In this document: piece by piece, positions 1 through 64,000 of the stretch | How positions within the stretch are numbered: position 1 is the stretch's first letter | Layout: each line of letters begins with the position of its first letter | NCBI GenBank assembly: GCA_965215165.1 | Contig: CBDCCX010000006.1 | Span: forward strand, 2,286,959 to 2,350,958 | Length of the DNA: 64,000 bases | Direction: 5' to 3' | DNA from: Rhodothermales bacterium | GTDB taxonomy: Bacteria; Bacteroidota; Rhodothermia; Rhodothermales; JANQRZ01 | Position numbers and translations under genes: made by a program | The notes under the pieces: model-generated | Told to the model about the DNA's origin: nothing | The model's input: only the letters and a program-made list of their open reading frames with translations | Database searches by the model: none

Positions 1-392
1 TCGGAGCCGGTGAGGGCGCAGCCCGAGGCGATGAGGCGGAACGAGGCCGGGCCGTCGGGGGCCGTGCGGAAGCGCCCCACCCGAAGCGTGTCGAGCGCTC
101 CGTCCACCTCGACCGCGTAGCGGTACGGCGTGTCGGGCTCGAGCGCGCCGAGCGTGAACGAGACGGTCCGGCTGTCGGGATCGGCGGGCTGGAAGGCCGA
201 GAAGAACGGCTCGTCGAAGGCGTCGCCGGCGGTGAGCGCGAGGCGGGCGCTGTCGGTGCCCGGCGCGAGGCCCGCCACCACGCGGACCGAGGTCGGCTGA
301 AGCGCGCCCGACCAGACGAACTCGACCGGCGTCTGGGCCGCTAGCGGCGGGGCGAGGAGGACGGCGAGGAGGGCGAGGGGCCGGCAGGTCAT
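1..392 (-). CDS. PhoD-like alkaline phosphatase/phosphodiesterase, N-terminal part (gene runs off the left edge)
   Basis: Own minus-strand translation from the ATG (rc of 390-392): MTCRPLALLAVLLAPPLAAQTPVEFVWSGALQPTSVRVVAGL...LEPDTPYRYAVEVDG...GRFRTAPDGPASFRLIASGCALTGS. Signal peptide plus a PhoD_N-like pattern (TSVxV, LxPxTxYxY, FRTAP). Absent from the ORF track because it has no stop in the window. Confidence 0.55.
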   Translation of the reverse strand, partial: MTCRPLALLAVLLAPPLAAQTPVEFVWSGALQPTSVRVVAGLAPGTDSARLALTAGDAFDEPFFSAFQPADPDSRTVSFTLGALEPDTPYRYAVEVDGALDTLRVGRFRTAPDGPASFRLIASGCALTGS

Positions 393-526
393 GGAGCGAG
401 AGCGCGTGGAGAGAAGTGGCGGGGAAGGTACACGCACCGGATGCGAAGCGCGTGCCGGGAGCGTGTCGGAAAAACGCACCGCCTGCGCGAGCTAGTGCGA
501 CCGCCCTGCGTTTTCCCGAGGTCGCC

Positions 527-805
527 TCACGGCGTGTCGCTGGGCTTCGGCGGGCGGCTGTAGCGGCGGCTCGGGCGGTCACCGGTGGTGCGGCGGACCA
601 TCTCCTCGTAGGCCCGCTGGCTCAGCCACCGCTCGCCGTCGGTGTAGGCGGGCCGGAGGTAGTACGTGCCCAGCCGGTGGAGCGGCGTGCCGTAGACCGC
701 GCAGCGCTCGGTGGCCGGCGTCCCGTCGGAGCGGTGCCACTTGGCGCGCCGCCACGGGCACTCGGCGAGGGCCTCCCAGAAGGCATCGTCGCGGTCGAGG
801 AGCAT
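527..805 (-). CDS. hypothetical protein (92 aa)
   Basis: ORF-track ORF with balanced W/Y/E/D-containing composition (MLLDRDDAFWEALAECPWRRAKWH...YYLRPAYTDGERWLSQRAYEEM), unlike the Arg/Ala-rich overlapping frames. Starts 11 nt after the stop of the preceding minus-strand gene. Confidence 0.5.
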   Translation of the reverse strand: MLLDRDDAFWEALAECPWRRAKWHRSDGTPATERCAVYGTPLHRLGTYYLRPAYTDGERWLSQRAYEEMVRRTTGDRPSRRYSRPPKPSDTP

Positions 806-816
806 AGGGTCTGCGG

Positions 817-1128
817 TCAGCCGACGCGGCGGCCCAGCGTCCGCTCCGCCTCGTCCCCGAACGCGGGGTCGTCCGGATCGTAGAACTCGTCTGGACCGTG
901 AAGCGGCAGCGCGCCGCGCTCGAGCCGCTCGACGCGCGCGGCGAGCGGCTCGTTGGCCTCGCGGACCACCTCGGCCAGCATCGCCTTGACCTCGCCGACC
1001 GTGATGCCCTCGCTAGAGCCGCGTTCGACCTCCAGCCGCTTCCGCTTGTGCTCCATCACGGTCTTGAATATGGTGATCGGCAGAACGAACGCCAGCGAGA
1101 AGACGAGGACGAACTCGAAGAAATCCAT
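817..1128 (-). CDS. small single-pass membrane protein (103 aa), function unknown
   Basis: Internal Met of ORF 817..1680 (rc ATG 1126-1128): MDFFEFVLVFSLAFVLPITIFKTV (one TM helix) followed by a charged helical tail. The upstream part of the ORF is Arg/Glu/Ala junk antisense to 1294..1806. Confidence 0.55.
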   Translation of the reverse strand: MDFFEFVLVFSLAFVLPITIFKTVMEHKRKRLEVERGSSEGITVGEVKAMLAEVVREANEPLAARVERLERGALPLHGPDEFYDPDDPAFGDEAERTLGRRVG

Positions 1129-1293
1129 CGGGCAGCACCGGGTGAGTGTCGGTCGGGCTACGCCGAGGAGCCGGCCGGAGTTGCGGACCGCGCGCCGGGC
1201 CTGTCCCCCGAAAGTAACTTCTCGCAGCCGGCGCGCGGCCTCCTCCCGCGCCGCCGCCCGCTTCCACCACGCCCTCCTGGTCTCTGACGCTCT

Positions 1294-1806
1294 ATGCCCC
1301 GCCTCGTCCTGCTCGCCGCCCTCGCCCTCTTCGCTGCGCCCGCCGCCCTTTCCCAGGGCACCGTCGATCCGCGCTTCGGCGCGGGCTTCGACGCGCTCCT
1401 CTCGGTCGCCAGCGGCAACGTGCTCGACGACGGCTTCGGCCTCGGCGTCCGGGGCCGCGCCTCGTTCCCGATCAACGCCGACTTCTCGGTCGCCGTCGGG
1501 GCCGGGTTCGCGGGCTTCCTGCTCGGCGGGCGCGACGACGCGACGTACCTCTTCAATCCCCAGGTCTCGGGCGTGCTCACGCTGCCGCGCTCGCCGCGGT
1601 GGGCGCGCTACCTGATCGGCGGGGTCGGCGGCTACTTCCCACTCGGCAGCAGCCCGAAGGACGGCGGCCCGGCGCTCCACCTCGGCCTCGGGTGGGTGCG
1701 CCCGCTGAGCGAGACTTCGCTCTACGTCGAGATCGACCCGGCCCTCGTGATCGGCGAGACGCGGACGGCGCTCGTGCTCCCGGCCCGCGTCGGGGTGATC
1801 TTTTGA
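1294..1806 (+). CDS. small outer-membrane beta-barrel protein (170 aa)
   Basis: Signal peptide MPRLVLLAALALFAAPAALSQG, alternating Gly/aromatic beta-strand pattern, C-terminal ...ARVGVIF (terminal Phe typical of OMPs). Confidence 0.65.
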   Translation: MPRLVLLAALALFAAPAALSQGTVDPRFGAGFDALLSVASGNVLDDGFGLGVRGRASFPINADFSVAVGAGFAGFLLGGRDDATYLFNPQVSGVLTLPRSPRWARYLIGGVGGYFPLGSSPKDGGPALHLGLGWVRPLSETSLYVEIDPALVIGETRTALVLPARVGVIF

Positions 1807-1898
1807 GTGACGAGCTGCGAACGTCGAATGACGAGTGGGCAGGGACCCTGCCCCTACGCCTGACGTACACAGACCGCACTGACAGACGTACTACCGCG

Positions 1899-2189
1899 AT
1901 GAAAACGAAGCTGACTCTCCGCCTGGACGACGACGTGATCGACCACGCAAAGACCTACGCCGCGCAGCGTGGCACGAGCGTCTCGGTCCTCGTCGAGAGC
2001 TACTTCCGTCTTCTCGCGTCCTCTGACCCCGGAGGCGACGGCGCTCCCGACAGGACACTGAGGAATCCAGATGGCTGGCGCGACCAGCTCAGCCCGCGCG
2101 TTCGCGAGCTTCTCGGGAGCGCACGCGGGGCAACCCCCGGCGTTACGGAAGACGATTACCGCGCCTACCTCGCAGAGAAGCACCGATGA
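1899..2189 (+). CDS. antitoxin, DUF6364/ribbon-helix-helix-like (96 aa)
   Basis: Internal ATG at 1899 of ORF 1599..2189: MKTKLTLRLDDDVIDHAKTYAAQRGTSVSVLVESYFRLL, the N-terminal signature of DUF6364-type antitoxins paired with PIN toxins. Its stop overlaps the next start (ATGA at 2186-2189). Confidence 0.75.
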   Translation: MKTKLTLRLDDDVIDHAKTYAAQRGTSVSVLVESYFRLLASSDPGGDGAPDRTLRNPDGWRDQLSPRVRELLGSARGATPGVTEDDYRAYLAEKHR

Positions 2190-2631
2190 CGGAGCGCGCC
2201 GGGACGGAGCCTGCCGCCGAGCGCCCACGCATCCTCTTCGACACGAACGTCGTCCTCGACGTACTGCTCGACCGCGAGCCGTGGGTGCGGGAGGCCGCCG
2301 CCCTCTTCGAGGCCGTCGCTGACCGTCGTCTCGTCGGCCTCCTCGCAGGCCATGCCGTGACCACGGTGTACTACGTGTTCCGTGCTGGACGCGATACCGC
2401 TGAGGCCCAGGCCGGTGTGGGCCGCCTGCTTGACCTCTTCGAGGTGGCCCCGGTGGGCCGGAGCTTGCCGGCGCACTCGCCTCCGGCTTCGCCGACTACG
2501 AGGACGGCGTAACGCACGAGGCCGCACGAGCCACGCGGTGCGACGGCATCGTGACGCGCAACGGGAGGGATTTCGCGGCAGCTTCGCTGCCGATCTACGC
2601 CCCCGCCGAACTGCTGGCTGCGCTAGCGTAA
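2186..2631 (+). pseudogene. PIN-domain (VapC-like) toxin, interrupted by a 1-nt frameshift near 2453-2460
   Basis: Frame A (2186..) gives ...RILFDTNVVLDVLLDREPW...LFEVAPVG and then runs into junk with a stop at 2512. The frame starting at 2455 gives GPELAGALASGFADYEDGVTHEAARATRCDGIVTRNGRDFAAASLPIYAPAELLAALA* (stop 2629-2631), which carries the conserved PIN C-terminal motifs (DxED, TRNxRDF). Confidence 0.75.
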
Positions 2632-2648
2632 CGCGGCGAGAGGTCACC

Positions 2649-3971
2649 TCAGATTCCACCGTCCGGCGGTCCCTCCACGTCGTCGCGCCTCACCACTTCC
2701 CCCGCGTCGTCGTCGATGAACCACGCGCCGCGAGCGTTATCCCAAAGGACGTTCCGCTCATATGTGCCGTGCCCACCTCTAATGATCGAAATGCCTTCGC
2801 CGCCATTTCTGTGAATGTGGTTATCCCGCACAACTGGGGCGCCGCCATCTGTCACCGCGAATCCGGTGAGAGCATTACCGAAAATGTCGTTGTTCTCGAA
2901 GGTTCCCCGACCCTTGTCATAGATAAAGACGCCTTCTCTCTTCCCGTCGTGGATGCGGTTGTTTCGTACAACTGGGTCAGCTCCGCACCCAATGGCAACG
3001 CAAGCTAGAACCCCAGTTGCTATGTCACAACCCTCAAGGCGAACCCGCCCCTGTACAATGTGTACGCCAAACCATTTTCCTCCGCTCTCTTGGCGGAGGG
3101 TGAGATTAGTCACCCGTCCCATCGTAGTATCAAATAGAAGGATGCTGCTCCCTTTCGAAGCGACGATGATCTCCTCGCGTGGGCCGTCCCCAATGATCTC
3201 GAGGGGTTTGTCCATCACGATCCCCTCCGCATAGTAACCGGGCCGGACGAGGAGACGAGCACCGGGAGGTACAGCCGCAATTGCTTTAGTCAGCGTCGGG
3301 TAGTCCCCTCGGTGCATGGCGTCCACGACGAACGTAGGCGGCTCGGTGCGAGGCGACGGAGTGTGTTTCTCCAACTGGGGTGACTTGACGACCGCTTGCA
3401 TCCGGTCATTTTGCCCGGCTTTCCAGCGCGGTGACGCTTGCGCGGCTCGGGACCGTGCTTTGGGCAACGCCGCCTTGACCTGCCGCGCCATGCTAGCGAG
3501 TCCCTTCCCCACCTGAGCCGAGGTGAACGGCTCGAAGCGCAGCGGACGCCAGTCGAAGTATTGGCGCTGCACCAGCTCGCGCGCCATCGCGTCGGCCTCA
3601 CGGGCAGCTTCGTCGCTGAACTCGTCGGCCTCGACGTAATAGAGTGGCAGGATCAGGTCGGCCCGGTCCATCGCCTGCTCCCGCTCCCGGAACCGCTCGA
3701 ACTCACTCCGGCACGCGCTGCTCTGGAAAAAGCCTGGAGTGATGATGGGGATGAAAAAGGTGACTGCGTCGATCCCCTCTTCGATCCGGACCTTCCAGTT
3801 GTCCCCCCACGCGATGTCGTTCCGGTCCTGGAAAATGGGAAAGGCGAGACCGGTCTGCATTCGCACCTCGCTTTCGAGGCGCTCCCGGAGCGTGGTCAGA
3901 CGCCCGTTTTCATGCTCATCGTCCAGGCGGACGTAAGACATGAAAGCAGCGGGGCTGGACGAGGGAGGCAT
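2649..3971 (-). CDS. TIR-domain protein fused to a right-handed parallel beta-helix (PbH1/CASH-type) repeat domain (440 aa)
   Basis: N-terminus: FMSYVRLDDEHENGRLTTLRERLESEVRMQTGLAFPIFQDRNDIAWGDNWKVRIEEGIDAVTFFIPIITPGFFQSSACRSEFERF (TIR_2 pattern including the xCxxE glutamate). C-terminus: repeated ...VVRNNRIHDGKREGVFIYD.../...VVRDNHIHRNGGEGISII... beta-helix turns. Hand-counted GC of lines 2761-3180 is about 47-62% against about 75% in neighbouring genes. Confidence 0.85.
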   Translation of the reverse strand: MPPSSSPAAFMSYVRLDDEHENGRLTTLRERLESEVRMQTGLAFPIFQDRNDIAWGDNWKVRIEEGIDAVTFFIPIITPGFFQSSACRSEFERFREREQAMDRADLILPLYYVEADEFSDEAAREADAMARELVQRQYFDWRPLRFEPFTSAQVGKGLASMARQVKAALPKARSRAAQASPRWKAGQNDRMQAVVKSPQLEKHTPSPRTEPPTFVVDAMHRGDYPTLTKAIAAVPPGARLLVRPGYYAEGIVMDKPLEIIGDGPREEIIVASKGSSILLFDTTMGRVTNLTLRQESGGKWFGVHIVQGRVRLEGCDIATGVLACVAIGCGADPVVRNNRIHDGKREGVFIYDKGRGTFENNDIFGNALTGFAVTDGGAPVVRDNHIHRNGGEGISIIRGGHGTYERNVLWDNARGAWFIDDDAGEVVRRDDVEGPPDGGI

Positions 3972-4026
3972 GAGGGCGGCGTAGTAGGGTACCTGAAGAA
4001 TATCGACCTTCCTCCATTACCGCATC

Positions 4027-4620
4027 CTACTTCACCCGGCGAAGGATGGACTGGAGGCGCTCGTGGTCGTCGTCGAGGAGGCGGCTGAGGGCGCGGCCGG
4101 CGGCGAGCAGCGCGGTGGTGCCTTCGTCGCCCGCGCCGTAGGCTTGGTAGAGGCGGCGCAGGAGGGCCACCAAGAGGTCGTCCGTCGGGACGCCCATCTC
4201 CGGGTTGCGGACGAGCGTGCGGAGAAAGTCGAACGGCGCGGCGAGGGCCGAGACCGTCGCGTCGCCGCAGGCGCGGACCATGTCGTGGAGGGCGGCCGGC
4301 CGTGGTGGGAGGGTCTGATGCACCGTCCCCCGCGCGTCCCGGTAGGCCAGCACCTGGGCGCGGAACGTCGTCCGGACGAGCTCCATCACCTGAGGCATCT
4401 CGCGGCGGAGCGTCTGCCGGTCCATCCCAAGCGCGACGGCCCGGCGGCCCGGCTCGACGCTCCCGGCCTCGACGTGCGCCACGACGGCGAAGAGCGTTGT
4501 TCCGTCCTCGACCTCGATCTCGACCCACGCGCCAAAGTCCGGCGGCTCAGCCTCGCGGTGCACCTCGGCCACGATGTGCCGCGTGCTGGACTCGATGACT
4601 TCGGCGATGGGGTCGGGCAT
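4027..4620 (-). CDS. hypothetical protein with HerA-type HAS-barrel-like N-terminus and no ATPase motifs (197 aa)
   Basis: Internal ATG (rc 4618-4620) of ORF 4027..4680: MPDPIAEVIESSTRHIVAEVHRE...FGAWVEIEVEDGTTLFAVVAHVEAGS resembles the small beta-barrel at the N-terminus of HerA. The rest is helical, and no Walker A (GxxGxGKS/T) is present. Lies immediately downstream of the NurA gene. Confidence 0.6.
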   Translation of the reverse strand: MPDPIAEVIESSTRHIVAEVHREAEPPDFGAWVEIEVEDGTTLFAVVAHVEAGSVEPGRRAVALGMDRQTLRREMPQVMELVRTTFRAQVLAYRDARGTVHQTLPPRPAALHDMVRACGDATVSALAAPFDFLRTLVRNPEMGVPTDDLLVALLRRLYQAYGAGDEGTTALLAAGRALSRLLDDDHERLQSILRRVK

Positions 4621-4637
4621 AGGGTTTCTGGCTTTCC

Positions 4638-4695
4638 GTTTCTGGTTTCTAGTTGGGCAGAAGCGACTGGGTGTGCCCAACTAGAAACCAGAAAC
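4638..4695. repeat. perfect 22-bp inverted repeat (hairpin, 14-nt loop) between the NurA and HAS-barrel genes
   Basis: gtttctggtttctagttgggca (4638-59) / tgcccaactagaaaccagaaac (4674-95). Adjacent 4693-4708 aactaggaacgagaaa is the reverse complement of 32726-41. Confidence 0.9.
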
Positions 4696-4712
4696 TAGGA
4701 ACGAGAAACCTA

Positions 4713-5873
4713 TTAAATCCTAGGCGCTCGCTTCGAGGCGGCTTTCTGCGAGCCGGCATAGCCCGTCAGCCCAGCGCGCTGCATCTCGCGCTCGAGGATG
4801 CGGTAGAACATGGCCTTCTCCTGGGCGCGGATCACGGCGCGCTCGTGGGCCTCGGTCAGGATGACGGGGTAGCCGCCGCCCTTCTCGGCCTGGTCGACGA
4901 CGACCGCGTGGATCATATCGAGCCAGCCCGGCTGCTCGGCTACCCACGCCGGCAGCTCGACCCGGCCGACCTCTTCGGGGAGGCGGACGTAAAAGTAGCA
5001 GATGCGGTGGTGCGGCCCGTACTCGCGCTGAATCCGCGAGCCGGACTCGAAGAGGGCCGAGCGCTCGCCAACGACTAGGGTCTGCTCGAACACGAGGCGG
5101 TCCAGCACGCCCTGCACCGAGTCCTCGTCGGGCGTCGCGTCGGTCTCGTTCCGGTGCAGACCGAGGAGGTTGACGAGCTCGGTGTTGCCGGGCATCGAGA
5201 TGTAGGAGCAGACCGGGATGCCTTCGTCGTAGAACCGCTCGAGGATGGCGAGGTAGCGGCCGATCAGCTTGTCTTCGAGCGCGCGGTGGTTCATGCCGCG
5301 CAGCATCCACCGGATCAGCGTGCCGTCGGCCATCGCCAGAATGGGGCGGGCGCTCTGGCGCTCGTGGTAGGCTGTCTCGAAGAGCCAGTGCAGCTCCTGC
5401 TCGTCGCGCAGCGCCGAGACGACCTCGGTCGAGACGTCGAAGAGGGCCTCCTCCCCCCCGTCGGCGTTCAGGTCGTCGAGGTCGCGGCGGCGGAAGCGCA
5501 GCTCCGGCTCGGCGACCATCAGCGGCGGCTCCTCGGTGCCGTAGTGGAACGCGATGCGGCTGACGTTGAGCAGGTAGCACGCCGGCTCGACGTGGCGGTC
5601 GGGGTAGATCTGCGAGCCGTCGGTGGCGACGACCGTCACGAGCGGCGGGCGCGGGCCGCCGGGGCAGCAGCCGTCGGGCCGCTCGCGGAGGCCGGCCATG
5701 AGCGTGCGCGGCCGCTCCCGCGTCACCCGGTCGCGCAGCGCCTCCCACTCGGGCGCGCAGGCGCGGAAGGCGTCGAGCGCGAGGGCGAGCTTGACGTCGC
5801 GGCGCGCGTCTTCGCCGACGCGGTAGGCGCTGAAGTCCGAGAGCTGCGGGTGGAGCCGGTGAAAATCGAGCAA
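4713..5873 (-). CDS. nurA: NurA-domain nuclease (about 386 aa; start uncertain, TTG at 5873 proposed)
   Basis: C-terminal third of ORF 4713..7724: ...LVTVVATDGSQIYPDRHVEPACYLLNVSRIAFHYG...ILAMADGTLIRW...PVCSYISMPGNTELVNLL...GYPVILTEAHERAVI. The D-G-S/D-G-T catalytic motifs and overall pattern match NurA. The remaining 5' part of the ORF is antisense junk over hemW. Confidence 0.8.
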   Translation of the reverse strand: MLDFHRLHPQLSDFSAYRVGEDARRDVKLALALDAFRACAPEWEALRDRVTRERPRTLMAGLRERPDGCCPGGPRPPLVTVVATDGSQIYPDRHVEPACYLLNVSRIAFHYGTEEPPLMVAEPELRFRRRDLDDLNADGGEEALFDVSTEVVSALRDEQELHWLFETAYHERQSARPILAMADGTLIRWMLRGMNHRALEDKLIGRYLAILERFYDEGIPVCSYISMPGNTELVNLLGLHRNETDATPDEDSVQGVLDRLVFEQTLVVGERSALFESGSRIQREYGPHHRICYFYVRLPEEVGRVELPAWVAEQPGWLDMIHAVVVDQAEKGGGYPVILTEAHERAVIRAQEKAMFYRILEREMQRAGLTGYAGSQKAASKRAPRI

Positions 5874-7160
5874 TTTTGGATTGGTGATTTTGGGTTTTGG
5901 ACTGACCTTGTCGGCTCGCCGGAAACTTACGCTCGGTGGCTCTCCTCCAAAACCCGAAGGCTCGGCGAAGCCAATCCCCCATCCGAAGTCCAAAATCGGA
6001 GATCCCCCATCGCCGCCCTCTACCTCCATATCCCGTTCTGCACGCAGCGCTGCGTCTACTGCGACTTCTACTTCACGACGACGCACCGCCTGACGCGGCC
6101 CTTCGTGGATGCGATGCTCGTGGAGATCGACGCCTACGGGCGCGAGTACGGCGGGCGCGAGGCCGTCGAGACAGTCTACGTCGGCGGGGGGACGCCGTCG
6201 CTGCTGCCGCTCGACGAGGTGGCGCTGCTCGTGCGCGAGATCGAGCGGCACTTCGACACGGCGGCCCTCGAGGAGGTGACGTTCGAGGTCAACCCCGAGG
6301 GCGCGACGCGCGACTACCTGACCGGCCTGCGCGACCTCGGCGTGACGCGGCTCTCGCTCGGCGTGCAGTCGTTCTTCGACGCCGACCTCGCGCTCATGAA
6401 CCGCGTGCACGACGCCGAGCAGGCCGTGCGGTCCGTCGAGGTCATTCAGCAGGTCGGCTTCGATTCGTACTCCGTCGATCTCATCTTCGGCGTGCCGGAG
6501 CAGCCGGCCGAGCACTGGATGGCGAACCTGGAGAAGGCCGTCGCGCTCGGCGCGCCCCACCTCTCGACCTACGGCCTGACGGTCGAGGAGCGGACGCCGC
6601 TCGCCAAGATGGTCGCACGCGGGACGGTGACGCCCGCGCCCGACGAGGCCATGCGCGAGCGGTTTCTCGACACGATGGCCTATCTCAGGGTGCGCGGCTA
6701 CGAGCACTACGAGGTGTCGAGCTTCGCGCAGCCCGGCGCGCGGAGCCGGCACAACCAGGTCTACTGGCGGCACGGCAACTACCTCGGCTTCGGCCCGAGC
6801 GCGCACTCGTTCTGGCGGCAGACCCCGTCGCTCGCCGGGCGGTGGGCCAACGTCCGCAGCCTGCCGCGCTACCAGGCCCTGCTTCAGCAGGGGCAGCGGC
6901 CCGTCGAGTCGCAGGAGCGCCTCGGGGCGGACGACCTCGCCGACGAGTACCTTCTGCTCCGCCTCCGGCTCCTCCAGGACGGCCTCGACCTCGACGTGCT
7001 GGAGGCAGACTACGGCGTGGACCTCCTCGTTGAGAAGCTCGACGCCCTCGCCGAGCTCGAGGCCGCCGGCCTCATCCACCCGATCCGCCGCAGCACCGTC
7101 CGCCTCACCGACGAAGGCGCGCTCGTCGCCGACGCCGTGACGGCGCGTCTGCTCAGCTAA
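5859..7160 (+). CDS. hemW: radical-SAM heme chaperone HemW (HemN-like); start uncertain
   Basis: ...IAALYLHIPFCTQRCVYCDFYF (CxxxCxxC radical-SAM motif), GGGTPSLL, HemN_C-like C-terminus. The only canonical in-frame start upstream of the motif is GTG 5859; conserved sequence begins at about 6003. Confidence 0.85.
   Translation: MKIEQFWIGDFGFWTDLVGSPETYARWLSSKTRRLGEANPPSEVQNRRSPIAALYLHIPFCTQRCVYCDFYFTTTHRLTRPFVDAMLVEIDAYGREYGGREAVETVYVGGGTPSLLPLDEVALLVREIERHFDTAALEEVTFEVNPEGATRDYLTGLRDLGVTRLSLGVQSFFDADLALMNRVHDAEQAVRSVEVIQQVGFDSYSVDLIFGVPEQPAEHWMANLEKAVALGAPHLSTYGLTVEERTPLAKMVARGTVTPAPDEAMRERFLDTMAYLRVRGYEHYEVSSFAQPGARSRHNQVYWRHGNYLGFGPSAHSFWRQTPSLAGRWANVRSLPRYQALLQQGQRPVESQERLGADDLADEYLLLRLRLLQDGLDLDVLEADYGVDLLVEKLDALAELEAAGLIHPIRRSTVRLTDEGALVADAVTARLLS
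5874..5995. promoter_or_regulatory. array of four TTTTGGA motifs (two per strand) in the low-GC NurA/hemW divergent region
   Basis: ttttgga at 5874-80 and 5895-5901 (+). tccaaaa at 5946-52 and 5989-95 (= TTTTGGA on the minus strand). Also ggattgg 5878-84 / ccaatcc 5971-77 inverted pair. Confidence 0.3.
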
Positions 7161-7175
7161 CCCTACGCCCGCTCG

Positions 7176-7670
7176 ATGCTTCGCCTCCTGCCCGTGCTCG
7201 CCGTCCTCCTGCTCGCTGGCTGCGAGTCCGACCCGCCGCCGCGCCCGACGCCGACGCCCGGCGAAGAGACCGCCGCCCCGATCCCGTTCCGGCGCGACGG
7301 CACGCTCACGGTCGCGCGCGAGGACGGAGAGGAGATCGTCACGCTCGCCATCGAGATCGCCGAGGGCGACTCGGCGACGCAGCGCGGGCTGATGGACCGG
7401 ACCTCGCTGCCCGAGAAGAGCGGGATGCTCTTCCTCATGCCGACCACGCAGCGCCACAGCTTCTGGATGGCCAACACTCCGCTCTCGCTCGACATCACGT
7501 TCATCTCGCCGGACTCGGTGGTGCTCAACACGGCGAAGTACACGACGCCCTACTCCCCGAACTCCGTCTCCGCCACCGGCCTGTCGCGCTTCGTTCTCGA
7601 GACGCCGGCCGGCTTCGCCGATACGTGGGGCCTCACCGCCGGGGACCGTGTGCGATGGAGCCGCGACTAG
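7176..7670 (+). CDS. DUF192-domain lipoprotein
   Basis: Lipobox LLLAGC; GMLFLMP...FWMANTPLSLDITFISPD is the DUF192 signature. Confidence 0.8.
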   Translation: MLRLLPVLAVLLLAGCESDPPPRPTPTPGEETAAPIPFRRDGTLTVAREDGEEIVTLAIEIAEGDSATQRGLMDRTSLPEKSGMLFLMPTTQRHSFWMANTPLSLDITFISPDSVVLNTAKYTTPYSPNSVSATGLSRFVLETPAGFADTWGLTAGDRVRWSRD

Positions 7671-7689
7671 CCCCACGCCCCGCTGTTCG

Positions 7690-7845
7690 TCATCGTTTTG
7701 TGATGAGCATGAAGCATATGTCAAACCCGCCTGCCGGGAAACTAAAAACCGAGATTTCTCGTTGTGACTATCACCATGCTCGCAGCCCCGTAAGGCTGCA
7801 CCGAAGCAGCGCCCCGACGGCCCCGTAAGGCCGCCGGGGTTTTTT
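7690..7845 (+). ncRNA. candidate structured RNA or 5' leader (unclassified)
   Basis: About 50% GC island in a 70% GC genome with no credible ORF. A 7-bp closing helix GAGCAUG(7705-7711)/CAUGCUC(7775-7781) encloses three small hairpins. Two GC-rich hairpins follow, both with CCGUAA loops (7782-7799, 7812-7839), then U6. Confidence 0.3.
7812..7845 (+). terminator. rho-independent terminator
   Basis: ccccgacggcc-ccgtaa-ggccgccgggg (11-bp stem, 1 mismatch) followed by tttttt (7840-7845). Confidence 0.6.
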
Positions 7846-7870
7846 ATGCCCCTCCTCTCCCCTCCTCCGC

Positions 7871-8407
7871 ATGACGGCCGACCTCCCGCCTCAGTTCTCC
7901 GCTCGCCTCGACGCCGATGTCTACGCGCTCCTCGCCCACTCCATCCTCACCGGCGACCGGCAACTCGTCCGCGAGCCCGACGCCGGCGACCCGCCGCTCC
8001 ACTTCCGCGCCGCCCTCGACCGCGACGCCGGCACCGTCCGCCTGCTCGACTTCCCGCCCGTCACCGACGAGGTGGGCACCGCACTCGGCCACGTCACCGC
8101 CACGGTGACGATTCAGGGCGACCCCGAGGGCGCGTTCGACAGCGAAACGGGGCACGTCCGCATCGAGGTGGAGCTGACCATCGACCCGAAGCATCTGCTG
8201 GCGCGGACCTCGCGCGTGCGGCTCGCGCTCTCGTCCGAGGCCACCATTCGCCAAGCCGAGCTCGAGGCCGATGGCGTCCCGCTGACGCTCAGCGACGGCA
8301 CGGTCACGCTCGTCGGGCAGGGCACCTTCGAGGGCGGCACGCTCGACGGCGGCACCTTCTGGCTCGCCATTGCCTGCGCCATCGACGACGTGGTGGACGA
8401 GTCGTAG
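7871..8407 (+). CDS. hypothetical protein (178 aa, no signal peptide)
   Basis: ORF-track ORF with normal composition (MTADLPPQFSARLDADVYALLAHSILTGDRQL...). No recognisable motif. Confidence 0.55.
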   Translation: MTADLPPQFSARLDADVYALLAHSILTGDRQLVREPDAGDPPLHFRAALDRDAGTVRLLDFPPVTDEVGTALGHVTATVTIQGDPEGAFDSETGHVRIEVELTIDPKHLLARTSRVRLALSSEATIRQAELEADGVPLTLSDGTVTLVGQGTFEGGTLDGGTFWLAIACAIDDVVDES

Positions 8408-8439
8408 CTACGCTACTTGTTGCTGCGCTGCTCGTTGCG

Positions 8440-9792
8440 CTACCGAACGACGGTAAGGCGACGATAGGTCACCCAGTCTCCGATCCAGACAGGGACGAGG
8501 TAGCTCCCGGCTGGAAGCGGCTGCGCTGAAAGGCCCAGCCGGTGTGTTCCTGGAGCGAGCACTCCGTCGTGGACGCGGGCCACGGTGCGGCCGAGCGCGT
8601 CGAGCACGCTGATCCGGACGTGCTCGGGGCGCGTCAGCCTCAGCCCGAGCGCTGTGTGCCTGCGCGTAGGGTTTGGATATGGTCCCTCGACGCGGTCCCC
8701 GACCACGCCCGGCAGAATCGGCACCGAGACGGGGGTCTGCTGGGCCGCCACGACGGCGTCGGTCCACGCGTGCGGCATCGAGCCGGGCACGTACCAGTTG
8801 CCACTGCCGTCGGCGAACTCCTCGTTGTAATACCACACTAGGTCGTCGGTGTGTTCGAGCGCGTTGCGGAGCGTAGTCTCCATGATCGCCGGGTTCATCG
8901 GGTAGCCCTCGGCCTGTTTCCAGGCGATGTTGTAGACGCCGAAGCTGTTCGAGACGCGGTCGCCCCAGTCCGGGCGGAGGTACGGCGGGATGAAGGCGCT
9001 GTCGGTCTCGTCCGAGGCGATGCCGGTCTCGCGCCAGTCGTAGGCGAGCTGGAAGTCTTGGTCGGTGCGGTACTGGTAGCACTCGCCGCCGTCGATCACG
9101 CGGTTGCCCGGCCCCGCCCCTTCGAGGAAGCCGACGAAGAGCGACCCGAGCAGCTCGTACTCGTCGGCACCGGCGACCTGCAAAAGGCGGACGTAGTCCG
9201 GCGTGGCCGGCTCCGAGAGCCACGGCCCGAAGGTGAAGAGCACCTCGGCCTCGGGCCACACGGCGGCGACGGCCTCCATCATCTGCCGCCCGCGCAGCCG
9301 CGTCTGCTCGCGGTAGGCGTCGAGGCTCTGGCTCGGGGCTGCGTAGTCCTCGGGGAAGTTCAGCCACGGCGTGCCGTACTCCTCGACGTCGAAGAAGATG
9401 CCTGCGAACCCAGCGTCGCGGGCCGCCTCGGCGAGCGCACTCCAGTTGGCGAAGACGGGCCCCCACGCCGCGTCGTCGAACACGTCGCCGGGGTCGTTGA
9501 TCGTGACGAGCAGGAAGTTGTAGTCGAGCACCTCGAACTGCCCCGCCACCGCCGAGAGGCTCTGGGCGACCTCGTCAGCGGTGAACGTCCAGCCCGGCTT
9601 CATCAGTTGCCACGAGGCGAAGACCGTGACGGTGATCCCGTCGAACGGGAGCGCCTCGAGGTGGTCGAGGTGCTCGGCGAGGTCCTGGGGGTAGGTCTCG
9701 GGGAAGCTCGGCTGCTGGTGGACGAGGAGCTTCGGGCCGTCCTGGGCCGCAGCGGGCAGGGCCAAAACGAGGGCGAGAGCAAGAAAACGCAT
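8440..9792 (-). CDS. secreted uncharacterised protein with T9SS C-terminal sorting domain (450 aa); short member of the 9823/15262 family
   Basis: Signal peptide MRFLALALVLALPAAAQ. Shares FDG(I)..., GIFFDVEEY, VIDGGE.YQY, W....DF...W, DLVWYYNEE blocks with the two 590-aa paralogs. CTD ...YPNP...ISVLDALGRTVARV...GSYLV...RRLTVVR. Confidence 0.8.
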   Translation of the reverse strand: MRFLALALVLALPAAAQDGPKLLVHQQPSFPETYPQDLAEHLDHLEALPFDGITVTVFASWQLMKPGWTFTADEVAQSLSAVAGQFEVLDYNFLLVTINDPGDVFDDAAWGPVFANWSALAEAARDAGFAGIFFDVEEYGTPWLNFPEDYAAPSQSLDAYREQTRLRGRQMMEAVAAVWPEAEVLFTFGPWLSEPATPDYVRLLQVAGADEYELLGSLFVGFLEGAGPGNRVIDGGECYQYRTDQDFQLAYDWRETGIASDETDSAFIPPYLRPDWGDRVSNSFGVYNIAWKQAEGYPMNPAIMETTLRNALEHTDDLVWYYNEEFADGSGNWYVPGSMPHAWTDAVVAAQQTPVSVPILPGVVGDRVEGPYPNPTRRHTALGLRLTRPEHVRISVLDALGRTVARVHDGVLAPGTHRLGLSAQPLPAGSYLVPVWIGDWVTYRRLTVVR

Positions 9793-9822
9793 GACGGTCG
9801 GGGTGAGGTTAGCAAATAGTCG

Positions 9823-11589
9823 CTAGCGGACGACAGTGAGGCGCTGCGTTTCGGTCCGCTCGCCGACGCGGAGGCGGACGAGGTAGACGCCCGCCGGGAC
9901 CCGGCCGAGCGGGACGCGCTCGGCGTAGCGGCCGGCCGGCTGCACCTCGTCGACGAGCGTGGCGACCGTCCGCCCGAGCGCGTCGAGCACGTCGAGTCGC
10001 ACCGGCCCCGACGCGAGCACGCCGTAGCCAATCGTCACTGTGCCGCGCGCCGGGTTCGGGAAGACCTCGAGCGCCGCGCCGACCACGCCCGGCCCGACCG
10101 GCACGCCGACCGTCGGGCGGACCGGCCGCGTCACCGGTGCGCTCGTGACGTGCTGGTAGGGTCCCGTCTGCGCCCGCGCCCAGACGGTCGCCTTGCCCGG
10201 CGGCAGCCCGGCCACCTCGACCTCGAACGGGGCCGCGAAGTCGTCGCCGACGTAGGCTCCGTTGACGACGAACGAGACGAAGCTCGCCGGCCCATCGACC
10301 TCGGCTCCGACGGTGAAGGACGCGCCGGGCGCAATCGGGCCAAGCGGGAGCGCGAGGGCAATCTCGGGCGACGTGACGCGGTCGGCGGCGACAGCGGGGT
10401 CGTACCAGAACTCGGCGGGCTTGGCGAGGTCGAAGCCCAGCCCCTCGCCCGAGGCGAGCCTGGCACGGGCACTCGCGATCCGCTCCGCAGTGCCAGGCGG
10501 GACGTAGAGCGCCCATCCCGCGTCCGGCTCGTCCCACCAGTTGATTTCCTCGTCGTAGACCCACACGAACTCGTCGGTCGTCAGGAGCGCGTGGTAGACG
10601 TTGTGCTCGAACCAGTCGAGCCGGAAGTCTTCGGAGTGGCCCCAGTTGTAGGCCGGGTCGAGGCCGAGCGGGTAGTCGGCGTAGACGGCGTAGGCGGTCT
10701 GGTGCTGGGCCTGCCACGTCGGGCGGTGGACGGGATCGAGGAGCGTCGTCGCTTGGTAGCGGACGTAGTCGTAGTTGTTGGTCACCAGCCATGACTCGTC
10801 GATGTAGTACGTGCCCTCGTTGCCGTCGATGAGCGTCAAGCCTGGCGCGGCCCCGTCGAGCATCCCGTCGAGGAAGCCGCGCATCAGCTCGTAGCCCGAC
10901 CCTTCGAGGCCGCCGTTGGCCTGGGTCTGGGCGTAGACGACGCCCATCCACCACAGCGAGAGGACCGTCATCTCGGGCTGCGCGCTCTGGAGCGCCCGGA
11001 CGTACTCGGCCCCGCGCCGCCGCGCCTGCGCCTCGACCTCCTCGAACGTCTGGTCCGGGAAGGCCCACGGGAAGTAGCGCCACGGGCTGTAGTCGGCGAA
11101 GTCGTAGTACTCGGGGTCGAAGAGGATGCCGCGCGCTCCGCTCGCCGCGACGGCTCGGGAGACGAGCCGGGCGTTCGCCGAGATCGTCGCCCACAGGTCG
11201 TCGTCGAACCAGTCGAGGGTCTCGAAGCTCTGTCCCATCTGAACGATGAAGTTGTCTTCCAGTTCGCCCCACTCGATCTGGCTCAACTCGCCGAGTCGAA
11301 CTTCCTCGGCCGTCCAGGGCCGGTCGGCAAAGGCCAGCAGGGGCTGGTCGTAGATGCCGGGGTACGAGATCGCCTCGTGCCAGCGCCCGGTCCCGAGGTG
11401 GAACGCGATGCCGTCGAAGGGCGAGCCTTGCAGCTCGGCGGGGTGGTCCAGGAGGAAGTCGACGCCCGGCGTGCTCCAGCCGAAGTGGAGGAGGGTTTTC
11501 TGGCCGGGTTGGTGCGCCGGGCTGGGCGTGCGGACTTGGGCCGACGAAGCCGATGCGGTAAGGGCGAGGACGAGCGCGAGGAGTTTCAT
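9823..11589 (-). CDS. secreted uncharacterised protein (possible glycoside-hydrolase-like barrel + Ig-like domain) with T9SS CTD (588 aa)
   Basis: Signal peptide. Conserved blocks GILFDPEYY, LIDGNEGTYY, WGHSEDFRLDWFEHNVYHALLTTDEFVWVYDEEINWW. CTD FPNPARGTVTIGY...LDVLDALGRTVATLVDE...AGVYLVRLRVGERTETQRLTVVR. Confidence 0.8.
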   Translation of the reverse strand: MKLLALVLALTASASSAQVRTPSPAHQPGQKTLLHFGWSTPGVDFLLDHPAELQGSPFDGIAFHLGTGRWHEAISYPGIYDQPLLAFADRPWTAEEVRLGELSQIEWGELEDNFIVQMGQSFETLDWFDDDLWATISANARLVSRAVAASGARGILFDPEYYDFADYSPWRYFPWAFPDQTFEEVEAQARRRGAEYVRALQSAQPEMTVLSLWWMGVVYAQTQANGGLEGSGYELMRGFLDGMLDGAAPGLTLIDGNEGTYYIDESWLVTNNYDYVRYQATTLLDPVHRPTWQAQHQTAYAVYADYPLGLDPAYNWGHSEDFRLDWFEHNVYHALLTTDEFVWVYDEEINWWDEPDAGWALYVPPGTAERIASARARLASGEGLGFDLAKPAEFWYDPAVAADRVTSPEIALALPLGPIAPGASFTVGAEVDGPASFVSFVVNGAYVGDDFAAPFEVEVAGLPPGKATVWARAQTGPYQHVTSAPVTRPVRPTVGVPVGPGVVGAALEVFPNPARGTVTIGYGVLASGPVRLDVLDALGRTVATLVDEVQPAGRYAERVPLGRVPAGVYLVRLRVGERTETQRLTVVR

Positions 11590-11607
11590 CAGAGACGGGG
11601 TGAGAGG

Positions 11608-13257
11608 TTAGCGGACGACGGTGAGGCGCTGCGTCTCGGTGTGCGGGCCGGCCTGGAGGCGGACGAGGTACACACCGGCAGGCAGCCCGGCCAGCGGTAC
11701 CTGCGCGGTGTGGACCCCGGCCGCTTGCCGCTCGTCGGCGAGCACGGCCACGGAGCGGCCGAGCACGTCGAACACGTCGAGCCGGACTGGACTGCCCTCG
11801 GGCACGGCATACGACACGGTCGCGGATGCGCGCGCCGGGTTCGGCCCGACAGTGAGCCTTAGCCCCGGTGCTTCGGGAGCGCTCGCTGTCGCCGTCGTCT
11901 TCCCGGTCGAGAAGACGTAGGCACGGCCGGCGTTGGGCGGGCTGCCCGGCAGGCTCTCCCCGAACGCGCCAACGCCGATTTCGGCGAGGCCGTCGCCGTC
12001 GAGGTCGTCGAGCGCGGCGATCCCGTAGCCGAAGTACTGCACACCATCGGGGTCCGGCACCGGCGGCTCGAGCGTGGCGAGGAGGGTGCCCGTCGAGGAG
12101 AAGAGGTACACGCGGCCGATGAGTGCCATCGGCACGGCGTCCGCGTCCTCGGCGCGGGCGCTCACGATGAGGTCGTCGAGCCCGTCGCCGTCGAGGTCGG
12201 GCACGGCCTCGACAAGCTCGCCGAAGAAGCCGAGGGGCTGCTCGTCGGGCGAGCGGAGCTCGACGGCGACCTCGCCGGTCGCGCCCGAGATCACATAGGC
12301 CCGCCCGAGATAGGTGCCCTGCGTTGGCTCGCCGTTCGCGCCGGTCGCCACGTCCGGCACGCCGTCGCCGGTCACGTCGCCGAGGCCGGCGGCCCAGCGG
12401 CCGAAGAAGCCGAGCGTGACCGCGTTGGGCGAGGCGATGGTGCGGATCGCCGAGCCGTCGGCCCCGCTGACGATGTAGAGGAGGCCGGCCAGGTCACCGG
12501 CGCTGGTGTCGCGGAACGGAGCGCCCACGACGATATCAGGAACGCCGTCTCCGTCCACATCGCCGGCGTCGTCGGAGGTGTAGCCGAAGCCGGCCTCGCG
12601 GAGGGGGCTGGGCGAAGTGATCGTCAGCACGAGCGCGTCGGTCGCGCCGTCGAAGGCGTAGAGCCGGCCAGCTAGGGCTAGCCCGTCCACCGTCTCCCCG
12701 CGCGCGCTCACGCCGACCTCGCCGACGCCGTCGCCGGTGAGGTCGCCGAGGCGTCCGAGGTCGAATCCGAACTCGCCGCCGTCGCTAGGGTTGGGTGAGG
12801 TGAACGAGGCGATCTCCTCGCCCGTGGCCCCGCTCAGGAGATAGACGCGGCCGACGTTTTCGACCCCTCCGACAGTCTCCCGCGAGGCCGGCACGTAGAA
12901 GTCCGGCGTCCCGTCGCCGTCGCGGTCCCCGGCCGGGAGGATGGCGTCGCCGAAGTAGGCGTCGGTCTCGGGGCGAGGCGAGGCGTAGGTGCGGATGAAG
13001 GCACCCGTGGCACCGCTGTAGAGGTGGACTTGGCCGGCGTCGATGACGAGGGGGCCGCCCACCTGCGTGTCCTCGTCCGGTCCCGAGACGGCGACATCGG
13101 AGACGCCGTCTCCGTCGAGGTCGCCGACGCTGGCGAGGGCGATGCCGAAGCCGCCTCCGTCGGCCTCGTCGGGCGAGGCGAAGGTGTAGAGCGGGCCAAG
13201 CTGCGCCTGGACGGTGGCGGCGAACGGGGCAAAGAGCAGGAGGAGGAGCAGGCGCAT
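11608..13257 (-). CDS. FG-GAP (integrin-alpha-like) repeat protein with T9SS CTD (549 aa)
   Basis: Signal peptide. Multiple FG...GDLDGDG.(P/S)D repeats. CTD ...GPNPARASATVSY...LDVFDVLGRSVAVL...AGVYLVRLQAGPHTETQRLTVVR. Confidence 0.85.
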   Translation of the reverse strand: MRLLLLLLFAPFAATVQAQLGPLYTFASPDEADGGGFGIALASVGDLDGDGVSDVAVSGPDEDTQVGGPLVIDAGQVHLYSGATGAFIRTYASPRPETDAYFGDAILPAGDRDGDGTPDFYVPASRETVGGVENVGRVYLLSGATGEEIASFTSPNPSDGGEFGFDLGRLGDLTGDGVGEVGVSARGETVDGLALAGRLYAFDGATDALVLTITSPSPLREAGFGYTSDDAGDVDGDGVPDIVVGAPFRDTSAGDLAGLLYIVSGADGSAIRTIASPNAVTLGFFGRWAAGLGDVTGDGVPDVATGANGEPTQGTYLGRAYVISGATGEVAVELRSPDEQPLGFFGELVEAVPDLDGDGLDDLIVSARAEDADAVPMALIGRVYLFSSTGTLLATLEPPVPDPDGVQYFGYGIAALDDLDGDGLAEIGVGAFGESLPGSPPNAGRAYVFSTGKTTATASAPEAPGLRLTVGPNPARASATVSYAVPEGSPVRLDVFDVLGRSVAVLADERQAAGVHTAQVPLAGLPAGVYLVRLQAGPHTETQRLTVVR

Positions 13258-13707
13258 CAGGATGTCCAGGATAGAGAGCAGAGAAAACAGATGGAGAGCA
13301 CGAGGCTACCGACGGAGACTATTGGCAGTCGCCGCCTAAGATCGCGAGAGATCTACGATGGTTGTCCAAGGGACGCTCGTCGTGCTCTTTTGTACTGGAA
13401 GTGCGTCCGTCGGAGCCGGATGGCAGCTCGGCGGCGTTCGGCAATCGTTACTAGTACCCGCCAGTGGGGAGTCTTACCTCCCGTCGCTGAGAACGCGCGA
13501 CCGCCGCGGTCGTCCTCACCCGCATCGCTAGCTATCTTCCGACCCGATGCCTTGGCACCTGCCTACTATGAACGATCTCGACGACCGGCTGCTGACCACG
13601 CCCGGCACGCCGACCGTCGGGCGCACGGGCCGCGTGACGGGTGTCGACGTGCCGAACTGGTATGCCTGGCTTCCGCGCTCCTGCCGAGAGGGGACCCTCC
13701 GCTCCGG

Positions 13708-15099
13708 CTAGTGGACGAGCGTGAGCCGCCCGGTCTCGACCTGGGCACCCCGCACGAGGCGGTAGACGTAGAGGCCGCTGGGAAGACCTGCCGCGTCGAA
13801 CCGCAGACGGTGCTCACCCGACCCCATCGGCCCGTCGGCGAGCTCGGCGACGGTGCGGCCTTGCACGTCGTAGACCACGAGCGCAACGTCCGACGCCTCG
13901 GCGAGGGAGAAGGTAATTTCCGTGTTCCGCGTGAAAGGGTTGGGGTAGGCCCCAGCGGGGTACGCACCGGCAGAACCCGACGACACCTGGGCACTTACTG
14001 GGTCAGCCTCCGCCCCCCAACGCTCGGCGGCAACATTCCACGTGGTGGCCGGATCGCCCACGGCTTCCGCCGCAGGTGTCACCCTGACAAAGATGGCTTC
14101 TGAGCACGCCGTCGGGGCGTTGGCCGACGGGCCGGCGCAGACGAAGTAGTCGTATTCGCCAACCGTTGCGGCGCCTGGAACCGTCTGGCTGTACGTCCGC
14201 GCAACCTGCCCCCCACTCGCTAGCCTTCCCGTTGCGACGGTGCCCTGAGCAACGAGGCGGCCTCCAAAGCCGGCGTAGAAGAACAGCCCTCCGGAGAGGG
14301 CACCCGAGGTCCCGTTGATCACCTCGTACTCGAACGAGACCGAGCCGCCCGGTTCGACCGTCGTCGGACTCTGCGCCGCGAGCGCGACCGAGAGCGGGTC
14401 GCCTGGCACGTCGCCGAACGCGATGTCGTCGGAGTCTACGAAGTCCGACTCCGACGAGCGGGCAACGAGCTTAGCGATCTTCACCGCTGGCGACCGAAAC
14501 CCGACGAAACCCTGCGTCGAGACTGTAGCTTCGCCCAGTACGGCTCCGGAGGCGTCGAGCACTTGCACGGGCGTCGGCACGTCGAAGAGGGGATCGAAGA
14601 ACCCGCCAGCGCAGTCGACGAACGGCGCGAATGAGAACACGAGGTCCTGGCTGCTTCCGCTGTTCCCAACCTCGATCGAGGAGGCCCCGCTGAAGCCCTG
14701 CCCGGAGACGAAGAGCTCGCCCAGGTTGCCGTCCACGGCGCTGACGGCAGCGGCTGTGATCCCCGGCAGGATGTCACCGGGCTGGAAGATGAGGCCGCTG
14801 CCGAAGAGCCCGAAGCGCTCACTCCTGCTGTCGAGCGGGCTGAAGATCGTCTCGGCCGTGCCGTCGGAGAGGTCTCCCTCCTCATAGCCCTCGGTTAGGA
14901 GCACGCCGCACGATGCTGCGAATGCGGGACGACTCGTGAAGACCTCCACCCCACCACGGGCGGAACCGGGACGGACCTCGGGAGCCTTCTTCTCCAGAGT
15001 CTGAGTAGAAGGCGTCAGCGGGCGGCTACTCTGAGCAACCGCTAGGGGGCTGAGAGCGACGAGGAGGAGCGCGCATAGGGCGCGGCGAAGTGTAGGCAT
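13708..15099 (-). CDS. secreted hypothetical protein with T9SS CTD (463 aa)
   Basis: Internal ATG (rc 15097-15099): MPTLRRALCALLLVALSPLAVAQ signal peptide. CTD YPNPFTRNTEITFSL...VVYDVQGRTVAEL...SGLYVYRLVRGAQVETGRLTLVH. Confidence 0.75.
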   Translation of the reverse strand: MPTLRRALCALLLVALSPLAVAQSSRPLTPSTQTLEKKAPEVRPGSARGGVEVFTSRPAFAASCGVLLTEGYEEGDLSDGTAETIFSPLDSRSERFGLFGSGLIFQPGDILPGITAAAVSAVDGNLGELFVSGQGFSGASSIEVGNSGSSQDLVFSFAPFVDCAGGFFDPLFDVPTPVQVLDASGAVLGEATVSTQGFVGFRSPAVKIAKLVARSSESDFVDSDDIAFGDVPGDPLSVALAAQSPTTVEPGGSVSFEYEVINGTSGALSGGLFFYAGFGGRLVAQGTVATGRLASGGQVARTYSQTVPGAATVGEYDYFVCAGPSANAPTACSEAIFVRVTPAAEAVGDPATTWNVAAERWGAEADPVSAQVSSGSAGAYPAGAYPNPFTRNTEITFSLAEASDVALVVYDVQGRTVAELADGPMGSGEHRLRFDAAGLPSGLYVYRLVRGAQVETGRLTLVH

Positions 15100-15261
15100 G
15101 GTTGGAGCGGTTTTGGTTAGAAGGATTGGCGAACGAGAAGGAGGCATTTCTTCGGCCCGGTCGCGTTCGTTAGCTGTCTAGGAGCGAGCGGCGAAGGAGA
15201 GGGCGGGCGCGAGAACAAGCATGAGGCTTCGCCTGGCAGCAGAGGTTGCCGGGGTCGATGG

Positions 15262-17034
15262 TCAGCGGACGACCGTGAGGCGGCGCGTCTCGGTCCGGTC
15301 GTCGGTGCGCAGGCGGACGAGGTAGACCCCGGCCGGCACGCGGCCCAGTGGCACGCGCTCGGCGTAGCTGCCGGCCGCCTGCACCTCGTCGACGAGCACC
15401 GCCACGGTCCGTCCGAGCGCGTCGAGCGCGTCGAGCCGCACTCGGCCCGCCGTGGCGAGGCCGTAGCGCACCGTCGCCGCGCTGCGCGCCGGGTTCGGGA
15501 AGACCTCGGTCGCCGCGCCGACCACGCCGGGCCCGACCGGCACGCCGACCGAGGGGCGGACAGGACGCGTCACCGGCGCCGTCGTGACGTGCTGGTACGG
15601 CCCGGTCTGCGCACGCGCCCAGACAGTCACCTTGCCCGGCGGCAGGCCCGCGACCTCGACCTCGAACGGAGCCGAGGTGTCTGCCCCGACGAACGCGCCG
15701 TTGGCGAAGACCGCCACGGCGCTGGCCGGGCCATCCACGTCTACGCCGACAGTGAACGACTGCCCCGGCTGGATCAGCCCAGGCGCAATCACGAGCGTAG
15801 CCTCGGGCGACCCGACGCGGTCAGCAGCGACGGTGGGGTCGAACCAGAATGCGCCGGGCTTGGCAAGGTCGAAGCCGAGCGCGGCGCGGGCCGCATACTT
15901 CGCGCGGGCCGAGGCGATAGCCTCTTCGAGTCCGTCGGGGATTCGCTCCTGCCACGGCGGATTGCCCGGTTCGGCCCACCAGTTGGCCAGCTCGTCGTAG
16001 ACCCACACGAACTCATCGGTCGTCAGCAGGGCGTGGTAGGTGTTGTGCTCGGCCCAGTCGCGCTGGAAGTCGGCCGGGTGGCCCCAAGCGTAAAGTCCAC
16101 TGAGCTCGAAGAGGTAGTCGGGGTACAGCGCATACCCGACCTGGTGCTCGCGCTGGAACGCGTCGCGGACCTCAGGCGGAATCACGGCGGCGGACTCGTA
16201 GCGGACGAAGTCGTAGTTGTCCGTCACCAGGCTGGTCTCGTCGAGGTAGTACGTCCCCTCGTTGCCGTCGATGAGCGTGAAGCCCGGCGCGGCGGCTTCG
16301 ATCATCCCGCCGAGGAACGAGGGCAGCAGGGCATACTGCACGGTCTCCAGCGTCCCGTCGACCTGAGCTTGGGCGTAGGCGATACCGAAGCCCCAAAGCG
16401 AGAGAAAGACGAAGGCGTCGCGCTCGGTCTGGAGGGCCTGGACGTAGGACGCCCCGCGCGCCTGCACCTGCGCCTGCACGTCGGCAAAGGATCTGCCGGG
16501 GTAGAGCTCGGCCGAGTAGACCCACGGGCTGAAGTCGCTGAAGCCGTAGAACTCGGGGTCGAACCACACGCCGCGCGCCTCGCTCAGGGCGATGCCGCGC
16601 GACAGCAGCCGAGCGTTCGAGAGCACCGTGCTCCACAGCGCGTCGTCGTACCACCCGAACCCCTCGATGCCGGTGCCCTGCTGGTAGACGAAGTTCTCGG
16701 TGTACTGCCCCCAGTCGATGTCGCCGAGGCGGTCGAACTGGAAGTCCGCCGGGTCCCACGGGATGCTGGAGAACGTGAGGAGCGGCTGCCCGACCGCGCC
16801 GAGGTCGACGGCCTCGATCTGGCGCCCGTCGCCGAAGTGGAACATCAGCCCGTCGAACGGGCGGCCCTGCCAGGACGCAGCGTAGTCCAGGAGCTGGTCG
16901 ACGCTCGGCGAAGACCAGCCGGAGTGGATCATGGTTTTGTCGCCGGCTTGGTGGGCCGGGCTCGGCGTGCGGACCTGCGCCGTAACCGCCGGAGCGAGCA
17001 AGAGGAGGACGAGGACGAACGTCGAGATGCGCAT
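15262..17034 (-). CDS. paralog of 9823..11589: secreted uncharacterised protein with T9SS CTD (590 aa)
   Basis: Collinear similarity over the full length to 9823..11589 (e.g. APFEVEVAGLPPGK.TVWARAQTGPYQHVT.APVTRPVRP.VGVPVGPGVVGAA.EVFPNPAR). Confidence 0.8.
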   Translation of the reverse strand: MRISTFVLVLLLLAPAVTAQVRTPSPAHQAGDKTMIHSGWSSPSVDQLLDYAASWQGRPFDGLMFHFGDGRQIEAVDLGAVGQPLLTFSSIPWDPADFQFDRLGDIDWGQYTENFVYQQGTGIEGFGWYDDALWSTVLSNARLLSRGIALSEARGVWFDPEFYGFSDFSPWVYSAELYPGRSFADVQAQVQARGASYVQALQTERDAFVFLSLWGFGIAYAQAQVDGTLETVQYALLPSFLGGMIEAAAPGFTLIDGNEGTYYLDETSLVTDNYDFVRYESAAVIPPEVRDAFQREHQVGYALYPDYLFELSGLYAWGHPADFQRDWAEHNTYHALLTTDEFVWVYDELANWWAEPGNPPWQERIPDGLEEAIASARAKYAARAALGFDLAKPGAFWFDPTVAADRVGSPEATLVIAPGLIQPGQSFTVGVDVDGPASAVAVFANGAFVGADTSAPFEVEVAGLPPGKVTVWARAQTGPYQHVTTAPVTRPVRPSVGVPVGPGVVGAATEVFPNPARSAATVRYGLATAGRVRLDALDALGRTVAVLVDEVQAAGSYAERVPLGRVPAGVYLVRLRTDDRTETRRLTVVR

Positions 17035-17054
17035 AGCGTCAGAGGCGAGTGGGA

Positions 17055-20000
17055 CTAGCGAAGAACCGTGACGCGCTGCGTCTCGGTGCGTCCGGCGGCG
17101 CGAAGCCGAACCAGGTAGACGCCGGCCGGAACGCCAGCCAGGGGCACCCGCTCGGCGTAGCTGCCAGCGGGCTGCACCTCGTCGACGAGCGTCGCCACCG
17201 TCCGGCCGAGCGCGTCGAAGACCTCGATCTTCACCGGGCCGGAAGCGGGCACGCCGTAGCGGAGCACCGCGGCCCCACGCGCAGGGTTCGGATAGACCTT
17301 GAGCCCTACGAACGCACCCGGTACCGGCACGGGCGGCGATGTCACTGGCATCGGTGTAGTGCCCGAGGCCACGGCGCTCGGGTCGAGGCCCGGCTTGAAG
17401 GCACGGGCGCGGACCGGCGTCGCCGCCGACACCTCGAACGGGCCGTCGTAGAGCGCCGAGGTCTCGCCCGGCACCGCGCCGTCGGTGGTGTAGCGCAGAC
17501 TTGCGCCCGGCGTCAGCGTGGAGAGCGAGACGCGGACCGAGGCCGGGCCGGCCGGGCGGCGCTCGATGAACGGCATCCCGGCGCGGCCGATCTCATAGCC
17601 GGTGAGCGTCTGCGCGCGCGGGTGGTAGTAACGGTCGAAGAAGTTGGGGTCGTCCCCATACTCTTCCCACAGCTCTTCTAGCTCGGCGAGAATCGGGAGG
17701 TACTGCGCGTCGAAGCCGCTCACGTCCGGGTTGCCACGCCCGCCCCAGACGAGCGCGACGAGGTACTTCTCGACGCCCTCGAAGCCGGTCCACCCGTCGC
17801 CCTTGGTCACGCCGACGGCATTGGCGCGGCGGAACTGCCCGGTCACGTAGCGCGCCCACGACCAGTCGGCTCCGGCATCAGCCTGGGCGTTCTCGGCCAT
17901 GTAGGTCGCCGTGGCGTAGGTGTAGATGAACGGGCGGAACGCCGCCCCGGCGACGCCCGACTGCGGGAAGCTGTCGTGGATGATGACGGTCCCGCCGGGA
18001 TAGACATCGCCCCGCAGCCGGCGCATGGCGATGTAGGCCGAGAGCCAGTCGTCCTGGGCGAGGCCATCGGAGTACATCCCCTCCATGCCGTACTCGTCGC
18101 GCCAGCGGGCGATCTCGTCGGCGAAGACCTTGGGGTCGCGGCTGAAGTAGAACCACTGCGAGAAGTACGAGGCCCAGCGGTCGCCGGCGGCCTGGACGGC
18201 CGGGACGTAGTTGGTGTAAGCGTTGTCGGTGCGGGGTTCGTAGCGCGGGCCGAAGCTCATCGCCCACCCGCGCTGGCTCACGTTCCACAGCAGCCAGTCG
18301 CTGACGATTTCCGGCGTCGAGTAGTCGTCGGCCGGCTCGCCGAAGCCGATCAGGCTCCAGGCGAAGTCAAACGACTGTGCCCAGTCGTAGGCGCGGCTCG
18401 GGAAGGCGCTCACAAAGAGGCGCTCGCCGGGGCTGACCTCGGCCCGAGCCCGCCAGCCCGGCGCGGCGTCGCCCGGCGTGTTGAGGTCGTCCGGCGCAAT
18501 CCCGAGGAACGGGAGGGCACCGAGCGCGCTCAGCCGGGGCATCCGCCCGGTGCCGAGCGGGACGTGGACGTTCGCTGTGAAGCCGCCGAAGTCGTCCATC
18601 GAGAAGAGGTCGCCCCGTTCGAGCCGGTTGAAGTCGCCCCCGAGCCGGCTCTCGACGGTCGCCGAAAGCTCGGTATGCGGGCTGATGACCGCCGCGCCGT
18701 CGGCCTGCACCCCGACGGTCAGCGCGTTCCCGACGAGCACCACCACGTCGTCCGACTGCTGCTGCACGCTCAGCCCTGACAGATCGAGACCCGAGACCAG
18801 CGACAGCTCGCGCTCCACCCCGGCGCGTTGCCCGACGGCGAGCGTCCCGGCCGCGCGGTCGAACGCGAACGCGGCCCCGAGCGTCTCGACCGTAATCACA
18901 GCCCCATCGTCCTCGACGCCGTCGATCTGCATGGCGAGCTCGCCCGGACCGCCGGGGAAGGTGACGCCCTCGCCCGGTGCGAATGCCGTGAGGGGCTCTT
19001 CGGGAAGCTCTGTGATAACGTAGTCGGCGATCTCGAAGGCCACGTCGTCGTCGAAGCCGGGGCCGTACTCGTGGATGCCAAAGGCGAGGCGGACGTGCTC
19101 GGCCGCCGGCCAGTGTGGGGTGAAGCGCCACGTCCAGCGCTGCCAGCCGTCCGGCCCCTCGGTAATGGCCGGCATCCCGCCGTAGCGTGCCCCTTCGAGG
19201 TTGGCATCGACCGGCGCATCGGCCTCCTCCGTACCCCAGATGATGGCGCTGATCTCCCAGGTCGCGCGCGGGAAGTCGGCGCGGATGAGGGTGGAGACCT
19301 CGTAGGTCCGGTTCGGGCGGATCGGGATGGTGCGGACGAACTCGGGCCGGGTGTCGGCCTCGTCGATGCCGTCCGGGTCGGCGACACTCAGGGCGTAGGT
19401 CGCTACGCCGTCGTAGACCGGCGCCCAGCGGAGCGGGACGGCAGTGCTGTTGTCGAAGGCGAGACCACGCGCGCGCAGGTCGCCGTCGGGTGTGCGGAGG
19501 ACGGTGCCGCCCTGCGGGTCGACGTCGAGGAGGGCGGTGAAGCCCGGCGGTGGAGCGGGCAGGCCAGTCTCCTCCGGGGTCTCGACCGTCACGTTGTCGA
19601 TGGCGGAGCGCCCGGCATAGGCCGTGCCCCAGTTGAAGAAGGCCCCGAGCGCACCCGTCCCCGTCGCCCGGTTCAGGCTCGTCTCGATGCCCTTGTCCAC
19701 GCCATCGATTTCGAGCCGAAGCGTGTTGGCGTCCAGATCGTAGACCAGCCCAACTCGGTGCCACGTCCCGGCGTCCAGCCCCGCGTTGTCGGGGTAGACC
19801 ACGCCCTCGAACTCGCCCGTCGCCGTGTCGTAGTCGAGCAGGCCGACCGAGAGACCGGTTTCGGAAAAGCTCAGGATCGTCGAGCCCATGTCCTCCTCAG
19901 TCTCGTCGTAGAGCCGGAGAAAGGCGAACCCGTCGCCTGGCCCCTCGGCGATCAGGTCGAACCCGACCCGGACGATGCCCTCAGTCACGATGCCAGCCAC

Positions 20001-20291
20001 CAGGGCGTGGTCGAAGTCGAGCAGGTAGTAGTCGCCGGCCGTGGAGGCGTCCACGCGAGCAACGTTCCCTGAGGCCGTCGAGGCTCCGATGTTGCCGAAG
20101 ACGGGCGCGACGCGGACGCGAGCCTCGACCTCGCCGAAGGCTCTCGTGGGGCGCAGGCCGCCCAGCCCGCGCACCGTCTCCGGCGCACTGCCGACGGGGT
20201 CCTGCTCGAAAGTCACGTCAAAGGCCGTGACCTGGGCTAGGGCTGGGAGCGGGAAGGCAAGGAGGGCAGCCGCAAAGAGGAGTCTAGACAT
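17055..20291 (-). CDS. large secreted multidomain protein with T9SS CTD (1078 aa)
   Basis: Signal peptide. N-terminal LamG/concanavalin-like pattern (...WHRVGLVYDLDANTLRLEIDGV...). Central uncharacterised region. A chitobiase/hexosaminidase-C-like module (LRYTTDGAVPGETSALYDGPFEVSAATPVRARAF). CTD nearly identical to those of its neighbours. Confidence 0.8.
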   Translation of the reverse strand: MSRLLFAAALLAFPLPALAQVTAFDVTFEQDPVGSAPETVRGLGGLRPTRAFGEVEARVRVAPVFGNIGASTASGNVARVDASTAGDYYLLDFDHALVAGIVTEGIVRVGFDLIAEGPGDGFAFLRLYDETEEDMGSTILSFSETGLSVGLLDYDTATGEFEGVVYPDNAGLDAGTWHRVGLVYDLDANTLRLEIDGVDKGIETSLNRATGTGALGAFFNWGTAYAGRSAIDNVTVETPEETGLPAPPPGFTALLDVDPQGGTVLRTPDGDLRARGLAFDNSTAVPLRWAPVYDGVATYALSVADPDGIDEADTRPEFVRTIPIRPNRTYEVSTLIRADFPRATWEISAIIWGTEEADAPVDANLEGARYGGMPAITEGPDGWQRWTWRFTPHWPAAEHVRLAFGIHEYGPGFDDDVAFEIADYVITELPEEPLTAFAPGEGVTFPGGPGELAMQIDGVEDDGAVITVETLGAAFAFDRAAGTLAVGQRAGVERELSLVSGLDLSGLSVQQQSDDVVVLVGNALTVGVQADGAAVISPHTELSATVESRLGGDFNRLERGDLFSMDDFGGFTANVHVPLGTGRMPRLSALGALPFLGIAPDDLNTPGDAAPGWRARAEVSPGERLFVSAFPSRAYDWAQSFDFAWSLIGFGEPADDYSTPEIVSDWLLWNVSQRGWAMSFGPRYEPRTDNAYTNYVPAVQAAGDRWASYFSQWFYFSRDPKVFADEIARWRDEYGMEGMYSDGLAQDDWLSAYIAMRRLRGDVYPGGTVIIHDSFPQSGVAGAAFRPFIYTYATATYMAENAQADAGADWSWARYVTGQFRRANAVGVTKGDGWTGFEGVEKYLVALVWGGRGNPDVSGFDAQYLPILAELEELWEEYGDDPNFFDRYYHPRAQTLTGYEIGRAGMPFIERRPAGPASVRVSLSTLTPGASLRYTTDGAVPGETSALYDGPFEVSAATPVRARAFKPGLDPSAVASGTTPMPVTSPPVPVPGAFVGLKVYPNPARGAAVLRYGVPASGPVKIEVFDALGRTVATLVDEVQPAGSYAERVPLAGVPAGVYLVRLRAAGRTETQRVTVLR

Positions 20292-20604
20292 GGCGAAGTT
20301 ACGATGGAAGCAAGGGTGGGGTCTCTGCTGACACAGGGGGGCGTATGTTACACTCGCGTCGCAATAATCCCATGGGCAAGACCTGACGGTTCCCTGAGGT
20401 TTTGCTACGAACGGAGTGGAAAGGCGGCGAGGGCATGGCAGGAGGACTGATTCAGAGGGCGAGACCGCGGCGGACGGACGGTGTGCGAGCTACAGAGAGC
20501 CCATCGAGGGTTGGAGGTACCGTGGAGCACGCACCGCCTGGCGCGCTCTCCTAGGATCCAGAAGTGAGCGGTGCCGTAACGTCCTCCTACTCGCCTTGAC
20601 CACT

Positions 20605-22782
20605 ATGACAGCCTCTGACGCCTACCTCCTCACCGTTGCTCCTTTCTGCGTCGCCGGCTACCAGGTCCGACCGTCGCTCCTCGAAGTCGAGCTCGGTGGG
20701 GAGGTCCGCACGCTCGAACCAAAAGTGATGGGAGTGCTCTGCCACCTCGCCGAGCGGCCGGGTAAGACCGTCTCGCGGCGCGAGTTGCTCGACCGGGGCT
20801 GGTCGGGCACCGTGGTAGGCGACGAGGTGCTCACGCGGTGTGTCTCCGAGCTTCGCAAAGCCTTTGGCGATGACGCTCGCGCACCGACCGTAGTGGGGAC
20901 CGTCCCCCGCATCGGGTACAGGCTCCTAGCGCCTGTCGAATGGGAACCGGACAGGGCCGAGCTGGGCGGCGCAGAATCGGACGCGAAGCCTGAGCCGAGC
21001 CCGGCACGGGACACCGCGCCGGGCGCTCCGCAACGCGAGGCGCTAAAGCCGCTCTGGTGGGCAGCAGGAGTCTCGGCGCTCGCCCTCTTCGTCGCAGGGT
21101 ACGCCTGGACGGTGCGCTCGCCGGACGCCGGCTCCGCCGCGTCCGAGGTCTTCGCGCGCCCTCTTACCGCGACGCCGGGCTACGAGATGGAGCCCGCCCT
21201 CGCGCCCGATGGGCAGCGCGTCGCCTACGTCGGCGGCGAACGCGGCCCATCGGGCCTCTTCGTGCTGCCCACCGATGGCGGCGAGGCGCTAAAGCTGGTG
21301 CAGGGCCGGGACGCGCTGACCTCCCCTCGCTGGACTCCGGACGGCACGCGGATCGCCTACATCGACCACGACCGAAGCGCAGAGACCCTGCCGGACGAGG
21401 CCTGCCTGATTATGGAGGTCTCCGCGCTCGGCGGGCCGGAGCGCGTCGTCGGGCCCTGCCCCGGGGGAGCGGCCCGGACGCTCGACTGGACCCCGGACGG
21501 GCAGGCGCTCATCGTAGGCGGCGACGAGGCCGGCGCGCCCACCCTCTCCCGCGTCGAGCGCGCGAGCGGGGCCGCGCGCGCGCTCGCGTACGAGCGTCCC
21601 GGCGGGGCCATCGACGACACTCCCCGCGTCTCGGCCGACGGGCGCCGCGTGCTGTTCCTCCGCACCGTAGGCGGCAGTGCCACGACCGTCCGCGTGCTCG
21701 ACCTCGAGGCCGAGCGCGTCACCGCGCTGGCGTCGAGCGCGAGAGGCGTGGTGGGGCTGGACTGGCTGCCGGACGGCGGGGTCGTCTACGCTGTCACGCA
21801 GGCGTTCCGCGGTGAGCTGTGGCGGCTCGCCGCGGCCGATGGGGCCTCCGCCCCCGAGCGGCTCCGCGTGCTCGACCCCGGCTTGAGGCCGGACGTCGCC
21901 GCCGGACGCCTCGTATTCGAGCGGTGGCGCGTCGACGGAGGGCTCGCCACGTTCCACCCTGAGCGACCGGGCGAGCTCACCCCGTTCGCCCCGTCGACAG
22001 CGTTCGACGCCCACGCTCAGATCTCGCCCGACGGGCAGCGCGTGGCGTTCCTCTCGGAGCGCTCAGGCTCGCTTCAGGTGTGGGTCAGCGGGCGCGACGG
22101 CTCCCGCCCCCGCGCCGTAACCGACCTCCCCGGCATCGCGCTCAGCCCGCCGCGGTGGTCGCCCGATGGCCTCCGCCTCGCCTTCACCGCGCTCGACGCC
22201 GACGGCGCCGACGTGTTCGTGCTCGACCATGTCGGGGGTGCGTTGGAGCAACCGCGACGGCTGGCCGTGGCCGGCAACGAGGTGCGTCCCGCTTGGTCGG
22301 CTGACGGGCGCTGGCTCTACGTCGCCTCCGACCGCTCGGGCGACCTTCAGATCTGGCGCGTCCCTGTCGGCGGCGGCGGCGGCGTGCAGCTGACGGCGGA
22401 CGGCGGCGTGGTGGTGCAGCCCTCGCCCGACGGCCGCACCCTCTACACGATGAAGCCCAGCGCACCGGGGGTGTGGGTTCGCACAGGGGACGGGGGCGAG
22501 GACACACGGCTCCTCGCCGACCTCGCGCCTCGCTACTTCCACCTCCACCGCTGGGCACCGGCGGACGACGGCCTCGTCTACGTAGATCGACCGGCAGGGG
22601 CGCAGTACGAGACGCTGCGCTCGACAACTTCGGCTGAGCCCCTCTTCCGCTTTCCCGAGAGCCGCGCCGTCCACACGCTGTCGTGGTCGCCCGACGATGG
22701 CCCGGCGATCGCCGGGCTGATCGACCGGCGCGAGGTGGACCTCGCGCTCGCGGACCTCGCCGGGTCGGAGCGCACGCGGTGA
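20605..22782 (+). CDS. membrane-tethered transcriptional regulator: OmpR/CadC-type winged helix + TM helix + TolB-like (PD40) beta-propeller
   Basis: Internal ATG 20605 of ORF 20416..22782. wHTH: ...VRTLEPKVMGVLCHLAERPGKTVSRRELLDRGWSG.VVGDEVLTRCVSELRKAF...VPRIGYRL. TM helix: PLWWAAGVSALALFVAGYAW. Repeated P.WSPDG..(I/L)A(F/Y) blades. Confidence 0.8.
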   Translation: MTASDAYLLTVAPFCVAGYQVRPSLLEVELGGEVRTLEPKVMGVLCHLAERPGKTVSRRELLDRGWSGTVVGDEVLTRCVSELRKAFGDDARAPTVVGTVPRIGYRLLAPVEWEPDRAELGGAESDAKPEPSPARDTAPGAPQREALKPLWWAAGVSALALFVAGYAWTVRSPDAGSAASEVFARPLTATPGYEMEPALAPDGQRVAYVGGERGPSGLFVLPTDGGEALKLVQGRDALTSPRWTPDGTRIAYIDHDRSAETLPDEACLIMEVSALGGPERVVGPCPGGAARTLDWTPDGQALIVGGDEAGAPTLSRVERASGAARALAYERPGGAIDDTPRVSADGRRVLFLRTVGGSATTVRVLDLEAERVTALASSARGVVGLDWLPDGGVVYAVTQAFRGELWRLAAADGASAPERLRVLDPGLRPDVAAGRLVFERWRVDGGLATFHPERPGELTPFAPSTAFDAHAQISPDGQRVAFLSERSGSLQVWVSGRDGSRPRAVTDLPGIALSPPRWSPDGLRLAFTALDADGADVFVLDHVGGALEQPRRLAVAGNEVRPAWSADGRWLYVASDRSGDLQIWRVPVGGGGGVQLTADGGVVVQPSPDGRTLYTMKPSAPGVWVRTGDGGEDTRLLADLAPRYFHLHRWAPADDGLVYVDRPAGAQYETLRSTTSAEPLFRFPESRAVHTLSWSPDDGPAIAGLIDRREVDLALADLAGSERTR

Positions 22783-22939
22783 GCGCTCAGCGCGGCGCGC
22801 CGACCTGGGGCTGCGCGAGGGGCTCCGACTCGGGCCTCAGCGGTCCCTCAGCTCCATCTTCGACGGGCCTCAGGCGTAGGCCTCGCCCCGCTCGCGAGAT
22901 TGGGACCGTCTCCGTATCCCGAACTCTCTCCCAGACGCC

Positions 22940-24397
22940 ATGGCTCGCCTCCACGTCGCGCTCGCCCTCCTGTTCTTTGCCGTCCCGCTCCGAGCTCAGG
23001 AGGTTCCCACCTACTCGCTCACCCTCGTCACCACTAACAGTGCCGGCGGCAATGCTAATGTCGTCACCGACAACGGCCTAGTCGGCGGCTCCCTTGCCCT
23101 CTTCGACGCGCCCGGCATCATCGACCCGACTGAGGCCTATCTCTGGCAGGACGGCGAGATCATCTGGCAAGGCTCGCTCGGGCTAGAAGCCGCGGGCATC
23201 GGTGACATCAATACCGCCGGCGACGCCGCCGGTGTGGCAGCCGAGGCTGGCGACGGGTTCAACGGCGAGTTCAGAGCCTTTGCCCGCACTGCCGGCGGCG
23301 ATCCTGTGGGCCTGCCCGCGCTCCCGCTCCAGCCAGGATTCGACCTCGTCTCGTCTAGCTTCGACCTCAATGACGCCGGCCTCGTCGTCGGCAACGCTCG
23401 CACTGACGACGACGACTGGCCGAACGGCGCTTTCAACGCGTACCACGCCGTCGTCTGGGCGCCGAGTGGCGATGGGACCTACGCCGTCACTGACCTCGGC
23501 ACGCTCGGCGGCGGCTACAGCCGCGCTGTAGCGATCAACAATGCTGGCGTCATCGCTGGGGCGGCCGTCCCGCCTCAGAACGGACCGGCCCCCGACATCA
23601 TCCGCGCCGTCCGCTGGAAGAAGAACGGCAGTGGGACGTACGAGATCGAGGACCTCGGCCTCATCTCGCCAGGCGACACCTTCTCCGAGGCCAAGGAGGT
23701 CAACGAGAAGGGACAGATCATGGGCGAGGCGTTTGGACCGGGCAACACACTCTCCCCAGCAGTCTGGGAGCCCGACGGCACCGGCCGCCGCTACCCCGTC
23801 CCCGCGGGCGTCGTCGACTGCACCGCAGAGGACTTCAACGAAGACACCACGGTCGTCGGGCAGTGCAGCGACCTCTCTTCCCCCGACCGGATCCAGGCGG
23901 CGGTCTGGCTCGACGAGACGCTGTACTTCCTGCGCGACCTCGTCGACGATTCCGCCGAGGGGTGGACCTTCCAGCGCGCTGTGGGGATCAACAACTTCGG
24001 GTGGATCGTCGGCGTCGGCCAGCGCGCCGGGTTTGCCGACAGCGAGGGGCGCCCCGAGAACTTCGGGTTCTTGCTCAAGCCCACCGAACCCGTGGCGACC
24101 GAGCCGGTGGCCGAGGCGGTCCCGCTCGCTCTCGTCGCTGCGCCCAACCCGCTCGGACGCTCCGGCACCCGGTTGTCGTTTACGATCCCCGCCGCGCGCG
24201 AAGCCTCCGTCGAAGTGTTCGACGTGCGGGGCCGCCGCGTCCGCTCGCTCCGCGCTGGCCCGCTCCCTGCCGGGGCCCACACGGTGATGTGGGACGGGCG
24301 TGACGCGACGGGACGGATGCTTCCGAGCGGTGTCTACCTCGTCCACCTCCGCACCGAGACCGAACACACTACACGGCGGGTGACGATCGTCCGGTAG
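22940..24397 (+). CDS. HAF-family extracellular repeat protein with T9SS CTD (485 aa)
   Basis: Signal peptide. Repeats of the type INxAGxxxG...HAVVW...TDLGTLGGGYSRAVAINNAGVIAG. CTD ...PNPLGRSGTRLSFTI...VEVFDVRGRRVRSL...SGVYLVHLRTETEHTTRRVTIVR. Confidence 0.8.
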   Translation: MARLHVALALLFFAVPLRAQEVPTYSLTLVTTNSAGGNANVVTDNGLVGGSLALFDAPGIIDPTEAYLWQDGEIIWQGSLGLEAAGIGDINTAGDAAGVAAEAGDGFNGEFRAFARTAGGDPVGLPALPLQPGFDLVSSSFDLNDAGLVVGNARTDDDDWPNGAFNAYHAVVWAPSGDGTYAVTDLGTLGGGYSRAVAINNAGVIAGAAVPPQNGPAPDIIRAVRWKKNGSGTYEIEDLGLISPGDTFSEAKEVNEKGQIMGEAFGPGNTLSPAVWEPDGTGRRYPVPAGVVDCTAEDFNEDTTVVGQCSDLSSPDRIQAAVWLDETLYFLRDLVDDSAEGWTFQRAVGINNFGWIVGVGQRAGFADSEGRPENFGFLLKPTEPVATEPVAEAVPLALVAAPNPLGRSGTRLSFTIPAAREASVEVFDVRGRRVRSLRAGPLPAGAHTVMWDGRDATGRMLPSGVYLVHLRTETEHTTRRVTIVR

Positions 24398-24577
24398 CCC
24401 CACCTGAGCGCGTGAGGTTAGGTCATCGCCCGGATGGTGCAACGGCGAGGGGCCGACACCCCTTACCGAAACCTCAGGAATGCCTAGAGTCCCTCTCAGG
24501 ACTCCCTCACGGCTGGCCTCTACTTTCGTAGGCGTCCGCTCAGCGGACCCCTCCCTTCCAACCAACCCCTGTGTACT

Positions 24578-26407
24578 ATGCCACGCTTCGCCTTGCTCGC
24601 CGCTCTCGTCGCGGCGCTCGCCGCTCCGGCCGCAGCCCAGCAGCCCCCCACCTACTCGCTCACGCTCGTCACCGATACCAACGGCGGCGGCAACGCCAAC
24701 GTCGTCACCGACGAGGGCATCGTCGGCGGCTCCATCGTCCTCCTCGACACGCCCGGCCTCCTCGACCCTTCGGAAGGGTATCTCTGGCAGGGTGGCCAAG
24801 TCTACTGGCAAGGATCGCTCGGACTAGACGCCGCAGGGGTCGCTGACATCAACGCGAGCGGCGATGCCGCCGGGGTGGCGGCCTCGGCCACCGACGGCTT
24901 CAACGGCGAGTTCCGCGCCTTCGCTCGCCTAGCTGGCGGCGAACCCGTCGCCCTCCCGGCCCTCCCCCTCTCGCCTGGCTTCGACCGCGTCTCCTACAGC
25001 TACAAACTCAACGACGCCGGCATCGTCGTGGGCAACGCCCGCACCGACGACCCCGCGTACGGGCCCGACCTCTATAATGCGTACCACGCCGTCGTCTGGG
25101 CGCCGAGTGGCGATGGGACCTACGCCGTCACTGACCTCGGCACGCTCGGCGGCGGCTACAGCCGCGCCGTCGGGATCAACAACGCCGGCGTGGTCGTCGG
25201 CGCAGCGATCCCAGCCGAGGGCGACGACATCATCCGGGCCGTCCGCTGGCGCCCCACGGGGAGCGGGGCGCTCGGCGAGATTGAAGACCTCGGCCTAGTC
25301 GCGCCCGGCGACAACTTCTCCGAGGCCAAGGAGGTCAACGCCGTCGGCCAGGTGATGGGCGAGGCGTTCGGGCCAGGCAACGGGCTTGCCCCCGCGGTCT
25401 GGGAGCCCGACGGCACCGGCCGCCGCTACCCCGTCCTCGCGGGCGTCGTCGACTGCACCGCCAACGGCTTCAACGACCTAGCCACCGTTGTCGGACAGTG
25501 CAGCGACCTCTCCTCGCCTAGCCGCATCCAGGCGACGGTCTGGCTCGACGAGACGCTGTACTTCCTGCGCGACCTGGTAGACAGCTCGGCTGATGGCTGG
25601 ACATTCCAGTACGCCTCGGACGTGAATAACCTCGGATGGATCGTTGGGGCCGGCCAGCGCGCCGGGTTTGTCGACAGCGAGGGGCGCCCCGAGAACTTCG
25701 GGTTCCTGCTCAAGCCCGTCGGGGGCTCGGTCAATCTCACGGTCACGCCGCTCGACCGCACCGTGCCGGCCTCGGGAGGCACCGTCCGCTACCGCGTCCG
25801 CGTCGAGAACACGACGGCCGAGGCGCGCACGTTCGACTATTGGGCGGAGGTCTCACGCCCCCAGGGTGCCGTCGTAGGCCGCCTCGGCCCGGTCCGTGCC
25901 ACCGTCGGTGCGGGAGCCTCGGTCGAGCGCGCGGTCTCCTTCCGCGTTCCCGCCAGGGCGCCCGCTGGCCGGTACGTCTATACCGGCTTCTCCGGAACCT
26001 TTCCCGGTGACTTCTTCGATGTCGGCACGTTCGCCCTTACCAAGAGCCCTAGCCTAACCGCTCCATCCGACCGGGATGCACCGCCGAGCGAGCCGTTCGA
26101 GTTCGACGTGCCCGCGTTCGAGGAGCCCGTTGCGGCGTCGCCCGCTGGGGACGCTACCATCACGGCCTTCCCGAACCCGTTCCAGCAGGCGACTACGCTC
26201 CGGTTCCGCCTTGCCGAGGCCGCCGAGGTCCGACTGACCGTCTACGACGTGCTCGGGCGCGAGGTCGCGGTCCTCGCCGAAGGGCGTGCCGAGGGCGGCG
26301 AGCACACCGCGCAGTTCGATGGCCGCGGGCTTGCCCCGGGCGTCTACGTCTGGCGCCTCGAACGGGACGGAGCCGTAACGTCCGGGCGGCTCTCGCTCGT
26401 CGAGTAG
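24578..26407 (+). CDS. HAF-family extracellular repeat protein with an extra Ig-like module and T9SS CTD (609 aa); tandem paralog of 22940..24397
   Basis: Collinear with the upstream gene, including an 89-nt identical stretch. Carries an additional about 120-aa module (NLTVTPLDRTVPASGGTVRYRVRVENTT...). CTD FPNPFQQATTLRFRL...LTVYDVLGREVAVL...GVYVWRLERDGAVTSGRLSLVE. Confidence 0.8.
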   Translation: MPRFALLAALVAALAAPAAAQQPPTYSLTLVTDTNGGGNANVVTDEGIVGGSIVLLDTPGLLDPSEGYLWQGGQVYWQGSLGLDAAGVADINASGDAAGVAASATDGFNGEFRAFARLAGGEPVALPALPLSPGFDRVSYSYKLNDAGIVVGNARTDDPAYGPDLYNAYHAVVWAPSGDGTYAVTDLGTLGGGYSRAVGINNAGVVVGAAIPAEGDDIIRAVRWRPTGSGALGEIEDLGLVAPGDNFSEAKEVNAVGQVMGEAFGPGNGLAPAVWEPDGTGRRYPVLAGVVDCTANGFNDLATVVGQCSDLSSPSRIQATVWLDETLYFLRDLVDSSADGWTFQYASDVNNLGWIVGAGQRAGFVDSEGRPENFGFLLKPVGGSVNLTVTPLDRTVPASGGTVRYRVRVENTTAEARTFDYWAEVSRPQGAVVGRLGPVRATVGAGASVERAVSFRVPARAPAGRYVYTGFSGTFPGDFFDVGTFALTKSPSLTAPSDRDAPPSEPFEFDVPAFEEPVAASPAGDATITAFPNPFQQATTLRFRLAEAAEVRLTVYDVLGREVAVLAEGRAEGGEHTAQFDGRGLAPGVYVWRLERDGAVTSGRLSLVE

Positions 26408-26493
26408 CCCCGCTGCGCCCTAGGTCTCGTCTTTGATGGCCCAGGGCACCTGCGGCGGGTGGAGGGTGACCCTACCCCGTCAGGGGGGCGCCC

Positions 26494-26829
26494 TCACAGC
26501 GAGAATGACTCGCCGCAGGCGCAGGTGCGGGCGGCCTGGGGGTTGTGGAAATGGAAGCCCTGCCCCTCCAGCCCATCCGAGAAGTCCAGCGTCGTGCCGT
26601 CGAGGTAGAGGTAGCTCTTGAGGTCCATCACCACCTTGAACGGGGCCTCGCCGACGACGCGGTCTTTCTCCTGCAAGACCGAATCCCAGCCCAAGTCGTA
26701 GGTCAGCCCCGAGCACCCGCCCGAGACGACCGCGACGCGCAGGAACTGCTCGCCCGCGTCGATGGCCTCACGCTCGGCGATCTGGAGGAGGCGGCTGGCG
26801 GCCGAGTCGGTGATCGTGATGCCTTCCAT
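26494..26829 (-). CDS. HesB/IscA/SufA-type iron-sulfur cluster insertion protein
   Basis: MEGITITDSAASRL...RVAVVSGGCSGLTYDL...C-terminal CACGESFSL (Cys-x-Cys-Gly-x-Ser-Phe signature). Confidence 0.9.
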   Translation of the reverse strand: MEGITITDSAASRLLQIAEREAIDAGEQFLRVAVVSGGCSGLTYDLGWDSVLQEKDRVVGEAPFKVVMDLKSYLYLDGTTLDFSDGLEGQGFHFHNPQAARTCACGESFSL

Positions 26830-26866
26830 AACGGGACCTGAAACAGGCGTGACTTGGGGAGAACGT

Positions 26867-27028
26867 AGAGGGTGTTGAGGTTCAGGCCCTCGGACTGCGC
26901 GAGGCGGTCGGAACCGTCGGCTGCGTTGACTTCGTCGGCCGGGGCACCAGCCCCGATCTCCTCGGCCGCCTTGCCGGCGGCTCCATCCGCTCCCGCTCGC
27001 CTACGAGTCCCAAACCTCAACACCCTCT
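26867..27028. repeat. perfect 16-bp inverted repeat pair flanking about 130 bp in the divergent iscA-like/sufB promoter region
   Basis: agagggtgttgaggtt (26867-26882) is the exact reverse complement of aacctcaacaccctct (27013-27028). Confidence 0.8.
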
Positions 27029-27113
27029 TAACAGGGCGCGGAGCAACCGTTCCGGGCGCGCAGCATACCACCCACCTGACGACTGAGTTTCCCCACTGCG
27101 ACCCCGCCACGCC

Positions 27114-28610
<1,497 letters not shown>

Positions 28611-28621
28611 ACGCCGCCGTT

Positions 28622-28649
28622 GTAGGGGCGCACGACCGTGCGCCCCTAC
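28622..28649. repeat. REP-like 28-nt palindrome (variant copy)
   Basis: gtaggggcgcacg-ac-cgtgcgcccctac, 11 nt after the sufB stop. Confidence 0.8.
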
Positions 28650-28688
28650 GGTCGCCCCACCTCCCCTCTTCAGAATCTCCCAAGCGAT

Positions 28689-29453
28689 ATGCTCGACATC
28701 ACCAACCTTCACGTCTCCATCGAGGACACCGAGATCCTGAAAGGGATCGACCTGACCGTCAACGCGGGCGAGGTCCACGCCATCATGGGGCCGAACGGCT
28801 CCGGCAAGTCGACCCTCGCGAACGTGCTCGCTGGACGCGACGAGTACGAGATCACCGCCGGCTCGGTCACCTACGACGGGCAGGACCTCCTAGAGATGGA
28901 CCCCGAGGAGCGGGCGCGCGACGGCGTCTTCCTCGCCTTCCAGTACCCGGTCGAGCTTCCCGGCGTGAGCACGATGCAGTTCCTCCGCACCGCCGTCGGC
29001 GCGATGCGCGAGCACCGGGGCCAGGAGGCTCTCAACGTGGCAGCCTTCATGAAGCTCATGCGCGAGAAGGCCGACTTCGTCAACCTCGACCACCGGCTGA
29101 TGCAGCGCTCGGTCAACGAGGGCTTCTCGGGCGGCGAGAAGAAGCGCGCCGAGATCTTCCAGATGGCGATGCTCGACCCGAAGCTCGCGATCCTCGACGA
29201 GACCGACTCCGGCCTGGACATCGACGCGCTCAAGATCGTGAGCGAGGGCGTCAACAAGCTGCGCGGGCCGGAGCGGGCGTTCGTGCTCATCACCCACTAC
29301 CAGCGGCTGCTCGGCTTCATCGTCCCGGACGTGGTCCACATCCTGATGGACGGCCGCATCGTGAAGTCCGGCGGCAAGGAGCTGGCCCTGGAGCTGGAGG
29401 AGAAAGGCTACGACTGGATCAGGGAGCACGCCGACGACGCGGTCCCGGCCTGA
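28689..29453 (+). CDS. sufC: Fe-S cluster assembly ATPase SufC
   Basis: Internal ATG 28689: MLDITNLHVSIEDTEILKGIDL...GPNGSGKST (Walker A), LNEGFSGGEKKR (signature), ILDETDSGLD (Walker B). Confidence 0.95.
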   Translation: MLDITNLHVSIEDTEILKGIDLTVNAGEVHAIMGPNGSGKSTLANVLAGRDEYEITAGSVTYDGQDLLEMDPEERARDGVFLAFQYPVELPGVSTMQFLRTAVGAMREHRGQEALNVAAFMKLMREKADFVNLDHRLMQRSVNEGFSGGEKKRAEIFQMAMLDPKLAILDETDSGLDIDALKIVSEGVNKLRGPERAFVLITHYQRLLGFIVPDVVHILMDGRIVKSGGKELALELEEKGYDWIREHADDAVPA

Positions 29454-29463
29454 CCGTTTTTCT

Positions 29464-29491
29464 GTAGGGGCGACCGGCCGGTCGCCCCTAC
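29464..29491. repeat. REP-like 28-nt perfect palindrome
   Basis: gtaggggcgaccggccggtcgcccctac, 10 nt after the sufC stop; identical to the copy at 31280-31307. Confidence 0.85.
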
Positions 29492-29515
29492 CCACGACCG
29501 ACCGATTTGCTGACT

Positions 29516-30817
29516 ATGATCGACACGCTGGAACAAGCTGCCACCTTCGAAGACCGGATCGCTACGGCGTTCGAGCGCTCGACCGCGCCCGGCGACCTCC
29601 GCGCCCGCGCCCGCACCGCCTTCGGGACGCTCGGCCTCCCGACGCGCAAGCACGAGGCGTGGAAGTACACCCGCATCGAGAAAGCCCTGCGCCACGACTA
29701 CGCGGTGGCTTCCGACATCGCCTCGACCCTGAGCGCGAGTGACGTGGCCGGCTACCGGATCGATGGCCTCGACGCCTTCACGCTCGTGGTCGTCAATGGC
29801 GTCGTCGCGCCCGATCTCGGCGATGCGAACGGACTGCCGGCGGGCGTTCACGTCGGCAGCCTCCGCGCGGCGGTCGAGTCGCACCCGGAGATGATCGAGG
29901 CGCACATCGGGCAGTACGCGGACGTGGACAGCGACACCTTCATCGCGCTCAACACGGCCTTCGACCTCGACGGCGTCTTTCTCAGCATCGACCAGGGCGT
30001 GACGCTGGCCCGCCCGGTCCAGATCGTCCACGTCACCGACGCCAGCGAGGACGCGCTCGTGCAGACGCGCAACCTCTACCTCTTCGGCGAGAACAGCGAG
30101 GCGCTCGTGGTCGAGACCTACCACTCGCGCGGCGGAGTGAAGGCGTTCGCCAACCGGGTGTCCGAGGTCGTGGTCGGCCGGGCGGCGCGCGTCAACCTGC
30201 TCCAGCTCCAGACCGAGGACGACGACGCGTCCCAAGTCAATACGGTGCAGGTCTACCAGCAGGCGCAGAGCCACTTCCGCGCGCACACCTACACGCTCGG
30301 CGGCGACCTCGTCCGCAACAACGTCAACGCCGTGCCGGGCGGCGAGGGCTGCGAGACACATCTCTACGGCCTCTACATCCTGGGCGGCGAGCAGCACGTC
30401 GACAATCACACGCTCGTCGATCATGCCGCGCCGAACTGCTTCTCGAACGAGCTGTACCGCGGCATCGTCGACGACCGGGCGACGGGCGTGTTCAACGGCA
30501 AGGTCTTCGTCCGCCGCGACGCCCAGCAGACGAACGCCTACCAGTCGAGCCAGGGCGTGGTGCTCAGCGACGACGCCCACCACCACTCCAAGCCCGAGCT
30601 GGAGATCTACGCCGACGACGTGAAGTGCTCGCATGGCTCGACCACCGGCGAGCTGGAGCCGGAGCACGTCTTCTACCTCCGCAGCCGGGGCCTGAGTGAG
30701 AGCCAGGCGAAAGGCCTCCTGCTCTACGCCTTCGCCCACGACATTGTGACCGAGCTTCCGCACGCCGCGCTCCGCGACTACCTCGACGGCCTGATCGAAC
30801 GGCGACTCGATGCATAG
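29516..30817 (+). CDS. sufD: Fe-S cluster assembly protein SufD
   Basis: MIDTLEQAATFEDRI...; C-terminal SufBD fold motifs (…HTLVDHAAPNCFSNELYRGI…KPELEIYADDVKCSHGSTTG…FYLRSRGL). ATG 29516 preferred over the TTG at 29507 used by the ORF track. Confidence 0.9.
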   Translation: MIDTLEQAATFEDRIATAFERSTAPGDLRARARTAFGTLGLPTRKHEAWKYTRIEKALRHDYAVASDIASTLSASDVAGYRIDGLDAFTLVVVNGVVAPDLGDANGLPAGVHVGSLRAAVESHPEMIEAHIGQYADVDSDTFIALNTAFDLDGVFLSIDQGVTLARPVQIVHVTDASEDALVQTRNLYLFGENSEALVVETYHSRGGVKAFANRVSEVVVGRAARVNLLQLQTEDDDASQVNTVQVYQQAQSHFRAHTYTLGGDLVRNNVNAVPGGEGCETHLYGLYILGGEQHVDNHTLVDHAAPNCFSNELYRGIVDDRATGVFNGKVFVRRDAQQTNAYQSSQGVVLSDDAHHHSKPELEIYADDVKCSHGSTTGELEPEHVFYLRSRGLSESQAKGLLLYAFAHDIVTELPHAALRDYLDGLIERRLDA

Positions 30818-30919
30818 CACTCGGGGGACTGAGCGACTGAGGGATTGGCCGCTTGCCTGGTACGTTTCGCCCGACCTCCACACTCCCCCGATTTCCCGAT
30901 CCTCCAATCCCCCGATGCA

Positions 30920-31255
30920 ATGGATTCTCCACTCGACCGCGACCAGACCTTCGGCCCGATCGGTGCCCAGGTGGTCGAGGTCCTCAAGGGCATCTACGAC
31001 CCCGAGATTCCGGTCCCGATCTGGGACCTCGGGCTGATCTACCTCATCGACGTGGACGACGAGAACGAGGTCTACGTCAAGATGACGCTGACCGCGCCGA
31101 ACTGCCCCGCCGCCGAGTCGATGCCGGCCGAGGTCGAGGAGAAGGTCGCGCTGATCCCGGACGTGCGCGCCTGCAAGGTGGACATCACGTTCGACCCGCC
31201 CTACCACCCGGACTACATGAGCGACGAGGCTAAGCTGACGCTCGGGTTCATGTAG
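30920..31255 (+). CDS. sufT: SUF-associated DUF59/SufT-type Fe-S assembly protein (111 aa)
   Basis: Internal ATG 30920: ...VVEVLKGIYDPEIPVPIWDLGLIYLIDVDDENEVYVKMTLTAPNCPAAESMP (DUF59 T-x-x-x-C-P motif). Confidence 0.85.
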   Translation: MDSPLDRDQTFGPIGAQVVEVLKGIYDPEIPVPIWDLGLIYLIDVDDENEVYVKMTLTAPNCPAAESMPAEVEEKVALIPDVRACKVDITFDPPYHPDYMSDEAKLTLGFM

Positions 31256-31279
31256 TCTGCCGCTCGCCGGCCACAGACT

Positions 31280-31307
31280 GTAGGGGCGACCGGCCGGTCG
31301 CCCCTAC
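31280..31307. repeat. REP-like 28-nt perfect palindrome
   Basis: gtaggggcgaccggccggtcgcccctac between sufT and sufS. Confidence 0.85.
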
Positions 31308-31324
31308 GCGTTTCCTCCTGCCCG

Positions 31325-32623
31325 ATGCCCTCGCTTCCGCTTCCGCCCTCCGACGTCCCGCTGCTCGACGTGCCCACCGCCGAGCGGCCGTGCTACCTCG
31401 ACTCGGCGGCGACCTCGCTCAAGCCCCGCGCGGTCGTCGACCGGATCGCCCACTTCTATGCCTTCGAGAACGCGCCCGTCCACCGGGGCGTCTACGAGCT
31501 GAGCGCGAAGGCGACCGATCTGTACGAGCAGGCCCGCGCCACGGTCGGCGCGTTCGTCGGGGCGGAGGCCGAGTCGGTCGTCTTCACGCGGGGGACGACG
31601 GAGGGGCTGAACCTGGTCGCCCGGTCGTGGGCCGAGGAGCGGCTCGGGGCGGGCGACGACATCGTGGTCTCGCCGCAGGAGCATCACTCAAACTTTCTGC
31701 CGTGGCAGGAGCTGGCCCGGCGCACCGGCGCGGCGCTCCGCTTCCTCCCGCTCCACCCCGACGGCACCATCGACACCGAGGGCGCACTTAGCCTCATCGG
31801 GCCGAAGACGAAGCTCGTGGCGATGGCGCACGTGTCGAACGTGCTCGGGGTCGAGAACCCGGTGCGCGAGGTGTTCGCCGCCGCAAAGTCGGTCGGCGCG
31901 CTGACGGTGCTCGACGGCGCGCAGAGCGTCCCGACCCGGCCCGTCGACGTGGCCGATCTCCACTGCGACGCGCTCGCCTTCAGCGCCCACAAGATGCTCG
32001 GCCCGACCGGCATCGGCGCGCTCGTGGCGCGGCCCGAGGTGCTGGACGAGATGACGGTGTATCAGACCGGCGGCGGGATGATCCGGATCGTGGCGGTCGA
32101 AGGCTCGGAGTACCTCGAAGGCTTCCACCGCTTCGAGGCCGGGACGCCGCACGCGGCGGGGGCTGTCGGCTTCGCGGCGGCGTGCGAGTATCTGAGCGAG
32201 CTGACCTACGAAGGCGAGACCGGCATGGCGGCCGTCGCCGCCTACGAGCGGGCGTGGGGCGCACACGCCATCGAGCAGATTCGGGATATCCCTGGCGTCC
32301 GGCTCGTCGGGCCGCCGAGCGACGCCCCACCGGAGGGCGGGATCGTGGCGCTCCAGATGGAGGGGCTGCACCCGCACGACCTCGCGGTGCTGCTCGACGC
32401 GCAGGGCGTGATGTGCCGCGCCGGGCACCACTGCACGATGCCGCTCCACGCCCACCTCTCCGCACAGCCTGCCCCCGCGAAGGCGGGGGGGGCCTGGCCC
32501 GCGACCTCGCTCCGAGCGAGCGCCTACGTCTACAACCCCCTCGGCGACGCCGACCGGCTGGCCGAGGCGCTCCGCTTCGCGCACGCGGCCCTGACGAGAC
32601 GGCGCACGGTCTCCGCCGGCTAG
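31325..32623 (+). CDS. sufS: cysteine desulfurase SufS (class V aminotransferase, group II)
   Basis: ...CYLDSAATSLKP...HHSNFLPW...HVSNVLG...FSAHKMLGPTGIGAL...RAGHHCTMP (PLP Lys and catalytic Cys contexts). Confidence 0.9.
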   Translation: MPSLPLPPSDVPLLDVPTAERPCYLDSAATSLKPRAVVDRIAHFYAFENAPVHRGVYELSAKATDLYEQARATVGAFVGAEAESVVFTRGTTEGLNLVARSWAEERLGAGDDIVVSPQEHHSNFLPWQELARRTGAALRFLPLHPDGTIDTEGALSLIGPKTKLVAMAHVSNVLGVENPVREVFAAAKSVGALTVLDGAQSVPTRPVDVADLHCDALAFSAHKMLGPTGIGALVARPEVLDEMTVYQTGGGMIRIVAVEGSEYLEGFHRFEAGTPHAAGAVGFAAACEYLSELTYEGETGMAAVAAYERAWGAHAIEQIRDIPGVRLVGPPSDAPPEGGIVALQMEGLHPHDLAVLLDAQGVMCRAGHHCTMPLHAHLSAQPAPAKAGGAWPATSLRASAYVYNPLGDADRLAEALRFAHAALTRRRTVSAG

Positions 32624-32642
32624 GGCGCGTCCGGCGGCTTTT
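32613..32642 (+). terminator. possible intrinsic terminator overlapping the sufS stop
   Basis: ccgccgg (32613-19) / ccggcgg (32631-37) 7-bp stem, 11-nt loop containing the TAG stop, followed by cTTTT. Confidence 0.4.
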
Positions 32643-32725
32643 GCGTTAGGCCTCGGCGTGCGTCCGTTCCTCCAGCCCGGCTTGAACAGGCGCTCTCGGC
32701 GGCGGCATGGACTCTGTTCTGATGA

Positions 32726-32790
32726 TTTCTCGTTCCTAGTTCAGCAGTCCCGGTCGCTCTCGATCAACGAGAAACGTCAAACGAGAAACC
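32726..32790 (+). repeat. low-GC hairpin-forming leader element (family shared with 4638-4711, 44044-44118)
   Basis: tttctcgttcctagtt (32726-41) is the exact reverse complement of 4693-4708. cccggtcgct core (32749-58). aacgagaaa x2 (32766-74, 32780-88) can pair with tttctcgtt. Ends 7 nt before ATG 32797. Confidence 0.6.
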
Positions 32791-32796
32791 AAGACT

Positions 32797-33228
32797 ATGG
32801 GCCACGTCGCCGACGCCTCTTCGCTCACCTCCCCCGCCAGCGTGCTCGACCGGGCGCTCAGGAATCCGTCGTCCACCGTGTGGCTCGGGCCGGTCCGCGT
32901 GGTGACGCCGCGCTTCGAAGACGCGCTCGGGTTCTACTCGGGTACGCTCGGCCTCTCGATGCGGACCGTCGAGCGCCACCCGCTCCACCCCACCCGCCTC
33001 CGCGCGGTCCTGATCGACGCCGAGGGGCACGACATGATTGAGCTTGTCGAGACGGCGTCGGAGCGGGGCGAGTCGTCGATGAACCAGCTCAGCTTCCGCC
33101 TGCCGAAGCGCTCGTGGTACGCCCTCCGCGCCCGGCTCGACACGCAGGCGGTCGGCTACACGCGGCGCGCCAATGCCCTGATCCTGCACGACCCGGACGG
33201 CCTGCGGGTGAAAGCGGTGAGCTGCTAG
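32797..33228 (+). CDS. VOC (glyoxalase/bleomycin-resistance/dioxygenase) family protein
   Basis: 143 aa; ...VRVVTPRFEDALGFYSGTLGLS... and ...LILHDPDGLRVK... beta-alpha-beta-beta-beta module pattern. Confidence 0.65.
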   Translation: MGHVADASSLTSPASVLDRALRNPSSTVWLGPVRVVTPRFEDALGFYSGTLGLSMRTVERHPLHPTRLRAVLIDAEGHDMIELVETASERGESSMNQLSFRLPKRSWYALRARLDTQAVGYTRRANALILHDPDGLRVKAVSC

Positions 33229-33270
33229 AGTGCAAGACGGTTGCTCGCAGGCTATCCCCCGCTTCCACTG

Positions 33271-33351
33271 CCATCGCTGCGCTCCGAGCAGCGGAAGCTG
33301 TCCCCCTCGTGTGAGGGGGACAGTCCGTCAGCCCGTTGAGCGCAGCGATGG
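33271..33351. repeat. nested palindrome (14-bp outer arms + 11-bp central hairpin)
   Basis: ccatcgctgcgctc (33271-84) / gagcgcagcgatgg (33338-51), enclosing ctgtccccctc-gtgt-gagggggacag (33298-33323). Lies in a convergent intergenic region. Confidence 0.75.
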
Positions 33352-33583
33352 GCCGACGGACGGTCCGCTCACGAGCAAATGACTACGGCAGTAGTGCTTC
33401 CACACCGGGTCTTGGGTGGCAGAGTCACGCTGGAAGTGAGCAGGGCGCTCGCCCCACACAGAAGAGGGAGGATCGAGAAGAGAGGATAGCCGGCGGGGTC
33501 GCGTCGTTCTGCCATCCTCGATCCTCTACTCTCCATCCTCATTCGATTGAACAGCCCCCCCTTGACCCTGACTAGGCCTCTGG

Positions 33584-34144
33584 CTAACCGAGCGTCGGAT
33601 ACGACCCGAGCACCTGCACGGCCTCGTTGAGCGCGGCGAGATCGACGAGCGCCGCCACGAGCGGCTCCGCCTCGGCGTCCCCCTCCACATCGACGACGTA
33701 GCGGTAGTGCCCCGGCCGGTCGGGGCGCGGGCGCGGGTCCACATTGTGGACGGCGAGGCGGCGGCCGACGAAGGCGGTCAAGCTGCGGAACAGCGCGTTC
33801 GGAACATCCGGGTTCGGGGTGAGGACGAGGGTCGTCTTCGTCACCGCGCCCGGCTCCGGCTCGGCGTCGGCGTGGGTGAGGAGGAGGAAGCGCGTGGCTC
33901 CGGCCTCGCCCTCGGCCCACCGTTCGCTGACGATGCGGACGCCCTCGATCTCTACGAGCGCGTCGAGCACCGCGCGGTGGCTGCCCTCGGCCGTGTCCTC
34001 GACGGCGACCACGCCGCGCTCGGCCTCGCCCGAGGCGACGGCCTCGACCACGCGTCGGGCACGGGGCAGCGGAAGCAGACGGGCGTCCGGTTCGAACGCG
34101 CGAGCGGCGGCTCGGGCGGCGTCTCCCTGAAAGGCGATCGTCAT
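33584..34144 (-). CDS. short prephenate-dehydratase-like protein (truncated PDT domain + ACT domain, 186 aa)
   Basis: Internal ATG (rc 34142-44): MTIAFQGDAARAAARAF... (PDT N-terminal IAFQG motif). C-terminal ACT-like TKTTLVLTPNPDVPNALFRSLTAF...YRYVVDVEGD. About 90 residues shorter than typical PDTs. Confidence 0.6.
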   Translation of the reverse strand: MTIAFQGDAARAAARAFEPDARLLPLPRARRVVEAVASGEAERGVVAVEDTAEGSHRAVLDALVEIEGVRIVSERWAEGEAGATRFLLLTHADAEPEPGAVTKTTLVLTPNPDVPNALFRSLTAFVGRRLAVHNVDPRPRPDRPGHYRYVVDVEGDAEAEPLVAALVDLAALNEAVQVLGSYPTLG

Positions 34145-34164
34145 AGTCACATTATAGTCACATT
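34143..34164. repeat. perfect tandem duplication of an 11-mer at the argS / pheA-like junction
   Basis: atagtcacatt x2 (34143-53, 34154-64). On the coding (minus) strand it reads AATGTGACTAT x2. Confidence 0.85.
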
Positions 34165-35864
34165 TTCTCTGGTGCGTCGATGCCGAGGACGGCGAGGCCG
34201 TTCGCCAGCACCGTCCGCGCGGCGCGGGCAAGGGCGAGGCGGGCGGCGGCGAGCGGCGCTTCCTCGCCGACGATGTGGCAGTCGCGGTAGAACCCGTTGA
34301 AGGCCGTCGCCACGTCGCGGAGGTAGGTGGCGAGGCGGTGCGGCTGGTAGCTCGCGGCGGCATCGGCGATCTGGCCCGGCAGGCGGAGCAGCTCCTTCAT
34401 CAGCGCCGTCTCGCTCGGGTGCGTGAGCAGGTCCCACCGAGGCGCGTCCGTGGTCTCGACCGTCTCCTCGGCCTTGCGCTCGATGGAGCGGATGCGGGCG
34501 TGGGCGTACTGGAGGTAGAACACTGGGTTCTTCTCGCCGGCCTCCTTCGCCAAGTCGAGGTCGAAGTTGAGGTGGGTGCCGGGGCTGAGCATCAGGAAGA
34601 AGAACCGCACCACGTCCGGCCCGACCTCGTCGATGAGGTCGTCGAGCGTGACGAAGTTGGCCTTGCGCGTGCTCATCTTGACCGGCTCGCCGGCGCGGAC
34701 GAGGGTCACGAACTGGTAGACCACCACGTCGATCCGGGACGCGTCGCCGCCGAGCGCCTCGACGCCGCGCAGCACATCCGGGTAGGTGGCGATGTGGTCG
34801 GCCCCGAAGACATCCACGATGAGATCGAACGTGCGGTCGAGCTTGTCGAGGTGGTAGGCGATGTCGGGCAAACGGTAGGTCGGCTCGCCGGAGGACTTGA
34901 CCAAGACGGTGTCTACTGGCTGCTCGCCCTCCTCGTCGGTGACCGTCTTGCCGAGCGCGCCGGTCCTGAACCAGACGGCCCCGTCGCGGTCGTAGGCGAG
35001 GTCGCGTTCGCGGAGCCGCTTGACCACGTCCCACACAGCGCCCGAGTCGTAGAGCGAGCGCTCGTTGAAGTGCTCGTCCATCGCCACGCCGAGGCGGCGC
35101 AGCGTCGCCTCGATGTCGGCGAAGATGGCGGCTTGAGCGGCCTGCTGGAACGGCGTCTCGTCCGTGCCGAGCAGCGCGTCGCCGTGCTCCTCGAAGAGCG
35201 CCTGAGCAATGTCGGTGATGTACGCGCCCTGGTAGCCCTCCTCGGGGAAATCAGCGGGGACGACGGTGCCGTCGCCGAGCGGCCTAGTCGGCGCGCTGGG
35301 ATCGACGAGCGCCTGGTAGCGGGCGCGGACGCTCTGGCCGAGGACGCGCATCTGGCGGCCGGCGTCGTTGAAGTAGTACTCGCGCGTGACGCCGTAGCCG
35401 GCCCAATCGAGGAGGGTGGCGATCGTGTCGCCCAAGACGGCGTTGCGGCCGTGCCCGACCGTCAGCGGCCCGGTCGGGTTCGCCGAGACGTACTCGACGA
35501 TGGCGGTCTGGCCGGTCGCTTCGGTCCGTCCGAAGTCGGCTCCCTGTGCTAGAATCTCTGCGACGCCGTCGGCGAGGTAAGCGTCGGCGAAGCGGAAGTT
35601 GATGAAGCCCGGCCCGGCGATCTCGACGGCCGCGATCTCCCGCTCGTCGAGGTCGAGGCCCGCCACGAGCGACTCGGCGATCTGCCTCGGCGCGCGCTTG
35701 AGCGGGCGGGCGAGCTGGAGTGCAGCGTTCGTGGCGAGGTCGCCGTGCTCCGGCTGCGCGGGGGTCTGGAACTCGAACGCGAAGCCGGCCGGGTCAAAGT
35801 CGGCCGGGAGGTCGGGGAGCGCGGCGAGGGCGGTGCGGAGGTGCTGGGTGAGCGTGGCTTCCAT
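34158..35864 (-). CDS. argS: arginine--tRNA ligase
   Basis: Internal ATG (rc 35862-64): MEATLTQHLRTAL...; SANPTGPLTVGHGRN (HIGH region), KMSTRK (KMSK), C-terminal ...GIDAPEKM. Confidence 0.95.
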   Translation of the reverse strand: MEATLTQHLRTALAALPDLPADFDPAGFAFEFQTPAQPEHGDLATNAALQLARPLKRAPRQIAESLVAGLDLDEREIAAVEIAGPGFINFRFADAYLADGVAEILAQGADFGRTEATGQTAIVEYVSANPTGPLTVGHGRNAVLGDTIATLLDWAGYGVTREYYFNDAGRQMRVLGQSVRARYQALVDPSAPTRPLGDGTVVPADFPEEGYQGAYITDIAQALFEEHGDALLGTDETPFQQAAQAAIFADIEATLRRLGVAMDEHFNERSLYDSGAVWDVVKRLRERDLAYDRDGAVWFRTGALGKTVTDEEGEQPVDTVLVKSSGEPTYRLPDIAYHLDKLDRTFDLIVDVFGADHIATYPDVLRGVEALGGDASRIDVVVYQFVTLVRAGEPVKMSTRKANFVTLDDLIDEVGPDVVRFFFLMLSPGTHLNFDLDLAKEAGEKNPVFYLQYAHARIRSIERKAEETVETTDAPRWDLLTHPSETALMKELLRLPGQIADAAASYQPHRLATYLRDVATAFNGFYRDCHIVGEEAPLAAARLALARAARTVLANGLAVLGIDAPEKM

Positions 35865-36031
35865 GCGGGGCATCGGGCAGAGCGAGGGGAGGATGATAGG
35901 CACGCACGCAGCAGCCGTTCGCCCCTGGCCCGGTACCCGCCCGCATGATTCGGTGAATTCGCCGGCTGCGCCCGCCGCGCCCCGGCTAGGCGGGCGGCGT
36001 ACTTTTGCTCCTCCGCCACCGTGCCCGTTCT

Positions 36032-36778
36032 ATGCGCCCTGCCTGCCTCACCTTGCTCCTCGCCTTCGCAGCCTGCGCCTCGCCCGACGCCACGTCGGAC
36101 ACCGCCCCCCCGCCAGACGCCGCGCCGGAGCTGCGCGTCGTGACCGACAGCCTCGTCACCCACGACCCGGCCATCAACTACCGCATCGCAATCGCGTACC
36201 CGCAGATCGAGGGCTCAGCCGATCCCGCCGTCGCCCGAATCAACCGCGCCATCCGCGACACGCTCGTCGCCTTCACGATGGAGGTCCGCCCCGACCCGGA
36301 CGGCTTCACGGGCGACCCGGAGCAGGACCGCCTCCACGTCGGCGAGGCGGAGGGCGGCCCGGCCCGCACCTTTCTCGGCGGCGGCGTCTTCAGCAGCCGG
36401 GTCGATGTCTACCTCTACACCGGCGGCGCGCACGGCCTGACCCTCGCCTTCCCGTTCACCTTCGACCTTACCACGGGGGAGCCGGTTCGCCCCGCAGACG
36501 TGTTCCGCCCCAGCGCGGCGGTGACGGACACCCTGGCCGCTCGCGCGACGGAGCGGCTCGCGGCCCGCCTCCCCGGTGCCCTCTTCGGCGGGGCCGTGCC
36601 TGCCGAGCCGGACCTGTTCTCGGTGGTCACGCTCGGGGCCGACAGCCTGACCGTATTCTTCGGTCCGTATGCCGTCGCGCCCTACGCCGCCGGCCCGCAG
36701 GAGGTGACGTGGGCCTACGCCGATCTAGGCGACGTGCTCACCCGCTCCGGCCCCGTCGCCGCCCTCGCCGGCCGCTAA
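36032..36778 (+). CDS. DUF3298/DUF4163-type lipoprotein
   Basis: Internal ATG 36032: MRPACLTLLLAFAAC (lipobox); ...INRAIRDTLV... and ...YLYTGGAHG... motifs of the DUF4163/DUF3298 pair. Confidence 0.75.
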   Translation: MRPACLTLLLAFAACASPDATSDTAPPPDAAPELRVVTDSLVTHDPAINYRIAIAYPQIEGSADPAVARINRAIRDTLVAFTMEVRPDPDGFTGDPEQDRLHVGEAEGGPARTFLGGGVFSSRVDVYLYTGGAHGLTLAFPFTFDLTTGEPVRPADVFRPSAAVTDTLAARATERLAARLPGALFGGAVPAEPDLFSVVTLGADSLTVFFGPYAVAPYAAGPQEVTWAYADLGDVLTRSGPVAALAGR

Positions 36779-36798
36779 TCTCTTCCCACCCTGCTCTC

Positions 36799-37233
36799 AT
36801 GCGCGTCTCCCTCCTCCTCCTCCTCGCCGCCCTCTTCGCGTTCGGCTGCGCCTCCTCCAGCGGCAGTGCCGTCGTCGTACCTCCTAGCTCCAGCGACGCC
36901 TCCTCCGCTGCACCGGACGGCGACCTGCTGCTCGACGGCGTGTCGATCCTCGGCGAATGGACGGCGGTCGGCGCGCTCGACGAGCCCGAGGCCGACCGCG
37001 ATCTGCGGACCGGGCTGCTCGTCAAGAGCCTCGTCCTGCAGCCGGATGGCGGGGCGACGCTCACCGGCGAGGACCGCCGCGCCGAGACGGGACCGGTGGT
37101 CTACGACGGCCGCGTCTCCGGCGACCGGATCGAGTTCGACGGCCTGCCCGGTGCCGCCCTGATTGCGCTCCGCTCCGACGGCCGCCTCGTCCTGACCGAC
37201 CCGCGCGGCCGGCGGACTATCTACGAGCGGTAG
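36799..37233 (+). CDS. hypothetical lipoprotein (144 aa)
   Basis: ATG 36799 in the tail of ORF 35599..37233: MRVSLLLLLAALFAFGC (lipobox) followed by normal composition. Confidence 0.6.
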   Translation: MRVSLLLLLAALFAFGCASSSGSAVVVPPSSSDASSAAPDGDLLLDGVSILGEWTAVGALDEPEADRDLRTGLLVKSLVLQPDGGATLTGEDRRAETGPVVYDGRVSGDRIEFDGLPGAALIALRSDGRLVLTDPRGRRTIYER

Positions 37234-37241
37234 GCGAGCCC

Positions 37242-38513
37242 TCACACCCGGTAGATCGAGAACTCGTCGCGCCGGGCATAGAGGTTCGTGGCGATGGCGA
37301 CCAGAACCGTGTTCGCTAGGAGCGCCGAGCCGCCGTAGGACACCAGCGGCAGCGGGATCCCGATCACCGGCACCACGCCGATCGTCATCCCGACGTTGAT
37401 CACGACGTGCGTCAGGAAGATGCCCGCCACACCCGCGGCGAAGACCTTGATGAACGTGTGCGCCGCCCAGCTCCCGAGCGCCGCCAGCCGAATCAGCAGG
37501 TAGCCGAACAGCCCGAGCACCAGCATCGTCCCGAGGAACCCGAACTCCTCGCCGACGACCGTGAAGATGAAGTCGGTGGACTGCTCCGGGATGAAGGCGA
37601 GCTGCGTCTGCGTCCCCTGCATGTAGCCCTTGCCGAGCAGACCGCCCGACCCGATGGCCGCCTTCGACTGGATCACGTGGTAGCCGGCCGTGCTGGCGAA
37701 CGCCTCGGGGTTGGTGAACGCGATGATGCGGCTGACCTGGTGGGGCCGGAGGATCTTCGTCAGCCCGATCCACGCCGCGATCCCGAAGACGCCGGTGAAG
37801 AGAAAGGCCGCCGTGGTCAGCCACCGGTCGCGCGTGGCGGCGAGGATGGCGGCGGTGAAGAGGAGCGCGAAGATCAGGACGTAGATGGGGAACGCCGCGT
37901 CGTTCTGCACGACCGCGAGGTAGCCCGCCAAGGCCGGGGCCACCATCAGCGCCATCAGCGAGAGCGGGACGCCCCCCCAGAAGAGCACGAACGGGATCAT
38001 GGCGAGGTAGATCAGCGCGGTGCCGGTCTCGTTCTGCCAGATGATGATTACGACGGGCAGCAGCACGATCCCGACGGCGACGAGGGCGTAGCGGAGCCGC
38101 CCGGTCCGCGCCTGCTTCGAGGCCAGGTACTTCGCCACGGCCATCAGGGTGCCGATCTTCGCCAGCTCTGCTGTCTGCAAGCCGAACGGCCCGATGTAGA
38201 GCCAGGCCGTCGCCCCGTTGACCTCGCGCCCGAAGAGCTTGGTCGCCACCAGGAGGGCGATGCCGATGGCGTAGGCCGGGTACGCCGTCCGGTCCCAGAC
38301 CCGCGCCGGGACCAGCAGGATCGCCGCGAAGGCGACCGCCGAGATGCCGAACCACATGAACTGCCGGTCGAAGTTGCGCTGCACCGTGTTGAGCAGAAAC
38401 TCCGAGGCCGGGCCGTGGGTGGCGCTGTAGATCGCCGTCAGGCCGACCGAGACCAGGCCGGCCCACGCTAGCAGCACGGTCCAGTCGATGTTGCGGTACC
38501 AGGTGCGGTTCAT
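37242..38513 (-). CDS. rodA: rod shape-determining SEDS protein RodA
   Basis: Internal ATG (rc 38511-13): MNRTWYRNIDWTVLLAW...; multi-TM FtsW/RodA pattern (...FGLQTAELAKI..., ...PEQSTDFIF..., ...GIPLPLVSYGGS...). Confidence 0.9.
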   Translation of the reverse strand: MNRTWYRNIDWTVLLAWAGLVSVGLTAIYSATHGPASEFLLNTVQRNFDRQFMWFGISAVAFAAILLVPARVWDRTAYPAYAIGIALLVATKLFGREVNGATAWLYIGPFGLQTAELAKIGTLMAVAKYLASKQARTGRLRYALVAVGIVLLPVVIIIWQNETGTALIYLAMIPFVLFWGGVPLSLMALMVAPALAGYLAVVQNDAAFPIYVLIFALLFTAAILAATRDRWLTTAAFLFTGVFGIAAWIGLTKILRPHQVSRIIAFTNPEAFASTAGYHVIQSKAAIGSGGLLGKGYMQGTQTQLAFIPEQSTDFIFTVVGEEFGFLGTMLVLGLFGYLLIRLAALGSWAAHTFIKVFAAGVAGIFLTHVVINVGMTIGVVPVIGIPLPLVSYGGSALLANTVLVAIATNLYARRDEFSIYRV

Positions 38514-38615
38514 AAAGGGTGGATGTGGTTCGTGGTTCGTTGTGGGTCGAGCGCTGGCAGCAGCAGAGACGCGAGCGCCCTCCACTAACAACTACCCACT
38601 ATCTACTAACCAAAG

Positions 38616-40463
38616 TCAATTCGTCTCGATGGGCGCACTCTTCTGCGCCCGCGTGAAGGCGACCAGCTCGGGCCGCTTGATCTCGCCGGTCAAGGCCTGC
38701 TCGATCATCAGGCTCGCGATCGGTGCCGCTGCCGTCGAGCCGTAGCCGGCATTCTCGATGATCACGCCGACGGCGATCTGGGGGTCGTCGGCCGGGGCGT
38801 AGGCGATAAACACTGAGTGGTCCTTGCCCTGCGGGTTCTCGGACGTGCCGGTTTTGCCGGCCACCGGGATGCCGTCGATCTGGGCGCGTCGCGCGGTGCC
38901 GGCCTCGACGACCAGCTCCATGCCACGCTTGACGATCTCGAAGTTGCGCTCCGAGATCGGGATCTGCTCGGCGCGGTGGCGCGGCTCGATCCGCTCGCCG
39001 GTCTCGGTGTTGACCTCGTAGGCGACCAGGTGCGGCGTGACGAGCTTGCCCTCGGTGGCGACGGCGGCCGTCATGCGGGCAAGCTGGAGCGGGGTCGTGC
39101 CCATGTTGCCCTGCCCGATGCCGAGGTTGACCGTGTAGCCCGGCCCCCAGCCGTGCGGAAAGATGCGGTCGTAGTACGACGAGTCCGGGATCAGGCCGGG
39201 GCTCTGGTCGGGAAAGTCGAGCGGGGCCAGGATCCCGAAGCCGAACCGGCGCGCCCAGTTGCCCCACGTCGTCAGGTCGAACCGTTTGCCGTTGATGGTG
39301 TCGTTCATCAGGCGGAAGAAGAACGTGTTGCAGCTCACCTGGATGGCGCGCTTGACCGCGATGTTGCCGTGCGCGCCGCCGTGGCACTTGAAGAGCCGCC
39401 CGCCGAGGCGGTAGCCGCCGGGGCAGTAGAGCTGGGTGTCCTCGGTGATCATGCCCTCCTCCAGCGCGATGGCTGCCATGAACGGCTTCCAGGTCGAGCC
39501 CGGCGGCTGGCTGCTCTGGGTGGCGCGGTTGAACAGCGGCTTGTCCGGGTTACGGTAGATGTAGTCGACAAACTCCTGGTTCAGGCGGCCGGCGAAGCGC
39601 GTCGGGTCGTAATCCGGAGCGCTGACCATCGCGATGATGCCGCCGGTGTTGACGTCGAGGGCGACGGCCCCGCCGCGCATGTTCACCATCAGGCTCTCAG
39701 CCAAGGCCTGCACCTTGGCATCCATCGTGAGGTGCAGCTCGTAGCCGCTCTGCGGGTCGATGTCCTCCTGTCCCTCCTCGTAGGGCATCACCTCCATGCC
39801 GTGGACGTTGACGAGGACGAAGTCGCGCCCCGGCCGGCCGCGCAGCACGGTCTCGTACTCCTTCTCGACGCCCGCCTGCCCGACGATGTCGCCGAGCCGG
39901 TAGCCCTGCTGGCGCATCTGGTCGAGCTGGCCCTCGGTGATCTCGCGGACGTAGCCGAGCGCGTGGCTCGCGCGGGCGTCGGTGTGGTAGCCGCGCTTCT
40001 GGGCGATCTCGAAGCCGACGCCCGGCAGCCGCCAGCTCTCCTCCCGGACGCGGGCGAACGCCCGGAACGGAATGTCCTTGAGGAAGAGCGAGGTCTTGTA
40101 CGACGAGTAGTCGTTGATCTCGGCGTACTTCGCCTCGGCCAGCGAGTCCGAGACGCCGGCCAACTCCGCCAGCAAGCCGAGCTTCTCGCGCTCGAAGTAG
40201 CGCGGCGTCAGCGTGATCGCGTAGATCGGCTCGTTGTCGACCAGGAGCAGCCCGCCCCGGTCGTAGATCAGGCCGCGCGCCGGGCCGACGACCTTCTGGT
40301 CGACCGAGTTGGCGAGCGCCTCGTCGGTGTACTGGTCGCGGTTGAGGAGCTGCATCTGGACGAGCTGCGCCGTCAGCAGCCCGAGCAGCACGAGGACGAC
40401 CCCGGAGAAGATCTTCAGCCGGAGGCCACTTCTTTCTTGAACGGCCGTGGTATCTGCTTTCAT
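38616..40463 (-). CDS. mrdA: penicillin-binding protein 2 (peptidoglycan D,D-transpeptidase MrdA)
   Basis: 615 aa; N-terminal TM helix, ...RG.IYDRGG..LV.N..., SxxK (GSTWKPF), SCN, KTGT motifs. Confidence 0.9.
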   Translation of the reverse strand: MKADTTAVQERSGLRLKIFSGVVLVLLGLLTAQLVQMQLLNRDQYTDEALANSVDQKVVGPARGLIYDRGGLLLVDNEPIYAITLTPRYFEREKLGLLAELAGVSDSLAEAKYAEINDYSSYKTSLFLKDIPFRAFARVREESWRLPGVGFEIAQKRGYHTDARASHALGYVREITEGQLDQMRQQGYRLGDIVGQAGVEKEYETVLRGRPGRDFVLVNVHGMEVMPYEEGQEDIDPQSGYELHLTMDAKVQALAESLMVNMRGGAVALDVNTGGIIAMVSAPDYDPTRFAGRLNQEFVDYIYRNPDKPLFNRATQSSQPPGSTWKPFMAAIALEEGMITEDTQLYCPGGYRLGGRLFKCHGGAHGNIAVKRAIQVSCNTFFFRLMNDTINGKRFDLTTWGNWARRFGFGILAPLDFPDQSPGLIPDSSYYDRIFPHGWGPGYTVNLGIGQGNMGTTPLQLARMTAAVATEGKLVTPHLVAYEVNTETGERIEPRHRAEQIPISERNFEIVKRGMELVVEAGTARRAQIDGIPVAGKTGTSENPQGKDHSVFIAYAPADDPQIAVGVIIENAGYGSTAAAPIASLMIEQALTGEIKRPELVAFTRAQKSAPIETN

Positions 40464-40874
40464 CAGGTCGGGAGCGAGGAGGGATCAGGGACCGGAAGAA
40501 CGCAAAAACCGCCCCCCGTATTTCCAAGGCCGAGCTTACACGCGGCGTGCTGGGTGGGGATTCTCCCGTTACACATCTTTGATACTCTTTCGGGTACGGT
40601 CTCTGCCCCCACGCTCGTTCCCTGCCCACGCACCGACTCACCGCCCGCTCTCCACCGGTCACCGACCGCCCGAGGCCGTCCGGCCGCTTTGGGCCGGGTG
40701 GAAAGAACCCCACAGAAGATATTGGGTACATCGCTATCTCTCGCACGCCGTCCGTCTCCTCCGACCTCAGAGGGCAGTTCCCGGTCTCCTTGTTACTCGC
40801 CGCCGCCTTGCGCCCGGCTTTGCCGATCCACCCTCGACCTGTCGCCCCCAAGCGGCGACGCTGACCCCGGCTCT

Positions 40875-43800
40875 ATGACTGCCCTCCGGCTCTCGCTCCT
40901 CCTCGCCCTCGCGCTGTTCCTCGCCGTGCCCGACGCCGCGGCGCAGTACTTCGGCCGCAACAAGGTCCAGTACGACGACTTCGACTTCCGCGTGCTCAAG
41001 ACCGAGCACTTCGACATCCACTACTACCCCGAGGAGGAGCAGGGCGTCCGCGACGCCGCCCGCATGGCCGAGCGCTGGTACACGAGGCTCTCGACGATTC
41101 TCGGCCACGAGTTCGACGAGCGCAAGGCGATCATCCTCTACGCCGACGACGCCGACTTCCAGCAGACCAACGTCATCAGCGGGCAGATCGGGCAGGGCAC
41201 GGGCGGCGTCACCGAGGGCTTCAAGCAGCGGATCGTGATGCCGCTCACCGGCTCCTACGCCGACACCGACCACGTCCTCGGCCACGAGCTCGTCCACCAG
41301 TTCCAGTACGACATGGCGCAGCGCGACGGCCTGTTCTCGGGCTTCATCCGCCTGCCGCTCTGGATCATCGAGGGCTTCGCCGAATACCTGTCCGTCGGCC
41401 GCGAGGACGTGCACACGGCGATGTGGCTGCGCGACGCCGTCCTCCGCGACGACTTCCCGACGCTCGAGCAGCTCTCGCGCGACCCGCGCTACTTCCCCTA
41501 CCGCTACGGCCAGGCATTCTGGGCCTACGTCGGCGGGACCTACGGCGACGAGGGCGCGGTGAACCTCTTCAAGACCGCGCTCTCGATGGAGCTCGACTCG
41601 GCGATTGTCAGCGTGACCGGGCTCACGCCGGACTCGCTCGGCGCGCGCTGGAGCCGCGCCGTCGCGAGCACCTACAGCCCGCTCGTGCGCACGATGGAGG
41701 CCCCACCCTACGCAAACGTCGACGCCGACCGCGACGAGATCGACGCCCGGCTGGACTCGCTCGGCGTGACCGAGATGGCCGGCCGGCGGCTGCTAGCGCG
41801 CGAGCTCTCCGGCGGCGACATCAACATCTCGCCCGCCCTCAGCCCGGACGGCCGCTACGTCGCCTTCCTCTCGGACCAGGACCTGTTCGGGATCGACCTC
41901 TTCCTGGCCGACGCCCGCTCCGGCGAGGTCCTCAAGAAGCTCGGCGACGTGTCGAGCGACGGGCACCTCGACGCGCTCCGGTTCATCAACTCGGCCGGCA
42001 CCTGGAGCCCCGACGGCGAGAAGTTCGCCTTCGTCGTCTTCGTCGAGGGCGACAACGAGATCGCGGTGCTCGACGTGAACTCGCGCGAGATCGAGCGGCG
42101 CATCCGCGTCACCGGCGTCGGCGCGGTCAAGGACCCGGCGTGGAGCCCCGACGGCCAGAGCATCGCCTTCACCGGCATCAAGGGCGGGCTCTCGGACCTC
42201 TACCTCGTCGACGTCGAGGGCGGCACGGCGCGGCAGCTCACCAACGACCGCTACCTCGACCTCCAGCCGGCGTGGAGCCCCGACGGCCAGACGCTCGCCT
42301 TCTCGACCGACCGCGGGCCGGGCACCTCGTTCGACCGCCTCACGACGGCCCCCGCCCGCCTCGCGCTCTTCGACCTCGGGACCAGCGAGGTCCGCCTGCT
42401 CTCGCTCTTCGAGGGCGCGAAGCACATCAACCCGCAGTTCAGCCCCGACGGCGAGAGCCTCTACTTCATCGCCGACCGCAGCGGCTTCTCGAACATCTAC
42501 CGCACCGAGATGGCCTCGGGCGACGTGTTCCAGGTGACCGACATCGCCACCGGGGTGAGCGGCATCACGTCGCTCTCGCCCGCCCTGTCGGTGGCGGCGC
42601 AGTCGGGCACGGTGCTGTTCTCGGTGTTCGAGGCGCAGGGCTACAACATGTACGCCCTCGACGCGGCCGAGACGCAGGGCACCGCCATCGAGCCGCTCGC
42701 CGCCGTAATGGAGGACGTGGGGGACGGCCGGCCGGGCACCGAAGCGGCGGGCCTGCTGCCGCCGACCGACGCGCTCAGCCGGAGCAAGGTCGACGGCTAC
42801 CTCGCCGATGCCGGCACCGGCCTGCCCGACACGCGGAGCTTCCCCGACGACAAATACACCCCCAAGCTCGGCCTCGACTTCGTGACGCAGCCGTCGGTTG
42901 GCGCGGGCTACGACCCGTACTACGGCGTCGGGGTCGGCGGCGGCGTGGCGATGCGCTTCTCGGACGTGCTCGGCAACAACGTCGTCGGCGCGTCGATCCA
43001 GGCCAACGGCTCGTTCAAGGACATCGGCGGGCAGGTGTTCTACCTCAACCAGCGCCGCCGCCTCAACTGGGGCGGGACGGTCTCGCACCTCCCGTTCCTC
43101 CAGGTCTTCGGCATCCGGGACACCATCGACAACTGCGTCGACCAGAACGGCAACCCGTGCCCGATTACCACGCGGCTGTACCAGCGGATCTACCTCTCGC
43201 AGGCCGCCGGGATCGCGACCTATCCGCTCTCGCAGACGCGCCGGTTCGAGGGCAGCGCCGGCTACCGCCGCATCGGGTACGACTTCGAGATCGACCGGGC
43301 CTCGCTCGACGCCAGCGGCGGCATTCGGATTCAGCGCGAGAGCCTGGACGCCAACGCGCTCGGCGGGGACCTCTCGACGCTCCACCTCGGCGAGGTCGGC
43401 GCGGCCTACGTCGGCGACTACTCGTTCTTCGGCTTCACCTCGCCGGTGCGCGGCGGGCGCTACCGCTTCGGGCTCGACGCGACGGCCGGCTCGCTGAACT
43501 ACCTCACCGCCACGGCCGACTACCGGCGCTACGTCTACGCCAAGCCGTTCACCTTCGCCGCCCGCGCGCTCCACTACGGGCGCTACGGCTCCGACGCCGA
43601 GAACGGGGCGCTCTTCCCGCTCTACCTCGGCTACGGCACGCTCGTGCGCGGCTACCGCTCCTCGACGCTCACCGACCGGGACCTCTCGTTCCTCCTGGAC
43701 CGCCTCTACGGCAGCAAGCTGGGCGTGGCGAGTGCCGAGATCCGGCTCCCGTTCCTCGGGACCAGCCAGTTCGGCCTAATCAACTTTCCCTACCTCCCGA

Positions 43801-44042
43801 CCGAGCTGACGCTCTTCGCCGACGCCGGCATGGCGTGGGGCAACACCGGCGAGCCGTTCTCGCTGTCGTCGGACAACATCCTCGGCAACCCCTTCTCCGA
43901 GGCCGAACCGATCTACAGCGCGGGCGCGTCGGCCCGCGTCAACGTCCTCGGGGCGCTCATTCTGGAGGTCTACTACGCCGTGCCATTCTCGCGCCAGGGC
44001 ACGCCGGGCGTCTGGGGCCTCAACTTCTCGCCGGGCTGGTGA
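40875..44042 (+). CDS. secreted fusion protein: HExxH metallopeptidase-like domain + TolB-type PD40 beta-propeller(s) + Omp85/surface-antigen-type C-terminal beta-barrel (1055 aa)
   Basis: ATG 40875 in ORF 38817..44042: signal peptide MTALRLSLLLALALFLAVPDAAAQ; DHVLGHELVHQF (HExxH); repeated P.(W/L)SPDG...AF blades; C-terminal barrel ending ...WGLNFSPGW. Confidence 0.8.
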   Translation: MTALRLSLLLALALFLAVPDAAAQYFGRNKVQYDDFDFRVLKTEHFDIHYYPEEEQGVRDAARMAERWYTRLSTILGHEFDERKAIILYADDADFQQTNVISGQIGQGTGGVTEGFKQRIVMPLTGSYADTDHVLGHELVHQFQYDMAQRDGLFSGFIRLPLWIIEGFAEYLSVGREDVHTAMWLRDAVLRDDFPTLEQLSRDPRYFPYRYGQAFWAYVGGTYGDEGAVNLFKTALSMELDSAIVSVTGLTPDSLGARWSRAVASTYSPLVRTMEAPPYANVDADRDEIDARLDSLGVTEMAGRRLLARELSGGDINISPALSPDGRYVAFLSDQDLFGIDLFLADARSGEVLKKLGDVSSDGHLDALRFINSAGTWSPDGEKFAFVVFVEGDNEIAVLDVNSREIERRIRVTGVGAVKDPAWSPDGQSIAFTGIKGGLSDLYLVDVEGGTARQLTNDRYLDLQPAWSPDGQTLAFSTDRGPGTSFDRLTTAPARLALFDLGTSEVRLLSLFEGAKHINPQFSPDGESLYFIADRSGFSNIYRTEMASGDVFQVTDIATGVSGITSLSPALSVAAQSGTVLFSVFEAQGYNMYALDAAETQGTAIEPLAAVMEDVGDGRPGTEAAGLLPPTDALSRSKVDGYLADAGTGLPDTRSFPDDKYTPKLGLDFVTQPSVGAGYDPYYGVGVGGGVAMRFSDVLGNNVVGASIQANGSFKDIGGQVFYLNQRRRLNWGGTVSHLPFLQVFGIRDTIDNCVDQNGNPCPITTRLYQRIYLSQAAGIATYPLSQTRRFEGSAGYRRIGYDFEIDRASLDASGGIRIQRESLDANALGGDLSTLHLGEVGAAYVGDYSFFGFTSPVRGGRYRFGLDATAGSLNYLTATADYRRYVYAKPFTFAARALHYGRYGSDAENGALFPLYLGYGTLVRGYRSSTLTDRDLSFLLDRLYGSKLGVASAEIRLPFLGTSQFGLINFPYLPTELTLFADAGMAWGNTGEPFSLSSDNILGNPFSEAEPIYSAGASARVNVLGALILEVYYAVPFSRQGTPGVWGLNFSPGW

Positions 44043-44043
44043 G

Positions 44044-44118
44044 GCGAGCGACGAGCTCCGAACAGCGAGCGACGAGTGGTACCTTCGGGCACCCACTTGT
44101 CGTTCCTAGCCCGTCGCT
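44044..44118 (+). repeat. hairpin-forming leader element immediately upstream of pyrD (same family as 4638-4711 / 32726-32790)
   Basis: gcgagcgacgag direct repeat (44044-55, 44065-76). cgagcgacg / cgtcgctcg and gagtgg / ccactt inverted arms. tcgttcctag (44100-09) + cccgtcgct (44110-18), ending 1 nt before GTG 44120. Confidence 0.55.
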
Positions 44119-44119
44119 C

Positions 44120-45199
44120 GTGTACCGCCTTCTTCGGCCTCTTCTCTTCCGGCTCGATGCCGAGGCGGCGCACGGGGCGGCGGTGCGCGCGGCGCACCTC
44201 GGGCAGCGCGCGCCGACGCTGCTCCGGCCGTTTCGGTTCGCGGACCCGGCGCTCGGACAGCGGCTCTGGGGATGCGAGTTCGCCAACCCCGTCGGGCTCG
44301 CGGCGGGGTTCGACAAGAACGCGGCGCTCGTGCGGGCGTGGGCCGCGCTCGGGTTCGGGTTCGCCGAGGTCGGCTCGGTGACGGCGCGGCCGAGCCCAGG
44401 CAACCCGACGCCGCGCGCGTTCCGCCTGGCCGAGGACGGCGCGCTCGTCAACCGGATGGGGCTGAACAACGACGGGGCTGAGGCCGTCGCGGCGCGGCTC
44501 CGAACTGCGGCGCGCGCGATCCCGCTCGGCATCAACCTCGCCAAGACCCACGACCCGGCCGTCCTCGGCGACGCGGCGACGGAAGATTTTCTCCAGTCGT
44601 TCCGCTGGCTCGCGCCGCAGGCGGACTACGTCGCGCTCAACGTCTCGTGCCCCAACACCGCCGAAGGCAAGACTTTTGAGGAGCCGGCGGCCTTCGATGG
44701 CTTGCTCGCTGCCGTGATGCGCGAGCGCACGGCGCTCCACCTCAGCGTTCCCGTCCTCGTCAAACTCTCCCCGCCCGCCACGCCGCGCTTCGACCCTGCC
44801 CCCGTCGACGAGCTGATCGACCTGGCGCTCGGCCACGGCGTCGCGGGCTTCGTGGCGACCAACACGGCGTCCGACCGCACGGGCCTTCGCGCGGACGCGG
44901 CGCAGCTCGAGGCCATCGGGCGCGGCGGTCTCAGCGGCCGGCCCCTCGAGGCGCGCGCGACCGCCCTCGTCCGCCACCTCTATCGCCGGACCGAGGCCCC
45001 GATCATCGGCGTCGGCGGCGTGGACTCGGCCGAGGCTGCGTACCGGAAGATCCGGGCCGGCGCGTCGCTGGTCGAGGTCTACACCGGACTGGTCTATCAG
45101 GGGCCGGGGCTGGTGCGACGGATCAACCGGGGGCTGGTGCGGCTCCTGGAACGCGACGGCTTCGCCTCGGTCGGCGAGGCCGTGGGGACGGCGGCGTGA
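44120..45199 (+). CDS. pyrD: dihydroorotate dehydrogenase (quinone), class 2
   Basis: GTG 44120: (M)YRLLRPLLFRLDAEAAH...NPVGLAAGFDKN...GFAEVGSVT...NRMGLNNDG...NVSCPNT...IGVGGV...YTGLVYQGPGLV. Confidence 0.9.
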   Translation: MYRLLRPLLFRLDAEAAHGAAVRAAHLGQRAPTLLRPFRFADPALGQRLWGCEFANPVGLAAGFDKNAALVRAWAALGFGFAEVGSVTARPSPGNPTPRAFRLAEDGALVNRMGLNNDGAEAVAARLRTAARAIPLGINLAKTHDPAVLGDAATEDFLQSFRWLAPQADYVALNVSCPNTAEGKTFEEPAAFDGLLAAVMRERTALHLSVPVLVKLSPPATPRFDPAPVDELIDLALGHGVAGFVATNTASDRTGLRADAAQLEAIGRGGLSGRPLEARATALVRHLYRRTEAPIIGVGGVDSAEAAYRKIRAGASLVEVYTGLVYQGPGLVRRINRGLVRLLERDGFASVGEAVGTAA

Positions 45200-45327
45200 C
45201 CTCGTCGCCCCTACGGGCGTCGGCAAAAACGGGATGCCATTCCCGGCCAGGGCGACCACATGGGAGCGCCCCTACGGGTCGCAACGATCTCGGTACCTTT
45301 CCCACCTTGCCACCTTCCCTCTGAACC

Positions 45328-46116
45328 ATGCGTGATCGACTGCAGCGAGAGTGGGCGATGCTTCGGCGGAACGTCGGGACCGTGGACCGGCAGGCGGCGG
45401 TGGTGCTCGTGGCGGCGGCGGCGCTGGTGATCCTGCACTCGCAGCTCGGCGGCAAGGGCTTCTTCCGCGAGACCTTCGGCGCGGCGCTCGACGCGGAGGA
45501 CGCCGCGCTCGGCTCGTGGGCGTGGCGGTTCGGGATGCAGGGGCTGCTCGGGTTCGCGGTTCCGGTCGCGCTCCTGACCGTCGTTTTCAAGCGGCGGCCG
45601 GCCGAGATCGGCCTCGGGCTGGGCGACTGGCGGCTGGCGGTGCTCGTCGGCGGGCTGTACCTCCCGCTGGTGGCCGTCGGGACATGGGTGCTCTCGGCGG
45701 ACCCGGCGTTCCAGGCGCAGTATCCACACCTCCGGCTGGCCGCTGCCGACTGGCAGACGTTCGTGCTCTACGAACTCCTCTACGTCTTCTACTGGATCGG
45801 GTGGGAGTATCTGTGGCGCGGGTTCGTGCTCTTCGGCACGGCCCCGGCGGTGGGGTATCTGGCCGTCGTGGTGCAGACGGTGCCGTTTGCGATCCTGCAC
45901 ATGGGCAAGCCGCCGGCCGAGGCCTACCTCTCGGTCCTGGGCGGCCTGGCCCTCGGCGCCCTCGTGTGGCGCTGCCGGAGCTTCTGGATCGCCGTGCCGA
46001 TCCACGCGGTGCAGATGCTGCTGATCGACCTGTTCTGCACGCTCCGCCTGCGCACCGGCGCCGACGGGCTGGGGCCGGCGGCACTCGCTGAGATGCTCGG
46101 CGGCTTCGGCGGGTAA
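45328..46116 (+). CDS. CPBP-family intramembrane glutamic endopeptidase (CAAX protease-like)
   Basis: Multi-TM; WEYLWRGF (EExxxR-type motif 1) and FAILH (motif 2), HAV... (motif 3). Confidence 0.75.
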   Translation: MRDRLQREWAMLRRNVGTVDRQAAVVLVAAAALVILHSQLGGKGFFRETFGAALDAEDAALGSWAWRFGMQGLLGFAVPVALLTVVFKRRPAEIGLGLGDWRLAVLVGGLYLPLVAVGTWVLSADPAFQAQYPHLRLAAADWQTFVLYELLYVFYWIGWEYLWRGFVLFGTAPAVGYLAVVVQTVPFAILHMGKPPAEAYLSVLGGLALGALVWRCRSFWIAVPIHAVQMLLIDLFCTLRLRTGADGLGPAALAEMLGGFGG

Positions 46117-46206
46117 CGGTTCCTTCGTTTGGAAAGCTGGAGGCGATGTGTTTAATTGGGGATGGCTCCCCCTCATTCACTCCCCCTTCATTCAACGGTA
46201 CGCATC

Positions 46207-47130
46207 ATGCGCCGACTGCTACTGCTCCCGCTGCTCTTCGCTTCCGCTGCGCTCGCGCAGGAGGGAGCGGTCTCCTTCGCCGAGACCGACCAAGCCACCT
46301 ATGCCTACGGTGAGACGATCGAGCTTCGCTATACCATCTCGAACGAGAGCGACGAGGCGTTCACGCTGACGGGCAGCAATTCCTGTCAGGCCGGTTTTGA
46401 GTACGGCTCGCTCTTCTATCCGATGGTTTGCGATCTAGAAATCGTCCGTGTTGACTTTCCGCCGCACGCTTCGCGCACTTGGGTCTGGTCCCTCGTTCCG
46501 AGCGAACTGGGGGTGCCGGAGGTTAACGGGGAGCAGACGATCACTGCCTTTTGGGGTACTCCTCACGACACCCTCTTTCCAACCGAGACCACCTTTACTG
46601 CCCCAACGTATCTCGGTGGCCGCGTAATCGTCCGACTCGAAGATGGACTCATGCTCGACGATGTGCAAAACGTCTTGGATTCGCTCAACGCCGTGATTCT
46701 CAGTGGCGGAGGACCTAGGTACTCTATAGAGATCGAAGGGATTACTCTTGCTGAGGCTGTAGCCACGTATGAGTCTGACCCGCGTTTCAGAGTATTCGCG
46801 GCCTCCCGCGATCTTTCTTACACGAATGTCTTTGTCACCGATGCGGACGAGGGCGCACCCTCCCTCGGCTCACCCCGCCTCACCGCGGCCGCTCCGAACC
46901 CGTTCACGGCCTCGACCTCGTTCGCCCTCACTGTCCCCGACGCCGGCCCGGTGCGCGTCGAGGTCTACGATCTGCTTGGCCGCCGCGTGGCGGTGCTCCA
47001 CGACGGCCCGCTCTCGGCCGCCGAGCACCACTTCACGTTCACGGCGCGCACGCTGCCGGCCGGGCTCTACGTCGTCCACGCCACGGGCGAGGGCTTCGCC
47101 GAGACCCGCCGCGTCACACTCACGCGCTGA
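46207..47130 (+). CDS. secreted hypothetical protein with T9SS CTD (307 aa); paralog of 49579..50517
   Basis: Internal ATG 46207: MRRLLLLPLLFASAALAQ. N-terminal domain (ATYAYGETIELRYTISNESDEAFTL...SRTWVW) faintly reminiscent of BsuPI-type inhibitor folds. CTD APNPFTASTSFALTV...VEVYDLLGRRVAVL...AGLYVVHATGEGFAETRRVTLTR. Confidence 0.75.
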   Translation: MRRLLLLPLLFASAALAQEGAVSFAETDQATYAYGETIELRYTISNESDEAFTLTGSNSCQAGFEYGSLFYPMVCDLEIVRVDFPPHASRTWVWSLVPSELGVPEVNGEQTITAFWGTPHDTLFPTETTFTAPTYLGGRVIVRLEDGLMLDDVQNVLDSLNAVILSGGGPRYSIEIEGITLAEAVATYESDPRFRVFAASRDLSYTNVFVTDADEGAPSLGSPRLTAAAPNPFTASTSFALTVPDAGPVRVEVYDLLGRRVAVLHDGPLSAAEHHFTFTARTLPAGLYVVHATGEGFAETRRVTLTR

Positions 47131-47136
47131 GCATCT

Positions 47137-49386
47137 TCAACGGAGCACGGTGATCGGGCGCGTCTCGGTGTGCGCCCCGGCGTCGAGGCGGACGAAGTAG
47201 ACTCCGCTCGGGAGCGACGCGAGCGGGAGCACCACCTCCATCTCCCCGGCAGGCCGACGCGCGTCGGAAAGCGTGGCGACCTCGCGCCCGAGCACGTCGA
47301 AGAGCCGAAGCGTGATGCGGCTCTCCCGCGCGAGGTGGAGCGCTGCGGTGGCGGTGTGGGACGCCGGGTTCGGGAAGACCACAAACCTCGTCCGCGCTGG
47401 CTCCGGGTCGGGGCCGGTCGCAGTGCCCGGCTCCGGCGCTCCCTGGTTCTCATAGTACAGGCTCCGGAAGAACAGGTCGGTGTCGCCGTCGGCGTCGAAG
47501 TCGAGGAAGCGAGGCTCCAGCGCGCCGAGGCCCGGCCCGAAGTCCGAGGCTCCGATGAGCACGGCGGTGCGCTCCTCGAACCCGTCGGCGGTTCGGTGGA
47601 GGAGGACGATCCCGTCGAACCCCTGAAGGACGACGTCGAGCCGCCCGTCCGCGTCGAAGTCGGCCGCGTCCGCACTGTAGGTCGGGATGTCGAAGGCGGA
47701 GTCGGCCACCGGGGCGAACGCGAGCGCGCCGTCGTTGCGGAGGAGGACGGAGCGGTCGGTGGTCGTCCGCGAGAAGAGGAGGTCGAGGTCGCCGTCCTCG
47801 TCGTAGTCGAAGGGGAGGACGGAGCGGTTTCTGCCGCCGGGCCACGGGCCGGGGACCGAGGTGAACCCCGAGGCCCCGTCGTTGCGGAACACCGTAGCTA
47901 GAGCTTGCTCGTTCGCCAGCACGAGGTCGAGGTCGCCGTCGCCGTCGAGGTCGGCCGCCGCCACGTCGAGCGTCGTCGCCGGATCATCGAGGAGCGCGAC
48001 TTGGTCGAACCGCCCGCTCCCATCGTTGCGGAAGACCGGCTCGGCACCTTCCGACGGAACGACGAGATCGAGGTCGCCGTCGCCGTCGAGGTCGGCCGGC
48101 TCCAGGCCCTCGTAGCCGGCCACGCCGGCCAGTCCGGCCTCGGCCGAGATGTCCTCGAAGGTCCCGCCGCCGGTGCCCCGGAGGAGCACGGGCGCGCGTT
48201 GGCGCGAGGCGTAGCCGATGAGGAGATCGGGGACCCCATCGCCGGTGAAGTCCTCGGCGAAGGCGTCGCCGGGGAAGGGTGGCAGGTCGAGGCCCGCCGC
48301 CATCGTGACATCGACGAAGGAGCCGTCGTCCTGCTGCTCCCAGAGGGCGGCGAAGATCGGCTGCCCGTCGCCCTGCCATTCTCTGAGCAGGTCGGCGTCG
48401 CCGTCACCGTCGTAGTCGAGCGGGGTGCCGCTGAGCGAGAAGCCCTCGCCGAGCTCGCTGGAGAGGCGGCGGCGGAAGATAGGGAGTGGCGTGGTCTCGA
48501 CCGCCTGCGTGAGCGCGTTGTCGTCGGGGTCCAGGTCAGCCGGCAGGCCCACGGGGTCGAGGCGAACCGTGAGGGTGACGGGGCCGTCGAGCGAGAGCGG
48601 CGGGAGGGTCCTGGTGGTGAACTCGCCCGGCGCGAGGGGGAGGGTCTCCTCGTAGACCGACGCTGCGTCCGTCTCCAGCACGAGCCGCCCGCTGTCGGCC
48701 GCGCCGCTGAAGTTGTGCAGGGTCACCTCTGGCTCGAAGGGGAACCCGGCCGTCACGAGCGGCCCCGGCCACGCGATGTCGACTACGGCGAAGTCGCGCA
48801 CGGTGGGCCGGGCATAGGCCACGACGAGCCACTCGGCGGTCGCCGGGTTCGCCAGCCCAACCTGGTAGAAGTGCTCGAACACGACGACCTCGACGGGGCC
48901 GTGCTGCGCCAGGGCGCGGGCCGGCTCGGTCGTAGCTACGGCGTCCCACGCGGCGCGGGCGTTCTCGACCGTACTGTTCTCGTCCCAACCCGAGAGGACG
49001 GCGACCACCGTGTCGGCGACGACCGGCGGCCCGGTCTCTCCAAAGTTCGTAGAACCGGCGGAGTCCGCCGGGGCCTCGAACTCCCCCACGCCGCTCCACC
49101 ATGTCGTTGCCCGCACCAGGCGCTGCCCGGAGAGCGTGCTGAAAATCTCTGTGTACCCGAAGTCTGCCGGTGCCTCTACCCGGTAGTACAGCCCGGCCGC
49201 ACGGCGGTAGCCGGACGGGGTGAGGGTTCCTTGATACGGCTGCGTGATCCCGTAGTGGACCTCGGGCTGGAGGCTGAGAAAGTCCACCCGGAAGACGACG
49301 GTCTCCACGAGCGGCGCGTCCTGGGCCGGCGCATAGCCGGCCGTGGCGAGGAGCGTGAGGGCGATGAAAAGGAGGCGGGGGTGCAT
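47137..49386 (-). CDS. FG-GAP/VCBS-repeat protein with T9SS CTD (749 aa)
   Basis: Internal ATG (rc 49384-86): MHPRLLFIALTLLATAGYAPAQ. Many ...D(Y/L/F)DGDGD.DL... repeats. CTD FPNPASHTATAALHL...LRLFDVLGREVATL...SGVYFVRLDAGAHTETRPITVLR. Confidence 0.85.
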   Translation of the reverse strand: MHPRLLFIALTLLATAGYAPAQDAPLVETVVFRVDFLSLQPEVHYGITQPYQGTLTPSGYRRAAGLYYRVEAPADFGYTEIFSTLSGQRLVRATTWWSGVGEFEAPADSAGSTNFGETGPPVVADTVVAVLSGWDENSTVENARAAWDAVATTEPARALAQHGPVEVVVFEHFYQVGLANPATAEWLVVAYARPTVRDFAVVDIAWPGPLVTAGFPFEPEVTLHNFSGAADSGRLVLETDAASVYEETLPLAPGEFTTRTLPPLSLDGPVTLTVRLDPVGLPADLDPDDNALTQAVETTPLPIFRRRLSSELGEGFSLSGTPLDYDGDGDADLLREWQGDGQPIFAALWEQQDDGSFVDVTMAAGLDLPPFPGDAFAEDFTGDGVPDLLIGYASRQRAPVLLRGTGGGTFEDISAEAGLAGVAGYEGLEPADLDGDGDLDLVVPSEGAEPVFRNDGSGRFDQVALLDDPATTLDVAAADLDGDGDLDLVLANEQALATVFRNDGASGFTSVPGPWPGGRNRSVLPFDYDEDGDLDLLFSRTTTDRSVLLRNDGALAFAPVADSAFDIPTYSADAADFDADGRLDVVLQGFDGIVLLHRTADGFEERTAVLIGASDFGPGLGALEPRFLDFDADGDTDLFFRSLYYENQGAPEPGTATGPDPEPARTRFVVFPNPASHTATAALHLARESRITLRLFDVLGREVATLSDARRPAGEMEVVLPLASLPSGVYFVRLDAGAHTETRPITVLR

Positions 49387-49434
49387 GGGGACGGCCTCAG
49401 TGAGCGCTGAAGGCATAGTTTGTTAGGGTTGCTT

Positions 49435-49466
49435 TATTATAAGACATCGCTATTATAAGACATCGC
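49435..49466. repeat. perfect 16-bp tandem duplication in an AT-rich divergent intergenic region
   Basis: tattataagacatcgc x2 (49435-50, 49451-66). Confidence 0.85.
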
Positions 49467-49578
49467 TGCCTCCTCTCCAAGAGGCTCAGCGGCTTCGGCG
49501 GGTGATTACGGTCTGATTTGGAGCGGCCAGGTTTTTGTGTTTTATTAGAGACGGCTCCCTCCTCAAACACGCACCGCT

Positions 49579-50517
49579 ATGCGCCGACTACTCCTGCTTC
49601 CGCTTCTCTTTCTTCTCGCCCCCACCGCCTTTGCCCAAGATGGGCTTGTCTCCTCTGCGGAGACGAACAAGGCTACCTACGCCTACGGTGAGACCATCCT
49701 GTTCCGCTACACGATCACGAACGTGACCGATGAGCCGGTCCGCTTCGTGATTGGCTGTCCCAACATCCCAGCCAACATCTCCTACGGCCCCCTCCCTGGC
49801 GTCCAGCAGTGCATCACAGCAAAACTCCCGTTCCGTTTTGCGCCGCGCTCGTCCCGGACCTGGGTGTGGGAGATCATCCCCAATGTGTATGGGGTTCCGG
49901 TGTCGAGCGGGAAGCAGACGATCACGGCCGACTTCGGCGGTAGCCTTCTCCCCGCTGCGGCTTCCTTCCAGGCCCCACAGTACCTCGGCGGCCGGCTCCA
50001 GGTGGGCCTCGCCAATGGGGTAGCCCTCGCGGACGTACAAGACGTAGCGCAGGCGCTGAACGCCGTCTTGATCGAGAGAGGCTTCTACAACAGCTACCTC
50101 GTCGAGATTTCGGGGACGACGTTGGAGGACGCGATAGCCAGCTATGAGGACGACCCGCGTTTCCGCTATATCGAGGCTAGCCGCTCCATCTATCCCAACG
50201 GAGGCTCCCCGCCTATCACGACGCCGGACCCCACCTACGGCGAGGCGTCGCTCGACGCCCCCATCCTCACCGCGCCCGGCCCGAACCCGTTCACGACCTC
50301 GACCTCGTTCGCGCTCACCGTTCCGACGGCCGGGCCAGTGCACGTCGAAGTGTACGATCTGCTCGGCCGCCGCGTGGCGACGCTCCACGACGGGCCGCTC
50401 TCGGCTGCCGAGCACCACTTCACGTTCACGGCGCGCACGCTGCCGGCCGGGCTCTACGTCGTCCGCGCCTCGGGCCAGGGCTTCTCCAAAACTCGGCGCG
50501 TCACACTCGCCCGGTGA
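49579..50517 (+). CDS. secreted hypothetical protein with T9SS CTD (312 aa); paralog of 46207..47130
   Basis: MRRLLLLPLLFLLAPTAFAQ; collinear with 46207..47130 (ATYAYGETILFRYTITNVTDEPV...SRTWVW...). A 58-nt stretch in the CTD is identical (50407-50464 = 47020-47077). Confidence 0.75.
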   Translation: MRRLLLLPLLFLLAPTAFAQDGLVSSAETNKATYAYGETILFRYTITNVTDEPVRFVIGCPNIPANISYGPLPGVQQCITAKLPFRFAPRSSRTWVWEIIPNVYGVPVSSGKQTITADFGGSLLPAAASFQAPQYLGGRLQVGLANGVALADVQDVAQALNAVLIERGFYNSYLVEISGTTLEDAIASYEDDPRFRYIEASRSIYPNGGSPPITTPDPTYGEASLDAPILTAPGPNPFTTSTSFALTVPTAGPVHVEVYDLLGRRVATLHDGPLSAAEHHFTFTARTLPAGLYVVRASGQGFSKTRRVTLAR

Positions 50518-50520
50518 GGC

Positions 50521-50982
50521 TCAGCGCGAGTAGCGGCTCACGGTATGGCCCCCGACGCGGTTGCGGAGCAGCGCGTCGAGGCTGAACCGCCCGGCCCCTG
50601 TCAGCAGCAGCGTCAGGGCGATGGTCCCGTAGAGAAACGCCATCTCCTTGTCCGAGAACGGGTCCGCGCCGTGCTGGAGGAAGAAGGCGACGCCCATCGT
50701 GAAGAGGACGAAGAACGCCGCCGGCCGCGTCAGCAGGCCCACTGCCAGGCACAGCCCGCCCGCGAACTCGGCGAGGCCGGCCGCCCACGCGAACAGGCCC
50801 GGAGCCGGAAACCCGAGGCCGGCCGTCAGCTCGACGAAGCCGGGCGCGGGCGGGATCTTGCCGATCCCGTGGGCGAACGCGAGCGCGAGGCCGGCCATCA
50901 GCCGGAGCACGAGGAGGCCGGCATCGGCCACGGCGTCCGCGCCGCCGGCCCCGCCGATCAGAAAAGGGTGGTAGCGTTTCAT
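50521..50982 (-). CDS. DoxX-family membrane protein
   Basis: Internal ATG (rc 50980-82): MKRYHPFLIGGAG...LRLMAGLALAFAHG..K...; four TM helices; ...LLLTGAGRFSLD... DoxX pattern. Confidence 0.75.
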   Translation of the reverse strand: MKRYHPFLIGGAGGADAVADAGLLVLRLMAGLALAFAHGIGKIPPAPGFVELTAGLGFPAPGLFAWAAGLAEFAGGLCLAVGLLTRPAAFFVLFTMGVAFFLQHGADPFSDKEMAFLYGTIALTLLLTGAGRFSLDALLRNRVGGHTVSRYSR

Positions 50983-51084
50983 CGGGTGCGAGGGTGATAG
51001 GAAAGGGGGGAAAGCTAGCCCCGCCACCCTTCACGCAAAACCCCCGCCCGAGGTTCACGCAGCCGCCTTCGCCTCAACGCCCCA

Positions 51085-52095
51085 TCAATGCACCACCGCC
51101 ACGCGGCGCACTGCCTCGGCTCCAGCGTCGCCGCGCAGCCGGAGCAGGTACGGCCCCGCCGGCAGCCCGGCCACTCCGACGGATACGGCGTGCGGCCCGG
51201 CGGCCTGTCGCCCCGCCTCCACCGTGCGGACGCGCCGGCCGAGCAGGTCCACCACCTCCAGCGTCACCGTTTGGGGAGCGTCCAGCACGTACTGCACCGT
51301 CACGGCCTCGTGTGCCGGGTTCGGGAAGACGGCCGTGAAGCCGGACGCAGCAGGGACCGGAGCCTCGCCCTCGCCCGCCACGGGAAACTCGAAGAGGGCC
51401 TCACCGATCTCTTCCTCCCCGACGCGGGCGTACACGAGGGTTTCGGAGAAATCGCCTACTTCCTTGTTTTCTGAACCCACAGCCCCGACCCCGGCGACGG
51501 AGGTGACGGTACCGGACATGTCGCCGAAGACCTTCTCCGTGTCGCCCAGCCCCTCGAAGCCCACGCCGTAGGCCCCGCTGACGCCATAGACACCGGACCC
51601 GAACGCCCCGCAGTCTCGCGCGTCGGGTTCGCTGAACGCCGCGTCGAGGGGGCACGGCACAGCGGAAACGATGAAGGGGAGATAGTCGCTTGCGTGGTAC
51701 AGCTCGAACGAGGGCGTGCCCTGGGCGTCTTCGACGCGGCGCAACACAGCCCGGGCGTCCTCGTCGTAGCGGACCGGGAACGGGGCGTCGCAGACCACGG
51801 TCCCGCTCCCGTCGAAGCCCTCGCGCTCGCAGCGGAGGGCGAGGACGTACGCCTCGCCGTCGATCTCGGTCTCCCCGATAAGCTCCGTCCCGTGCTCGTA
51901 GGGTGGCCCGAACCGGCTGCTTGCCTGATACTGCCAGACGTTCCCGACGGCGAGCGGCGCGTAGCGGTGCCAGTCTGTCGTGTCGGGGCAGACCTCGCCT
52001 TCGCCGACGGACGCCGGGTCGCAGGGCTGGGCGGTGGCGGGGCCGCAGAAGAGGAACAGGAAAAGCGCGGGAGCGAGTCGCATAGCGTCCCTCAT
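51085..52095 (-). CDS. secreted hypothetical protein with T9SS CTD (332-336 aa)
   Basis: Signal peptide (MRDA)MRLAPALFLFLFCGPATAQ. CTD FPNPAHEAVTVQYVL...LEVVDLLGRRVRTV...AGPYLLRLRGDAGAEAVRRVAVVH. Confidence 0.75.
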   Translation of the reverse strand: MRDAMRLAPALFLFLFCGPATAQPCDPASVGEGEVCPDTTDWHRYAPLAVGNVWQYQASSRFGPPYEHGTELIGETEIDGEAYVLALRCEREGFDGSGTVVCDAPFPVRYDEDARAVLRRVEDAQGTPSFELYHASDYLPFIVSAVPCPLDAAFSEPDARDCGAFGSGVYGVSGAYGVGFEGLGDTEKVFGDMSGTVTSVAGVGAVGSENKEVGDFSETLVYARVGEEEIGEALFEFPVAGEGEAPVPAASGFTAVFPNPAHEAVTVQYVLDAPQTVTLEVVDLLGRRVRTVEAGRQAAGPHAVSVGVAGLPAGPYLLRLRGDAGAEAVRRVAVVH

Positions 52096-52178
52096 CGGTT
52101 GGTTACGCTTCTATATACAACGAACAGCCTACCCACGCAAGCACAGGGGGGTATTTTCCAGCGTCTCCTCTGCCCGTC

Positions 52179-53213
52179 ATGGCTGCTCCCTCTCCCCTTC
52201 TTCTCGGCATCGAATCGTCGTGCGACGACACGGCGGCGGCGGTCGTGGCGGGCGGCGTGCTGCGGTCGAGCGTGGTGTCGAGCCAGGCGGAGCATGCGGC
52301 GTTCGGCGGGGTCGTGCCGGAGCTGGCGAGCCGGGCGCACCAACGATTGATCGTGCCCGTGGTGGAGGCGGCGCTCGCCGAAGCGGGCGTCGGCAAGGGC
52401 GACCTCGACGCCGTCGCGGTGACGTACGGGCCGGGGCTGGCCGGGTCGCTGCTGGTCGGGCTGTCGTTTGCGAAGGCGCTCGCGCTCGGGCTGGGCATTC
52501 CGCTCGTCGGGGTGAACCACCTCGAGGGGCACCTCTACTCGGTGTTCATCGAAGCCCCGCACCCGCCGCTGCCGTACCTCTGCCTGACAGTCTCCGGCGG
52601 ACACACGCAGCTCGTCCTGGTGCGCGACGGCTTCCGGCACGACGTCCTCGGGACGACGCGCGACGACGCGGCGGGCGAGGCGTTCGACAAGGTGGCGAAG
52701 ATGCTCGGCCTCGGCTACCCCGGCGGCCCGGCCATCGACCGCCTCGCCGAGACCGGTGACGACCGCTTCCAGGACTTCCCCCGGACCCGGCTCGGCGGGG
52801 CGGACGGCCCGTTCGACTTCTCGTTCAGCGGGATCAAGACGGCCGTGCTCTACTACCTCAACCGCTTCTCCCCGTCCGAGCGCGAGGCGCTGCTGGCCGA
52901 GCACCGGCCCGACCTCGCGGCGTCGTTCCAGACGGCCGTCGTGGAGGTGCTCGTCGGGGCGCTGCGCGATGCGGCGCGCGCGCGCGGCGTCGAGGCCGTT
53001 GCGGTCGTCGGTGGGGTCTCGGCCAACCGGCAGCTCCGACGCGAGGCCGAGGCGATGGCCGACGCCGAGGGCCTGCGCCTGTTCGTCCCGAAGCCGGCGT
53101 ACTCGGTGGACAACGCGGCGATGATCGCGGTGACGGGGCATATCAAGTGGGCCGCCGGCATCGAGAGCCCGCTCTCGCTCTCGGCCGTGCCGAGCCTGGC
53201 TGTCTCAGCCTGA
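52179..53213 (+). CDS. tsaD: tRNA N6-adenosine threonylcarbamoyltransferase TsaD
   Basis: ...LLGIESSCDDTAAAVV...GGVVPELASRAH...VTYGPGLAGSLLVG...VNHLEGH...VSGGHT...DDAAGEAFDK...YPGGP...GGVSAN. Confidence 0.95.
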   Translation: MAAPSPLLLGIESSCDDTAAAVVAGGVLRSSVVSSQAEHAAFGGVVPELASRAHQRLIVPVVEAALAEAGVGKGDLDAVAVTYGPGLAGSLLVGLSFAKALALGLGIPLVGVNHLEGHLYSVFIEAPHPPLPYLCLTVSGGHTQLVLVRDGFRHDVLGTTRDDAAGEAFDKVAKMLGLGYPGGPAIDRLAETGDDRFQDFPRTRLGGADGPFDFSFSGIKTAVLYYLNRFSPSEREALLAEHRPDLAASFQTAVVEVLVGALRDAARARGVEAVAVVGGVSANRQLRREAEAMADAEGLRLFVPKPAYSVDNAAMIAVTGHIKWAAGIESPLSLSAVPSLAVSA

Positions 53214-53373
53214 CACGCGCAGGGTCAGAGGAGCCTTCAGGGCGGTGTGGTGGAACGCTGACCGTGATATCGCCCGTCGCTGAACGGTGTCCGCAGCCGG
53301 GCAGGGTTTGTGCAATGGAAACCAGCGCGGTGCGCCGGGAGTGTTGCCGGCTCCTCCCACCGCCTCGCCCTCT

Positions 53374-54420
53374 ATGAAGCTCCTCGTCCGTCTCCTGCTC
53401 GCTGGCCTCGCGCTCGGGCTGCTCGCCGCCCTCGCCGTCTACTGGCTCCTGTTTATGCCGAACACACCCGACTACGACGGCTTCCGCGGGGCCAAGCTGC
53501 CCGCCGGCTCGTCCTTCGAGACCGTCGCCGACTCGCTCGGCAGCGCGGGGCTGCTCGCCTCCCGCTCCCGGTTCGAGTGGGCGGCGACGGCGACGGGCTG
53601 GGGGCGGCAGCTCAAGCCGGGCTACTACCGCTTCGAGGACGGCGCGTCGAACTACGACCTCCTCGACAAAATCCGCAAGGGCCGGCAGGACCCGGTCCGC
53701 GTGGCCGTCCCGCCCGGCACCCGCCCCGCCGTCCTCGCCGCCGTCCTCCGCCGCGACCTTGCCGTCGACTCCGCCGCCTTCCGCGAGGCCCTCCGCGACC
53801 CTGCCTTCGCGGACGACCTCGGGACCGACACGACGCACCTCTTCGGCTACATGCGGCCCAACTCGTTCGACATCTACTGGACGACCGACGCGCGCGGCAC
53901 GGTTGAGCGGCTCAAGCGCGAGTGGGACCGCTTCTGGACCGACGAGATGCAGCGCAAGGCCGACGCGCTCGGGCTGAGCCGCGACGAGGTGGTGACGCTC
54001 GCCTCGATCGTCGAGTGGGAGGCGCGGCAGCCGGAGGAGCGGCCCCGGATTGCGGGCGTCTACCTGAACCGCCTGCTCGGGCGGACACGGGCGGGCCGGA
54101 TGCGGCTCCAGGCCGACCCGACGGTGCAGTACGCCCTCATGCGAAAGGAAGGAGGTCGGATGCGCCGCCTCCTCTTCGCCGACTACGCGTTCCCCGACGC
54201 CTACAACACCTACCTCATCGACGGCCTCCCGCCCGGCCCGATCAACAACCCGTCGGAGTCCTCCGTCCTCGCCGTGCTCGACCCCGAGGCGCACGAGTAC
54301 CTCTACTTCGTGGCGACCGGCGACGGGACGCATACCTTCAGCCGAACCCTCGCCGAGCACAACCGCGCCGCCGAGCGCTACCGCGCCCTGATGCGCGAAC
54401 GACGCGAGGAGCAGAGCTAG
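53374..54420 (+). CDS. mltG: endolytic murein transglycosylase MltG (YceG family)
   Basis: Internal ATG 53374: N-terminal TM helix; ...LASIVEWEA....ERP.IAGVYLNRL....RLQADPTVQY...YNTYL..GLPPGPINNP... Confidence 0.9.
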   Translation: MKLLVRLLLAGLALGLLAALAVYWLLFMPNTPDYDGFRGAKLPAGSSFETVADSLGSAGLLASRSRFEWAATATGWGRQLKPGYYRFEDGASNYDLLDKIRKGRQDPVRVAVPPGTRPAVLAAVLRRDLAVDSAAFREALRDPAFADDLGTDTTHLFGYMRPNSFDIYWTTDARGTVERLKREWDRFWTDEMQRKADALGLSRDEVVTLASIVEWEARQPEERPRIAGVYLNRLLGRTRAGRMRLQADPTVQYALMRKEGGRMRRLLFADYAFPDAYNTYLIDGLPPGPINNPSESSVLAVLDPEAHEYLYFVATGDGTHTFSRTLAEHNRAAERYRALMRERREEQS

Positions 54421-54469
54421 TTAGGATAAACCCTCGGGCGAAGCGTGCTTTGCCCCTACGAATCTCACC

Positions 54470-56224
54470 GTGACCCTCAACTGGGATCAAGTCTTTGCGC
54501 TCGTCCAGGCCCAGCTCCGGCTGGACCTGCGGCACCCCAAGACGGGGGCGGCGCGGTCCTCGCGCGTCCTCCTGACGGTGATTTCTTACGGCGTCTCGTC
54601 GCTCCTCCTTGCCCTCTCCCTCAAGTCCCAGGCGGCCGATACCGAGGCCGTCCTCTTCGCCGGGCTGTCGTTCGCCGTCATCCTCGCGGCGTTCGCCGTG
54701 GTGGGGACGTACGACGATCTGATGGGACGGCCTCGCGACCACGCGTGGGCCGTGACGCTGCCCGCCTCCGAGGCGACGCAGTACGTCGCCCGGCTCGTCA
54801 ACGTCGGCCTGTTTGCCGCGCTCGTGGGCGTCTCTACGGCGGGGCCGCTGGCGGCGCTCGTCGGCTGGGCGAGTGGGGTCGGGACCGGTCTGGCGGCGGG
54901 CGGGCTGCTCATCGGCACTGTGCTTGGGACCGTCTTCGCCGTGCTGGCGGCGGTGTGGGGACTGACGCTCGCGCTGCCGCCGCGCGCGCTCAAGCCGGCG
55001 CTCGCAGTCGGGCGGGCCGGTCTCGTGGGGGCGCTCGTGATCGGGTACCAGTGGATCGGGACCCAGGCGGCGCTCTCGGCCGAGGTCCCCTGGTGGCCCG
55101 CCCGATGGATTCTCGACGGCCTCTGGCTCGCCGAGGGCGCTGGGGGCGCGACGGCCGGGATGGCGGTGCTCACCGCTGGCCTCGCGGTCTGCTTCGGCCT
55201 CGCGTTTCCCCGGCGCTACTTCGCGCTCTTCCAACGCGCCGCCGACAGCGAGGCGACTACCACGCGCAGCCGCACACCTCGCCTCGCTCCGAACCGGCTC
55301 GAGCGGCTCGTCGTCCGCACCCCCGAAGCCCGCGCCGCGTTCGGCTTCACCGTGGCGGCCCTCCGGAGCGACCGGCTGGTGCGCGGGCGCGCGTGGCCGT
55401 CGGCCCTGCTGGCGCTGCTCTTCGCCGGCTTCGGCTGGTGGAGCGGCGGGCTGGGCGACCTCTTCGTGTGGGGTGCGGAGCACATCCTGCTGCACTCGGC
55501 CGTGCAGATGCACCTCTCGGTGCTCGTCGTGCTGCTCTTCAGCGCGCAGACCCTCGTGCAGGCCGTCCAGTTCTCGGCGAACGAGCAGGCGGCCTGGCTG
55601 TTCGAGGCGCTTCCGGTGCGGAGCGGACGGGCGTTGCAGGTCGGGGCGCAGGCGGCGCTCGTGGCGCGGGTGCTGGTGCCGCTGCACCTCGCGCTGGCAG
55701 GGCTGCTCGCGCTCTCGGTGCCGCTCGGCCACGCCCTCCTCCACGCCGGGTTCTGGCTCGCGGCGTGCGCGCTCACGACGCGGGTGCAGGCGCTGACGCA
55801 CCGCCGCCCGCCGTTCTCGCAGCGCTCGGACCGCTTCTCGCTGGCCGAGCGCTTCGTCCCGCTCGTCCTCTCGATCCCGGCCGCCATCGGGTTCCTGCTC
55901 CTCCAGACCGTCGCCTTCGCCTCAGTGCCGAGCGCTGCGCTGATGCTCGCCGGACTCGGCGTCGTCCACGCCGCGCTGGGTCAGCTTCCCAGTTTCCAGA
56001 CCGGGCGCGCTCGCCCTCAGCATGGCACCCAGCCTCGTCGCTCGTGCCGAAGGCGGACGCCTAGAGCTGCCCTAGCCGCCTCTCGCCGGCGACTCGTAGC
56101 CGGGTGGGGCCACGCCGCGCTCGAACCCGTACTCCCGCCGGAAGCCCAGCCTCTTGGCAGCCGCCAGGTCCGCACGCGGAATGAGGACGTAGAGTATTGC
56201 CGGCAAGGGTCCGGGGCGGCCTGA
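54470..56224 (+). CDS. polytopic membrane protein, function unknown (584 aa; last about 75 aa look non-genuine)
   Basis: GTG 54470. About 12 hydrophobic segments up to about aa 505. The tail (…RARPQHGTQPRRSCRRRTPRAALAASRRRL…) is Arg-rich and overlaps the convergent gene 56072..56458. Confidence 0.6.
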   Translation: MTLNWDQVFALVQAQLRLDLRHPKTGAARSSRVLLTVISYGVSSLLLALSLKSQAADTEAVLFAGLSFAVILAAFAVVGTYDDLMGRPRDHAWAVTLPASEATQYVARLVNVGLFAALVGVSTAGPLAALVGWASGVGTGLAAGGLLIGTVLGTVFAVLAAVWGLTLALPPRALKPALAVGRAGLVGALVIGYQWIGTQAALSAEVPWWPARWILDGLWLAEGAGGATAGMAVLTAGLAVCFGLAFPRRYFALFQRAADSEATTTRSRTPRLAPNRLERLVVRTPEARAAFGFTVAALRSDRLVRGRAWPSALLALLFAGFGWWSGGLGDLFVWGAEHILLHSAVQMHLSVLVVLLFSAQTLVQAVQFSANEQAAWLFEALPVRSGRALQVGAQAALVARVLVPLHLALAGLLALSVPLGHALLHAGFWLAACALTTRVQALTHRRPPFSQRSDRFSLAERFVPLVLSIPAAIGFLLLQTVAFASVPSAALMLAGLGVVHAALGQLPSFQTGRARPQHGTQPRRSCRRRTPRAALAASRRRLVAGWGHAALEPVLPPEAQPLGSRQVRTRNEDVEYCRQGSGAA

Positions 56225-56458
56225 GTACTGGCACGCTACGTTGCCCTCTTCCTCGAACCGCACGATCCCGACGCCGGCGGCCTCTAATTGATCGCGAACA
56301 CCCGGCACGATGTGCGCACCTGAAACGCCCGTCCGACTGCACCCCACGCTTCGTGTGATCCATACGTGCGTCGGGCCGACATCATCGGACGGTGGCATCA
56401 GAATAGTATAGCCACACCCGGCACCGCAGAGCACCACGAGGAGCAGGAGCGCGCGCAT
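56072..56458 (-). CDS. small lipoprotein (128 aa), function unknown
   Basis: Internal ATG (rc 56456-58): MRALLLLVVLCGAGC (lipobox). Starts 2 nt after the stop codon of 56461..57777. Confidence 0.6.
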   Translation of the reverse strand: MRALLLLVVLCGAGCGYTILMPPSDDVGPTHVWITRSVGCSRTGVSGAHIVPGVRDQLEAAGVGIVRFEEEGNVACQYSGRPGPLPAILYVLIPRADLAAAKRLGFRREYGFERGVAPPGYESPARGG

Positions 56459-56460
56459 CG

Positions 56461-57777
56461 TCACAGGTCCACGCGGACGCCGACGAGGAAGCGGTTGCGG
56501 GCGAGGTCCTCGCGCACGACCGGCTCGTCCAGAAACCCACTTACGTTCTCGATGCTGTACGGCACCACCTCGTCCTCGAACGCCGTGAACGCGTAGGCTA
56601 CGTCGAGCGCGATCCGGTCCAGCGTCTCCAGGCTGAAGCCGAGCGTGTAGGTCGTCCGCAGCCGGTCCAGGTCGATCCCGAGACGGTCGAACTCCTCGCC
56701 GAGCGGGTCGGGCTGGTAGGCGGCCCCGACGCGGACGGCCCACGGGCCGAGGTCGTACTCCGCCCCGAAGCGCGTGTTGAAGACCTCGCTGTAGGCGCGG
56801 CGCAGGTCGAGGTTGCCCTCGGGAAAGTCGTCGCTCGGGCGCAGCCGCGCCTGGGACCAGTCGACGAACTCGATGTCGGCTGCCAGCAGGAGACCGCCGG
56901 CGTCGTAGACCAGACCGCCGGCGAGCCGCCACGGCGTCGTGATCGAATAGTCGAACCCGTCGGCGAAGAGCAGGCCGCCATCGAAGTCGAGGGTCTCAAA
57001 CGACTCCTCAATGCGGAAGTAGGTGGGCGTCTCAGCCGCGAGCCCGAGGCGGACACCGGGCGAGACCTCGGCGACGACGCCCGCGCGGAGGTTTACGCCG
57101 CCCAGCTCCGTCTCGAGGAACCCGATGAACTGGTCGCCGAAGAGCAGGTCGTAGCGGTCGACGAGAGCGCCGCCCCGGTCGAACTCGTCGTAGAACTGCT
57201 CGAACTGGTACGTCCCGCCGACGAGGCTGAGCGAGAGCCCGGCCAGCACACGCGGCGCGACTTCGACCGCCCCGACGACCGACAGCTCCCCGCGCTCGCC
57301 CTCCTCGAACACGTCCCCGAACTGATCGAGGCCGCGTTCGCCGTCGGCCTCCGGGTTGAACCCGACGAACGACAGCTCGCGCTCGAACGAGGCCGTCTGG
57401 TGGTAGCCCGCTCCGAAGACGAGCGCCCCCCGCCGCACCGGCGCGACGGCGACGTAGGCCCCGCTGCCGAGCGTGGCGTGCGTGGCCGTCGCCGAGGTGC
57501 GCTCGCCGAAATAGGTAGCCTCGCTCCGAAGCGAACCCCCGGCGAACGAGCCGACCGCGTGCGTGCGGCCGACCAGGCCCAGTCCCGCTGGATTGGCGAA
57601 AGCGGCCCCCCAGTCGCCGACGCCGCCGACGGACGCTCCGGCTAGGCCTGTCATCCGGGCACCGATGGCGGGGAGGCGCTGGCTGTAGCGGAGCACGTCC
57701 TCGCCCGTCTGCGCGCGCGCCGGAAGCACAGCGAGGACCGTCAGGAGAGCGGCGACGGAGAGGGCACGAGCATTCAT
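56461..57777 (-). CDS. FadL/PorV-like outer-membrane beta-barrel protein (438 aa)
   Basis: Signal peptide MNARALSVAALLTVLAVLPARAQ. N-terminal ...GARMTGLAGASVGGVGDWGAAFANPAGLGL (the GxGGA...D...NPAGL motif of FadL/OMPP1/PorV-type barrels). Alternating beta-strand pattern throughout. Confidence 0.65.
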   Translation of the reverse strand: MNARALSVAALLTVLAVLPARAQTGEDVLRYSQRLPAIGARMTGLAGASVGGVGDWGAAFANPAGLGLVGRTHAVGSFAGGSLRSEATYFGERTSATATHATLGSGAYVAVAPVRRGALVFGAGYHQTASFERELSFVGFNPEADGERGLDQFGDVFEEGERGELSVVGAVEVAPRVLAGLSLSLVGGTYQFEQFYDEFDRGGALVDRYDLLFGDQFIGFLETELGGVNLRAGVVAEVSPGVRLGLAAETPTYFRIEESFETLDFDGGLLFADGFDYSITTPWRLAGGLVYDAGGLLLAADIEFVDWSQARLRPSDDFPEGNLDLRRAYSEVFNTRFGAEYDLGPWAVRVGAAYQPDPLGEEFDRLGIDLDRLRTTYTLGFSLETLDRIALDVAYAFTAFEDEVVPYSIENVSGFLDEPVVREDLARNRFLVGVRVDL

Positions 57778-57876
57778 AGCGTCTGCTGGCTGTGGGAACT
57801 GAACACAGAGGAGGCCCGCACGGGGCGCACGGGCCTCCTCTGATACGTTTGGCTGTCAGGGCTAGGTCAGGGCGTC

Positions 57877-59496
57877 CTACTCGCCCCCACCGCGCCGCGA
57901 GCTGCCGGAGCGGCTCCCGCCTCGGCTCGACGAGCCGCGCGACGAGGAGCCGCTGCGCGAGGAGCCGGCACTGGACCCGCCGGAGCGCGACGGCGGCGAG
58001 CTTGGCCGGGCACTCGGGCGCGGCGACGGCCGCGAGGGCGCGCTGGGCCGGGCGCTCGGGCGACGGCTCGACGAGCCTGACTGAGCACTCGGGCGGCGGC
58101 TGGACGAACCGGAGCGCGCCCCGTCATCGTCCCCTGAGCGGCGCGACGGCTCCGTGCGCGGCGTCCGGCGGGTCGGCGCGCGCTGGGTGCGGGGCGTGCG
58201 GTCCGGCTGGGCGCGCGGTGTCCGTGCCGTGCGGTCGGGCTGGGTGCGAACGGTGCGGTCCGGCTGGACGCGTGTGGTGCGTGGCGTGCGATCCGGTTGC
58301 GTGCTCGGTACGCGCGTCGTGCGCGGCGTGCGGTCGGGCTGAACCCGCGTGGTGCGGTCCGGTTGGGTGCGGACGGTGCGGTCGGGTTGGACGCGCGTGG
58401 TGGCGTCGGGCGTCGTCACGCGCGGCGTGCGAGTCGTGGGCGGTACCGAGGTGTCGCGGACGCGGTCCGTCCTGATGCCCGAGGGGCGGATCGAGGCGGA
58501 AGGCGTGCGCGTCGGAGCCGTCGTGCGGATCGACGTGCTCGTGGTCCCCTGCTGGGCCAGGACGTGCTGCCGCGTCGTATTGCCGAGCGTGCGGATGCTG
58601 CCCACGCCGAGCGGGGCGTCGAGCAGGACGTTGTCGGTGCGCCCATCGGTGTAGGCTGAGAGGGCTTGGCGGCGCGTGCGCCCGGTGCCGAGCGCCGTGC
58701 GGATGCTGCCGCGGGGACGGCGGTCCCGAATCCCGCTGCCGTGGCCGTCTCCGTACCCGCTGTTGTACCCCCCTGCTCCGGCGTAGAAACCGTCGTTGAA
58801 GCCCGCCGCGTAGCTGTTGTGATAGCCACCGCCATAGTAGCCGCCGCCGTAGTAGGACGGACGGTAGCCGTAGTACGGCGCGTAATAGGGATCGTAGTAG
58901 AAGGGGTCGTAGTAGCCCGCGTAGTACGGCGAGCCGAAGTGGACGCCGATGCTAAAGCCCGCGCCGTAGCGGTAGCGGAGGTCGAAGAACGGATCGTAGC
59001 CGTAGGCCCAGGACGGAGCCGGGTAGTAGGGCGAGTAGAAGTGGTGCCAGCGGTAGCGGTTCGGCCGGTAGTACGGCGCGTAGCTGACGAAGTATGGATC
59101 GTAGTAGCGCCCGCCGTAGTAGTCCCCATAGCCGTCGTAGTACGGGTCGTAGTCCTGGTAGACCTCGTCTCTGTAGCGGTAGCGCGTGACGCGGACCGGG
59201 TCGTCGGAACGCGGATCGTCGTACTGTCCCTCCTGGTAGACCTCCTCGCGGTACGCCTCGTCCTCGAAATAGACGGCCTCGTCATAGCCCGCGTCGTAGC
59301 CGAGGCCGAGGCGGGCGGTCTCGCCGCTCCACGTCGGTGCCGCGTCAGGGATCTCTGGAGCGCGCTCGGCCGGGAGGCGGTAGGCATCGGCGCTCGCGGC
59401 GTGGGACGACGGGCCGAGTTGGGTGTAGCAGCTCGAGAGCCCAACGGTGAGGGCGACGAGCGCGAGCGGGACGAGGAGGCGAGAGCGTGTGTTCAT
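57877..59496 (-). CDS. lipoprotein with extreme Tyr-rich, tandem-repeat and Arg/Ser-rich low-complexity regions (539 aa)
   Basis: Internal ATG (rc 59494-96): MNTRSRLLVPLALVALTVGLSSC (lipobox). About 49 Tyr in about 190 residues (…YYDPYFVSYAPYYRPNRYRWHHFYSPYY…YYGGGYYGGGY…). 7 x QPDRT repeats. C-terminal RSGSSSRRPSA…SSRGGSRSGSSRRGGGE. Confidence 0.7.
   Translation of the reverse strand: MNTRSRLLVPLALVALTVGLSSCYTQLGPSSHAASADAYRLPAERAPEIPDAAPTWSGETARLGLGYDAGYDEAVYFEDEAYREEVYQEGQYDDPRSDDPVRVTRYRYRDEVYQDYDPYYDGYGDYYGGRYYDPYFVSYAPYYRPNRYRWHHFYSPYYPAPSWAYGYDPFFDLRYRYGAGFSIGVHFGSPYYAGYYDPFYYDPYYAPYYGYRPSYYGGGYYGGGYHNSYAAGFNDGFYAGAGGYNSGYGDGHGSGIRDRRPRGSIRTALGTGRTRRQALSAYTDGRTDNVLLDAPLGVGSIRTLGNTTRQHVLAQQGTTSTSIRTTAPTRTPSASIRPSGIRTDRVRDTSVPPTTRTPRVTTPDATTRVQPDRTVRTQPDRTTRVQPDRTPRTTRVPSTQPDRTPRTTRVQPDRTVRTQPDRTARTPRAQPDRTPRTQRAPTRRTPRTEPSRRSGDDDGARSGSSSRRPSAQSGSSSRRPSARPSAPSRPSPRPSARPSSPPSRSGGSSAGSSRSGSSSRGSSSRGGSRSGSSRRGGGE
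58170..58400 (-). repeat. in-frame coding tandem repeats (QPDRTxRT units, about 30-nt period)
   Basis: The plus strand shows reiterated gtgcggtc(c/g)gg(c/t)tgg units. Translation on the minus strand: TRVQPDRTVRTQPDRTTRVQPDRTPRTTRVPSTQPDRTPRTTRVQPDRTVRTQPDRTARTPRAQPDRTPRT. Confidence 0.8.
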
Positions 59497-59586
59497 GGTC
59501 AGCCGAGTCGATGGAAGGCGGCGGCGCAGAGCGGTCAGCGGTGTACCGACGGGGCGCTCAGAAGGTCCCCCGCCCGAGCCGGCGCG

Positions 59587-59618
59587 TTGCCGCGATTCGG
59601 CCGGGGAGGGTATATTTG
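59587..59618 (+). promoter_or_regulatory. candidate Bacteroidota-type promoter for proS (TTG-N21-TAtaTTTG)
   Basis: TTG 59587-89, tatatttg 59611-18 (matches the TAnnTTTG -7 element described for Bacteroidetes sigma-A), about 145 nt upstream of ATG 59762. Confidence 0.3.
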
Positions 59619-59761
59619 GCAGCCTCACCCGCAAGCCGCCGCGCCCGATCCGGAAGTAACACGTGCAACAAACGCGCCGACGGCTTCGGCGTGCCCCTCG
59701 CGCCCCGACCGTCCGGGGCGCGCGCCGTTCTCGCCCTCTTTCCGACACGCCCCCGCCCCCT

Positions 59762-61237
59762 ATGGCAGACGCCATCACGCCCCGCTCCCAGGACTACGCG
59801 CAGTGGTATGTCGACGTCGTCCGTGCCGCTGGCCTCGCCGAGTACTCGCCCGTGCGCGGCTCGATGATCATCCCGCCCAACGGCTACGCGCTCTGGGAGA
59901 ACATGCAGCGCGCCCTCGACGCCATGTTCAAGGCGACCGGCCACCGCAACGCCTACTTCCCGCTCTTCATCCCCCAGAGCTTTCTGGCGAAAGAGGCCGC
60001 GCACGTCGAGGGCTTCGCCAAGGAGTGCGCCATCGTCACCCACTACCGCCTCAAGACCGACGACGACGGCACCCTGATCGTAGACCCCGACGCCAAGCTC
60101 GAAGAGCCGCTGATCGTCCGCCCGACCTCGGAGACGATCATCTGGGACGCCTACAGCCGGTGGATCCAGAGCTGGCGCGACCTCCCGATCCTCATCAACC
60201 AGTGGGCCAACGTCGTCCGGTGGGAGATGCGGACGCGGCTCTTCCTCCGCACCGCCGAGTTCCTCTGGCAGGAGGGCCACACCGCCCACGCCACCGAGCC
60301 CGAGGCCGTCGAGGAGGCCCGCCGGATGCTCGACGTCTACGCGACCTTCGCCGAGGAGTGGATGGCGATGCCGGTCATCAAAGGGGCCAAGACCGAGAGC
60401 GAGCGCTTCCCCGGTGCCGTCGACACCTACGCCATCGAGGCGATGATGCAGGACGGCAAGGCCCTCCAGGCCGGGACCTCGCACTTCCTCGGCCAGAACT
60501 TCGCGCGCGCTTTCGACTGCACCTTTACTAACAAGGACAACGTGCAGGAGCACGTCTGGGCCACGAGCTGGGGCGTCTCGACGCGGCTCGTCGGCGGGCT
60601 CGTGATGACGCACGGCGACGACCAGGGCTTGGTCCTCCCGCCGCGCTTGGCTCCGACGCAGGTCGTGATCGTCCCGATCTACCGCGCCAACAAGGAGGAC
60701 GACAAGCGCGCCGTGCTCGACGCCATCGAGGCCATCCGGCGCGAGCTGGACGTGGCCGGCGTCCGGGTCCACGTCGACGCTAGGGAGGAGCAGCGTCCGG
60801 GCTGGAAGTTCAACGAGTACGAGGTGCAGGGCGTCCCGCTCCGCCTCGCCGTCGGCCCGCGCGACGTCCAGAACGGCACCGCCGAGCTCGCCCGCCGCGA
60901 CCGCGACGGCAAAACGTCCGTCCCGCTCGGCACCCTCACCGCCACGGTGACCGACCTGCTCGACGAGATCCAGCGAGGCCTCTTCGCCCAGGCGAAGGAC
61001 CGGCGCGACAGCCGGACGACAAAGGCGGACAGCTACGACGCCTTCAAAGAGGCCATCGACGGCGGCGGGTTCGTGCTCGCCCACTGGGACGGCACGCCCG
61101 AGACCGAGGCCCGGATCAAGGACGAGACCAAGGCCACGATTCGCGTCGTTCCCTTCGAGCGCGACGACGAGCCAGGCGCGGACCTGCTCACCGGCGAGCC
61201 GTCGGAAGGCCGCGTGGTGTTCGCCCGGTCGTACTGA
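59762..61237 (+). CDS. proS: proline--tRNA ligase (archaeal/eukaryote-like short form, 491 aa)
   Basis: Internal ATG 59762: [46 protein letters not shown]...; class II motifs (…[15 protein letters not shown]…, …[11 protein letters not shown]…); C-terminal ...FARSY. Confidence 0.95.
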
Positions 61238-61345
61238 AGTCGTGCTGGGAAGGGACGAGGGGCAGAACGGGGGGCAGAACGAGGAGCCTCCATCCGTATC
61301 GTTACAGCCTATCTCATCTCTTCTCCCTTTCTCCCTCTCACAGAA

Positions 61346-62038
61346 ATGCGATCCGGCAGCGCACCAGCAAACGAGACGCGCCGAACCGCCGCGTACCGGG
61401 CGGCGAACCTGCTGTCGTACCTCATCAACCCGCTCGTGCTACCGCCCGTCGGGTTCGGGCTGATCCTGTGGCACTTCGGTGCGCCGGGGTGGGAGATCGC
61501 GCTCATCTCGGCCATCTCGCTCGTGTTCTTCTGCCTGGTGCCCCTCGCGCACGTCGTGTGGATGATCCGCCGGGGCCAGGCCGACTCGCTGGAGGTGCGG
61601 CGGCAGGATCAGCGCCTGCGGCCGTTTCTGGTTGGGATCGCGTCCTACGTCGTCGGCATCGTCGCGATGGCGCTGGTTGGGACGACGGCGGGGCCGCTCC
61701 TCGTCGCCCTCGCGCTGATCTATCCGGTCAACACGGCGATCCTGCTGCTGGTCAACCTCCGCTGGAAGATCTCGATCCACATGACGAGCCTGGCCGGCTT
61801 CGTCTCGATCCTGCTGTTCGTCTCGCTCACCGTCTGGCGCGACCTCCCGCCGGACACGGAGCTGGCGCTGACGGCGCTGACCGTGACCCCGCTCTTGGTG
61901 CTCGTGCCGCTCTTGATGTGGGCGCGCGTCCGCGTCGGGGCGCACACGCCGGGGCAGGTGGCGGCCGGCGCGCTCTTCGGCCTGGCGATGCCGGCGGCCG
62001 AGCTGTTCGTCATCGTCCGCGTGCTCGGGCTGGTATAG
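61346..62038 (+). CDS. PAP2-superfamily membrane phosphatase-like protein
   Basis: Six TM helices; ...KISIHM... and ...RVRVGAHTPGQVAAG... correspond to PAP2 motifs C2/C3. Confidence 0.65.
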   Translation: MRSGSAPANETRRTAAYRAANLLSYLINPLVLPPVGFGLILWHFGAPGWEIALISAISLVFFCLVPLAHVVWMIRRGQADSLEVRRQDQRLRPFLVGIASYVVGIVAMALVGTTAGPLLVALALIYPVNTAILLLVNLRWKISIHMTSLAGFVSILLFVSLTVWRDLPPDTELALTALTVTPLLVLVPLLMWARVRVGAHTPGQVAAGALFGLAMPAAELFVIVRVLGLV

Positions 62039-62092
62039 CCGGGCGAGTGTAACGAAAGGGTAGAATCGCGTCCCCTTCTCCAGCGGTTTTAA

Positions 62093-62130
62093 GGCAGGGC
62101 AGCATCAGGCCTTATATTTGCCGCCCTGCC
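62093..62130. repeat. 12-bp (1 mismatch) hairpin containing a TATATTTG box
   Basis: ggcagggcagca (62093-104) / tgccgccctgcc (62119-130), with a 14-nt loop. tatatttg sits at 62113-20, about 90 nt upstream of the TonB-receptor ATG. Confidence 0.5.
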
Positions 62131-62210
62131 TCACCAAACCCCCGACGCCGCTGCGACTGGCTACCGTCCGTTCCCGTTCCTCCACTTCCGGTGCCCTGCA
62201 CCCTGACGGT

Positions 62211-64000
62211 ATGCCCCGACTCCTTCGCGCACTCGGCCTCCTCGGCGTCGCCTTTCTGCTGCTCTCGCCCGGCGCGCTCGCCCAAGGCAACGCCGGCCAG
62301 ATCGAGGGCCGCATCACGCAGCGCGGCGTCGGCGGCCCAATCCCCGGCGCGAGCGTCGTCGTCGACGGCACCGCGTTCGGGACGGCGACCGACCCCGACG
62401 GCACGTTCAGCCTCCGCCTCCCGACCGGCGACTGGGTGATCAAGGTCTCCGCGATCGGTTTCCAGGCACAGTCCAGGTCGATGACCGTGAGCAAGGGCCA
62501 GACGGTGCGGCTCGACCTCGCCCTCGAAGAGACCGACATCCAGATGGAGGGCGTCGAGGTGACTGAGGAGTCGGTGGCCGAGGACGCGGGCGTCTACACG
62601 CTCGACCCGCGGACGGCGCAGGACATCCCGAGCCCGCTCAACGACGGCTTGCGGGCGATCAAGGTGCTGCCCGGCGTGACGAGCAACAACGAGACTTCGT
62701 ACCAATACAGTGTGCGCGGCGGCGGCTACAACGAGAACCTGTACTACCTCGACGGCTTCGAGGTCTACACCCCGTTCCGCACCAAGCAGGGCGAGCAGGA
62801 GGGGCTCGGGATCGTCAACCTCGACCTGACCGACCGGCTGACGCTCTACGCCGGCGGCTTCCCGGCGCGCTACGGCGGCAAGCTCTCCTCGGCGCTCGAC
62901 GTGGCCTACAGCCGGCCGGACCGGGACGGCGTTGAGGGCGGGGCCTACGCCTCGACACTCGACGCGGGGGGCCACCTCAAGGTCGGGCTGCTCGGCGGCA
63001 AGCTCGGGATCGCGCTTGCGGGCCGGAGCGCGCGGCCGCAGAGCTTCTTCGGGACGCAGGAGCTCAAGGGCGAGTACGACCCCGAGTTCGCCGACGCCCA
63101 GGGCACGGTCACCTACCGCATCGCCGACGGGCACGAGATCCAAGGCCTCGGGCTCTACCTTAACCACCGCTTCCGCCTGGTCCCGACGAGCCGGCGGACG
63201 TTCTTCGGGACGTTCCAGGACCTGCGCAGCGTCACCTTCGGCTTCAACGGGCTCGAGGAGGACGGCTACACGCTCGGCTTCGGCGGCCTCCGCCTGGTCA
63301 ACCGTCTCTCGTCCAAGCTCCGGGTCGAGCACGACGTGTCGTACTTCGACGTCGAGGAGTACGAGACGCTCGACATCTCCGGGCAGGTCGCCATCTTCGA
63401 CATCCTGAACCCGTTCGAGGACCCGGACGACTCAGAGAACCTGATCCAGACCGGGGCCGCGAGCCAGCGCGACGTGGCCGACAACAACGTCCGCGTCACC
63501 ACGCTCTCCGGCGGCGGGCGCTACCGCCTGAGCGCCGGCCGCCACGCCGCCGAGGCCGGCTGGACCGCCCGCCGCTTCGACTTTAGCGACCGCCTCTTCG
63601 AGGAGAGCACCGTCGCCGGCCGCCAGCAGAACGGCAACCCCGAGCCGGTCGCGCTCGCCAGCATCGACGAGACGAGCGCCTTCAGCGAGGCCCAGTACGG
63701 GGCCTACCTCCAGGACGCCGTGGACGTGTTCCCGCAGCGCGGCCGGCTGATCGTCACCGGCGGGGTACGCGGCGACTACTTCACGTTCAACGACGAGCTC
63801 ACGATCGGCCCGCGCCTCTCGGCCCGCTACGTGTGGGACGAGCTGACGACCGTGACCGCCGCCGCCGGCGTCTACCACCAGGCCCCGACCTACCGCGAGC
63901 TGCGCGGCGAGCCGATCTACGCCGTCTCCAGCGACGACGACCGCGCGGTCACCTTCAACCGCGACATCAAGAGCCAGCGCGCGCTCCAGTTCATCGCCGG
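62211..64000 (+). CDS. TonB-dependent receptor with N-terminal carboxypeptidase-regulatory-like domain (partial; runs off the right edge)
   Basis: Own translation from ATG 62211: MPRLLRALGLLGVAFLLLSPGALAQGNAGQIEGRITQRGVGGPIPGASVVVDGTAFGTATDPDGTFSLRLPTGDWVIKVSAIGFQ... (CarboxypepD_reg), then the plug region ...LRAIKVLPGV...SVRGGGYNENLYYLDGFEVY. Absent from the ORF track because it has no stop in the window. Confidence 0.8.
   Translation, partial: MPRLLRALGLLGVAFLLLSPGALAQGNAGQIEGRITQRGVGGPIPGASVVVDGTAFGTATDPDGTFSLRLPTGDWVIKVSAIGFQAQSRSMTVSKGQTVRLDLALEETDIQMEGVEVTEESVAEDAGVYTLDPRTAQDIPSPLNDGLRAIKVLPGVTSNNETSYQYSVRGGGYNENLYYLDGFEVYTPFRTKQGEQEGLGIVNLDLTDRLTLYAGGFPARYGGKLSSALDVAYSRPDRDGVEGGAYASTLDAGGHLKVGLLGGKLGIALAGRSARPQSFFGTQELKGEYDPEFADAQGTVTYRIADGHEIQGLGLYLNHRFRLVPTSRRTFFGTFQDLRSVTFGFNGLEEDGYTLGFGGLRLVNRLSSKLRVEHDVSYFDVEEYETLDISGQVAIFDILNPFEDPDDSENLIQTGAASQRDVADNNVRVTTLSGGGRYRLSAGRHAAEAGWTARRFDFSDRLFEESTVAGRQQNGNPEPVALASIDETSAFSEAQYGAYLQDAVDVFPQRGRLIVTGGVRGDYFTFNDELTIGPRLSARYVWDELTTVTAAAGVYHQAPTYRELRGEPIYAVSSDDDRAVTFNRDIKSQRALQFIA

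Follow-up and report, generated by a model that had tools for sequence, protein, structure and literature searches.

A cytoplasmic TIR-beta-helix protein from a foreign islet of a Rhodothermales genome: a candidate single-chain sensor-effector

Introduction

TIR enzymes are central immune effectors in bacteria, plants, and animals, and the systems that use them differ in the way in which the TIR domain is activated. A gene found in a Rhodothermales genome raises the question of what such a domain might respond to, and to what end, when its partner is a right-handed beta-helix. A first-pass annotation of the 64,000-nucleotide stretch of DNA that we analysed (hereafter, the window) proposed that this gene was acquired horizontally and that it encodes a single-gene defence protein whose beta-helix senses a phage or glycan ligand. 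Here, we examine the architecture of the protein, the origin of the gene, its family and neighbours, and the possible roles that these suggest.

Gene model and architecture of the protein

The encoded protein of 440 amino acids consists of three parts, namely a TIR domain (residues 1-170), a linker (about 171-208), and a capped right-handed beta-helix (209-440). The features discussed in this work are collected in Table 1. The proposed combination of TIR and beta-helix was confirmed by Pfam matches above the respective cut-offs for both TIR_2 (PF13676; 37.2 bits, cut-off 28), which places the protein in the TIR superfamily, and Beta_helix (PF13229; 71.5 bits, cut-off 25.9). The linker of about 100 residues that had been expected between them was not found, as the TIR fold reaches approximately residue 170 and is followed by a disordered linker at 172-208. 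The AlphaFold2 model has a mean pLDDT of 84.7, although the mutual orientation of the two domains is uncertain in it (pTM 0.56).

Table 1. Coordinates of the TIR-beta-helix gene, its parts, and its surroundings in the window
Feature	Position	Strand	Basis
TIR-beta-helix gene, complete, intact	2649..3971	-	ORF; 440 aa; both beta-helix caps
TIR domain, residues 1-170, strands A-E and helices A-E	3462..3971	-	Model secondary structure, Foldseek, profile matches
Glu90 codon, predicted catalytic Glu	3702..3704	-	Motif S84-x-x-C87-x-x-E90-x-x-x-F94
Loop at BB-loop position, residues 51-65, invariant W55, G56, W59	3777..3821	-	pLDDT, invariant columns
Flexible, basic, hypervariable linker, residues ~171-208	3348..3461	-	pLDDT 30-43
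Capped right-handed parallel beta-helix, residues 209-440	2652..3347	-	pLDDT, Pfam, Foldseek
Two 46-aa double-turn repeat units	2700..2975	-	Repeat analysis, translation
Accessory islet, 2.2 kb, DUF6364 + PIN_3 + TIR-beta-helix	1805..4031		Between HAS-barrel and OMP-like genes
DUF6364 antitoxin-like gene	1899..2189	+	Pfam DUF6364, 78.5 bits; same gene pair in L087
PIN_3 toxin gene, frameshifted	2186..2631	+	Halves match PIN_3 in different frames
Core HAS-barrel gene flanking islet	4027..4680	-	Conserved in Rhodothermales, 60-88% identity
Core OMP-beta-barrel-like gene, other flank	1294..1806	+	Weak Pfam OMP_b-brl match; GC3 0.95

The ATG at 3971 is likely the true start of the gene, because the residues "P-A/V-A-F" that precede Met11 are conserved in homologs, and the database version (P0001, 430 aa) probably lacks the first 10 codons. 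No shorter member of the family was seen. A C-terminal truncation or a pseudogene was rejected, given that both caps are conserved, the C-terminal one with homologs, and that only the internal repeat number is low. No signal peptide or membrane segment was found in the protein, which is therefore cytoplasmic. A scan for promoters and terminators was uninformative, with no promoter-like sites and one terminator-like site, not above chance, and an Rfam search of positions 1-10000 of the window gave no matches.

The TIR domain is predicted to be catalytic

The model of the TIR domain has the flavodoxin-like alternation of strands and helices, with pLDDT values of about 77 to 93 outside residues 51-65; within this otherwise confident domain, that loop falls below 50. 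Foldseek matched the TIR part to the TIR domains of TLR15, L6, RPS4, and TLR1, with target TM-scores of 0.54 to 0.61, and the family profile matches the solved TIRs 7uxr, L6, AtTIR, TcpB, Cat1, and AbTIR (E = 8e-7 to 2e-2). The FxsC TIR-like model (NF040588) was discarded, since its score of 37.2 bits lies far below the cut-off of 130.

The first-pass annotation had read a catalytic Glu context in the motif SSACRSEFERF (3690-3722, minus strand), and the alignments agree with this reading. E90 is invariant in alignments of 36 and of 24 family sequences, and it aligns with the Glu of L6 "SKWCLMEL", AtTIR "SSWCLDEL", and the bacterial TIR 7uxr "NWTEYEL". Enzymatic TIR domains are recognised by a catalytic Glu in the helix C motif (SxWCxxE context), and this is the position that E90 occupies. 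On these sequence grounds, the TIR domain is probably an NAD+-cleaving enzyme, a conserved Glu alone being no proof of NADase activity.

A conserved beta-helix without an evident active site

The C-terminal region is modelled with pLDDT above 95 as regular short strands. In addition to the Beta_helix match, there are Pfam matches to NosD and DUF1565, and the TIGR03804 repeat scores 28.4 against a cut-off of 19.45. With scores above threshold and a capped solenoid of three strands per turn, the region belongs to the right-handed parallel beta-helices. The turns previously picked out by eye, NNRIHDG..GVFI and DNHIHRNGGEGISI, do fall within the two 46-residue units at 2700-2975, whose consensus is PtLRRNRIHDGKxxGVxVyenGqGTlEDNDIFgNAxaGvxIxxGgn. 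All other members of the 36-sequence family alignment have more units, from three to six. The conserved residues of the beta-helix follow this near-identical PbH1 repeat consensus and not a single active-site groove. Mean pairwise identity is 63% for the beta-helix and 64% for the TIR domain, against only 18% for the linker, which has a net charge of +7 and lacks a membrane segment. A beta-helix that is as conserved as the TIR domain does not fit well with a fast-evolving sensor engaged in an arms race with phages or other pathogens.

Foldseek matched the beta-helix to pectin methylesterases, AlgE (mannuronan C5-) epimerases, PL6 alginate lyases, and tailspikes, but these are matches at the level of the fold, with E values no better than 1e-5 and 10 to 17% identity; at the sequence level, E values reach 5e-4 at best. 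A BFVD search returned generic beta-helix matches only. Like NosD, FBXO11, and the polysaccharide lyases of the CASH/PbH1 type, the module is a right-handed parallel beta-helix of PbH1 turns with an N-terminal cap; the window protein differs from them in being cytoplasmic and in having no evident catalytic site. It is not NosD itself (TIGR04247, 37.9 bits against a cut-off of 300), and no nos genes are found in the immediate neighbourhood of the gene. JGI labels homologs as "F-box protein 11". In eukaryotic FBXO11, an F-box and a UBR-type zinc finger flank the CASH repeats, whereas the Pfam matches of the window protein are to TIR_2 and beta-helix families only. With no Pfam F-box or other FBXO11 domain, the JGI name is a transfer from the repeat alone.

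The gene is foreign and recently acquired

The gene lies in a 2.2-kb islet that is absent from the orthologous site of a close relative (locus L088), in which the two flanking genes are 3 bp apart and form an empty site. In locus L087, the islet is present with an internal deletion that removes most of the TIR-beta-helix gene. The GC content of the islet is 63.4%, against 69 to 73% in its flanks, with a low GC3. For the TIR-beta-helix gene, it is 60.8%, against a mean of 69.4% for the 64 kb (z = -3.5), the lowest of any gene-length stretch, and GC3 is 0.82 in the TIR part and 0.63 in the beta-helix part, compared with 0.90 to 0.95 in flanking core genes. The empty site, the deletion derivative, and the low GC3 together show that the gene is foreign, accessory, and recently acquired in this genome. 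Thus, the horizontal acquisition suggested earlier from composition is seen directly as an insertion, even though the GC content of the flanking genes, put then at 75 to 78%, was measured as 70 to 74%. An amino acid constraint imposed by the repeats was rejected as the cause of the low GC content of the window copy, since GC3 is low too; copies from Streptomyces and related Actinobacteria have a host-like GC3.

The other islet genes encode a DUF6364 antitoxin-like protein and a PIN_3 toxin. The latter carries a 4-bp deletion near 2461 when aligned to its intact 149-aa ortholog in L087, and it is either a pseudogene or the product of an assembly error. It is convergent with the TIR-beta-helix gene, with the two stop codons 17 bp apart. 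The OMP-like gene on one side of the islet has 84% DNA identity to the gene that abuts the HAS-barrel gene in L088, and in L087, copies of the last 62 bp or so of the HAS-barrel gene separate cassettes; the 3′ end of the HAS-barrel gene is an insertion hotspot. There is no flanking repeat or tRNA at the islet borders and no integrase among its three genes, and the single tRNA located lies at 44.5 kb of the window. We also considered an operon with the NurA and HAS-barrel genes, which are on the same strand 55 bp upstream, and rejected it. Those are core Rhodothermales genes beside which the TIR gene is absent in L088 and L089, and no other locus of the family has them.

A widespread family without a conserved partner gene

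The architecture is common rather than rare, with more than 1,200 homologs (counted as sequence clusters) at about 50% identity, scattered over bacterial phyla and archaea. Their distribution is sparse, patchy, and cross-domain, at 45 to 53% identity, and some genomes carry several copies. They occur in methanogenic archaea and in free-living bacteria of soil, sediment, and the sea, and the family is frequent, and sometimes multi-copy, in filamentous or multicellular taxa such as Streptomyces, cable bacteria, Methanothrix, and Anaerolineae. No neighbour gene is conserved in 80 family loci. When about 1,500 ORFs flanking the gene in 84 loci were clustered all against all, only generic paralog families or synteny within lineages emerged, and a conserved partner gene was therefore rejected. 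Given this absence of a conserved neighbour, the gene acts as a single-gene unit, as had been proposed. In the Pyrinomonadaceae, other Acidobacteriota, and Methanothrix/Methanoperedens archaea, the synteny is stable and lineage-conserved, like that of a resident regulatory gene.

The defence role initially proposed found less support. The immediate neighbours of family genes are mostly metabolic housekeeping genes. Matches to 40 PADLOC models were found among 144 immediate neighbours, and to 20 models among 144 genes taken farther away in these loci, an excess of about twofold that is not significant and in which many models are redundant for one protein. Together with the conservation of the beta-helix, these results leave a role in phage defence no more than plausible. 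Toxin-antitoxin genes adjoin the two closest copies. Another TIR of this clade, 51% identical, is joined to a CobT-type vWA domain and encoded next to a Dam methylase, where a P2-like prophage contig ends. We regard both observations as anecdotes in favour of a defence role. A single relative was found on viral contigs.

One beta-helix under interchangeable heads

The same capped beta-helix is not restricted to this TIR domain. Among the best 150 representatives, the Ser/Thr kinase is its commonest partner, with the beta-helix C-terminal to Pkinase in 29; a second, ThsB-like TIR clade carries it in 16 (with a Pfam ThsB_TIR match on P0247), Peptidase_C14 caspase heads in 13, and Hsp70-like heads in 3. 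All four kinds of head retain their catalytic motifs. In seven of these 29 fusions, a strong membrane segment separates the kinase from the beta-helix, which is thus in the position of the sensor of a receptor kinase. Because the same beta-helix is found on kinase, caspase-like, Hsp70-like, and second TIR heads, it would appear to be a common module for sensing or regulation that serves heads of different kinds. The kinase, caspase, and Hsp70-like fusions support the part of the first-pass annotation that made the beta-helix a sensor; the suggestion of a glycan holds less well, since the TIR version is cytoplasmic and an extracellular glycan ligand is excluded for it.

Comparison with known systems

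The protein varies a known theme, that of TIR sensor-effectors, in a form that has not been characterised. TIR-STING, TIR-SAVED/Cat1, and the TIR-APAZ of SPARTA likewise join a sensor and a TIR domain with a conserved catalytic Glu in one polypeptide, and Cat1 is among the profile matches of the window TIR family. In these systems, the TIR NADase is switched on by ligand-driven oligomerisation, the sensors bind nucleotide messengers or guide/target nucleic acids, and the operons include a cyclase, a CRISPR locus, or an Argonaute. In contrast, the window protein has a PbH1 beta-helix as its partner domain and no conserved operon partner. The standalone bacterial TIR NADases AbTir, TcpB/BtpA, and PdTIR resemble it in having a TIR domain with the catalytic Glu and no operon partner, but they pair TIR with a coiled coil that mediates dimerisation, whereas here the partner is a beta-helix of at least 230 residues, variable in length and common to kinases and caspases.

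With Thoeris ThsB, the window TIR shares a bacterial TIR_2-type domain and the catalytic Glu. Thoeris, however, requires an adjacent ThsA effector, and the islet contains only the DUF6364, PIN_3, and TIR genes. PADLOC gave no Thoeris model for the window protein, nor among the 25 of 40 neighbour families listed, and the TIR clade is distinct from that of Thoeris, its match being to PDC-S66. The 440-aa protein matches no PADLOC system as a whole, and this candidate, its only PADLOC model match, is a different family: the 27-bit match spans residues 44-129, the core of the TIR domain, and only positions 176-260 of the 282 in the profile, and the model has its TIR domain at the C-terminus.

A parallel in design may be drawn with proteins bearing FGS (C-type-lectin-fold) domains, from conflict systems of multicellular prokaryotes, in which a wide range of effector or signalling heads is always N-terminal and a shared binding domain is C-terminal (Kaur et al. 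2020, PMC7159879). The order of head and sensor is the same, and the window family is likewise frequent in filamentous or multicellular taxa, but the fold differs, the beta-helix is strongly conserved and not hypervariable, and there is no STAND, MoxR, or GTPase partner and no diversity-generating retroelement. Nor does the protein belong to the NTP-dependent conflict systems described there, as it has no NTPase domain and no conserved neighbouring NTPase. The text of that paper contains no mention of a beta-helix or NosD-like module, and a text search of a second conflict-system paper from the Aravind group did not find the module either. Within the searchable literature, there is no description of a pairing of TIR with a beta-helix, in line with the first-pass expectation that such a partner was undescribed.

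Possible mechanism and alternative explanations

We propose that the protein is a cytoplasmic single-chain sensor-effector, with a TIR NADase and a beta-helix sensor, that acts in a conflict or cell-death setting, and we give this reading about an even chance of being correct. The N-terminal TIR would be a competent NAD+-cleaving enzyme with Glu90 as its catalytic residue, and the PbH1-type beta-helix would be a ligand-binding or regulatory module, tethered to it by the flexible, hypervariable linker. At rest, the TIR domains would be monomeric and inactive, with loop 51-65 disordered. A conserved ligand, probably repetitive or polymeric, could then be bound by the beta-helix and bring several molecules together, so that the TIR domains might assemble with one another, as in active TIR enzymes, and hydrolyse NAD+. 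Since there is no conserved partner gene, TIR would most likely be the terminal effector and not a Thoeris-like signal generator, and NAD+ depletion could lead to growth arrest or death. The most likely setting would be conflict or programmed cell death, that is, defence against phages or mobile elements or the suicide of damaged cells. A broader version, possible but rather doubtful, makes the capped PbH1 beta-helix an unrecognised pattern-recognition module, widespread in bacteria and archaea, in which one conserved, probably polymeric ligand would drive exchangeable TIR, caspase-like, kinase, and Hsp70-like outputs, with the TIR version as an ATPase-free, single-chain immune or cell-death receptor that is horizontally mobile across both domains of life. 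The role of the module in that reading would be comparable to that of LRR or FGS domains.

Among the alternatives, the most serious is housekeeping-type signalling, which we consider unlikely but well worth weighing. The beta-helix would sense a conserved endogenous ligand (for instance, a cytoplasmic glycan, an envelope-precursor polymer, or another universal repetitive molecule), and TIR would produce an NAD-derived messenger or serve as an adaptor between proteins, alongside the Ser/Thr kinases that carry the same module. This would agree with a beta-helix that, over phyla and in bacteria and archaea alike, is conserved as strongly as the enzyme domain, with the housekeeping-like synteny of several lineages and the mostly metabolic neighbours, with the lack of significant defence enrichment, and with a classic signalling head as the commonest partner of the module. 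However, there is no conserved partner gene to read a TIR-made signal, and the heads include caspase-like proteases, which are typical of cell-death systems. Furthermore, the spread of the gene is sparse, patchy, and cross-domain, sister lineages differ in having gained, lost, or degraded it, and it was transferred together with toxin-antitoxin genes, all of which is typical of accessory conflict genes, and the TIR clade is also found in a prophage accessory position. Thoeris ThsB proteins are signal-generating TIR sensors, and a dispersed system of that kind, in which the beta-helix senses infection, TIR makes a cyclic-ADPR-type or related signal, and the effector is encoded elsewhere, could draw on the predicted catalytic competence of the TIR domain and on the ThsB-like clade fused to the same beta-helix (ThsB_TIR on P0247). 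We find it improbable: no ThsA-like (SIR2, Macro, SLOG) or other gene is conserved adjacently in the 80 loci, the toxin-antitoxin pair is the sole company of the gene in its islet, and, to our knowledge, known signalling systems keep the sensor and the effector in one operon.

The best fold matches of the beta-helix (pectin methylesterases, mannuronan C5-epimerases, PL6 alginate lyases, and tailspike depolymerases) also bring to mind a carbohydrate-active lyase, esterase, or epimerase, with TIR as an accessory or oligomerisation domain, but we regard this as very improbable. In addition to the low identity of these matches, such enzymes are defined by a catalytic site and secretion, whereas this protein is cytoplasmic, without a signal peptide or membrane segment, and its conservation tracks PbH1 repeats that vary from two to six among the 36 aligned members. 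That kinase, caspase, and Hsp70 heads share the module is also easier to reconcile with binding than with catalysis. Standalone bacterial TIRs such as TcpB are among the profile matches, which could recall a secreted Tcp-like virulence factor that disrupts eukaryotic Toll-like-receptor signalling; with no secretion signal, free-living bacteria and methanogenic archaea as hosts, and a catalytic Glu conserved as in enzymatic TIRs, we give that idea almost no credence.

Significance

In the single-chain sensor-effector that we favour, a TIR domain is coupled to a fold for which such a sensor role is so far undescribed, in a family that is large and spans many phyla as well as archaea. As no partner gene is needed, a test by expression of the single gene should be easy. 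Once the ligand of the beta-helix is identified, it would account for many prokaryotic signalling or cell-death proteins that are still uncharacterised, because the caspase-like, kinase, and Hsp70-like heads use the same module. Should that ligand be a phage or envelope polymer, these proteins would represent a new class of pattern-recognition receptor that works independently of an NTPase; should it be endogenous, TIR enzymes would be active in ordinary physiology, outside immunity.

The TIR-beta-helix gene and its product

The 440-aa open reading frame that the first-pass annotation had read as a fusion of a TIR domain to a right-handed beta-helix is present as described, and Pfam confirms both halves, with NosD and DUF1565 matches overlaying the same C-terminal region. 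Among the NCBIfam models, the generic parallel-beta-helix repeat clears its cut-off, while NosD (37.9 versus 300) and the FxsC N-terminal TIR-like model (37.2 versus 130) remain below threshold. A database record that is 100% identical (P0001) is 430 aa long and starts at Met11, but the residues 'P-A/V-A-F' upstream of Met11 (3942-3971, minus strand) are conserved in homologs, and they indicate that the true start is probably the ATG at 3971.

An AlphaFold2 model built from a 36-sequence family alignment (mean pLDDT 84.7) gives a complete TIR fold, a disordered linker and a regular beta-solenoid. The linker was originally estimated at about 100 aa; in the model, that stretch is the second half of the TIR fold followed by a 37-aa tether. 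The loop at the BB-loop position (residues 51-65) has low model confidence despite the invariant W55, G56 and W59. In Foldseek comparisons with the PDB, the N-terminal half resembles the TIR domains of TLR15, L6, RPS4 and TLR1, and the C-terminal half resembles pectin methylesterases, AlgE epimerases, PL6 lyases and phage tailspikes (E = 1e-5 to 1e-3, 10-17% identity), all of them matches at the level of the fold only. Sequence comparison finds no close relative of the beta-helix among solved structures (best E = 5e-4).

The glutamate context SSACRSEFERF had been called conserved, and the family alignment agrees: C87, E90 and F94 do not vary, and S84 hardly does. A profile search with the TIR region retrieves solved TIRs, with the bacterial 7uxr as the best match (8e-7), followed by L6, AtTIR, TcpB, PdTIR, Cat1 and AbTIR. 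It aligns E90 to the glutamate of SKWCLMEL in L6, SSWCLDEL in AtTIR and NWTEYEL in 7uxr, which is the catalytic glutamate of plant and bacterial TIR NADases. E90 is therefore a predicted catalytic residue, and the domain a putative NADase.

Positions of features in the window (nucleotides) and in the TIR-beta-helix protein (residues)
Feature	Position	Strand	Remarks
TIR-beta-helix ORF	2649-3971	-	440 aa
SSACRSEFERF motif	3690-3722	-	contains Glu90
Glu90 codon	3702-3704	-	within SSACRSEFERF
Two 46-aa double-turn beta-helix units	2700-2975		hold the turns quoted in the first-pass annotation
TIR_2	residues 44-142		Pfam, 37.2 bits versus cut-off 28
Beta_helix	residues 286-423		Pfam, 71.5 bits versus cut-off 25.9
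TIR fold, complete	residues 1-170		AlphaFold2 model
Disordered linker	residues 172-208		AlphaFold2 model
Regular beta-solenoid	residues 210-440		AlphaFold2 model, pLDDT above 95
PIN_3 toxin gene	2186-2631	+	4-bp deletion near 2461; frameshift versus intact 149-aa L087 ortholog
HAS-barrel gene	4027-4680	-	paired with NurA gene
NurA nuclease gene	4713-5873	-	paired with HAS-barrel gene
Por_Secre_tail (type IX secretion sorting domain) protein	13708-15147	-	
Por_Secre_tail protein	49579-50517	+	
Protein with PD40 beta-propeller repeats	38817-44042	+	1,741 aa
tRNA-Ala (GGC)	44482-44578	-	only tRNA in window

Foreign origin of the islet

The suggestion of horizontal acquisition is borne out by base composition and by a related site that lacks the islet. 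The GC content of the gene is 60.8% versus 69.4% (z = -3.5), the lowest among gene-length stretches in the window, and its GC3 is 0.82 in the TIR part and 0.63 in the beta-helix part, against 0.90-0.95 in flanking core genes; the adjoining DUF6364 and PIN genes are also low (0.76 and 0.84). Low GC as a constraint of the family was considered and rejected, as GC3 matches that of the host (0.85-0.92) in the copies from actinobacteria (Streptomyces and relatives). Copies in Longimicrobiaceae, Bradyrhizobium and Massilia deviate in GC3 as much as that of the window.

The HAS-barrel gene flanking the islet is a core Rhodothermales gene. In one Rhodothermales locus (L088, HAS-barrel protein 85% identical), an ortholog of the OMP-like gene lies within 3 bp after it, so that 1805-4031, with the DUF6364, PIN_3 and TIR genes, is a 2.2-kb insertion, and foreign origin is shown directly. 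A second locus (L087, also 85% identical) contains the islet (7776-9750), but 979 bp corresponding to window 2667-3645 are cleanly deleted; this removes the end of the TIR and nearly all of the beta-helix and leaves a 74-aa TIR stub. This islet has an extra MazE-PIN cassette, and its cassettes are separated by copies of the HAS-barrel gene's final ~62 bp (8856-8917 and 9682-9747), which suggests that the 3' end of that gene is a site-specific insertion hotspot; no integrase was seen at the L087 islet. Decay is thus reversed between the lineages: the window has an intact TIR gene and a frameshifted PIN_3, which is a toxin pseudogene next to its antitoxin unless the frameshift is an assembly error, while L087 has a deleted TIR gene and an intact PIN_3. 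P0002, the closest homolog (73% identity in the alignment), is at a different locus, where its neighbours again include a PIN gene, along with a DUF433 gene.

Close homologs of the window's HAS-barrel and TIR come from Rhodothermales, Rubricoccaceae-like genomes. The pairing of NurA with the HAS-barrel gene is conserved in Rhodothermales (L087-L089). NurA normally acts with a full HerA ATPase, whereas its partner here is a HAS-barrel-only protein of ~200 aa without the ATPase domain, an unusually minimal one. The Por_Secre_tail proteins, the PD40 protein and the tRNA-Ala have no link to the islet.

Size and distribution of the family

More than 1,214 clusters of homologs match the protein over its full length at ~50% identity, and both TIR_2 and Beta_helix are present in 120 of 120 homologs among the matches listed. 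Their database names go no further than "right-handed parallel beta-helix repeat-containing protein" or the misleading "F-box protein 11". Most are 520-760 aa long; the window protein is the shortest, with two 46-aa double-turn units versus three to six in the other 35 aligned relatives, and it keeps the conserved C-terminal cap.

One-genome-per-species data contain at least 185 loci, a lower bound since the scan relied on two peptide patterns. According to record titles, the best 80 of these belong to Acidobacteriota (20), Actinomycetota including Streptomyces (15), Desulfobulbaceae including cable bacteria (11), Archaea (9; Methanothrix, Methanoperedens and Hadesarchaea among them), Chloroflexota (8), Proteobacteria (6), Bacteroidota/Rhodothermales (3), Verrucomicrobiota (3) and others (5). 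All 80 share 43-63% identity, and this uniformity across phyla and the bacteria-archaea divide, together with the sparse distribution, implies that the family has moved by repeated horizontal transfer. Several genomes have two or three copies, on different contigs, notably in cable bacteria and Streptomyces (L058, L073 and L078 in Candidatus Electronema sp. JM; L033 and L046 in Streptomyces sp. NPDC002889; also L022 and L047; L032 and L081; L065 and L076).

Genomic neighbourhood

Open reading frames were called in 84 loci, and among the ~1,500 flanking proteins clustered there is no neighbour common to the whole family; the gene is therefore a single-gene unit. Recurrent clusters are generic paralogs (ABC ATPases, short-chain dehydrogenases) or single-lineage synteny, for example pyrimidine catabolism genes in Pyrinomonadaceae and argB in Methanothrix/Methanoperedens archaea. 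In six loci of the latter (L011, L014, L053, L068, L074, L075), the gene is one to three genes from the acetylglutamate-kinase-like argB, and this conserved position suggests a long period of vertical inheritance since archaea acquired it. Three loci with precomputed annotations give the same picture, with one Streptomyces copy between mutM/rnc and smc.

The 144 immediate neighbours, taken two per flank, belong mainly to metabolic Pfam families. They matched 40 PADLOC models versus 20 for 144 distal genes of the same loci, an excess of at most twofold on small numbers, with many models redundant for one protein; the matches include MADS components, IetA, a CBASS/Pycsar-type TIR effector, and AriA- and PtuA-like ATPases. 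For the window protein itself, PADLOC returned one weak partial match, to the TIR part of the candidate system PDC-S66 (27 bits). The proposal of a single-gene defence protein is partly supported: the single-gene part stands, and a role in defence is no more than plausible.

A Carb_kinase (NAD(P)H-hydrate dehydratase) gene lies within two genes either side of five copies (L027, L036, L062, L069 and one other), and four Acidobacteriota loci have a similar-size ORF directly downstream, presumably the same gene. This adjacency probably reflects synteny within a lineage; even so, the proximity of an NAD(P)HX-repair gene to a putative NADase deserves mention.

The beta-helix as a shared module

Searched alone against 1.84 billion representatives, the beta-helix half gave 7,611 matches, 934 of them below 1e-30. 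In the best 150 (P0121-P0270), the module's N-terminal cap is present in 143, while the window-type TIR is found in only 32. The other heads are Ser/Thr protein kinases (29), a second, ThsB-like TIR_2 clade (16), caspase-like Peptidase_C14 domains (13), Hsp70-like ATPases (3) and several unknowns; some N-terminal regions, such as those of P0192, P0255 and P0256, have no Pfam match. The heads are catalytically intact at the motif level, as the kinases retain HRD and DFG, the caspases SGHG, and the second TIR clade its Glu.

A strong hydrophobic segment separates kinase from beta-helix in 7 of the 29 kinase fusions, the layout of receptor kinases, whose distal domain is the sensor. A hydrophobic segment is found in 8 of 13 caspase fusions (at the extreme N-terminus, signal-peptide-like, in seven) and is absent from 29 of the 32 TIR fusion representatives. 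The window protein has none in its TIR or linker and is therefore cytoplasmic.

The head can also change partners. At a P2-like prophage end (L085, an IMG/VR contig, 7791-9611), a TIR of the window clade (51% identity across residues 7-180) has a CobT-type vWA domain in place of the beta-helix. Next to it are genes for a Dam-type (D12-class) adenine methyltransferase and a gpD-like tail protein, a location where such prophages typically carry accessory or defence genes.

Possible function

Mean pairwise identity is 63% in the TIR, 64% in the beta-helix cap region, 63% in the repeat unit and 18% in the linker. Purifying selection on the beta-helix is thus as strong as on the TIR enzyme domain, which a conserved ligand or partner would explain and a rapidly diversifying antigen receptor would not; the idea of a phage sensor calls for caution. 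As the number of near-identical turns varies, the ligand is perhaps a repetitive polymer.

We give roughly even chances to a standalone sensor-effector of the cytoplasm. On binding its ligand, the beta-helix would cluster the protein, the clustered TIR domains would assemble and cleave NAD+, and this would lead to cell arrest or death in a conflict or programmed-cell-death setting. Of this picture, the identity of the domains, the conserved Glu, the cytoplasmic location, the single-gene status, the foreign origin and the sharing of the module are established, and NADase activity, mode of activation, ligand and outcome are inferred. The main rival, a non-immune signalling protein responding to an endogenous conserved ligand, seems rather unlikely to us; a conserved ligand and mainly metabolic neighbours would suit it, while the prophage-borne fusion would suit a role in conflict. 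A dispersed Thoeris-like signal generator is improbable; the second TIR clade is ThsB-like, and the family behaves as a single-gene unit. Poorer still are the prospects of a carbohydrate-active enzyme, which the solenoid resembles at the level of the fold, and a secreted virulence TIR, with the protein cytoplasmic, is scarcely credible.

In the sensor-effector reading, the protein has counterparts. The FGS proteins in conflict systems of multicellular prokaryotes have an N-terminal head and a C-terminal binding domain, the same order as in the beta-helix fusions (Kaur et al. 2020, PMC7159879); the text of that paper and its 2021 sequel make no mention of a beta-helix or NosD-like module. As the first-pass annotation had supposed, we found no published description of a TIR paired with such a module in the searchable literature, nor a PADLOC defence-system model, so the architecture is abundant in databases, yet uncharacterised. 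It is a variant of the known "TIR effector plus sensor domain" theme and not a separate category. What goes beyond that annotation is that one beta-helix module serves TIR, caspase, kinase and Hsp70-like heads in bacteria and archaea.

Follow-up and report, generated by a model that had tools for sequence, protein, structure and literature searches.

REP-like intercistronic palindromes built from tandem heptads in a Rhodothermales bacterium

The window analysed here, a stretch of 64,000 nucleotides from a Rhodothermales bacterium, carries on its minus strand a NurA-domain gene followed by a HAS-barrel gene (Table 1). The NurA gene ends with a TAA stop codon at 4713-4715, and the sequence between the two genes, termed element A, is therefore intercistronic and occupies the entire gap. 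A shorter member of the same family, element B, precedes a VOC gene whose ATG at 32797 lies 7 nt past its end, and a third element, C, fills the gap between a Tricorn/PD40 gene and pyrD. The initial annotation had placed A and B directly next to start codons; both starts, at 4620 for the HAS-barrel gene and at 32797 for the VOC gene, are backed by 100%-identical database proteins of equal length (P0001 and P0192, respectively).

Table 1 Elements and associated features in the window.
Feature	Position	Strand	Description and basis
Locus D, post-stop spacer	1807..1860	+	5′ part resembles the C 5′ arm (GACGAGCTxCGAAC..GACGAGTGG)
HAS-barrel gene, downstream of A	4027..4620	−	ATG 4618-4620; Pfam HAS-barrel; 100%-identical 197-aa protein P0001
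Element A	4621..4712	−	complete intercistronic spacer between NurA and HAS-barrel genes, 92 nt
A 3′ arm	4623..4659	−	TGCCCAA CTAGAAA CCAGAAA CGGAAAG CCAGAAA CC
A loop	4660..4673	−	CACCCAGTCGCTTC; includes CCCAGTCGCT, common to B at the same offset
A 5′ arm, mRNA sense	4674..4710	−	GTTTCTC GTTCCTA GTTTCTG GTTTCTA, then GTTGGGCA; includes the 16-mer
NurA-domain gene, upstream of A	4713..5870	−	start approximate; codon-position GC, translation, Pfam NurA (E = 7.7e-31)
Context of B	32703..32717	+	CGGCATGGACTCTGT, aligning with the relatives' sigma-54-like TGGCACGGCCTCTGC; consensus match only
Element B, short member of A's family	32724..32789	+	sequence, blastn alignment to A
Element C, gap-filling hairpin	44043..44122	+	between Tricorn/PD40 gene (TGA 44040-44042) and pyrD (GTG 44120)

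Element A reads, in the direction of transcription, (GTTTCTN)4 and GTTGGGCA, a 14-nt loop, then TGCCCAAC and (NAGAAAC)4, with 3 nt separating the end of the 3′ arm from the HAS-barrel ATG. Its arms, 37 nt each and 84% complementary, form an inverted repeat, and both the repeat search and RNA folding (−50.2 kcal/mol, z = −8.7) bore out the perfect 22-bp stem proposed earlier, as 22 uninterrupted pairs. The basal pairs of this stem take in the last base of the TAA stop codon together with the A and T of the ATG, and the previously described motif CCCAGTCGCT is present in the loop. Locally, GC content falls to 0.49 as compared to ~0.70 for the window. A scan of the window for heptad arrays returned A only, with none in 20 shuffles; the partial matches listed earlier near 7753 and 40616 proved to be single units at chance level. 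As to other functional assignments, a sigma-54 promoter in the A loop was rejected for its GG-to-GC spacing (11, not 10), an ECF-type -35/-10 reading of the sequence for its wrong order, an attC site for lacking RYYYAAC/GTTRRRY cores, and a sigma-70 promoter because a scan found no sites. Neither A nor B contains a terminator-like site (G+C-rich stem plus U-tract) according to the scan, the sequence after the 3′ arm being CCCTATG or CAAGACTATG in A and B, without a U-tract.

Element B carries the exact 16-mer TTTCTCGTTCCTAGTT that had been noticed in both elements and that we located at 4693-4708 on the minus strand in A and at 32726-32741 on the plus strand in B. Allowing up to three mismatches, the 16-mer had four matches, a count reached in none of 100 shuffles. 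In B it is followed by CAGCAGT, CCCGGTCGCT (32749-32758), CTCGATCAAC, and then CGAGAAAC GTCAAAC GAGAAAC; the repeats described for this element, two copies of AACGAGAAA along with CCCGGTCGCT, were recovered. A and B align by blastn over 72 nt with 69% identity (E = 3e-5) and are collinear, sharing the 16-mer, 7 nt, CCCNGTCGCT, 6 nt, CAAC and then heptads. Of the proposed family of low-GC hairpins, the low-GC stem of A stood up to analysis, whereas B folds at −20.3 kcal/mol with a z of −0.26 and is not a significant hairpin. Relatives lack element B at the corresponding site, and a forced alignment of the B core with their 5′-UTR gave a non-significant 47% identity. Transcription from the candidate sigma-54-like site preceding B may start inside its 5′ arm.

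Element C folds into a genuine hairpin (−52.2 kcal/mol, z = −5.2) whose arms have a 7/21-nt period with units GCGAGCGACGAG and GTCGTTC/GTCGCTC and, as in A, its basal pairs enclose both stop and start codon. With a GC content of 66% and no blastn alignment of significance to either A or B, however, it does not share their sequence, and CCCGTCGCT, the 9-mer highlighted in it, is common in the window (5 matches vs 3.1 expected). C shares their architectural class but belongs to another sequence family. The observation that started this work is real in the case of A and B; for C it is weaker. Two other lineages (L196 and L197) carry homologous hairpins between the Tricorn gene and pyrD, in which the apex GGTAYCTTCGGGC is kept and the arms are replaced. 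Upstream of the relatives' Tricorn gene, TCGTTCCTGTCGC resembled a motif; since the window has TCGACCTGTCGCC at that place, we regard it as ordinary local conservation. Locus D matches C over 34 nt (blastn, 82%, E = 2e-4). Unrelated unit types coexist in one genome, those of A/B, of C and of a hairpin at 31256. A separate GTAG-type repeat family, GTAGGGGCGACC, is also present in the window.

Beyond the two copies in the 64-kb window, further members of the family were found in other genomes: 20 soil metagenome loci show the whole architecture of A, and all 20 contain the same 16-mer. As in A and B, tandem heptads are arrayed in opposite orientation on the two sides of a loop, (GTTTCTN)n - loop - (NAGAAAC)n. 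Of six flanking proteins looked up, four (from L051, L057, L060 and L064) were named as Acidobacteriota through their cluster members, mostly Blastocatellia; the loci whose flanking proteins carry names are acidobacterial. Arms comprise 2-8 tandem heptads in whole elements of 62-121 nt, the 3′ arm often being the longer one (L060, L065), and stems run to 20-28 uninterrupted pairs that are almost purely Watson-Crick (0-3 G-U per ~30 pairs). A and 18 family elements share the ends A|GTTTCT...AGAAAC|T, none of them with a terminal GTAG or CGTC tag. The flanks of A read TA...TA, those of B and of the metagenome copies show no direct duplication and extend the palindrome as A...T, and no clear target-site duplication was identified. 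Searching the window against Rfam gave no match at the gathering threshold and, at E-value thresholds, sub-threshold generic miRNA-hairpin matches only, while a literature search by literal sequence retrieved only primers from unrelated work. A two-part motif, TCGTTCCTAG..CCCnGTCGCT, had 27 scattered single matches in unrelated taxa in a genome-contig collection without the source genome, which we read as chance. As a negative control, the 16-mer alone had 16 matches in viral contigs, without array extension.

Most of these elements lie between co-directional genes of housekeeping operons, with junctions such as trpC–trpF, tmk–holB, rplX–rplE, rplE–rpsN and korB–CBS occupied as well as the region upstream of fabI. 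Approximately 10-11 contexts were co-directional, three convergent and none divergent; if 20-25% of gaps are divergent, the absence of divergent gaps from 13 resolved contexts corresponds to P ~0.02-0.05. Stop codons are abutted or contained by 17 of 18 elements, and in 10 of 18 an ATG follows 3-24 nt past an A-rich arm, an adjacency that may just reflect the element being the entire spacer. The constant orientation noted initially applies to the three elements of the window, which are sense and upstream of starts, and does not extend to the wider family: the 16-mer is sense to transcription at six loci and antisense at five, i.e. randomly oriented. For both A and B the better fold was that of the antisense strand, and across loci the sense strand folds better in six cases and the antisense strand in five, albeit in a comparison subject to ascertainment bias through the 16-mer.

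Comparison of orthologous junctions indicated rapid turnover. Between the NurA and HAS-barrel genes, the close relative L028 has no gap at all (ATGA overlap), i.e. an empty site; L075 has a (GTCGGGN)/(NCCCGAC) hairpin and L029 an unrelated insert. At sufT–sufS in L073, a (GTGATTGG)5 hairpin holds stop and start inside its terminal units, and GTCGGGN, GTGATTGG and GGACRGA all serve as hairpin units at orthologous junctions of close relatives. Arms gain and lose full heptads between paired strains, which points to strand slippage or template switching, and on a single contig (L084) three copies have kept their arms but not their loops. In its behavior the family resembles dispersed repeats of the REP type: it resides inside transcription units, is gained and lost between close relatives, and has its arms copied between loci of one genome. 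A and B are accordingly REP-like intercistronic palindromes that evolve via slippage and are copied between loci by a putative copying mechanism. Of the three readings originally offered, the REP/MITE-like one comes nearest, given the co-directional and convergent gaps, the empty site in a relative and the arms common within a genome. Because orthologous junctions have hairpins made of entirely different units, both a sequence-specific shared 5′-UTR riboregulator and a single operator for a single global regulator fit poorly.

Heptads of the same type also occur as direct (NAGAAAC)n arrays in phage contigs, 0-15 nt before the ATG of at least 15 unrelated genes; the start-adjacent arrays represent 15 independent gene families. 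A long-ORF start lies within 30 nt of 46 of 104 arrays, compared with 15 of 104 in the control orientation, and when ATG starts are counted the difference is 34/104 vs 2/104 (Fisher P = 1e-9). Enrichment upstream of start codons, expected from the initial annotation, was therefore found for the A-rich array in these contigs. Instead of function, slippage that started from A-rich initiation regions could account for this association. Pairing of the 16S 3′-tail (UUUCU) with AGAAA may be considered a candidate lead; the 64-kb window contains no rRNA gene.

From the anatomy, distribution, turnover and context of the elements and the association of arrays with ATG codons, we infer a widespread REP-type heptad palindrome that may act in operon mRNA to give translational coupling, a reading we favor tentatively and rate at somewhat under an even chance. 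The element would be transcribed as part of the operon mRNA and would form a long stem in vivo; its basal pairs would bring the upstream stop and the downstream start codon together, with the A-rich (NAGAAAC)n leader masked by the pyrimidine-rich 5′ arm. A ribosome terminating at the stop codon beside or inside the 5′ arm would melt the stem base and expose leader and start codon, so that the downstream gene would stay translationally coupled across a spacer of 60-120 nt. In convergent gaps, the hairpin could serve solely as a 3′-end structure. Against coupling speak the three elements between convergent genes, where it is impossible, and the random, 6-to-5 orientation of the asymmetric 16-mer. 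Likewise, Watson-Crick stems and better antisense folds suit palindromy at the DNA level equally well or better than selection on RNA, and B is no significant hairpin and may be transcribed from within its own 5′ arm. It is also conceivable, though unlikely, that the elements represent a general but so far unrecognised class of intercistronic hairpins that renew themselves in bacteria poor in Shine-Dalgarno sequences. Such a hairpin would stay in place between stop and start as its arms are continually rebuilt from tandem heptads by slippage plus arm-to-arm or locus-to-locus templating. In Bacteroidota, Acidobacteriota and many phages, (NAGAAAC)n would then serve as a signal that loads ribosomes independently of Shine-Dalgarno sequences, gated by the (GUUUCUN)n arm, which would make downstream translation depend on upstream termination.

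These proposals have to be weighed against explanations that dispense with translation. The elements might be selfish or neutral, either MITE/REP-like palindromes or self-expanding palindromic microsatellites, and accumulate in stop-to-start and stop-to-stop gaps where they do least harm. The empty orthologous site in L028, the fast turnover of units at one junction, the whole-heptad indels between strains, the random orientation and the almost exclusive Watson-Crick pairing all argue in this direction. So does the preference of REPs for unidirectional and convergent gaps (PMC3733652), as well as the statement, credited to Mrazek 2007 in PMC4679880, that the most frequent long repeats of many genomes are simple-sequence repeats of heptanucleotides, attributed to slippage. 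Yet the Tricorn–pyrD hairpin persists in three lineages despite replaced arms, which looks like maintenance of structure; elements are tolerated within ribosomal-protein and other essential operons; the heptad unit is found in two phyla and again, in direct arrays, beside ATG codons in phages; and neither a clear target-site duplication nor a GTAG tag was seen. On balance, we consider a purely selfish or neutral origin rather unlikely. A stem of 20-28 uninterrupted pairs directly past a stop codon, convergent gaps included, would also suit a role in mRNA stability or processing, i.e. an RNase III site or a barrier to 3′-exonucleases that uncouples cistron abundances, with the heptads irrelevant to translation. 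REP/BIME and ERIC elements uncouple the abundance of upstream and downstream cistrons. REPs are moreover thought to act as RNA elements 3′ of coding regions (PMC3733652). Since this account leaves unexplained both the partnerless direct (NAGAAAC)n arrays beside phage ATG codons and the often longer 3′ arm, and there is neither a U-tract nor a terminator-like site in the scan, it strikes us as quite unlikely.

Alternatively, in line with the proposal made for the paired repeats of Geobacter, the heptads might act at the DNA level as sites for a putative cooperatively binding dimer, the inverted arrays assembling into a looped or nucleoprotein structure. Strings of 7-bp heptads are recognized by ribbon-helix-helix proteins, for instance omega of pSM19035, and by analogy the arrays could be bound in this manner. 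Consistently, arms are conserved and loops variable within one genome, the symmetry involves Watson-Crick pairs only and does not depend on orientation, and the architecture matches the class 1-3 sites of Geobacter metallireducens, one of them between proB and proA (PMC2700814). However, the elements lie within operons and not in promoter-bearing divergent gaps, and several unrelated unit types occur per genome, with other units at the same junction in sister lineages, so that many cognate proteins would be needed; we deem such binding improbable. Joint control of the HAS-barrel, VOC and pyrD genes by a shared sequence-specific 5′-UTR riboregulator or one global operator was suggested by the sense orientation of all three window elements directly before start codons and by the 16-mer and loop motif common to A and B. 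The comparative data, in contrast, show elements that are not conserved upstream of orthologous genes, a C dissimilar to A/B, random orientation family-wide, no Rfam family match, and unrelated housekeeping genes downstream of other members. Joint control thus appears very improbable and, judging from these sequence comparisons, largely refuted.

If coupling as envisaged holds true, the elements would show how bacteria largely lacking Shine-Dalgarno sequences keep operon genes coupled across long spacers, with a simple heptamer array recruiting ribosomes in two phyla and in phages. Their evolution would also be unusual in that structure and loop are conserved as the arms turn over by microsatellite dynamics. 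Even as tolerated junk, the elements provide upstream genes with a stop codon and the C-terminal residues before it (..VSRS*), hide where genes such as pyrD truly start, and cause annotation errors and assembly breaks in MAGs. In addition, they link the paired repeats of Geobacter and the TAACTGA arrays, isolated observations in the literature, as one phenomenon.

MITEs such as Correia/CREE and ERIC have inverted arms, measure 60-130 bp overall, are polymorphic for presence and absence, and are co-transcribed with flanking genes. The present family resembles them in its inverted arms, the empty orthologous site in L028 and the similar copies per genome (A/B; three in L084), and differs in that no clear target-site duplication was seen, arms vary by whole units and loops are unrelated between copies. 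Mycobacterial MIRUs likewise sit in the intercistronic gaps of operons, their ends overlapping the adjoining stop and start codons, and are believed to keep translation coupled. They are 40-100-bp direct tandem units encoding small ORFs, whereas the elements placed in operon gaps here are palindromes built from heptads. REP, BIME and REPIN sequences are short dispersed palindromes with GTAG or CGTC tags that occupy unidirectional or convergent gaps, mostly just 3′ of coding regions (Di Nocera et al. 2013, PMC3733652); they are transcribed and form species-specific families, several of which may coexist per genome (PMC3733652). The gap preference and the position downstream of coding regions are shared by our family, but A and B lack the tag, and their arms are tandem heptads in variable number instead of a single 20-40-bp unit.

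Closest to the present family come the paired tandem repeats of Geobacter and the arrays of the heptamer TAACTGA. In Geobacter metallireducens, classes 1-3 comprise 3-5 tandem 7-9-nt units, paired on opposite strands around a variable spacer (Aklujkar et al. 2009, PMC2700814). Each class numbers 8-24 pairs, and a genome has several classes, class 3 being a heptanucleotide array; the sites appear as annotation features in supplementary figures only and were interpreted as IHF/HU sites (PMC2700814). The A/B family has the same plan of two tandem arrays on opposite strands with a variable spacer, yet its GTTTCTN unit differs from MTYCTGA, GTTGCTYN and TCTCCGTS[Y], with only the TYCT core resembling class 3, and the Geobacter sites were described without a link to stop or start codons, turnover or other phyla (PMC2700814). 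TAACTGA direct repeats are known from marine Beggiatoaceae, cyanobacteria and some Bacteroidetes (MacGregor 2015, PMC4679880), where arrays of 2-6 or more copies lie a few nucleotides before starts, including those of ribosomal-protein operons, in Shine-Dalgarno-poor leaders and with a patchy phylogeny, and where a role in translation initiation was proposed (PMC4679880). Each A arm is similarly a run of four heptads, and, as in TAACTGA/STRR arrays, a start codon follows closely, with the array in forward orientation (3 nt for A, 7 nt for B), although the NAGAAAC/GTTTCTN unit is distinct from TAACTGA and from the cyanobacterial STRR heptamers. Apart from one reported indirect case, TAACTGA arrays are all direct repeats (PMC4679880) and form no hairpin, unlike A; the direct (NAGAAAC)n arrays of phages are their closer analogue.

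At locus A, upstream of the HAS-barrel gene, the 16-mer TTTCTCGTTCCTAGTT, reported by the initial annotation as shared with locus B upstream of the VOC gene, is indeed exact at 4693-4708 (minus strand) and 32726-32741 (plus strand), and A's own arms hold two more copies with two mismatches each; four such hits were reached in 0 of 100 shuffles (mean 0.15). Heptads repeated in tandem make up both arms, with GTTTCTN as the 5′ unit and NAGAAAC as the 3′ unit: on the coding strand, the 5′ half reads TAA-T-AG GTTTCTC GTTCCTA GTTTCTG GTTTCTA GTTGGGCA, followed by the loop CACCCAGTCGCTTC and TGCCCAA CTAGAAA CCAGAAA CGGAAAG CCAGAAA CCCT-ATG. The claimed 22 uninterrupted stem pairs are present, the RNA fold reaches -50.2 kcal/mol (z = -8.7), and local GC is 0.49 as compared to about 0.70 for the window. 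The HAS-barrel start is sound, with an identical database protein of the same length (P0001, 197 aa). Upstream, a mechanical ORF list proved misleading; codon-position GC indicated that the true minus-strand frame, encoding a NurA domain (E = 7.7e-31), ends in TAA at 4713-4715, and A thus constitutes the complete 92-nt spacer of the NurA / HAS-barrel gene pair. Scanned for heptad arrays, the window yielded A alone and 20 shuffles yielded none, the proposed partial matches near 7753 and 40616 being single units. The row of minus-strand genes at 2649-5870, for NurA, a 197-aa HAS-barrel-only protein and a protein combining TIR_2 with a beta-helix, is possibly a small defence islet; GC falls to 0.64 at 2001-4000, and in relatives (L028) this place is taken by a TIR fragment, by PIN/MazE modules or by other genes.

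Locus B has the features described for it, but folds no better than shuffles (z = -0.26); its VOC start is matched by an identical, same-length database protein (P0192, 143 aa). B is the element of A with a smaller number of units: blastn joins them over 72 nt (69% identity, E = 3e-5), and A minus two inner heptad pairs is collinear with B (16-mer, 7 nt, CCCNGTCGCT, 6 nt, CAAC, heptads). In relatives, the sufS / VOC junction lacks heptads, and a sigma-54-like -24/-12 motif, TGGCACGGCCTCTGC, is conserved just upstream. Locus C, upstream of pyrD and counted as a third copy, folds into a real hairpin (-52.2 kcal/mol, z = -5.2; 66% GC), but blastn finds nothing significant linking it to A or B, and its CCCGTCGCT is an ordinary 9-mer in the window (5 hits versus 3.1 expected). 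At the Tricorn/PD40 / pyrD junction of two relatives, L196 and L197, the hairpin arms are RGACRGN/TGTCCYC-type heptads. As the apex GGTAYCTTCGGGC is common to all three lineages and the arms are unlike, hairpin and loop have been retained while the arms were replaced; C thus belongs to the same architectural class as A and B (stop-to-start hairpin, 7/21-nt arm period), albeit to a different sequence family. The database pyrD protein of this genome, P0213 (338 aa), begins 21 codons downstream of GTG 44120 (region 44120-44185); this GTG, which falls inside the stem of C, is the probable start on the evidence of longer relatives and of the conserved N-terminus YRLLRPLLFRLDAE.

The observation holds and reaches further than the initial annotation assumed. 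Homologues of window proteins were named Rhodothermales, Rubricoccaceae or Rubrivirga, all Bacteroidota. Scanning metagenomes for the 16-mer followed by AGAAAC 20-50 nt later returned 20 loci, all 20 with the complete layout of 2-6 GTTTCTN/GTTCCTN units, then a loop some 10-45 nt long and 2-8 NAGAAAC units; loops are unrelated between non-orthologous loci. The palindrome gives RNA of both strands the form 5′-(GUUUCUN)n loop (NAGAAAC)n-3′. As a negative control, hits of the bare 16-mer in viral contigs lacked any array extension. Six flanking proteins were looked up; those from four loci (L051, L057, L060, L064) cluster with proteins named as Acidobacteriota, chiefly Blastocatellia or Chloracidobacterium. 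No Rfam family matched the elements, and their literal sequences occurred in the searched literature only as unrelated primers. A two-part motif, TCGTTCCTAG..CCCnGTCGCT, gave 27 scattered single hits in a genome-collection scan, read as chance; around such a match, a ~60-nt stretch (ACCCCAAGAG..TCGTTCCTAGG..CCCGGTCGCTAC), conserved in three unrelated MAGs, matched no Rfam family.

The heptad-armed palindromes are confined to stop-to-start and stop-to-stop gaps, which are presumably transcribed. A long-ORF stop codon abuts or lies within 17 of 18 unique elements, an ATG-initiated long ORF begins 3-24 nt past the A-rich arm in ten, and convergent stops flank three. None of the 18 occupies a divergent gap (P about 0.02-0.05 for 13 resolved contexts, assuming 20-25% of gaps to be divergent). 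Housekeeping-operon gaps are occupied (trpC/trpF, tmk/holB, M28 peptidase/fabI, korB/CBS protein, nrnA/small protein), and one contig carries elements in both its rplX/rplE and rplE/rpsN gaps. In many cases the TAG of a heptad serves as the upstream stop, and the upstream proteins then end in ..VSRS*. The asymmetric 16-mer is sense at six loci and antisense at five, so the uniform orientation in the window does not hold for the family. Stems are nearly all Watson-Crick (0-3 G-U per about 30 pairs), a rare unit variant in one arm sometimes has its mirror in the other (GTTTGTS with SACAAAC in L051, L052 and L064), and the differences within the strain pairs L051/L052 and L055/L057 are whole-heptad indels, a slippage-type variation, and uncompensated substitutions.

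Between close relatives, arms are gained, lost and replaced. In L028 (85% protein identity), whose NurA C-terminus ..SKRAPRI* is common to the window, the NurA and HAS-barrel genes overlap in ATGA with no spacer hairpin; the junction is occupied by an unrelated low-GC insert of 446 nt in L029 and, in L075 (89% identity), by a 73-nt hairpin with (GTCGGGN)3 and (NCCCGAC)2-3 arms, its 3′ array extending over the ATG and matching CCCGAC at the start of the window's gene. Between sufT and sufS, L073 carries (GTGATTGG)5...(CCAATCAN)4, with the TGA stop and ATG start inside terminal units, L072 a G-rich/C-rich hairpin and the window a GTAG-type hairpin. The latter is one copy of a distinct REP-like family with a GTAG tag, also present in this genome and built on GTAGGGGCGACC / GGTCGCCCCTAC. 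In the S10-spc-alpha cluster of a Blastocatellia genome (GCA_016716305.1; L067, 1-20540), most intercistronic gaps measure 50-110 nt and can form hairpins, and several of the arms hold their own short tandem repeats (such as TGAGTTGG, GTCGCAG and TTCACGAT); its rplX/rplE and rplE/rpsN gaps are unlike those of L057, even though the two L5 proteins share one 90% cluster.

The A-rich array is associated with ATG codons. Direct arrays of (GTTTCTN)3 or longer occur in more than 120 viral contigs, with an inverted partner in 0 of 124 arrays examined. Among 104 non-redundant arrays, a long-ORF start lies within 30 nt in 46 in the AGAAAC orientation versus 15 in the opposite one (Fisher P = 3e-6); for ATG starts, mostly 0-6 nt away, the counts are 34 and 2 (P = 1e-9), and the 33 closest cases represent 15 unrelated protein families. 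Arms are shared within a genome: the viral contig L084 carries at least three hairpin-type elements in 4 kb, all in the same orientation, the two with examined flanking ORFs both lying between co-directional ORFs. Their arms are conserved, including asymmetric GTTTCAC and CTTAAAC, and their loops differ. Within one genome, then, copying or homogenisation links the arms of different loci, which also explains why A and B resemble each other.

Coordinates of the loci and hairpin features
Feature	Source	Position	Details
Locus A	window	4621-4712 (-)
Inverted repeat I10 of A	window	4623-4659 + 4674-4710 (-)	37-nt arms, 84% complementary, 14-nt loop
Locus B	window	32724-32789 (+)
Locus C	window	44043-44122 (+)
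GC-rich hairpin, GTAGGGGCGACC / GGTCGCCCCTAC	window	31256-31324
GC-rich hairpin, GTAGGGGCGACC / GGTCGCCCCTAC	window	45200-45327
GC-rich hairpin, GTAGGGGCGACC / GGTCGCCCCTAC	window	about 1845-1860
Sigma-54-like TGGCACGGCCTCTGC	L072	about 9940-9960	upstream of VOC gene
Sigma-54-like TGGCACGGCCTCTGC	L073	about 9945-9965	upstream of VOC gene
Counterpart CGGCATGGACTCTGT	window	32703-32717	-12 GC changed to GT
Other-unit junction hairpin, GTGATTGG	L073	8501-8582	flanking start codon within repeat unit
Other-unit junction hairpin, GTCGGGN	L075	9927-10007	flanking start codon within repeat unit
Hairpin, GGACRGA/CGTCTTC units	L196	2858-2960	Tricorn/PD40 / pyrD junction
Hairpin, GGACRGA/CGTCTTC units	L197	2927-3020	Tricorn/PD40 / pyrD junction
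GTTTCTG-type hairpin	L084	4760-4835	viral contig, 62% GC
GTTTCTG-type hairpin	L084	5943-6006	viral contig, 62% GC
GTTTCTG-type hairpin	L084	7970-8043	viral contig, 62% GC
~60-nt conserved stretch	L004	1530-1600
~60-nt conserved stretch	L007	3740-3810
~60-nt conserved stretch	L014	1980-2050

The window holds further repeats. GC-rich tandem repeats of period 24 nt (at least nine copies, 60-77% identity) occupy 58155-58488, where GC is 84%. Promoter-type gaps at 34119-34190 and 49396-49483 hold low-GC direct repeats (GTCATAGTCACATT/ATAGTCACATT; TATTATAAGACATCGC twice) that are possible operator sites. Four to five paralogous genes at 9825-17356 and 47141-47303 have a common conserved 3′ region (repeat families D1, D3, D6 and D8); given that the relatives' loci contain Por_Secre_tail (type IX secretion) domain genes, they may encode secreted proteins of that kind.

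In the predicted folds of A and C, the base of the stem pairs the stop codon's final base with bases of the start codon. The element would be transcribed within operon mRNA, where the stem would draw stop and start together and mask the (NAGAAAC)n leader; a terminating ribosome would then open the stem base and keep downstream translation coupled, as in the putatively ancestral ATGA overlap. We give this stop-start coupling by an operon-mRNA stem slightly less than even credence. Neutral or DNA-level explanations accommodate the Watson-Crick-only stems, random orientation, convergent cases and weak fold of B equally well.

A and B represent a dispersed intergenic palindrome with start-proximal heptamer repeats and a putative function. 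The heptad elements are possible MITEs, although neither a target-site duplication nor a parent insertion sequence turned up; with REPs they share the preference for gaps, but the GTAG/CGTC tag and single-unit structure are particular to REPs (PMC3733652). The nearest architecture is that of the paired tandem-repeat sites with variable spacers in Geobacter metallireducens, comprising class 1 (GTTGCTYN x4), class 2 (TCTCCGTS[Y] x3) and class 3 (the heptanucleotide MTYCTGA x5), one of which lies between proB and proA and which were guessed to bind IHF/HU (PMC2700814). In position, the heptad elements most closely resemble the TAACTGA heptamer arrays that Beggiatoaceae, cyanobacteria and some Bacteroidetes carry immediately ahead of start codons (PMC4679880).

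Follow-up and report, generated by a model that had tools for sequence, protein, structure and literature searches.

The gene at 57877-59496 on the reverse strand of the window (the whole 64,000-nucleotide stretch of DNA that was analysed) encodes a tyrosine-rich lipoprotein that belongs to a previously undescribed family spanning the Bacteroidota-Rhodothermota lineage. The members are built as a conserved tri-block polymer: an acidic block at the N-terminus, then a Tyr/Trp/Phe core of ~140 aa whose short motifs are fixed, and lastly a long, basic tail of Ser, Thr and Arg that ends in an Arg cluster. Our tentative reading, to which we give a probability of about 45%, is that the protein acts as a disordered periplasmic partner of the housekeeping FadL-type channel encoded next to it. 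The locus and the protein are made up as follows.

56461-57777, reverse strand: partner outer-membrane barrel of 438 aa with a predicted 14-stranded FadL fold (AF2, Foldseek, profile search)
57778-57876, reverse strand: spacer of 99 nt between the lipoprotein and barrel genes, with no terminator-like site
57877-59496, reverse strand: coding sequence of the Tyr-rich, predicted disordered lipoprotein, 539 aa plus stop by translation (stop codon 57877-57879)
57880-58146, reverse strand: Ser/Arg/Gly/Pro tail (aa 451-539), ending ...PPSRSGGSS...SSRRGGGE
58147-58551, reverse strand: variable Arg/Thr/Pro repeat spacer (aa 316-450), which holds seven QPDRT units
58552-58731, reverse strand: conserved basic module (aa 256-315), seen as invariant alignment columns in the Rhodothermales-type subfamily
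58750-59205, reverse strand: aromatic core (aa 98-249), 36% Y/W/F
59206-59427, reverse strand: acidic N-terminal block (aa 24-97), net charge -11, with CYTQLG and a D-x-YR motif
59428-59496, reverse strand: signal peptide and lipobox (aa 1-23, LSS/C), from the sequence
59762-61237, forward strand: proS, class II prolyl-tRNA synthetase with ProRS-C_1 (Pfam), the divergent neighbour

The frame at 57877-59496 on the reverse strand is a genuine protein-coding gene. GC content by codon position is 0.64/0.64/0.88, and within a region of 72% GC the GC3 value of 0.88 is confined to this frame. The protein matches homologs P0001-P0003 with E values of 1e-70 to 5e-86, its start codon lines up with the homologs' starts at MN(V/A)LSR, and homologs from low-GC genomes have the same protein motifs, architecture and gene neighbours. 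The first-pass annotation had taken the gene to be real and correctly framed, had called for a homolog search and had named conservation of another frame as one finding that would overturn its claim; the GC3 of 88% and the protein-level homologs bear out this frame, and the search led to the undescribed family. Several long ORFs overlap on both strands and the C-terminal half is repetitive, as might be expected of an off-frame or antisense artefact of the GC-rich region or of a decaying, non-functional low-complexity ORF. However, because of the GC3 signal and the motifs shared with low-GC homologs, the long antisense ORFs are GC artefacts and a wrong frame or antisense gene is ruled out, and a protein from the equivalent locus position in Flavobacterium johnsoniae has been seen by mass spectrometry. 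The artefact reading is effectively refuted by conservation already, and we give it next to no weight.

The N-terminus, MNTRSRLLVPLALVALTVGLSS followed by C, has the features by which we recognised signal peptidase II lipoproteins, namely a positive n-region and a hydrophobic h-region that lead up to a lipobox ([LVI][ASTVI][GAS]C) lying in the first ~15-35 residues. The lipobox, L-S-S-C, lies at an identical position in the Rhodothermales homologs, which agrees with the clean lipoprotein start noted at first pass. Among the 69 members on which the family statistics were computed, 53 have a lipobox and 16 lack a match, with a plain signal-peptidase-I signal in at least 10 of the latter. The Bacteroidota lipoprotein export signal (LES), a rule defined in Bacteroidia and Flavobacteriia that may not be the rule in Rhodothermales, was found in 0 of the 53 lipidated members, and the window protein continues after the lipobox as C-YTQLGP, without an acidic residue. 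The lack of a surface-export signal, together with the existence of non-lipidated members, makes a periplasm-facing position at the outer membrane likely for the lipoprotein.

Searched with a profile of Rhodothermales-type sequences alone and clustered at 50%, the family yielded 35 representatives, to which a second, broader profile added 64 clusters; the members come from Hymenobacter and Chondrinema (Cytophagia among the classes), Bacteroidales, Flavobacteriales and Rhodothermales. A Tyr/aromatic core is present in all 69 members (median ~35% Y/W/F), the tri-block pattern of charge and aromatic residues in 67-69 of 69, and the motifs are enriched 14- to 160-fold over shuffles. Annotations of 20 members all read 'hypothetical protein' or 'predicted small secreted protein', a Hymenobacter member (P0069) is annotated as 'YgdI/YgdR family lipoprotein', and we found no account of the family when searching the literature for Bacteroidota lipoproteins that are disordered or rich in tyrosine. 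When the window protein and 10 distant members were scanned against Pfam and NCBIfam, nothing rose above noise, and two lipoprotein profiles matched no PDB sequence. The AF2 model of the window protein (54-sequence alignment) has a mean pLDDT of 44 with the signal-peptide helix (H4-21) as its sole confident helix, a prediction of disorder still compatible with a fold formed on a partner or by oligomerisation. The protein is thus predicted to lack an autonomous fold, and a lipid anchor is predicted for most members. An Lpo-type lipoprotein was rejected on the basis that no segment past the signal peptide forms a domain with a pLDDT of 70 or more, and type IX secretion system (T9SS) cargo on the basis that neither Pfam nor NCBIfam revealed a C-terminal sorting domain (Por_Secre_tail/TIGR04183-like). 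Heavy O-glycosylation via the general Bacteroidota sequon was also rejected, D[ST][AILVMT] being depleted (33 observed versus 72 expected). The genes at 47137-49416 and 51085-52095 carry a T9SS sorting domain, so that the model is detectable in this genome.

The block behind the lipid anchor has a negative net charge in 67 of the 69 members; its CYTQLG motif shows no variation among Rhodothermales homologs, and DDxY[YF] is the counterpart motif in other classes (59 observed versus 1.8 expected). The four compositional zones described in the first-pass annotation are present, as is the reported abundance of ~49 Tyr in ~190 aa: the window protein has 52 Tyr, of which 49 lie in aa 66-248 (183 aa, 26.8%), and the zone delimited earlier (aa 73-225) holds 43 in 153 aa (28%). 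With 27% Tyr against a background of 2.8% among the window's remaining high-GC3 ORFs (binomial P ~3e-33), the composition is indeed extreme for a bacterial envelope protein; per 150 aa it reaches 43 Tyr, whereas every other ORF of the window stays at 15 or fewer. Rich in tyrosine as it is, the zone is not purely low-complexity but carries position-specific motifs common to the phylum, among them YYDP[FY]Y and the segment G-W-S-F-S-I-x-F-G, which is amphipathic and strand-like. YDP[FYW] occurs 134 times (1.7 expected) and in 63 of 69 members, and R[IL]RRF of other members is replaced by RYRW/RWRW in the Rhodothermales lineage of the window. The core motifs of the window protein are VRVTRYRY, YSPYYPAPSWAYGYDPFFD, GFSIGVHFGSPYY, YYDPFYYDPYY and GYxxG(F/Y), and the AF2 pLDDT over the core is 31-38.

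Downstream of the core, the basic module (PRGSIRTALG...TRRQALSAY...VLLDAPLGVGSIR...RQHVLAQ) recurs in P0006 and P0007 and is missing from Bacteroidia-type members. The SIR(T/P) repeats noted previously number four (aa 264, 300, 322 and 335), spaced irregularly by 36, 22 and 13 aa and not as a tandem array, and the first two fall in the part of the module conserved in homologs (PRGS[IV]R[ST]A..., LG[VI].S[IV]R). Seven exact QPDRT units, as counted before, occupy aa 370-434 (nt 58195-58389), but the regular ~10-aa period ascribed to them does not hold: the spacing is 8/8/14/11/8/11 aa (mean 10), and TRF returned periods of 24, 48 and 57 nt. The unit occurs seven times in the window, twice in L004, once each in L007 and L003 and not at all in L001, and other repeats fill the spacer elsewhere (TRVTPS in L007, RTERPAPRP in L004). 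On these copy numbers QPDRT was rejected as a functional motif; the array is a lineage-specific spacer expansion with no functional motif by itself.

The R/S/G/P composition of the terminal tail stands, at a length of 89 aa (aa 451-539) instead of the 80 aa given originally; S (35), R (18), G (15) and P (10) make up 88% of its residues. All 69 family tails carry a positive net charge (median +20), and they run to 94-351 aa with ~11% hydrophobicity; a terminal basic cluster, usually RRR, places at least two R/K in the last six residues in 66 of 69, and a PSRS motif is conserved family-wide (55 observed versus 3.8 expected). The epithet eukaryote-like must be dropped. RS domains are defined by stretches in which Arg and Ser alternate as dipeptides, usually accompanied by an RRM, and are kinase-regulated; the window tail has 15 RS/SR dipeptides in 89 aa, Ser runs dominate and Pfam finds no domain, on which grounds a eukaryote-type RS domain was rejected. 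The tail is homologous to the S/G/R tails of bacterial relatives, and an S/G-rich tail with an Arg end is a family trait (66/69), not a sign of eukaryotic descent.

The original description of the gene was made without key context, the FadL-type barrel downstream and proS upstream. The order proS-lipoprotein-barrel is found in the window and in 10 further loci (L004, L007-L011, L013, L014 and L017, with L012 partial, its protein being identical to that of L011 and its downstream gene cut). Lipoprotein and barrel genes are seen in L001 and L015, which offer no sequence upstream or too little to judge by (in L001, a partial 71-aa ORF), and proS and lipoprotein genes in L016, where the contig ends. 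Divergent proS adjoins the lipoprotein gene in every locus with enough upstream sequence, its start in the window (MADAITP) aligning with those of L004 and L007, and a homologous FadL-fold barrel follows on the same strand wherever downstream sequence exists. The gap between lipoprotein and barrel genes, measured in L001, L004, L007-L011, L013-L015 and L017, is 27-150 nt, and 60-150 nt in all but L017. As a terminator scan found no site in the 99-nt spacer, the two genes are probably one operon. A promoter scan gave one promoter-like site, facing proS, and Rfam searches of 56000-61500 gave sub-threshold chance matches only.

The partner barrel belongs to the FadL/Toluene_X family (PF03349) by its predicted 14-strand fold, its NPA hatch motif and the Pfam matches of its homologs: the window barrel itself scores 24 bits against Toluene_X, under the cut-off of 29.7, and many homologs carry PF03349. 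Its mature N-terminus is conserved as QTxxD(V/A)LRYS, and in its NPAG hatch motif N62-P63 are invariant and A64-G65 nearly so, all four being invariant in a 5-sequence alignment. Whereas PDB sequence searches with single barrel sequences gave no match, the barrel profile matches the P. aeruginosa FadL homologue 3dwo (7.7e-6), 6z34 and CymD. The AF2 model (pLDDT 90.9) retrieves FadL structures as the top Foldseek matches, with a TM score of 0.65 to E. coli FadL. The barrels of the different loci are mutually homologous, that of L008 matching the window barrel at E 8e-29.

A counterpart of the locus may be found in F. johnsoniae, in which Fjoh_4939 is ProRS, Fjoh_4940 a SPII lipoprotein and Fjoh_4941 a FadL homologue (PMC12045153), in an order identical to that of the window. 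We infer Fjoh_4940 to be a family member from synteny only, the gene order being also that of the Flavobacteriales member P0035/L017. Fjoh_4940 was classed as a 'periplasm-facing lipoprotein, function unknown' and detected with ~46 spectral counts in membrane proteomes, and upon depletion of the lipid-transport factor TamL, Fjoh_4940 rose 2.6-fold and Fjoh_4941 5.6-fold (PMC12045153). That report remarks on a possible functional link only, with nothing on composition, disorder or conservation.

If the protein is a disordered partner of the channel, lipoprotein and barrel would be co-transcribed and act as a pair. The conserved N-proximal motif and the aromatic core would bind the barrel or one another, and the strand-like G-W-S-F-S-I-x-F-G segment could add to the barrel edge. 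The hydrophobic-poor basic tail of ~200-300 aa would extend across the peptidoglycan to anionic surfaces of the wall or inner membrane, making the protein a flexible arm of the channel that might pass hydrophobic or lipid cargo onward or couple the channel to envelope lipid homeostasis. Cargo hand-over is speculative, because canonical FadL lets its cargo out laterally, into the outer membrane, and in E. coli works without a periplasmic partner; we know of no obligatory disordered lipoprotein partner of canonical FadL channels. The partner model also gives no account of the conserved proS adjacency. There is precedent for such pairing, in that the FadL-type barrel BamG grips the N-terminus of the lipoprotein BamH (PMC12578637, PMC12611786). 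Rather improbably, the protein could also be a sticker-and-spacer disordered polymer that forms an aromatic, gel- or condensate-like phase where the FadL-type channel opens to the periplasm, with the tail tied to the wall or inner membrane. If true, it would be a hydrophobic bridge for fatty-acid and lipid traffic across the Bacteroidota periplasm and the first phylum-wide bacterial envelope component of this kind, and the proS pairing would reflect shared housekeeping regulation.

Other readings place the function outside the channel. The protein might be a structural tether or spacer of the envelope, a disordered stand-in for the Braun-lipoprotein or Pal-type links, whose basic Ser/Arg tail binds anionic peptidoglycan or inner-membrane lipid, with the barrel as a mere anchor and no relevant transport. 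The uniformly positive, hydrophobic-poor tails with their Arg ends, the predicted periplasmic orientation and the housekeeping-like conservation of the locus would all suit such a role, and outer-membrane lipoproteins with a long disordered reach through the wall (LpoB, LpoP) are an established type. We nevertheless consider a tether unlikely: Pfam recognised no OmpA_C, LysM or SPOR peptidoglycan-binding domain in the family, the terminal Lys of Lpp cross-links to peptidoglycan whereas a terminal Arg chemically cannot, and the conserved aromatic core and the FadL-fold partner with its intact NPAG are left unaccounted for. More doubtful still is a role at the cell surface, as an adhesive, matrix, phase-separating or mineral-binding protein that is exported via the adjacent barrel and uses Tyr for adhesion or cross-linking; the first-pass annotation had likened the composition to that of phase-separating, adhesive or mineral-binding proteins. 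Mussel-foot-like or dityrosine cross-linked adhesives, whose Tyr is turned into DOPA or cross-linked by an oxidase of their own, would be matched in composition only. Its 27% Tyr, G/Y/D/P motifs and basic S/R tail do resemble sticker-rich adhesive and condensate proteins, and FadL-type barrels (PorV, BamG) hold surface proteins in this phylum (PMC12578637). Against it stand the absence of the acidic export signal from all 53 lipidated members, the 16 of 69 members without a lipobox match and the periplasm-facing class of Fjoh_4940. Moreover, no Pfam match, T9SS C-terminal domain model included, was found in the 11 proteins scanned, and no tyrosinase or peroxidase gene adjoins, nor did the 16 kb examined contain an oxidase gene. 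The locus is conserved in housekeeping style across Bacteroidales, Hymenobacter, Chondrinema, Flavobacteriales and Rhodothermales, organisms of very different habitats, which argues for a core envelope role over that of an adhesin tied to one niche.

An accessory BAM pair akin to BamG2/BamH2, in which the barrel would bind BamA and the lipoprotein replace or supplement BamH, would fit a FadL homologue (BamG) that binds a lipoprotein N-terminus and the operon-encoded BamG2/H2 (PMC12578637). Foldseek also retrieves BamG chains (TM 0.56-0.62), the mature N-terminus of the barrel is highly conserved as reported for BamG, and Bacteroidota BamA has a Tyr/Gly/Asn-rich loop of unknown role. We hold this to be very improbable. 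BamG identity of the barrel was rejected, since the TM score to E. coli FadL is 0.65 versus 0.56-0.62 to Bt, Fj and Pg BamG, with 14-16% identity to both, and since the barrel profile matches the Pseudomonas FadL homologue and none of the PDB BamG chains. BamH identity was likewise rejected: profiles A2 (E up to 1) and A4 (E up to 10) matched no PDB BamH chain of the BAM complexes 9HJ3/9HIV, 9N2D and 9HJM, and AF2 predicted no fold, whereas BamH carries an export signal and folds into a crescent exposed on the surface. In their accessible portions, neither of the BAM pull-down studies names a protein of this kind among the subunits.

Bacteroidota outer membranes are built and organised unlike the E. 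coli model, and FadL-type barrels partner lipoproteins there (BamG-BamH, PorV), as recent work has shown; the window pair would be a third FadL-barrel/lipoprotein pair, conserved from Rhodothermales to Bacteroidales. The Tyr content of its lipoprotein is among the highest seen in a bacterial protein, and the charge-block design must have been kept for very long. Because the pair, placed by synteny as Fjoh_4940/4941, is expressed in the tractable F. johnsoniae, where it responds to a lipid-homeostasis defect, the role of a disordered periplasmic protein beside a hydrophobic-compound channel is directly testable. Diagnostic motifs and synteny further define a new family for genes labelled 'hypothetical' or mislabelled 'YgdI/YgdR lipoprotein'.

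Compared with known systems, the window barrel shares its fold and NPA(G) hatch motif with E. coli FadL, TodX and CymD, but these channels work alone and the window barrel has the distinct N-terminus QTxxD(A/V)LRYS. LpoB and LpoP, in which an outer-membrane lipid anchor precedes a long disordered linker that probably spans the peptidoglycan, resemble the window protein up to that point; they end in a folded, PBP-activating domain, whereas the window protein is predicted to have none and ends in an Arg cluster. FUS-like Tyr 'sticker' domains and eukaryotic RS domains are akin to it in composition, which features aromatic stickers of G/S-Y-G/S-like and YDPxY type and a basic tail rich in Ser and Arg. 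By contrast with them, the window protein is extracytoplasmic, shows no homology, has few RS/SR dipeptides for its tail length and keeps its motifs position-fixed phylum-wide. BamG-BamH likewise combine a 14-stranded FadL-fold barrel with a dedicated lipoprotein, BamG2/H2 being encoded together as the window pair is, and both pairs are restricted to the FCB lineage; BamH differs from the window protein in fold, surface exposure, export signal and sequence, and the window barrel stands at least as close to E. coli FadL as to BamG. In Bacteroidota BamA, extracellular loop 3 is another flexible, functionally unexplained Tyr/Gly/Asn-rich segment of this envelope, a 38-residue loop within a surface barrel whose likeness to the window protein is one of composition.

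The tyrosine-rich lipoprotein that the first-pass annotation had singled out in the window was confirmed, with its counts slightly corrected. The gene lies between a downstream outer-membrane protein gene and the divergent prolyl-tRNA synthetase gene proS:

56461-57777, minus strand: gene for a 438-aa outer-membrane protein (the barrel), 99 nt downstream of the lipoprotein gene
57877-59496, minus strand: Tyr-rich lipoprotein CDS, 539 aa; N-terminus MNTRSRLLVPLALVALTVGLSS, then cleavage before C
59497-59761: proS/lipoprotein spacer, 265 nt, ~72% GC, its one AT-rich patch being AAATATA at ~59610-59616
59762, plus strand: true start of proS, divergent from the lipoprotein gene
61346-62038, plus strand: PAP2-like membrane protein, beyond proS
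62064-63998, plus strand: CarboxypepD_reg/Plug TonB-dependent receptor, beyond proS

That the gene is real, and in the frame originally proposed, is borne out by GC contents of 0.64/0.64/0.88 by codon position in this frame only and by its being kept in homologs. Long ORFs on the opposite strand and in the other frames at 57877-59496 are the expected product of a region of 72% GC, and an artefactual lipoprotein ORF is extremely improbable. The protein contains 77 R, 62 S, 58 G, 55 P, 52 Y and 50 T residues, and the Tyr-rich zone was essentially as described, with 49 of the 52 tyrosines within aa 66-248 (183 aa, 26.8%). The Tyr background in the window's other high-GC3 ORFs is 2.8% (binomial P ~3e-33 for the lipoprotein zone), and the densest 150-aa stretch holds 43 Tyr versus at most 15 in any other ORF of the window. 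Seven exact QPDRT units are indeed present (aa 370-434), but they do not follow the even period attributed to them, being spaced by 8, 8, 14, 11, 8 and 11 aa; Tandem Repeats Finder returned overlapping periods of 24, 48 and 57 nt for this region. The supposed SIR(T/P) tandem repeats are four irregularly spaced elements that form no tandem array, and the Ser/Arg tail exists (88% S/R/G/P) but measures 89 aa (aa 451-539) instead of 80.

The window lipoprotein represents, in Rhodothermales, an undescribed family of envelope proteins that spans the phylum and is paired with a dedicated barrel. A word-indexed search with the protein recovered three metagenomic homologs (E 5e-86 to 1e-70), and scanning genomes turned up five loci from Rhodothermales MAGs. 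Close homologs are well conserved over aa 1-315 (58% identity) and far more variable in the C-terminal half, with CYTQLG, VxVTRY, YAPYY, YSPYYPAPxWAYxxDPxFD, GSPY, YYGY and PRGSxRxA...RQHVLA invariant. When 1.84 billion representatives were searched exhaustively with a profile, 35 proteins matched, the distant ones being lipoproteins of low-GC genomes with DDxYY near the N-terminus, a core of the form NNYY..DDYYDY.Y..R(I/L)RRF..P....YYDP(F/Y)YTN.YWY...WG(V)SIY.GY.W...YDPFY...GY..GYYDGYY...YGPRGS, and long, polar tails terminating in GGRRR, PRR, SRPR or RRGN. Searching again with a profile of 19 sequences yielded 64 clusters, whose sources include Hymenobacter lucidus, H. cellulosivorans, H. 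saemangeumensis and Chondrinema litorale as well as Cyclobacteriaceae, Sphingobacteriales, Draconibacterium, Mariniphaga and Bacteroidales; one Flavobacteriales MAG also supplied a member. All named members are annotated as hypothetical, one being mislabelled as a YgdI/YgdR lipoprotein. No Pfam or NCBIfam model matched any member tested (the window protein and 10 distant members), and no PDB chain matched the family profiles. One homolog (P0001, 413 aa, locus L002) ends early, lacks the Ser/Arg tail and has no downstream barrel gene called; because contig coverage is only 2.7x, the probable cause is a frameshift in the assembly, rather than genuine truncation.

Block organisation and motifs in the 69 family members of at least 340 aa (expected counts from shuffled sequences)
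Peak Tyr share in any 150-aa stretch: 12-33%
Peak aromatic share in any 150-aa stretch: 23-41%
Aromatic core: median 139 aa, 35% Y/W/F, charge near neutral
Block preceding the core: net acidic in 67/69, median -8
Block following the core: net basic in 69/69, median +20; 28% S/T, 15% R/K, 11% hydrophobic
Last six residues with at least two R/K: 66/69
YDP[FYW]: 134 observed, 1.7 expected
D[DE].Y[YF]: 59 observed, 1.8 expected
R[IL].R[FY]: 32 observed, 0.2 expected
PSRS: 55 observed, 3.8 expected

The excess of YDP[FYW], D[DE].Y[YF] and R[IL].R[FY] over shuffled sequences argues that the Tyr zone is more than mere low complexity. The tail, previously called eukaryote-like, proved to be a shared bacterial family trait, and in the window protein its 89 aa include just 15 RS/SR dipeptides. 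QPDRT occurs seven times in the window versus twice at L004, once each at L007 and L003 and not at all at L001 (all fetched homologous loci), where the spacers bear other repeats (e.g. RTERPAPRP, TRVTPS, TRPAP); the spacer repeats, QPDRT included, are lineage-specific. Despite their Ser/Thr-rich tails, the 69 members contain fewer copies of the general Bacteroidota O-glycosylation sequon D[ST][AILVMT] than do shuffled sequences (33 vs 72 +/- 8), because Asp and Ser/Thr segregate into different blocks. A conserved alternating aromatic/small segment of the aligned core (e.g. GFSIGVHFG, GWSFSMSFG, WGVSIYLGY) seems patterned like an amphipathic beta-strand. AlphaFold2, run on the window lipoprotein with a 54-sequence alignment, gave a mean pLDDT of 44 (core 31-38) with the signal-peptide helix as the sole element, and the protein is therefore predicted to lack an autonomous fold, which would leave room for folding upon partner binding or self-assembly.

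In the fetched loci, synteny of the family with proS and a FadL-fold barrel is strict, and the divergent pairing with proS is kept from Rhodothermales to Bacteroidales. The arrangement of the window recurs in Rhodothermales (L004, L007), in a low-GC metagenomic locus (L008), in Hymenobacter cellulosivorans CP095049 (L009) and Chondrinema litorale CP111043 (L010), in L011 (and in L012 as far as its sequence runs), in a Bacteroidales MAG (L013), in L014 and in a Flavobacteriales MAG (L017). Lipoprotein and barrel genes are likewise paired at L015 and at L001, where the upstream ORF is partial, and L016 carries proS and the lipoprotein gene before the contig ends. At L014, which has the full synteny, the barrel homolog P0195 is labelled 'Thiohalospira sp.', a gammaproteobacterium, in NCBI; mis-binning of a Bacteroidota contig is the likeliest explanation. 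No terminator-like site was found in the 99-nt gap between the lipoprotein and barrel genes. The only sigma-70-like match in the spacer (59587-59616, plus strand) faces proS, and the spacer may be common to both divergent genes.

The proS genes of L004 and L007 are flanked by the same PAP2-like and TonB-dependent receptor genes as in the window, and that of L016 by a TonB-dependent receptor and an unannotated 230-aa ORF, so conservation within the order extends to a wider block. Downstream of the barrel gene, and adjoining it, a small ORF (56072-56500, minus strand) starts with MRALLLLVVLCGAGC, a lipoprotein-like signal; it had no Pfam or NCBIfam match, nor an equivalent after the barrel among the ORFs listed for L004 and L007 (cut-offs 120 and 200 aa). 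Convergent with the barrel gene, an ORF of 584 aa (54470-56224, plus strand) is located within a stretch whose AT skew is strongly negative (-0.3 to -0.4) and has no Pfam match; L007 has a 593-aa ORF (11159-12940, minus strand) at the equivalent convergent position. Three genes (47137-49416, minus; 49579-50517, plus; 51085-52095, minus) encode the type IX secretion C-terminal sorting domain Por_Secre_tail, one with FG-GAP repeats and one with a fervidolysin-like prodomain, which implies a T9SS in the source organism, as expected in Rhodothermales.

The partner is a FadL-family barrel, not specifically BamG. The downstream barrels are mutually homologous (window vs L008: 24% identity, E 8e-29), and many homologs are assigned PF03349 and named FadL or long-chain fatty-acid transport proteins, the window barrel itself scoring slightly below the Pfam Toluene_X threshold. 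Against the PDB, the barrel profile matched the Pseudomonas FadL homologue 3dwo (7.7e-6) and CymD, and no BamG or PorV chain. With the AlphaFold model (pLDDT 90.9), Foldseek ranked E. coli FadL first (TM 0.65), while BamG of B. thetaiotaomicron, F. johnsoniae and P. gingivalis gave TM 0.56-0.62. Among the homologs, the hatch motif NPAG shows little or no variation and the sequence at the mature N-terminus, QTxxD(A/V)LRYS, hardly any.

In Bacteroidota surface lipoproteins, two or more acidic residues lie no more than about six positions from the lipidated Cys (criterion of PMC12578637). None of the 53 lipidated family members follows this rule, which was defined in Bacteroidia and Flavobacteriia. 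A further 16 of the 69 members have no lipobox match; a few of these reflect misplaced starts or an unmatched Cys, and at least 10 (P0052, P0064, P0071, P0074, P0080, P0083, P0086, P0088, P0093 and P0094) have an ordinary signal peptide ending in ...AQ, with DDxYY almost directly after the predicted cleavage, so that lipidation is dispensable for the family. The missing export signal and the existence of non-lipidated members favour a periplasmic location over the cell surface, and the surface adhesive or mineral-binding protein that the composition had originally suggested is unlikely.

We tentatively propose (probability about 0.45) that the lipoprotein serves a housekeeping FadL-type channel as its disordered arm in the periplasm, in a role connected with hydrophobic cargo or lipid homeostasis. 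The two genes would be co-transcribed and their products would form a physical pair, with the lipoprotein facing the periplasm and docking through its N-proximal motif or aromatic core while the basic tail extends to the wall or inner membrane. A purely tethering or spacing function is distinctly less probable, and an accessory role of the pair in BAM, notwithstanding the BamG similarity of the barrel model, is improbable, below even the adhesive reading; the remaining probability falls to some role yet to be conceived. The window lipoprotein is genuine and no isolated compositional curiosity, and is of greater interest than the first-pass annotation could see.

A Flavobacterium johnsoniae counterpart may already have been detected. 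In a study of TamL (PMC12045153), Fjoh_4939 is proline-tRNA ligase, Fjoh_4941 a FadL homologue and Fjoh_4940 an SPII 'periplasm-facing lipoprotein, function unknown', with ~46 spectral counts on average, comparable with that table's value for BamG (Fjoh_1412). TamL depletion raised Fjoh_4940 2.6-fold and Fjoh_4941 5.6-fold, and the authors' sole remark on the two is that their proximity 'might indicate a functional link'; no other paper in the literature searched mentions either. Because the gene order is identical and a Flavobacteriales member occurs at L017, we infer that Fjoh_4940 belongs to the family. Two 2025 studies (PMC12578637, PMC12611786) show a FadL-type barrel, BamG, in the Bacteroidota BAM complex; BamG grips BamH, a surface lipoprotein, by its conserved N-terminus, and the genes for a pair of paralogues, BamG2 and BamH2, lie together. 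The flexible, Tyr/Gly/Asn-rich extracellular loop 3 of Bacteroidota BamA (PMC12578637) resembles the GYxxGYYDGYY part of the family core (window 58750-59205) in composition. Membership tests for BamG/BamH identity of our barrel and lipoprotein failed. BamG-BamH is the nearest mechanistic precedent for the pair: the protein family and its barrel pairing are new, and the theme of a FadL-type barrel with a lipoprotein is already known.
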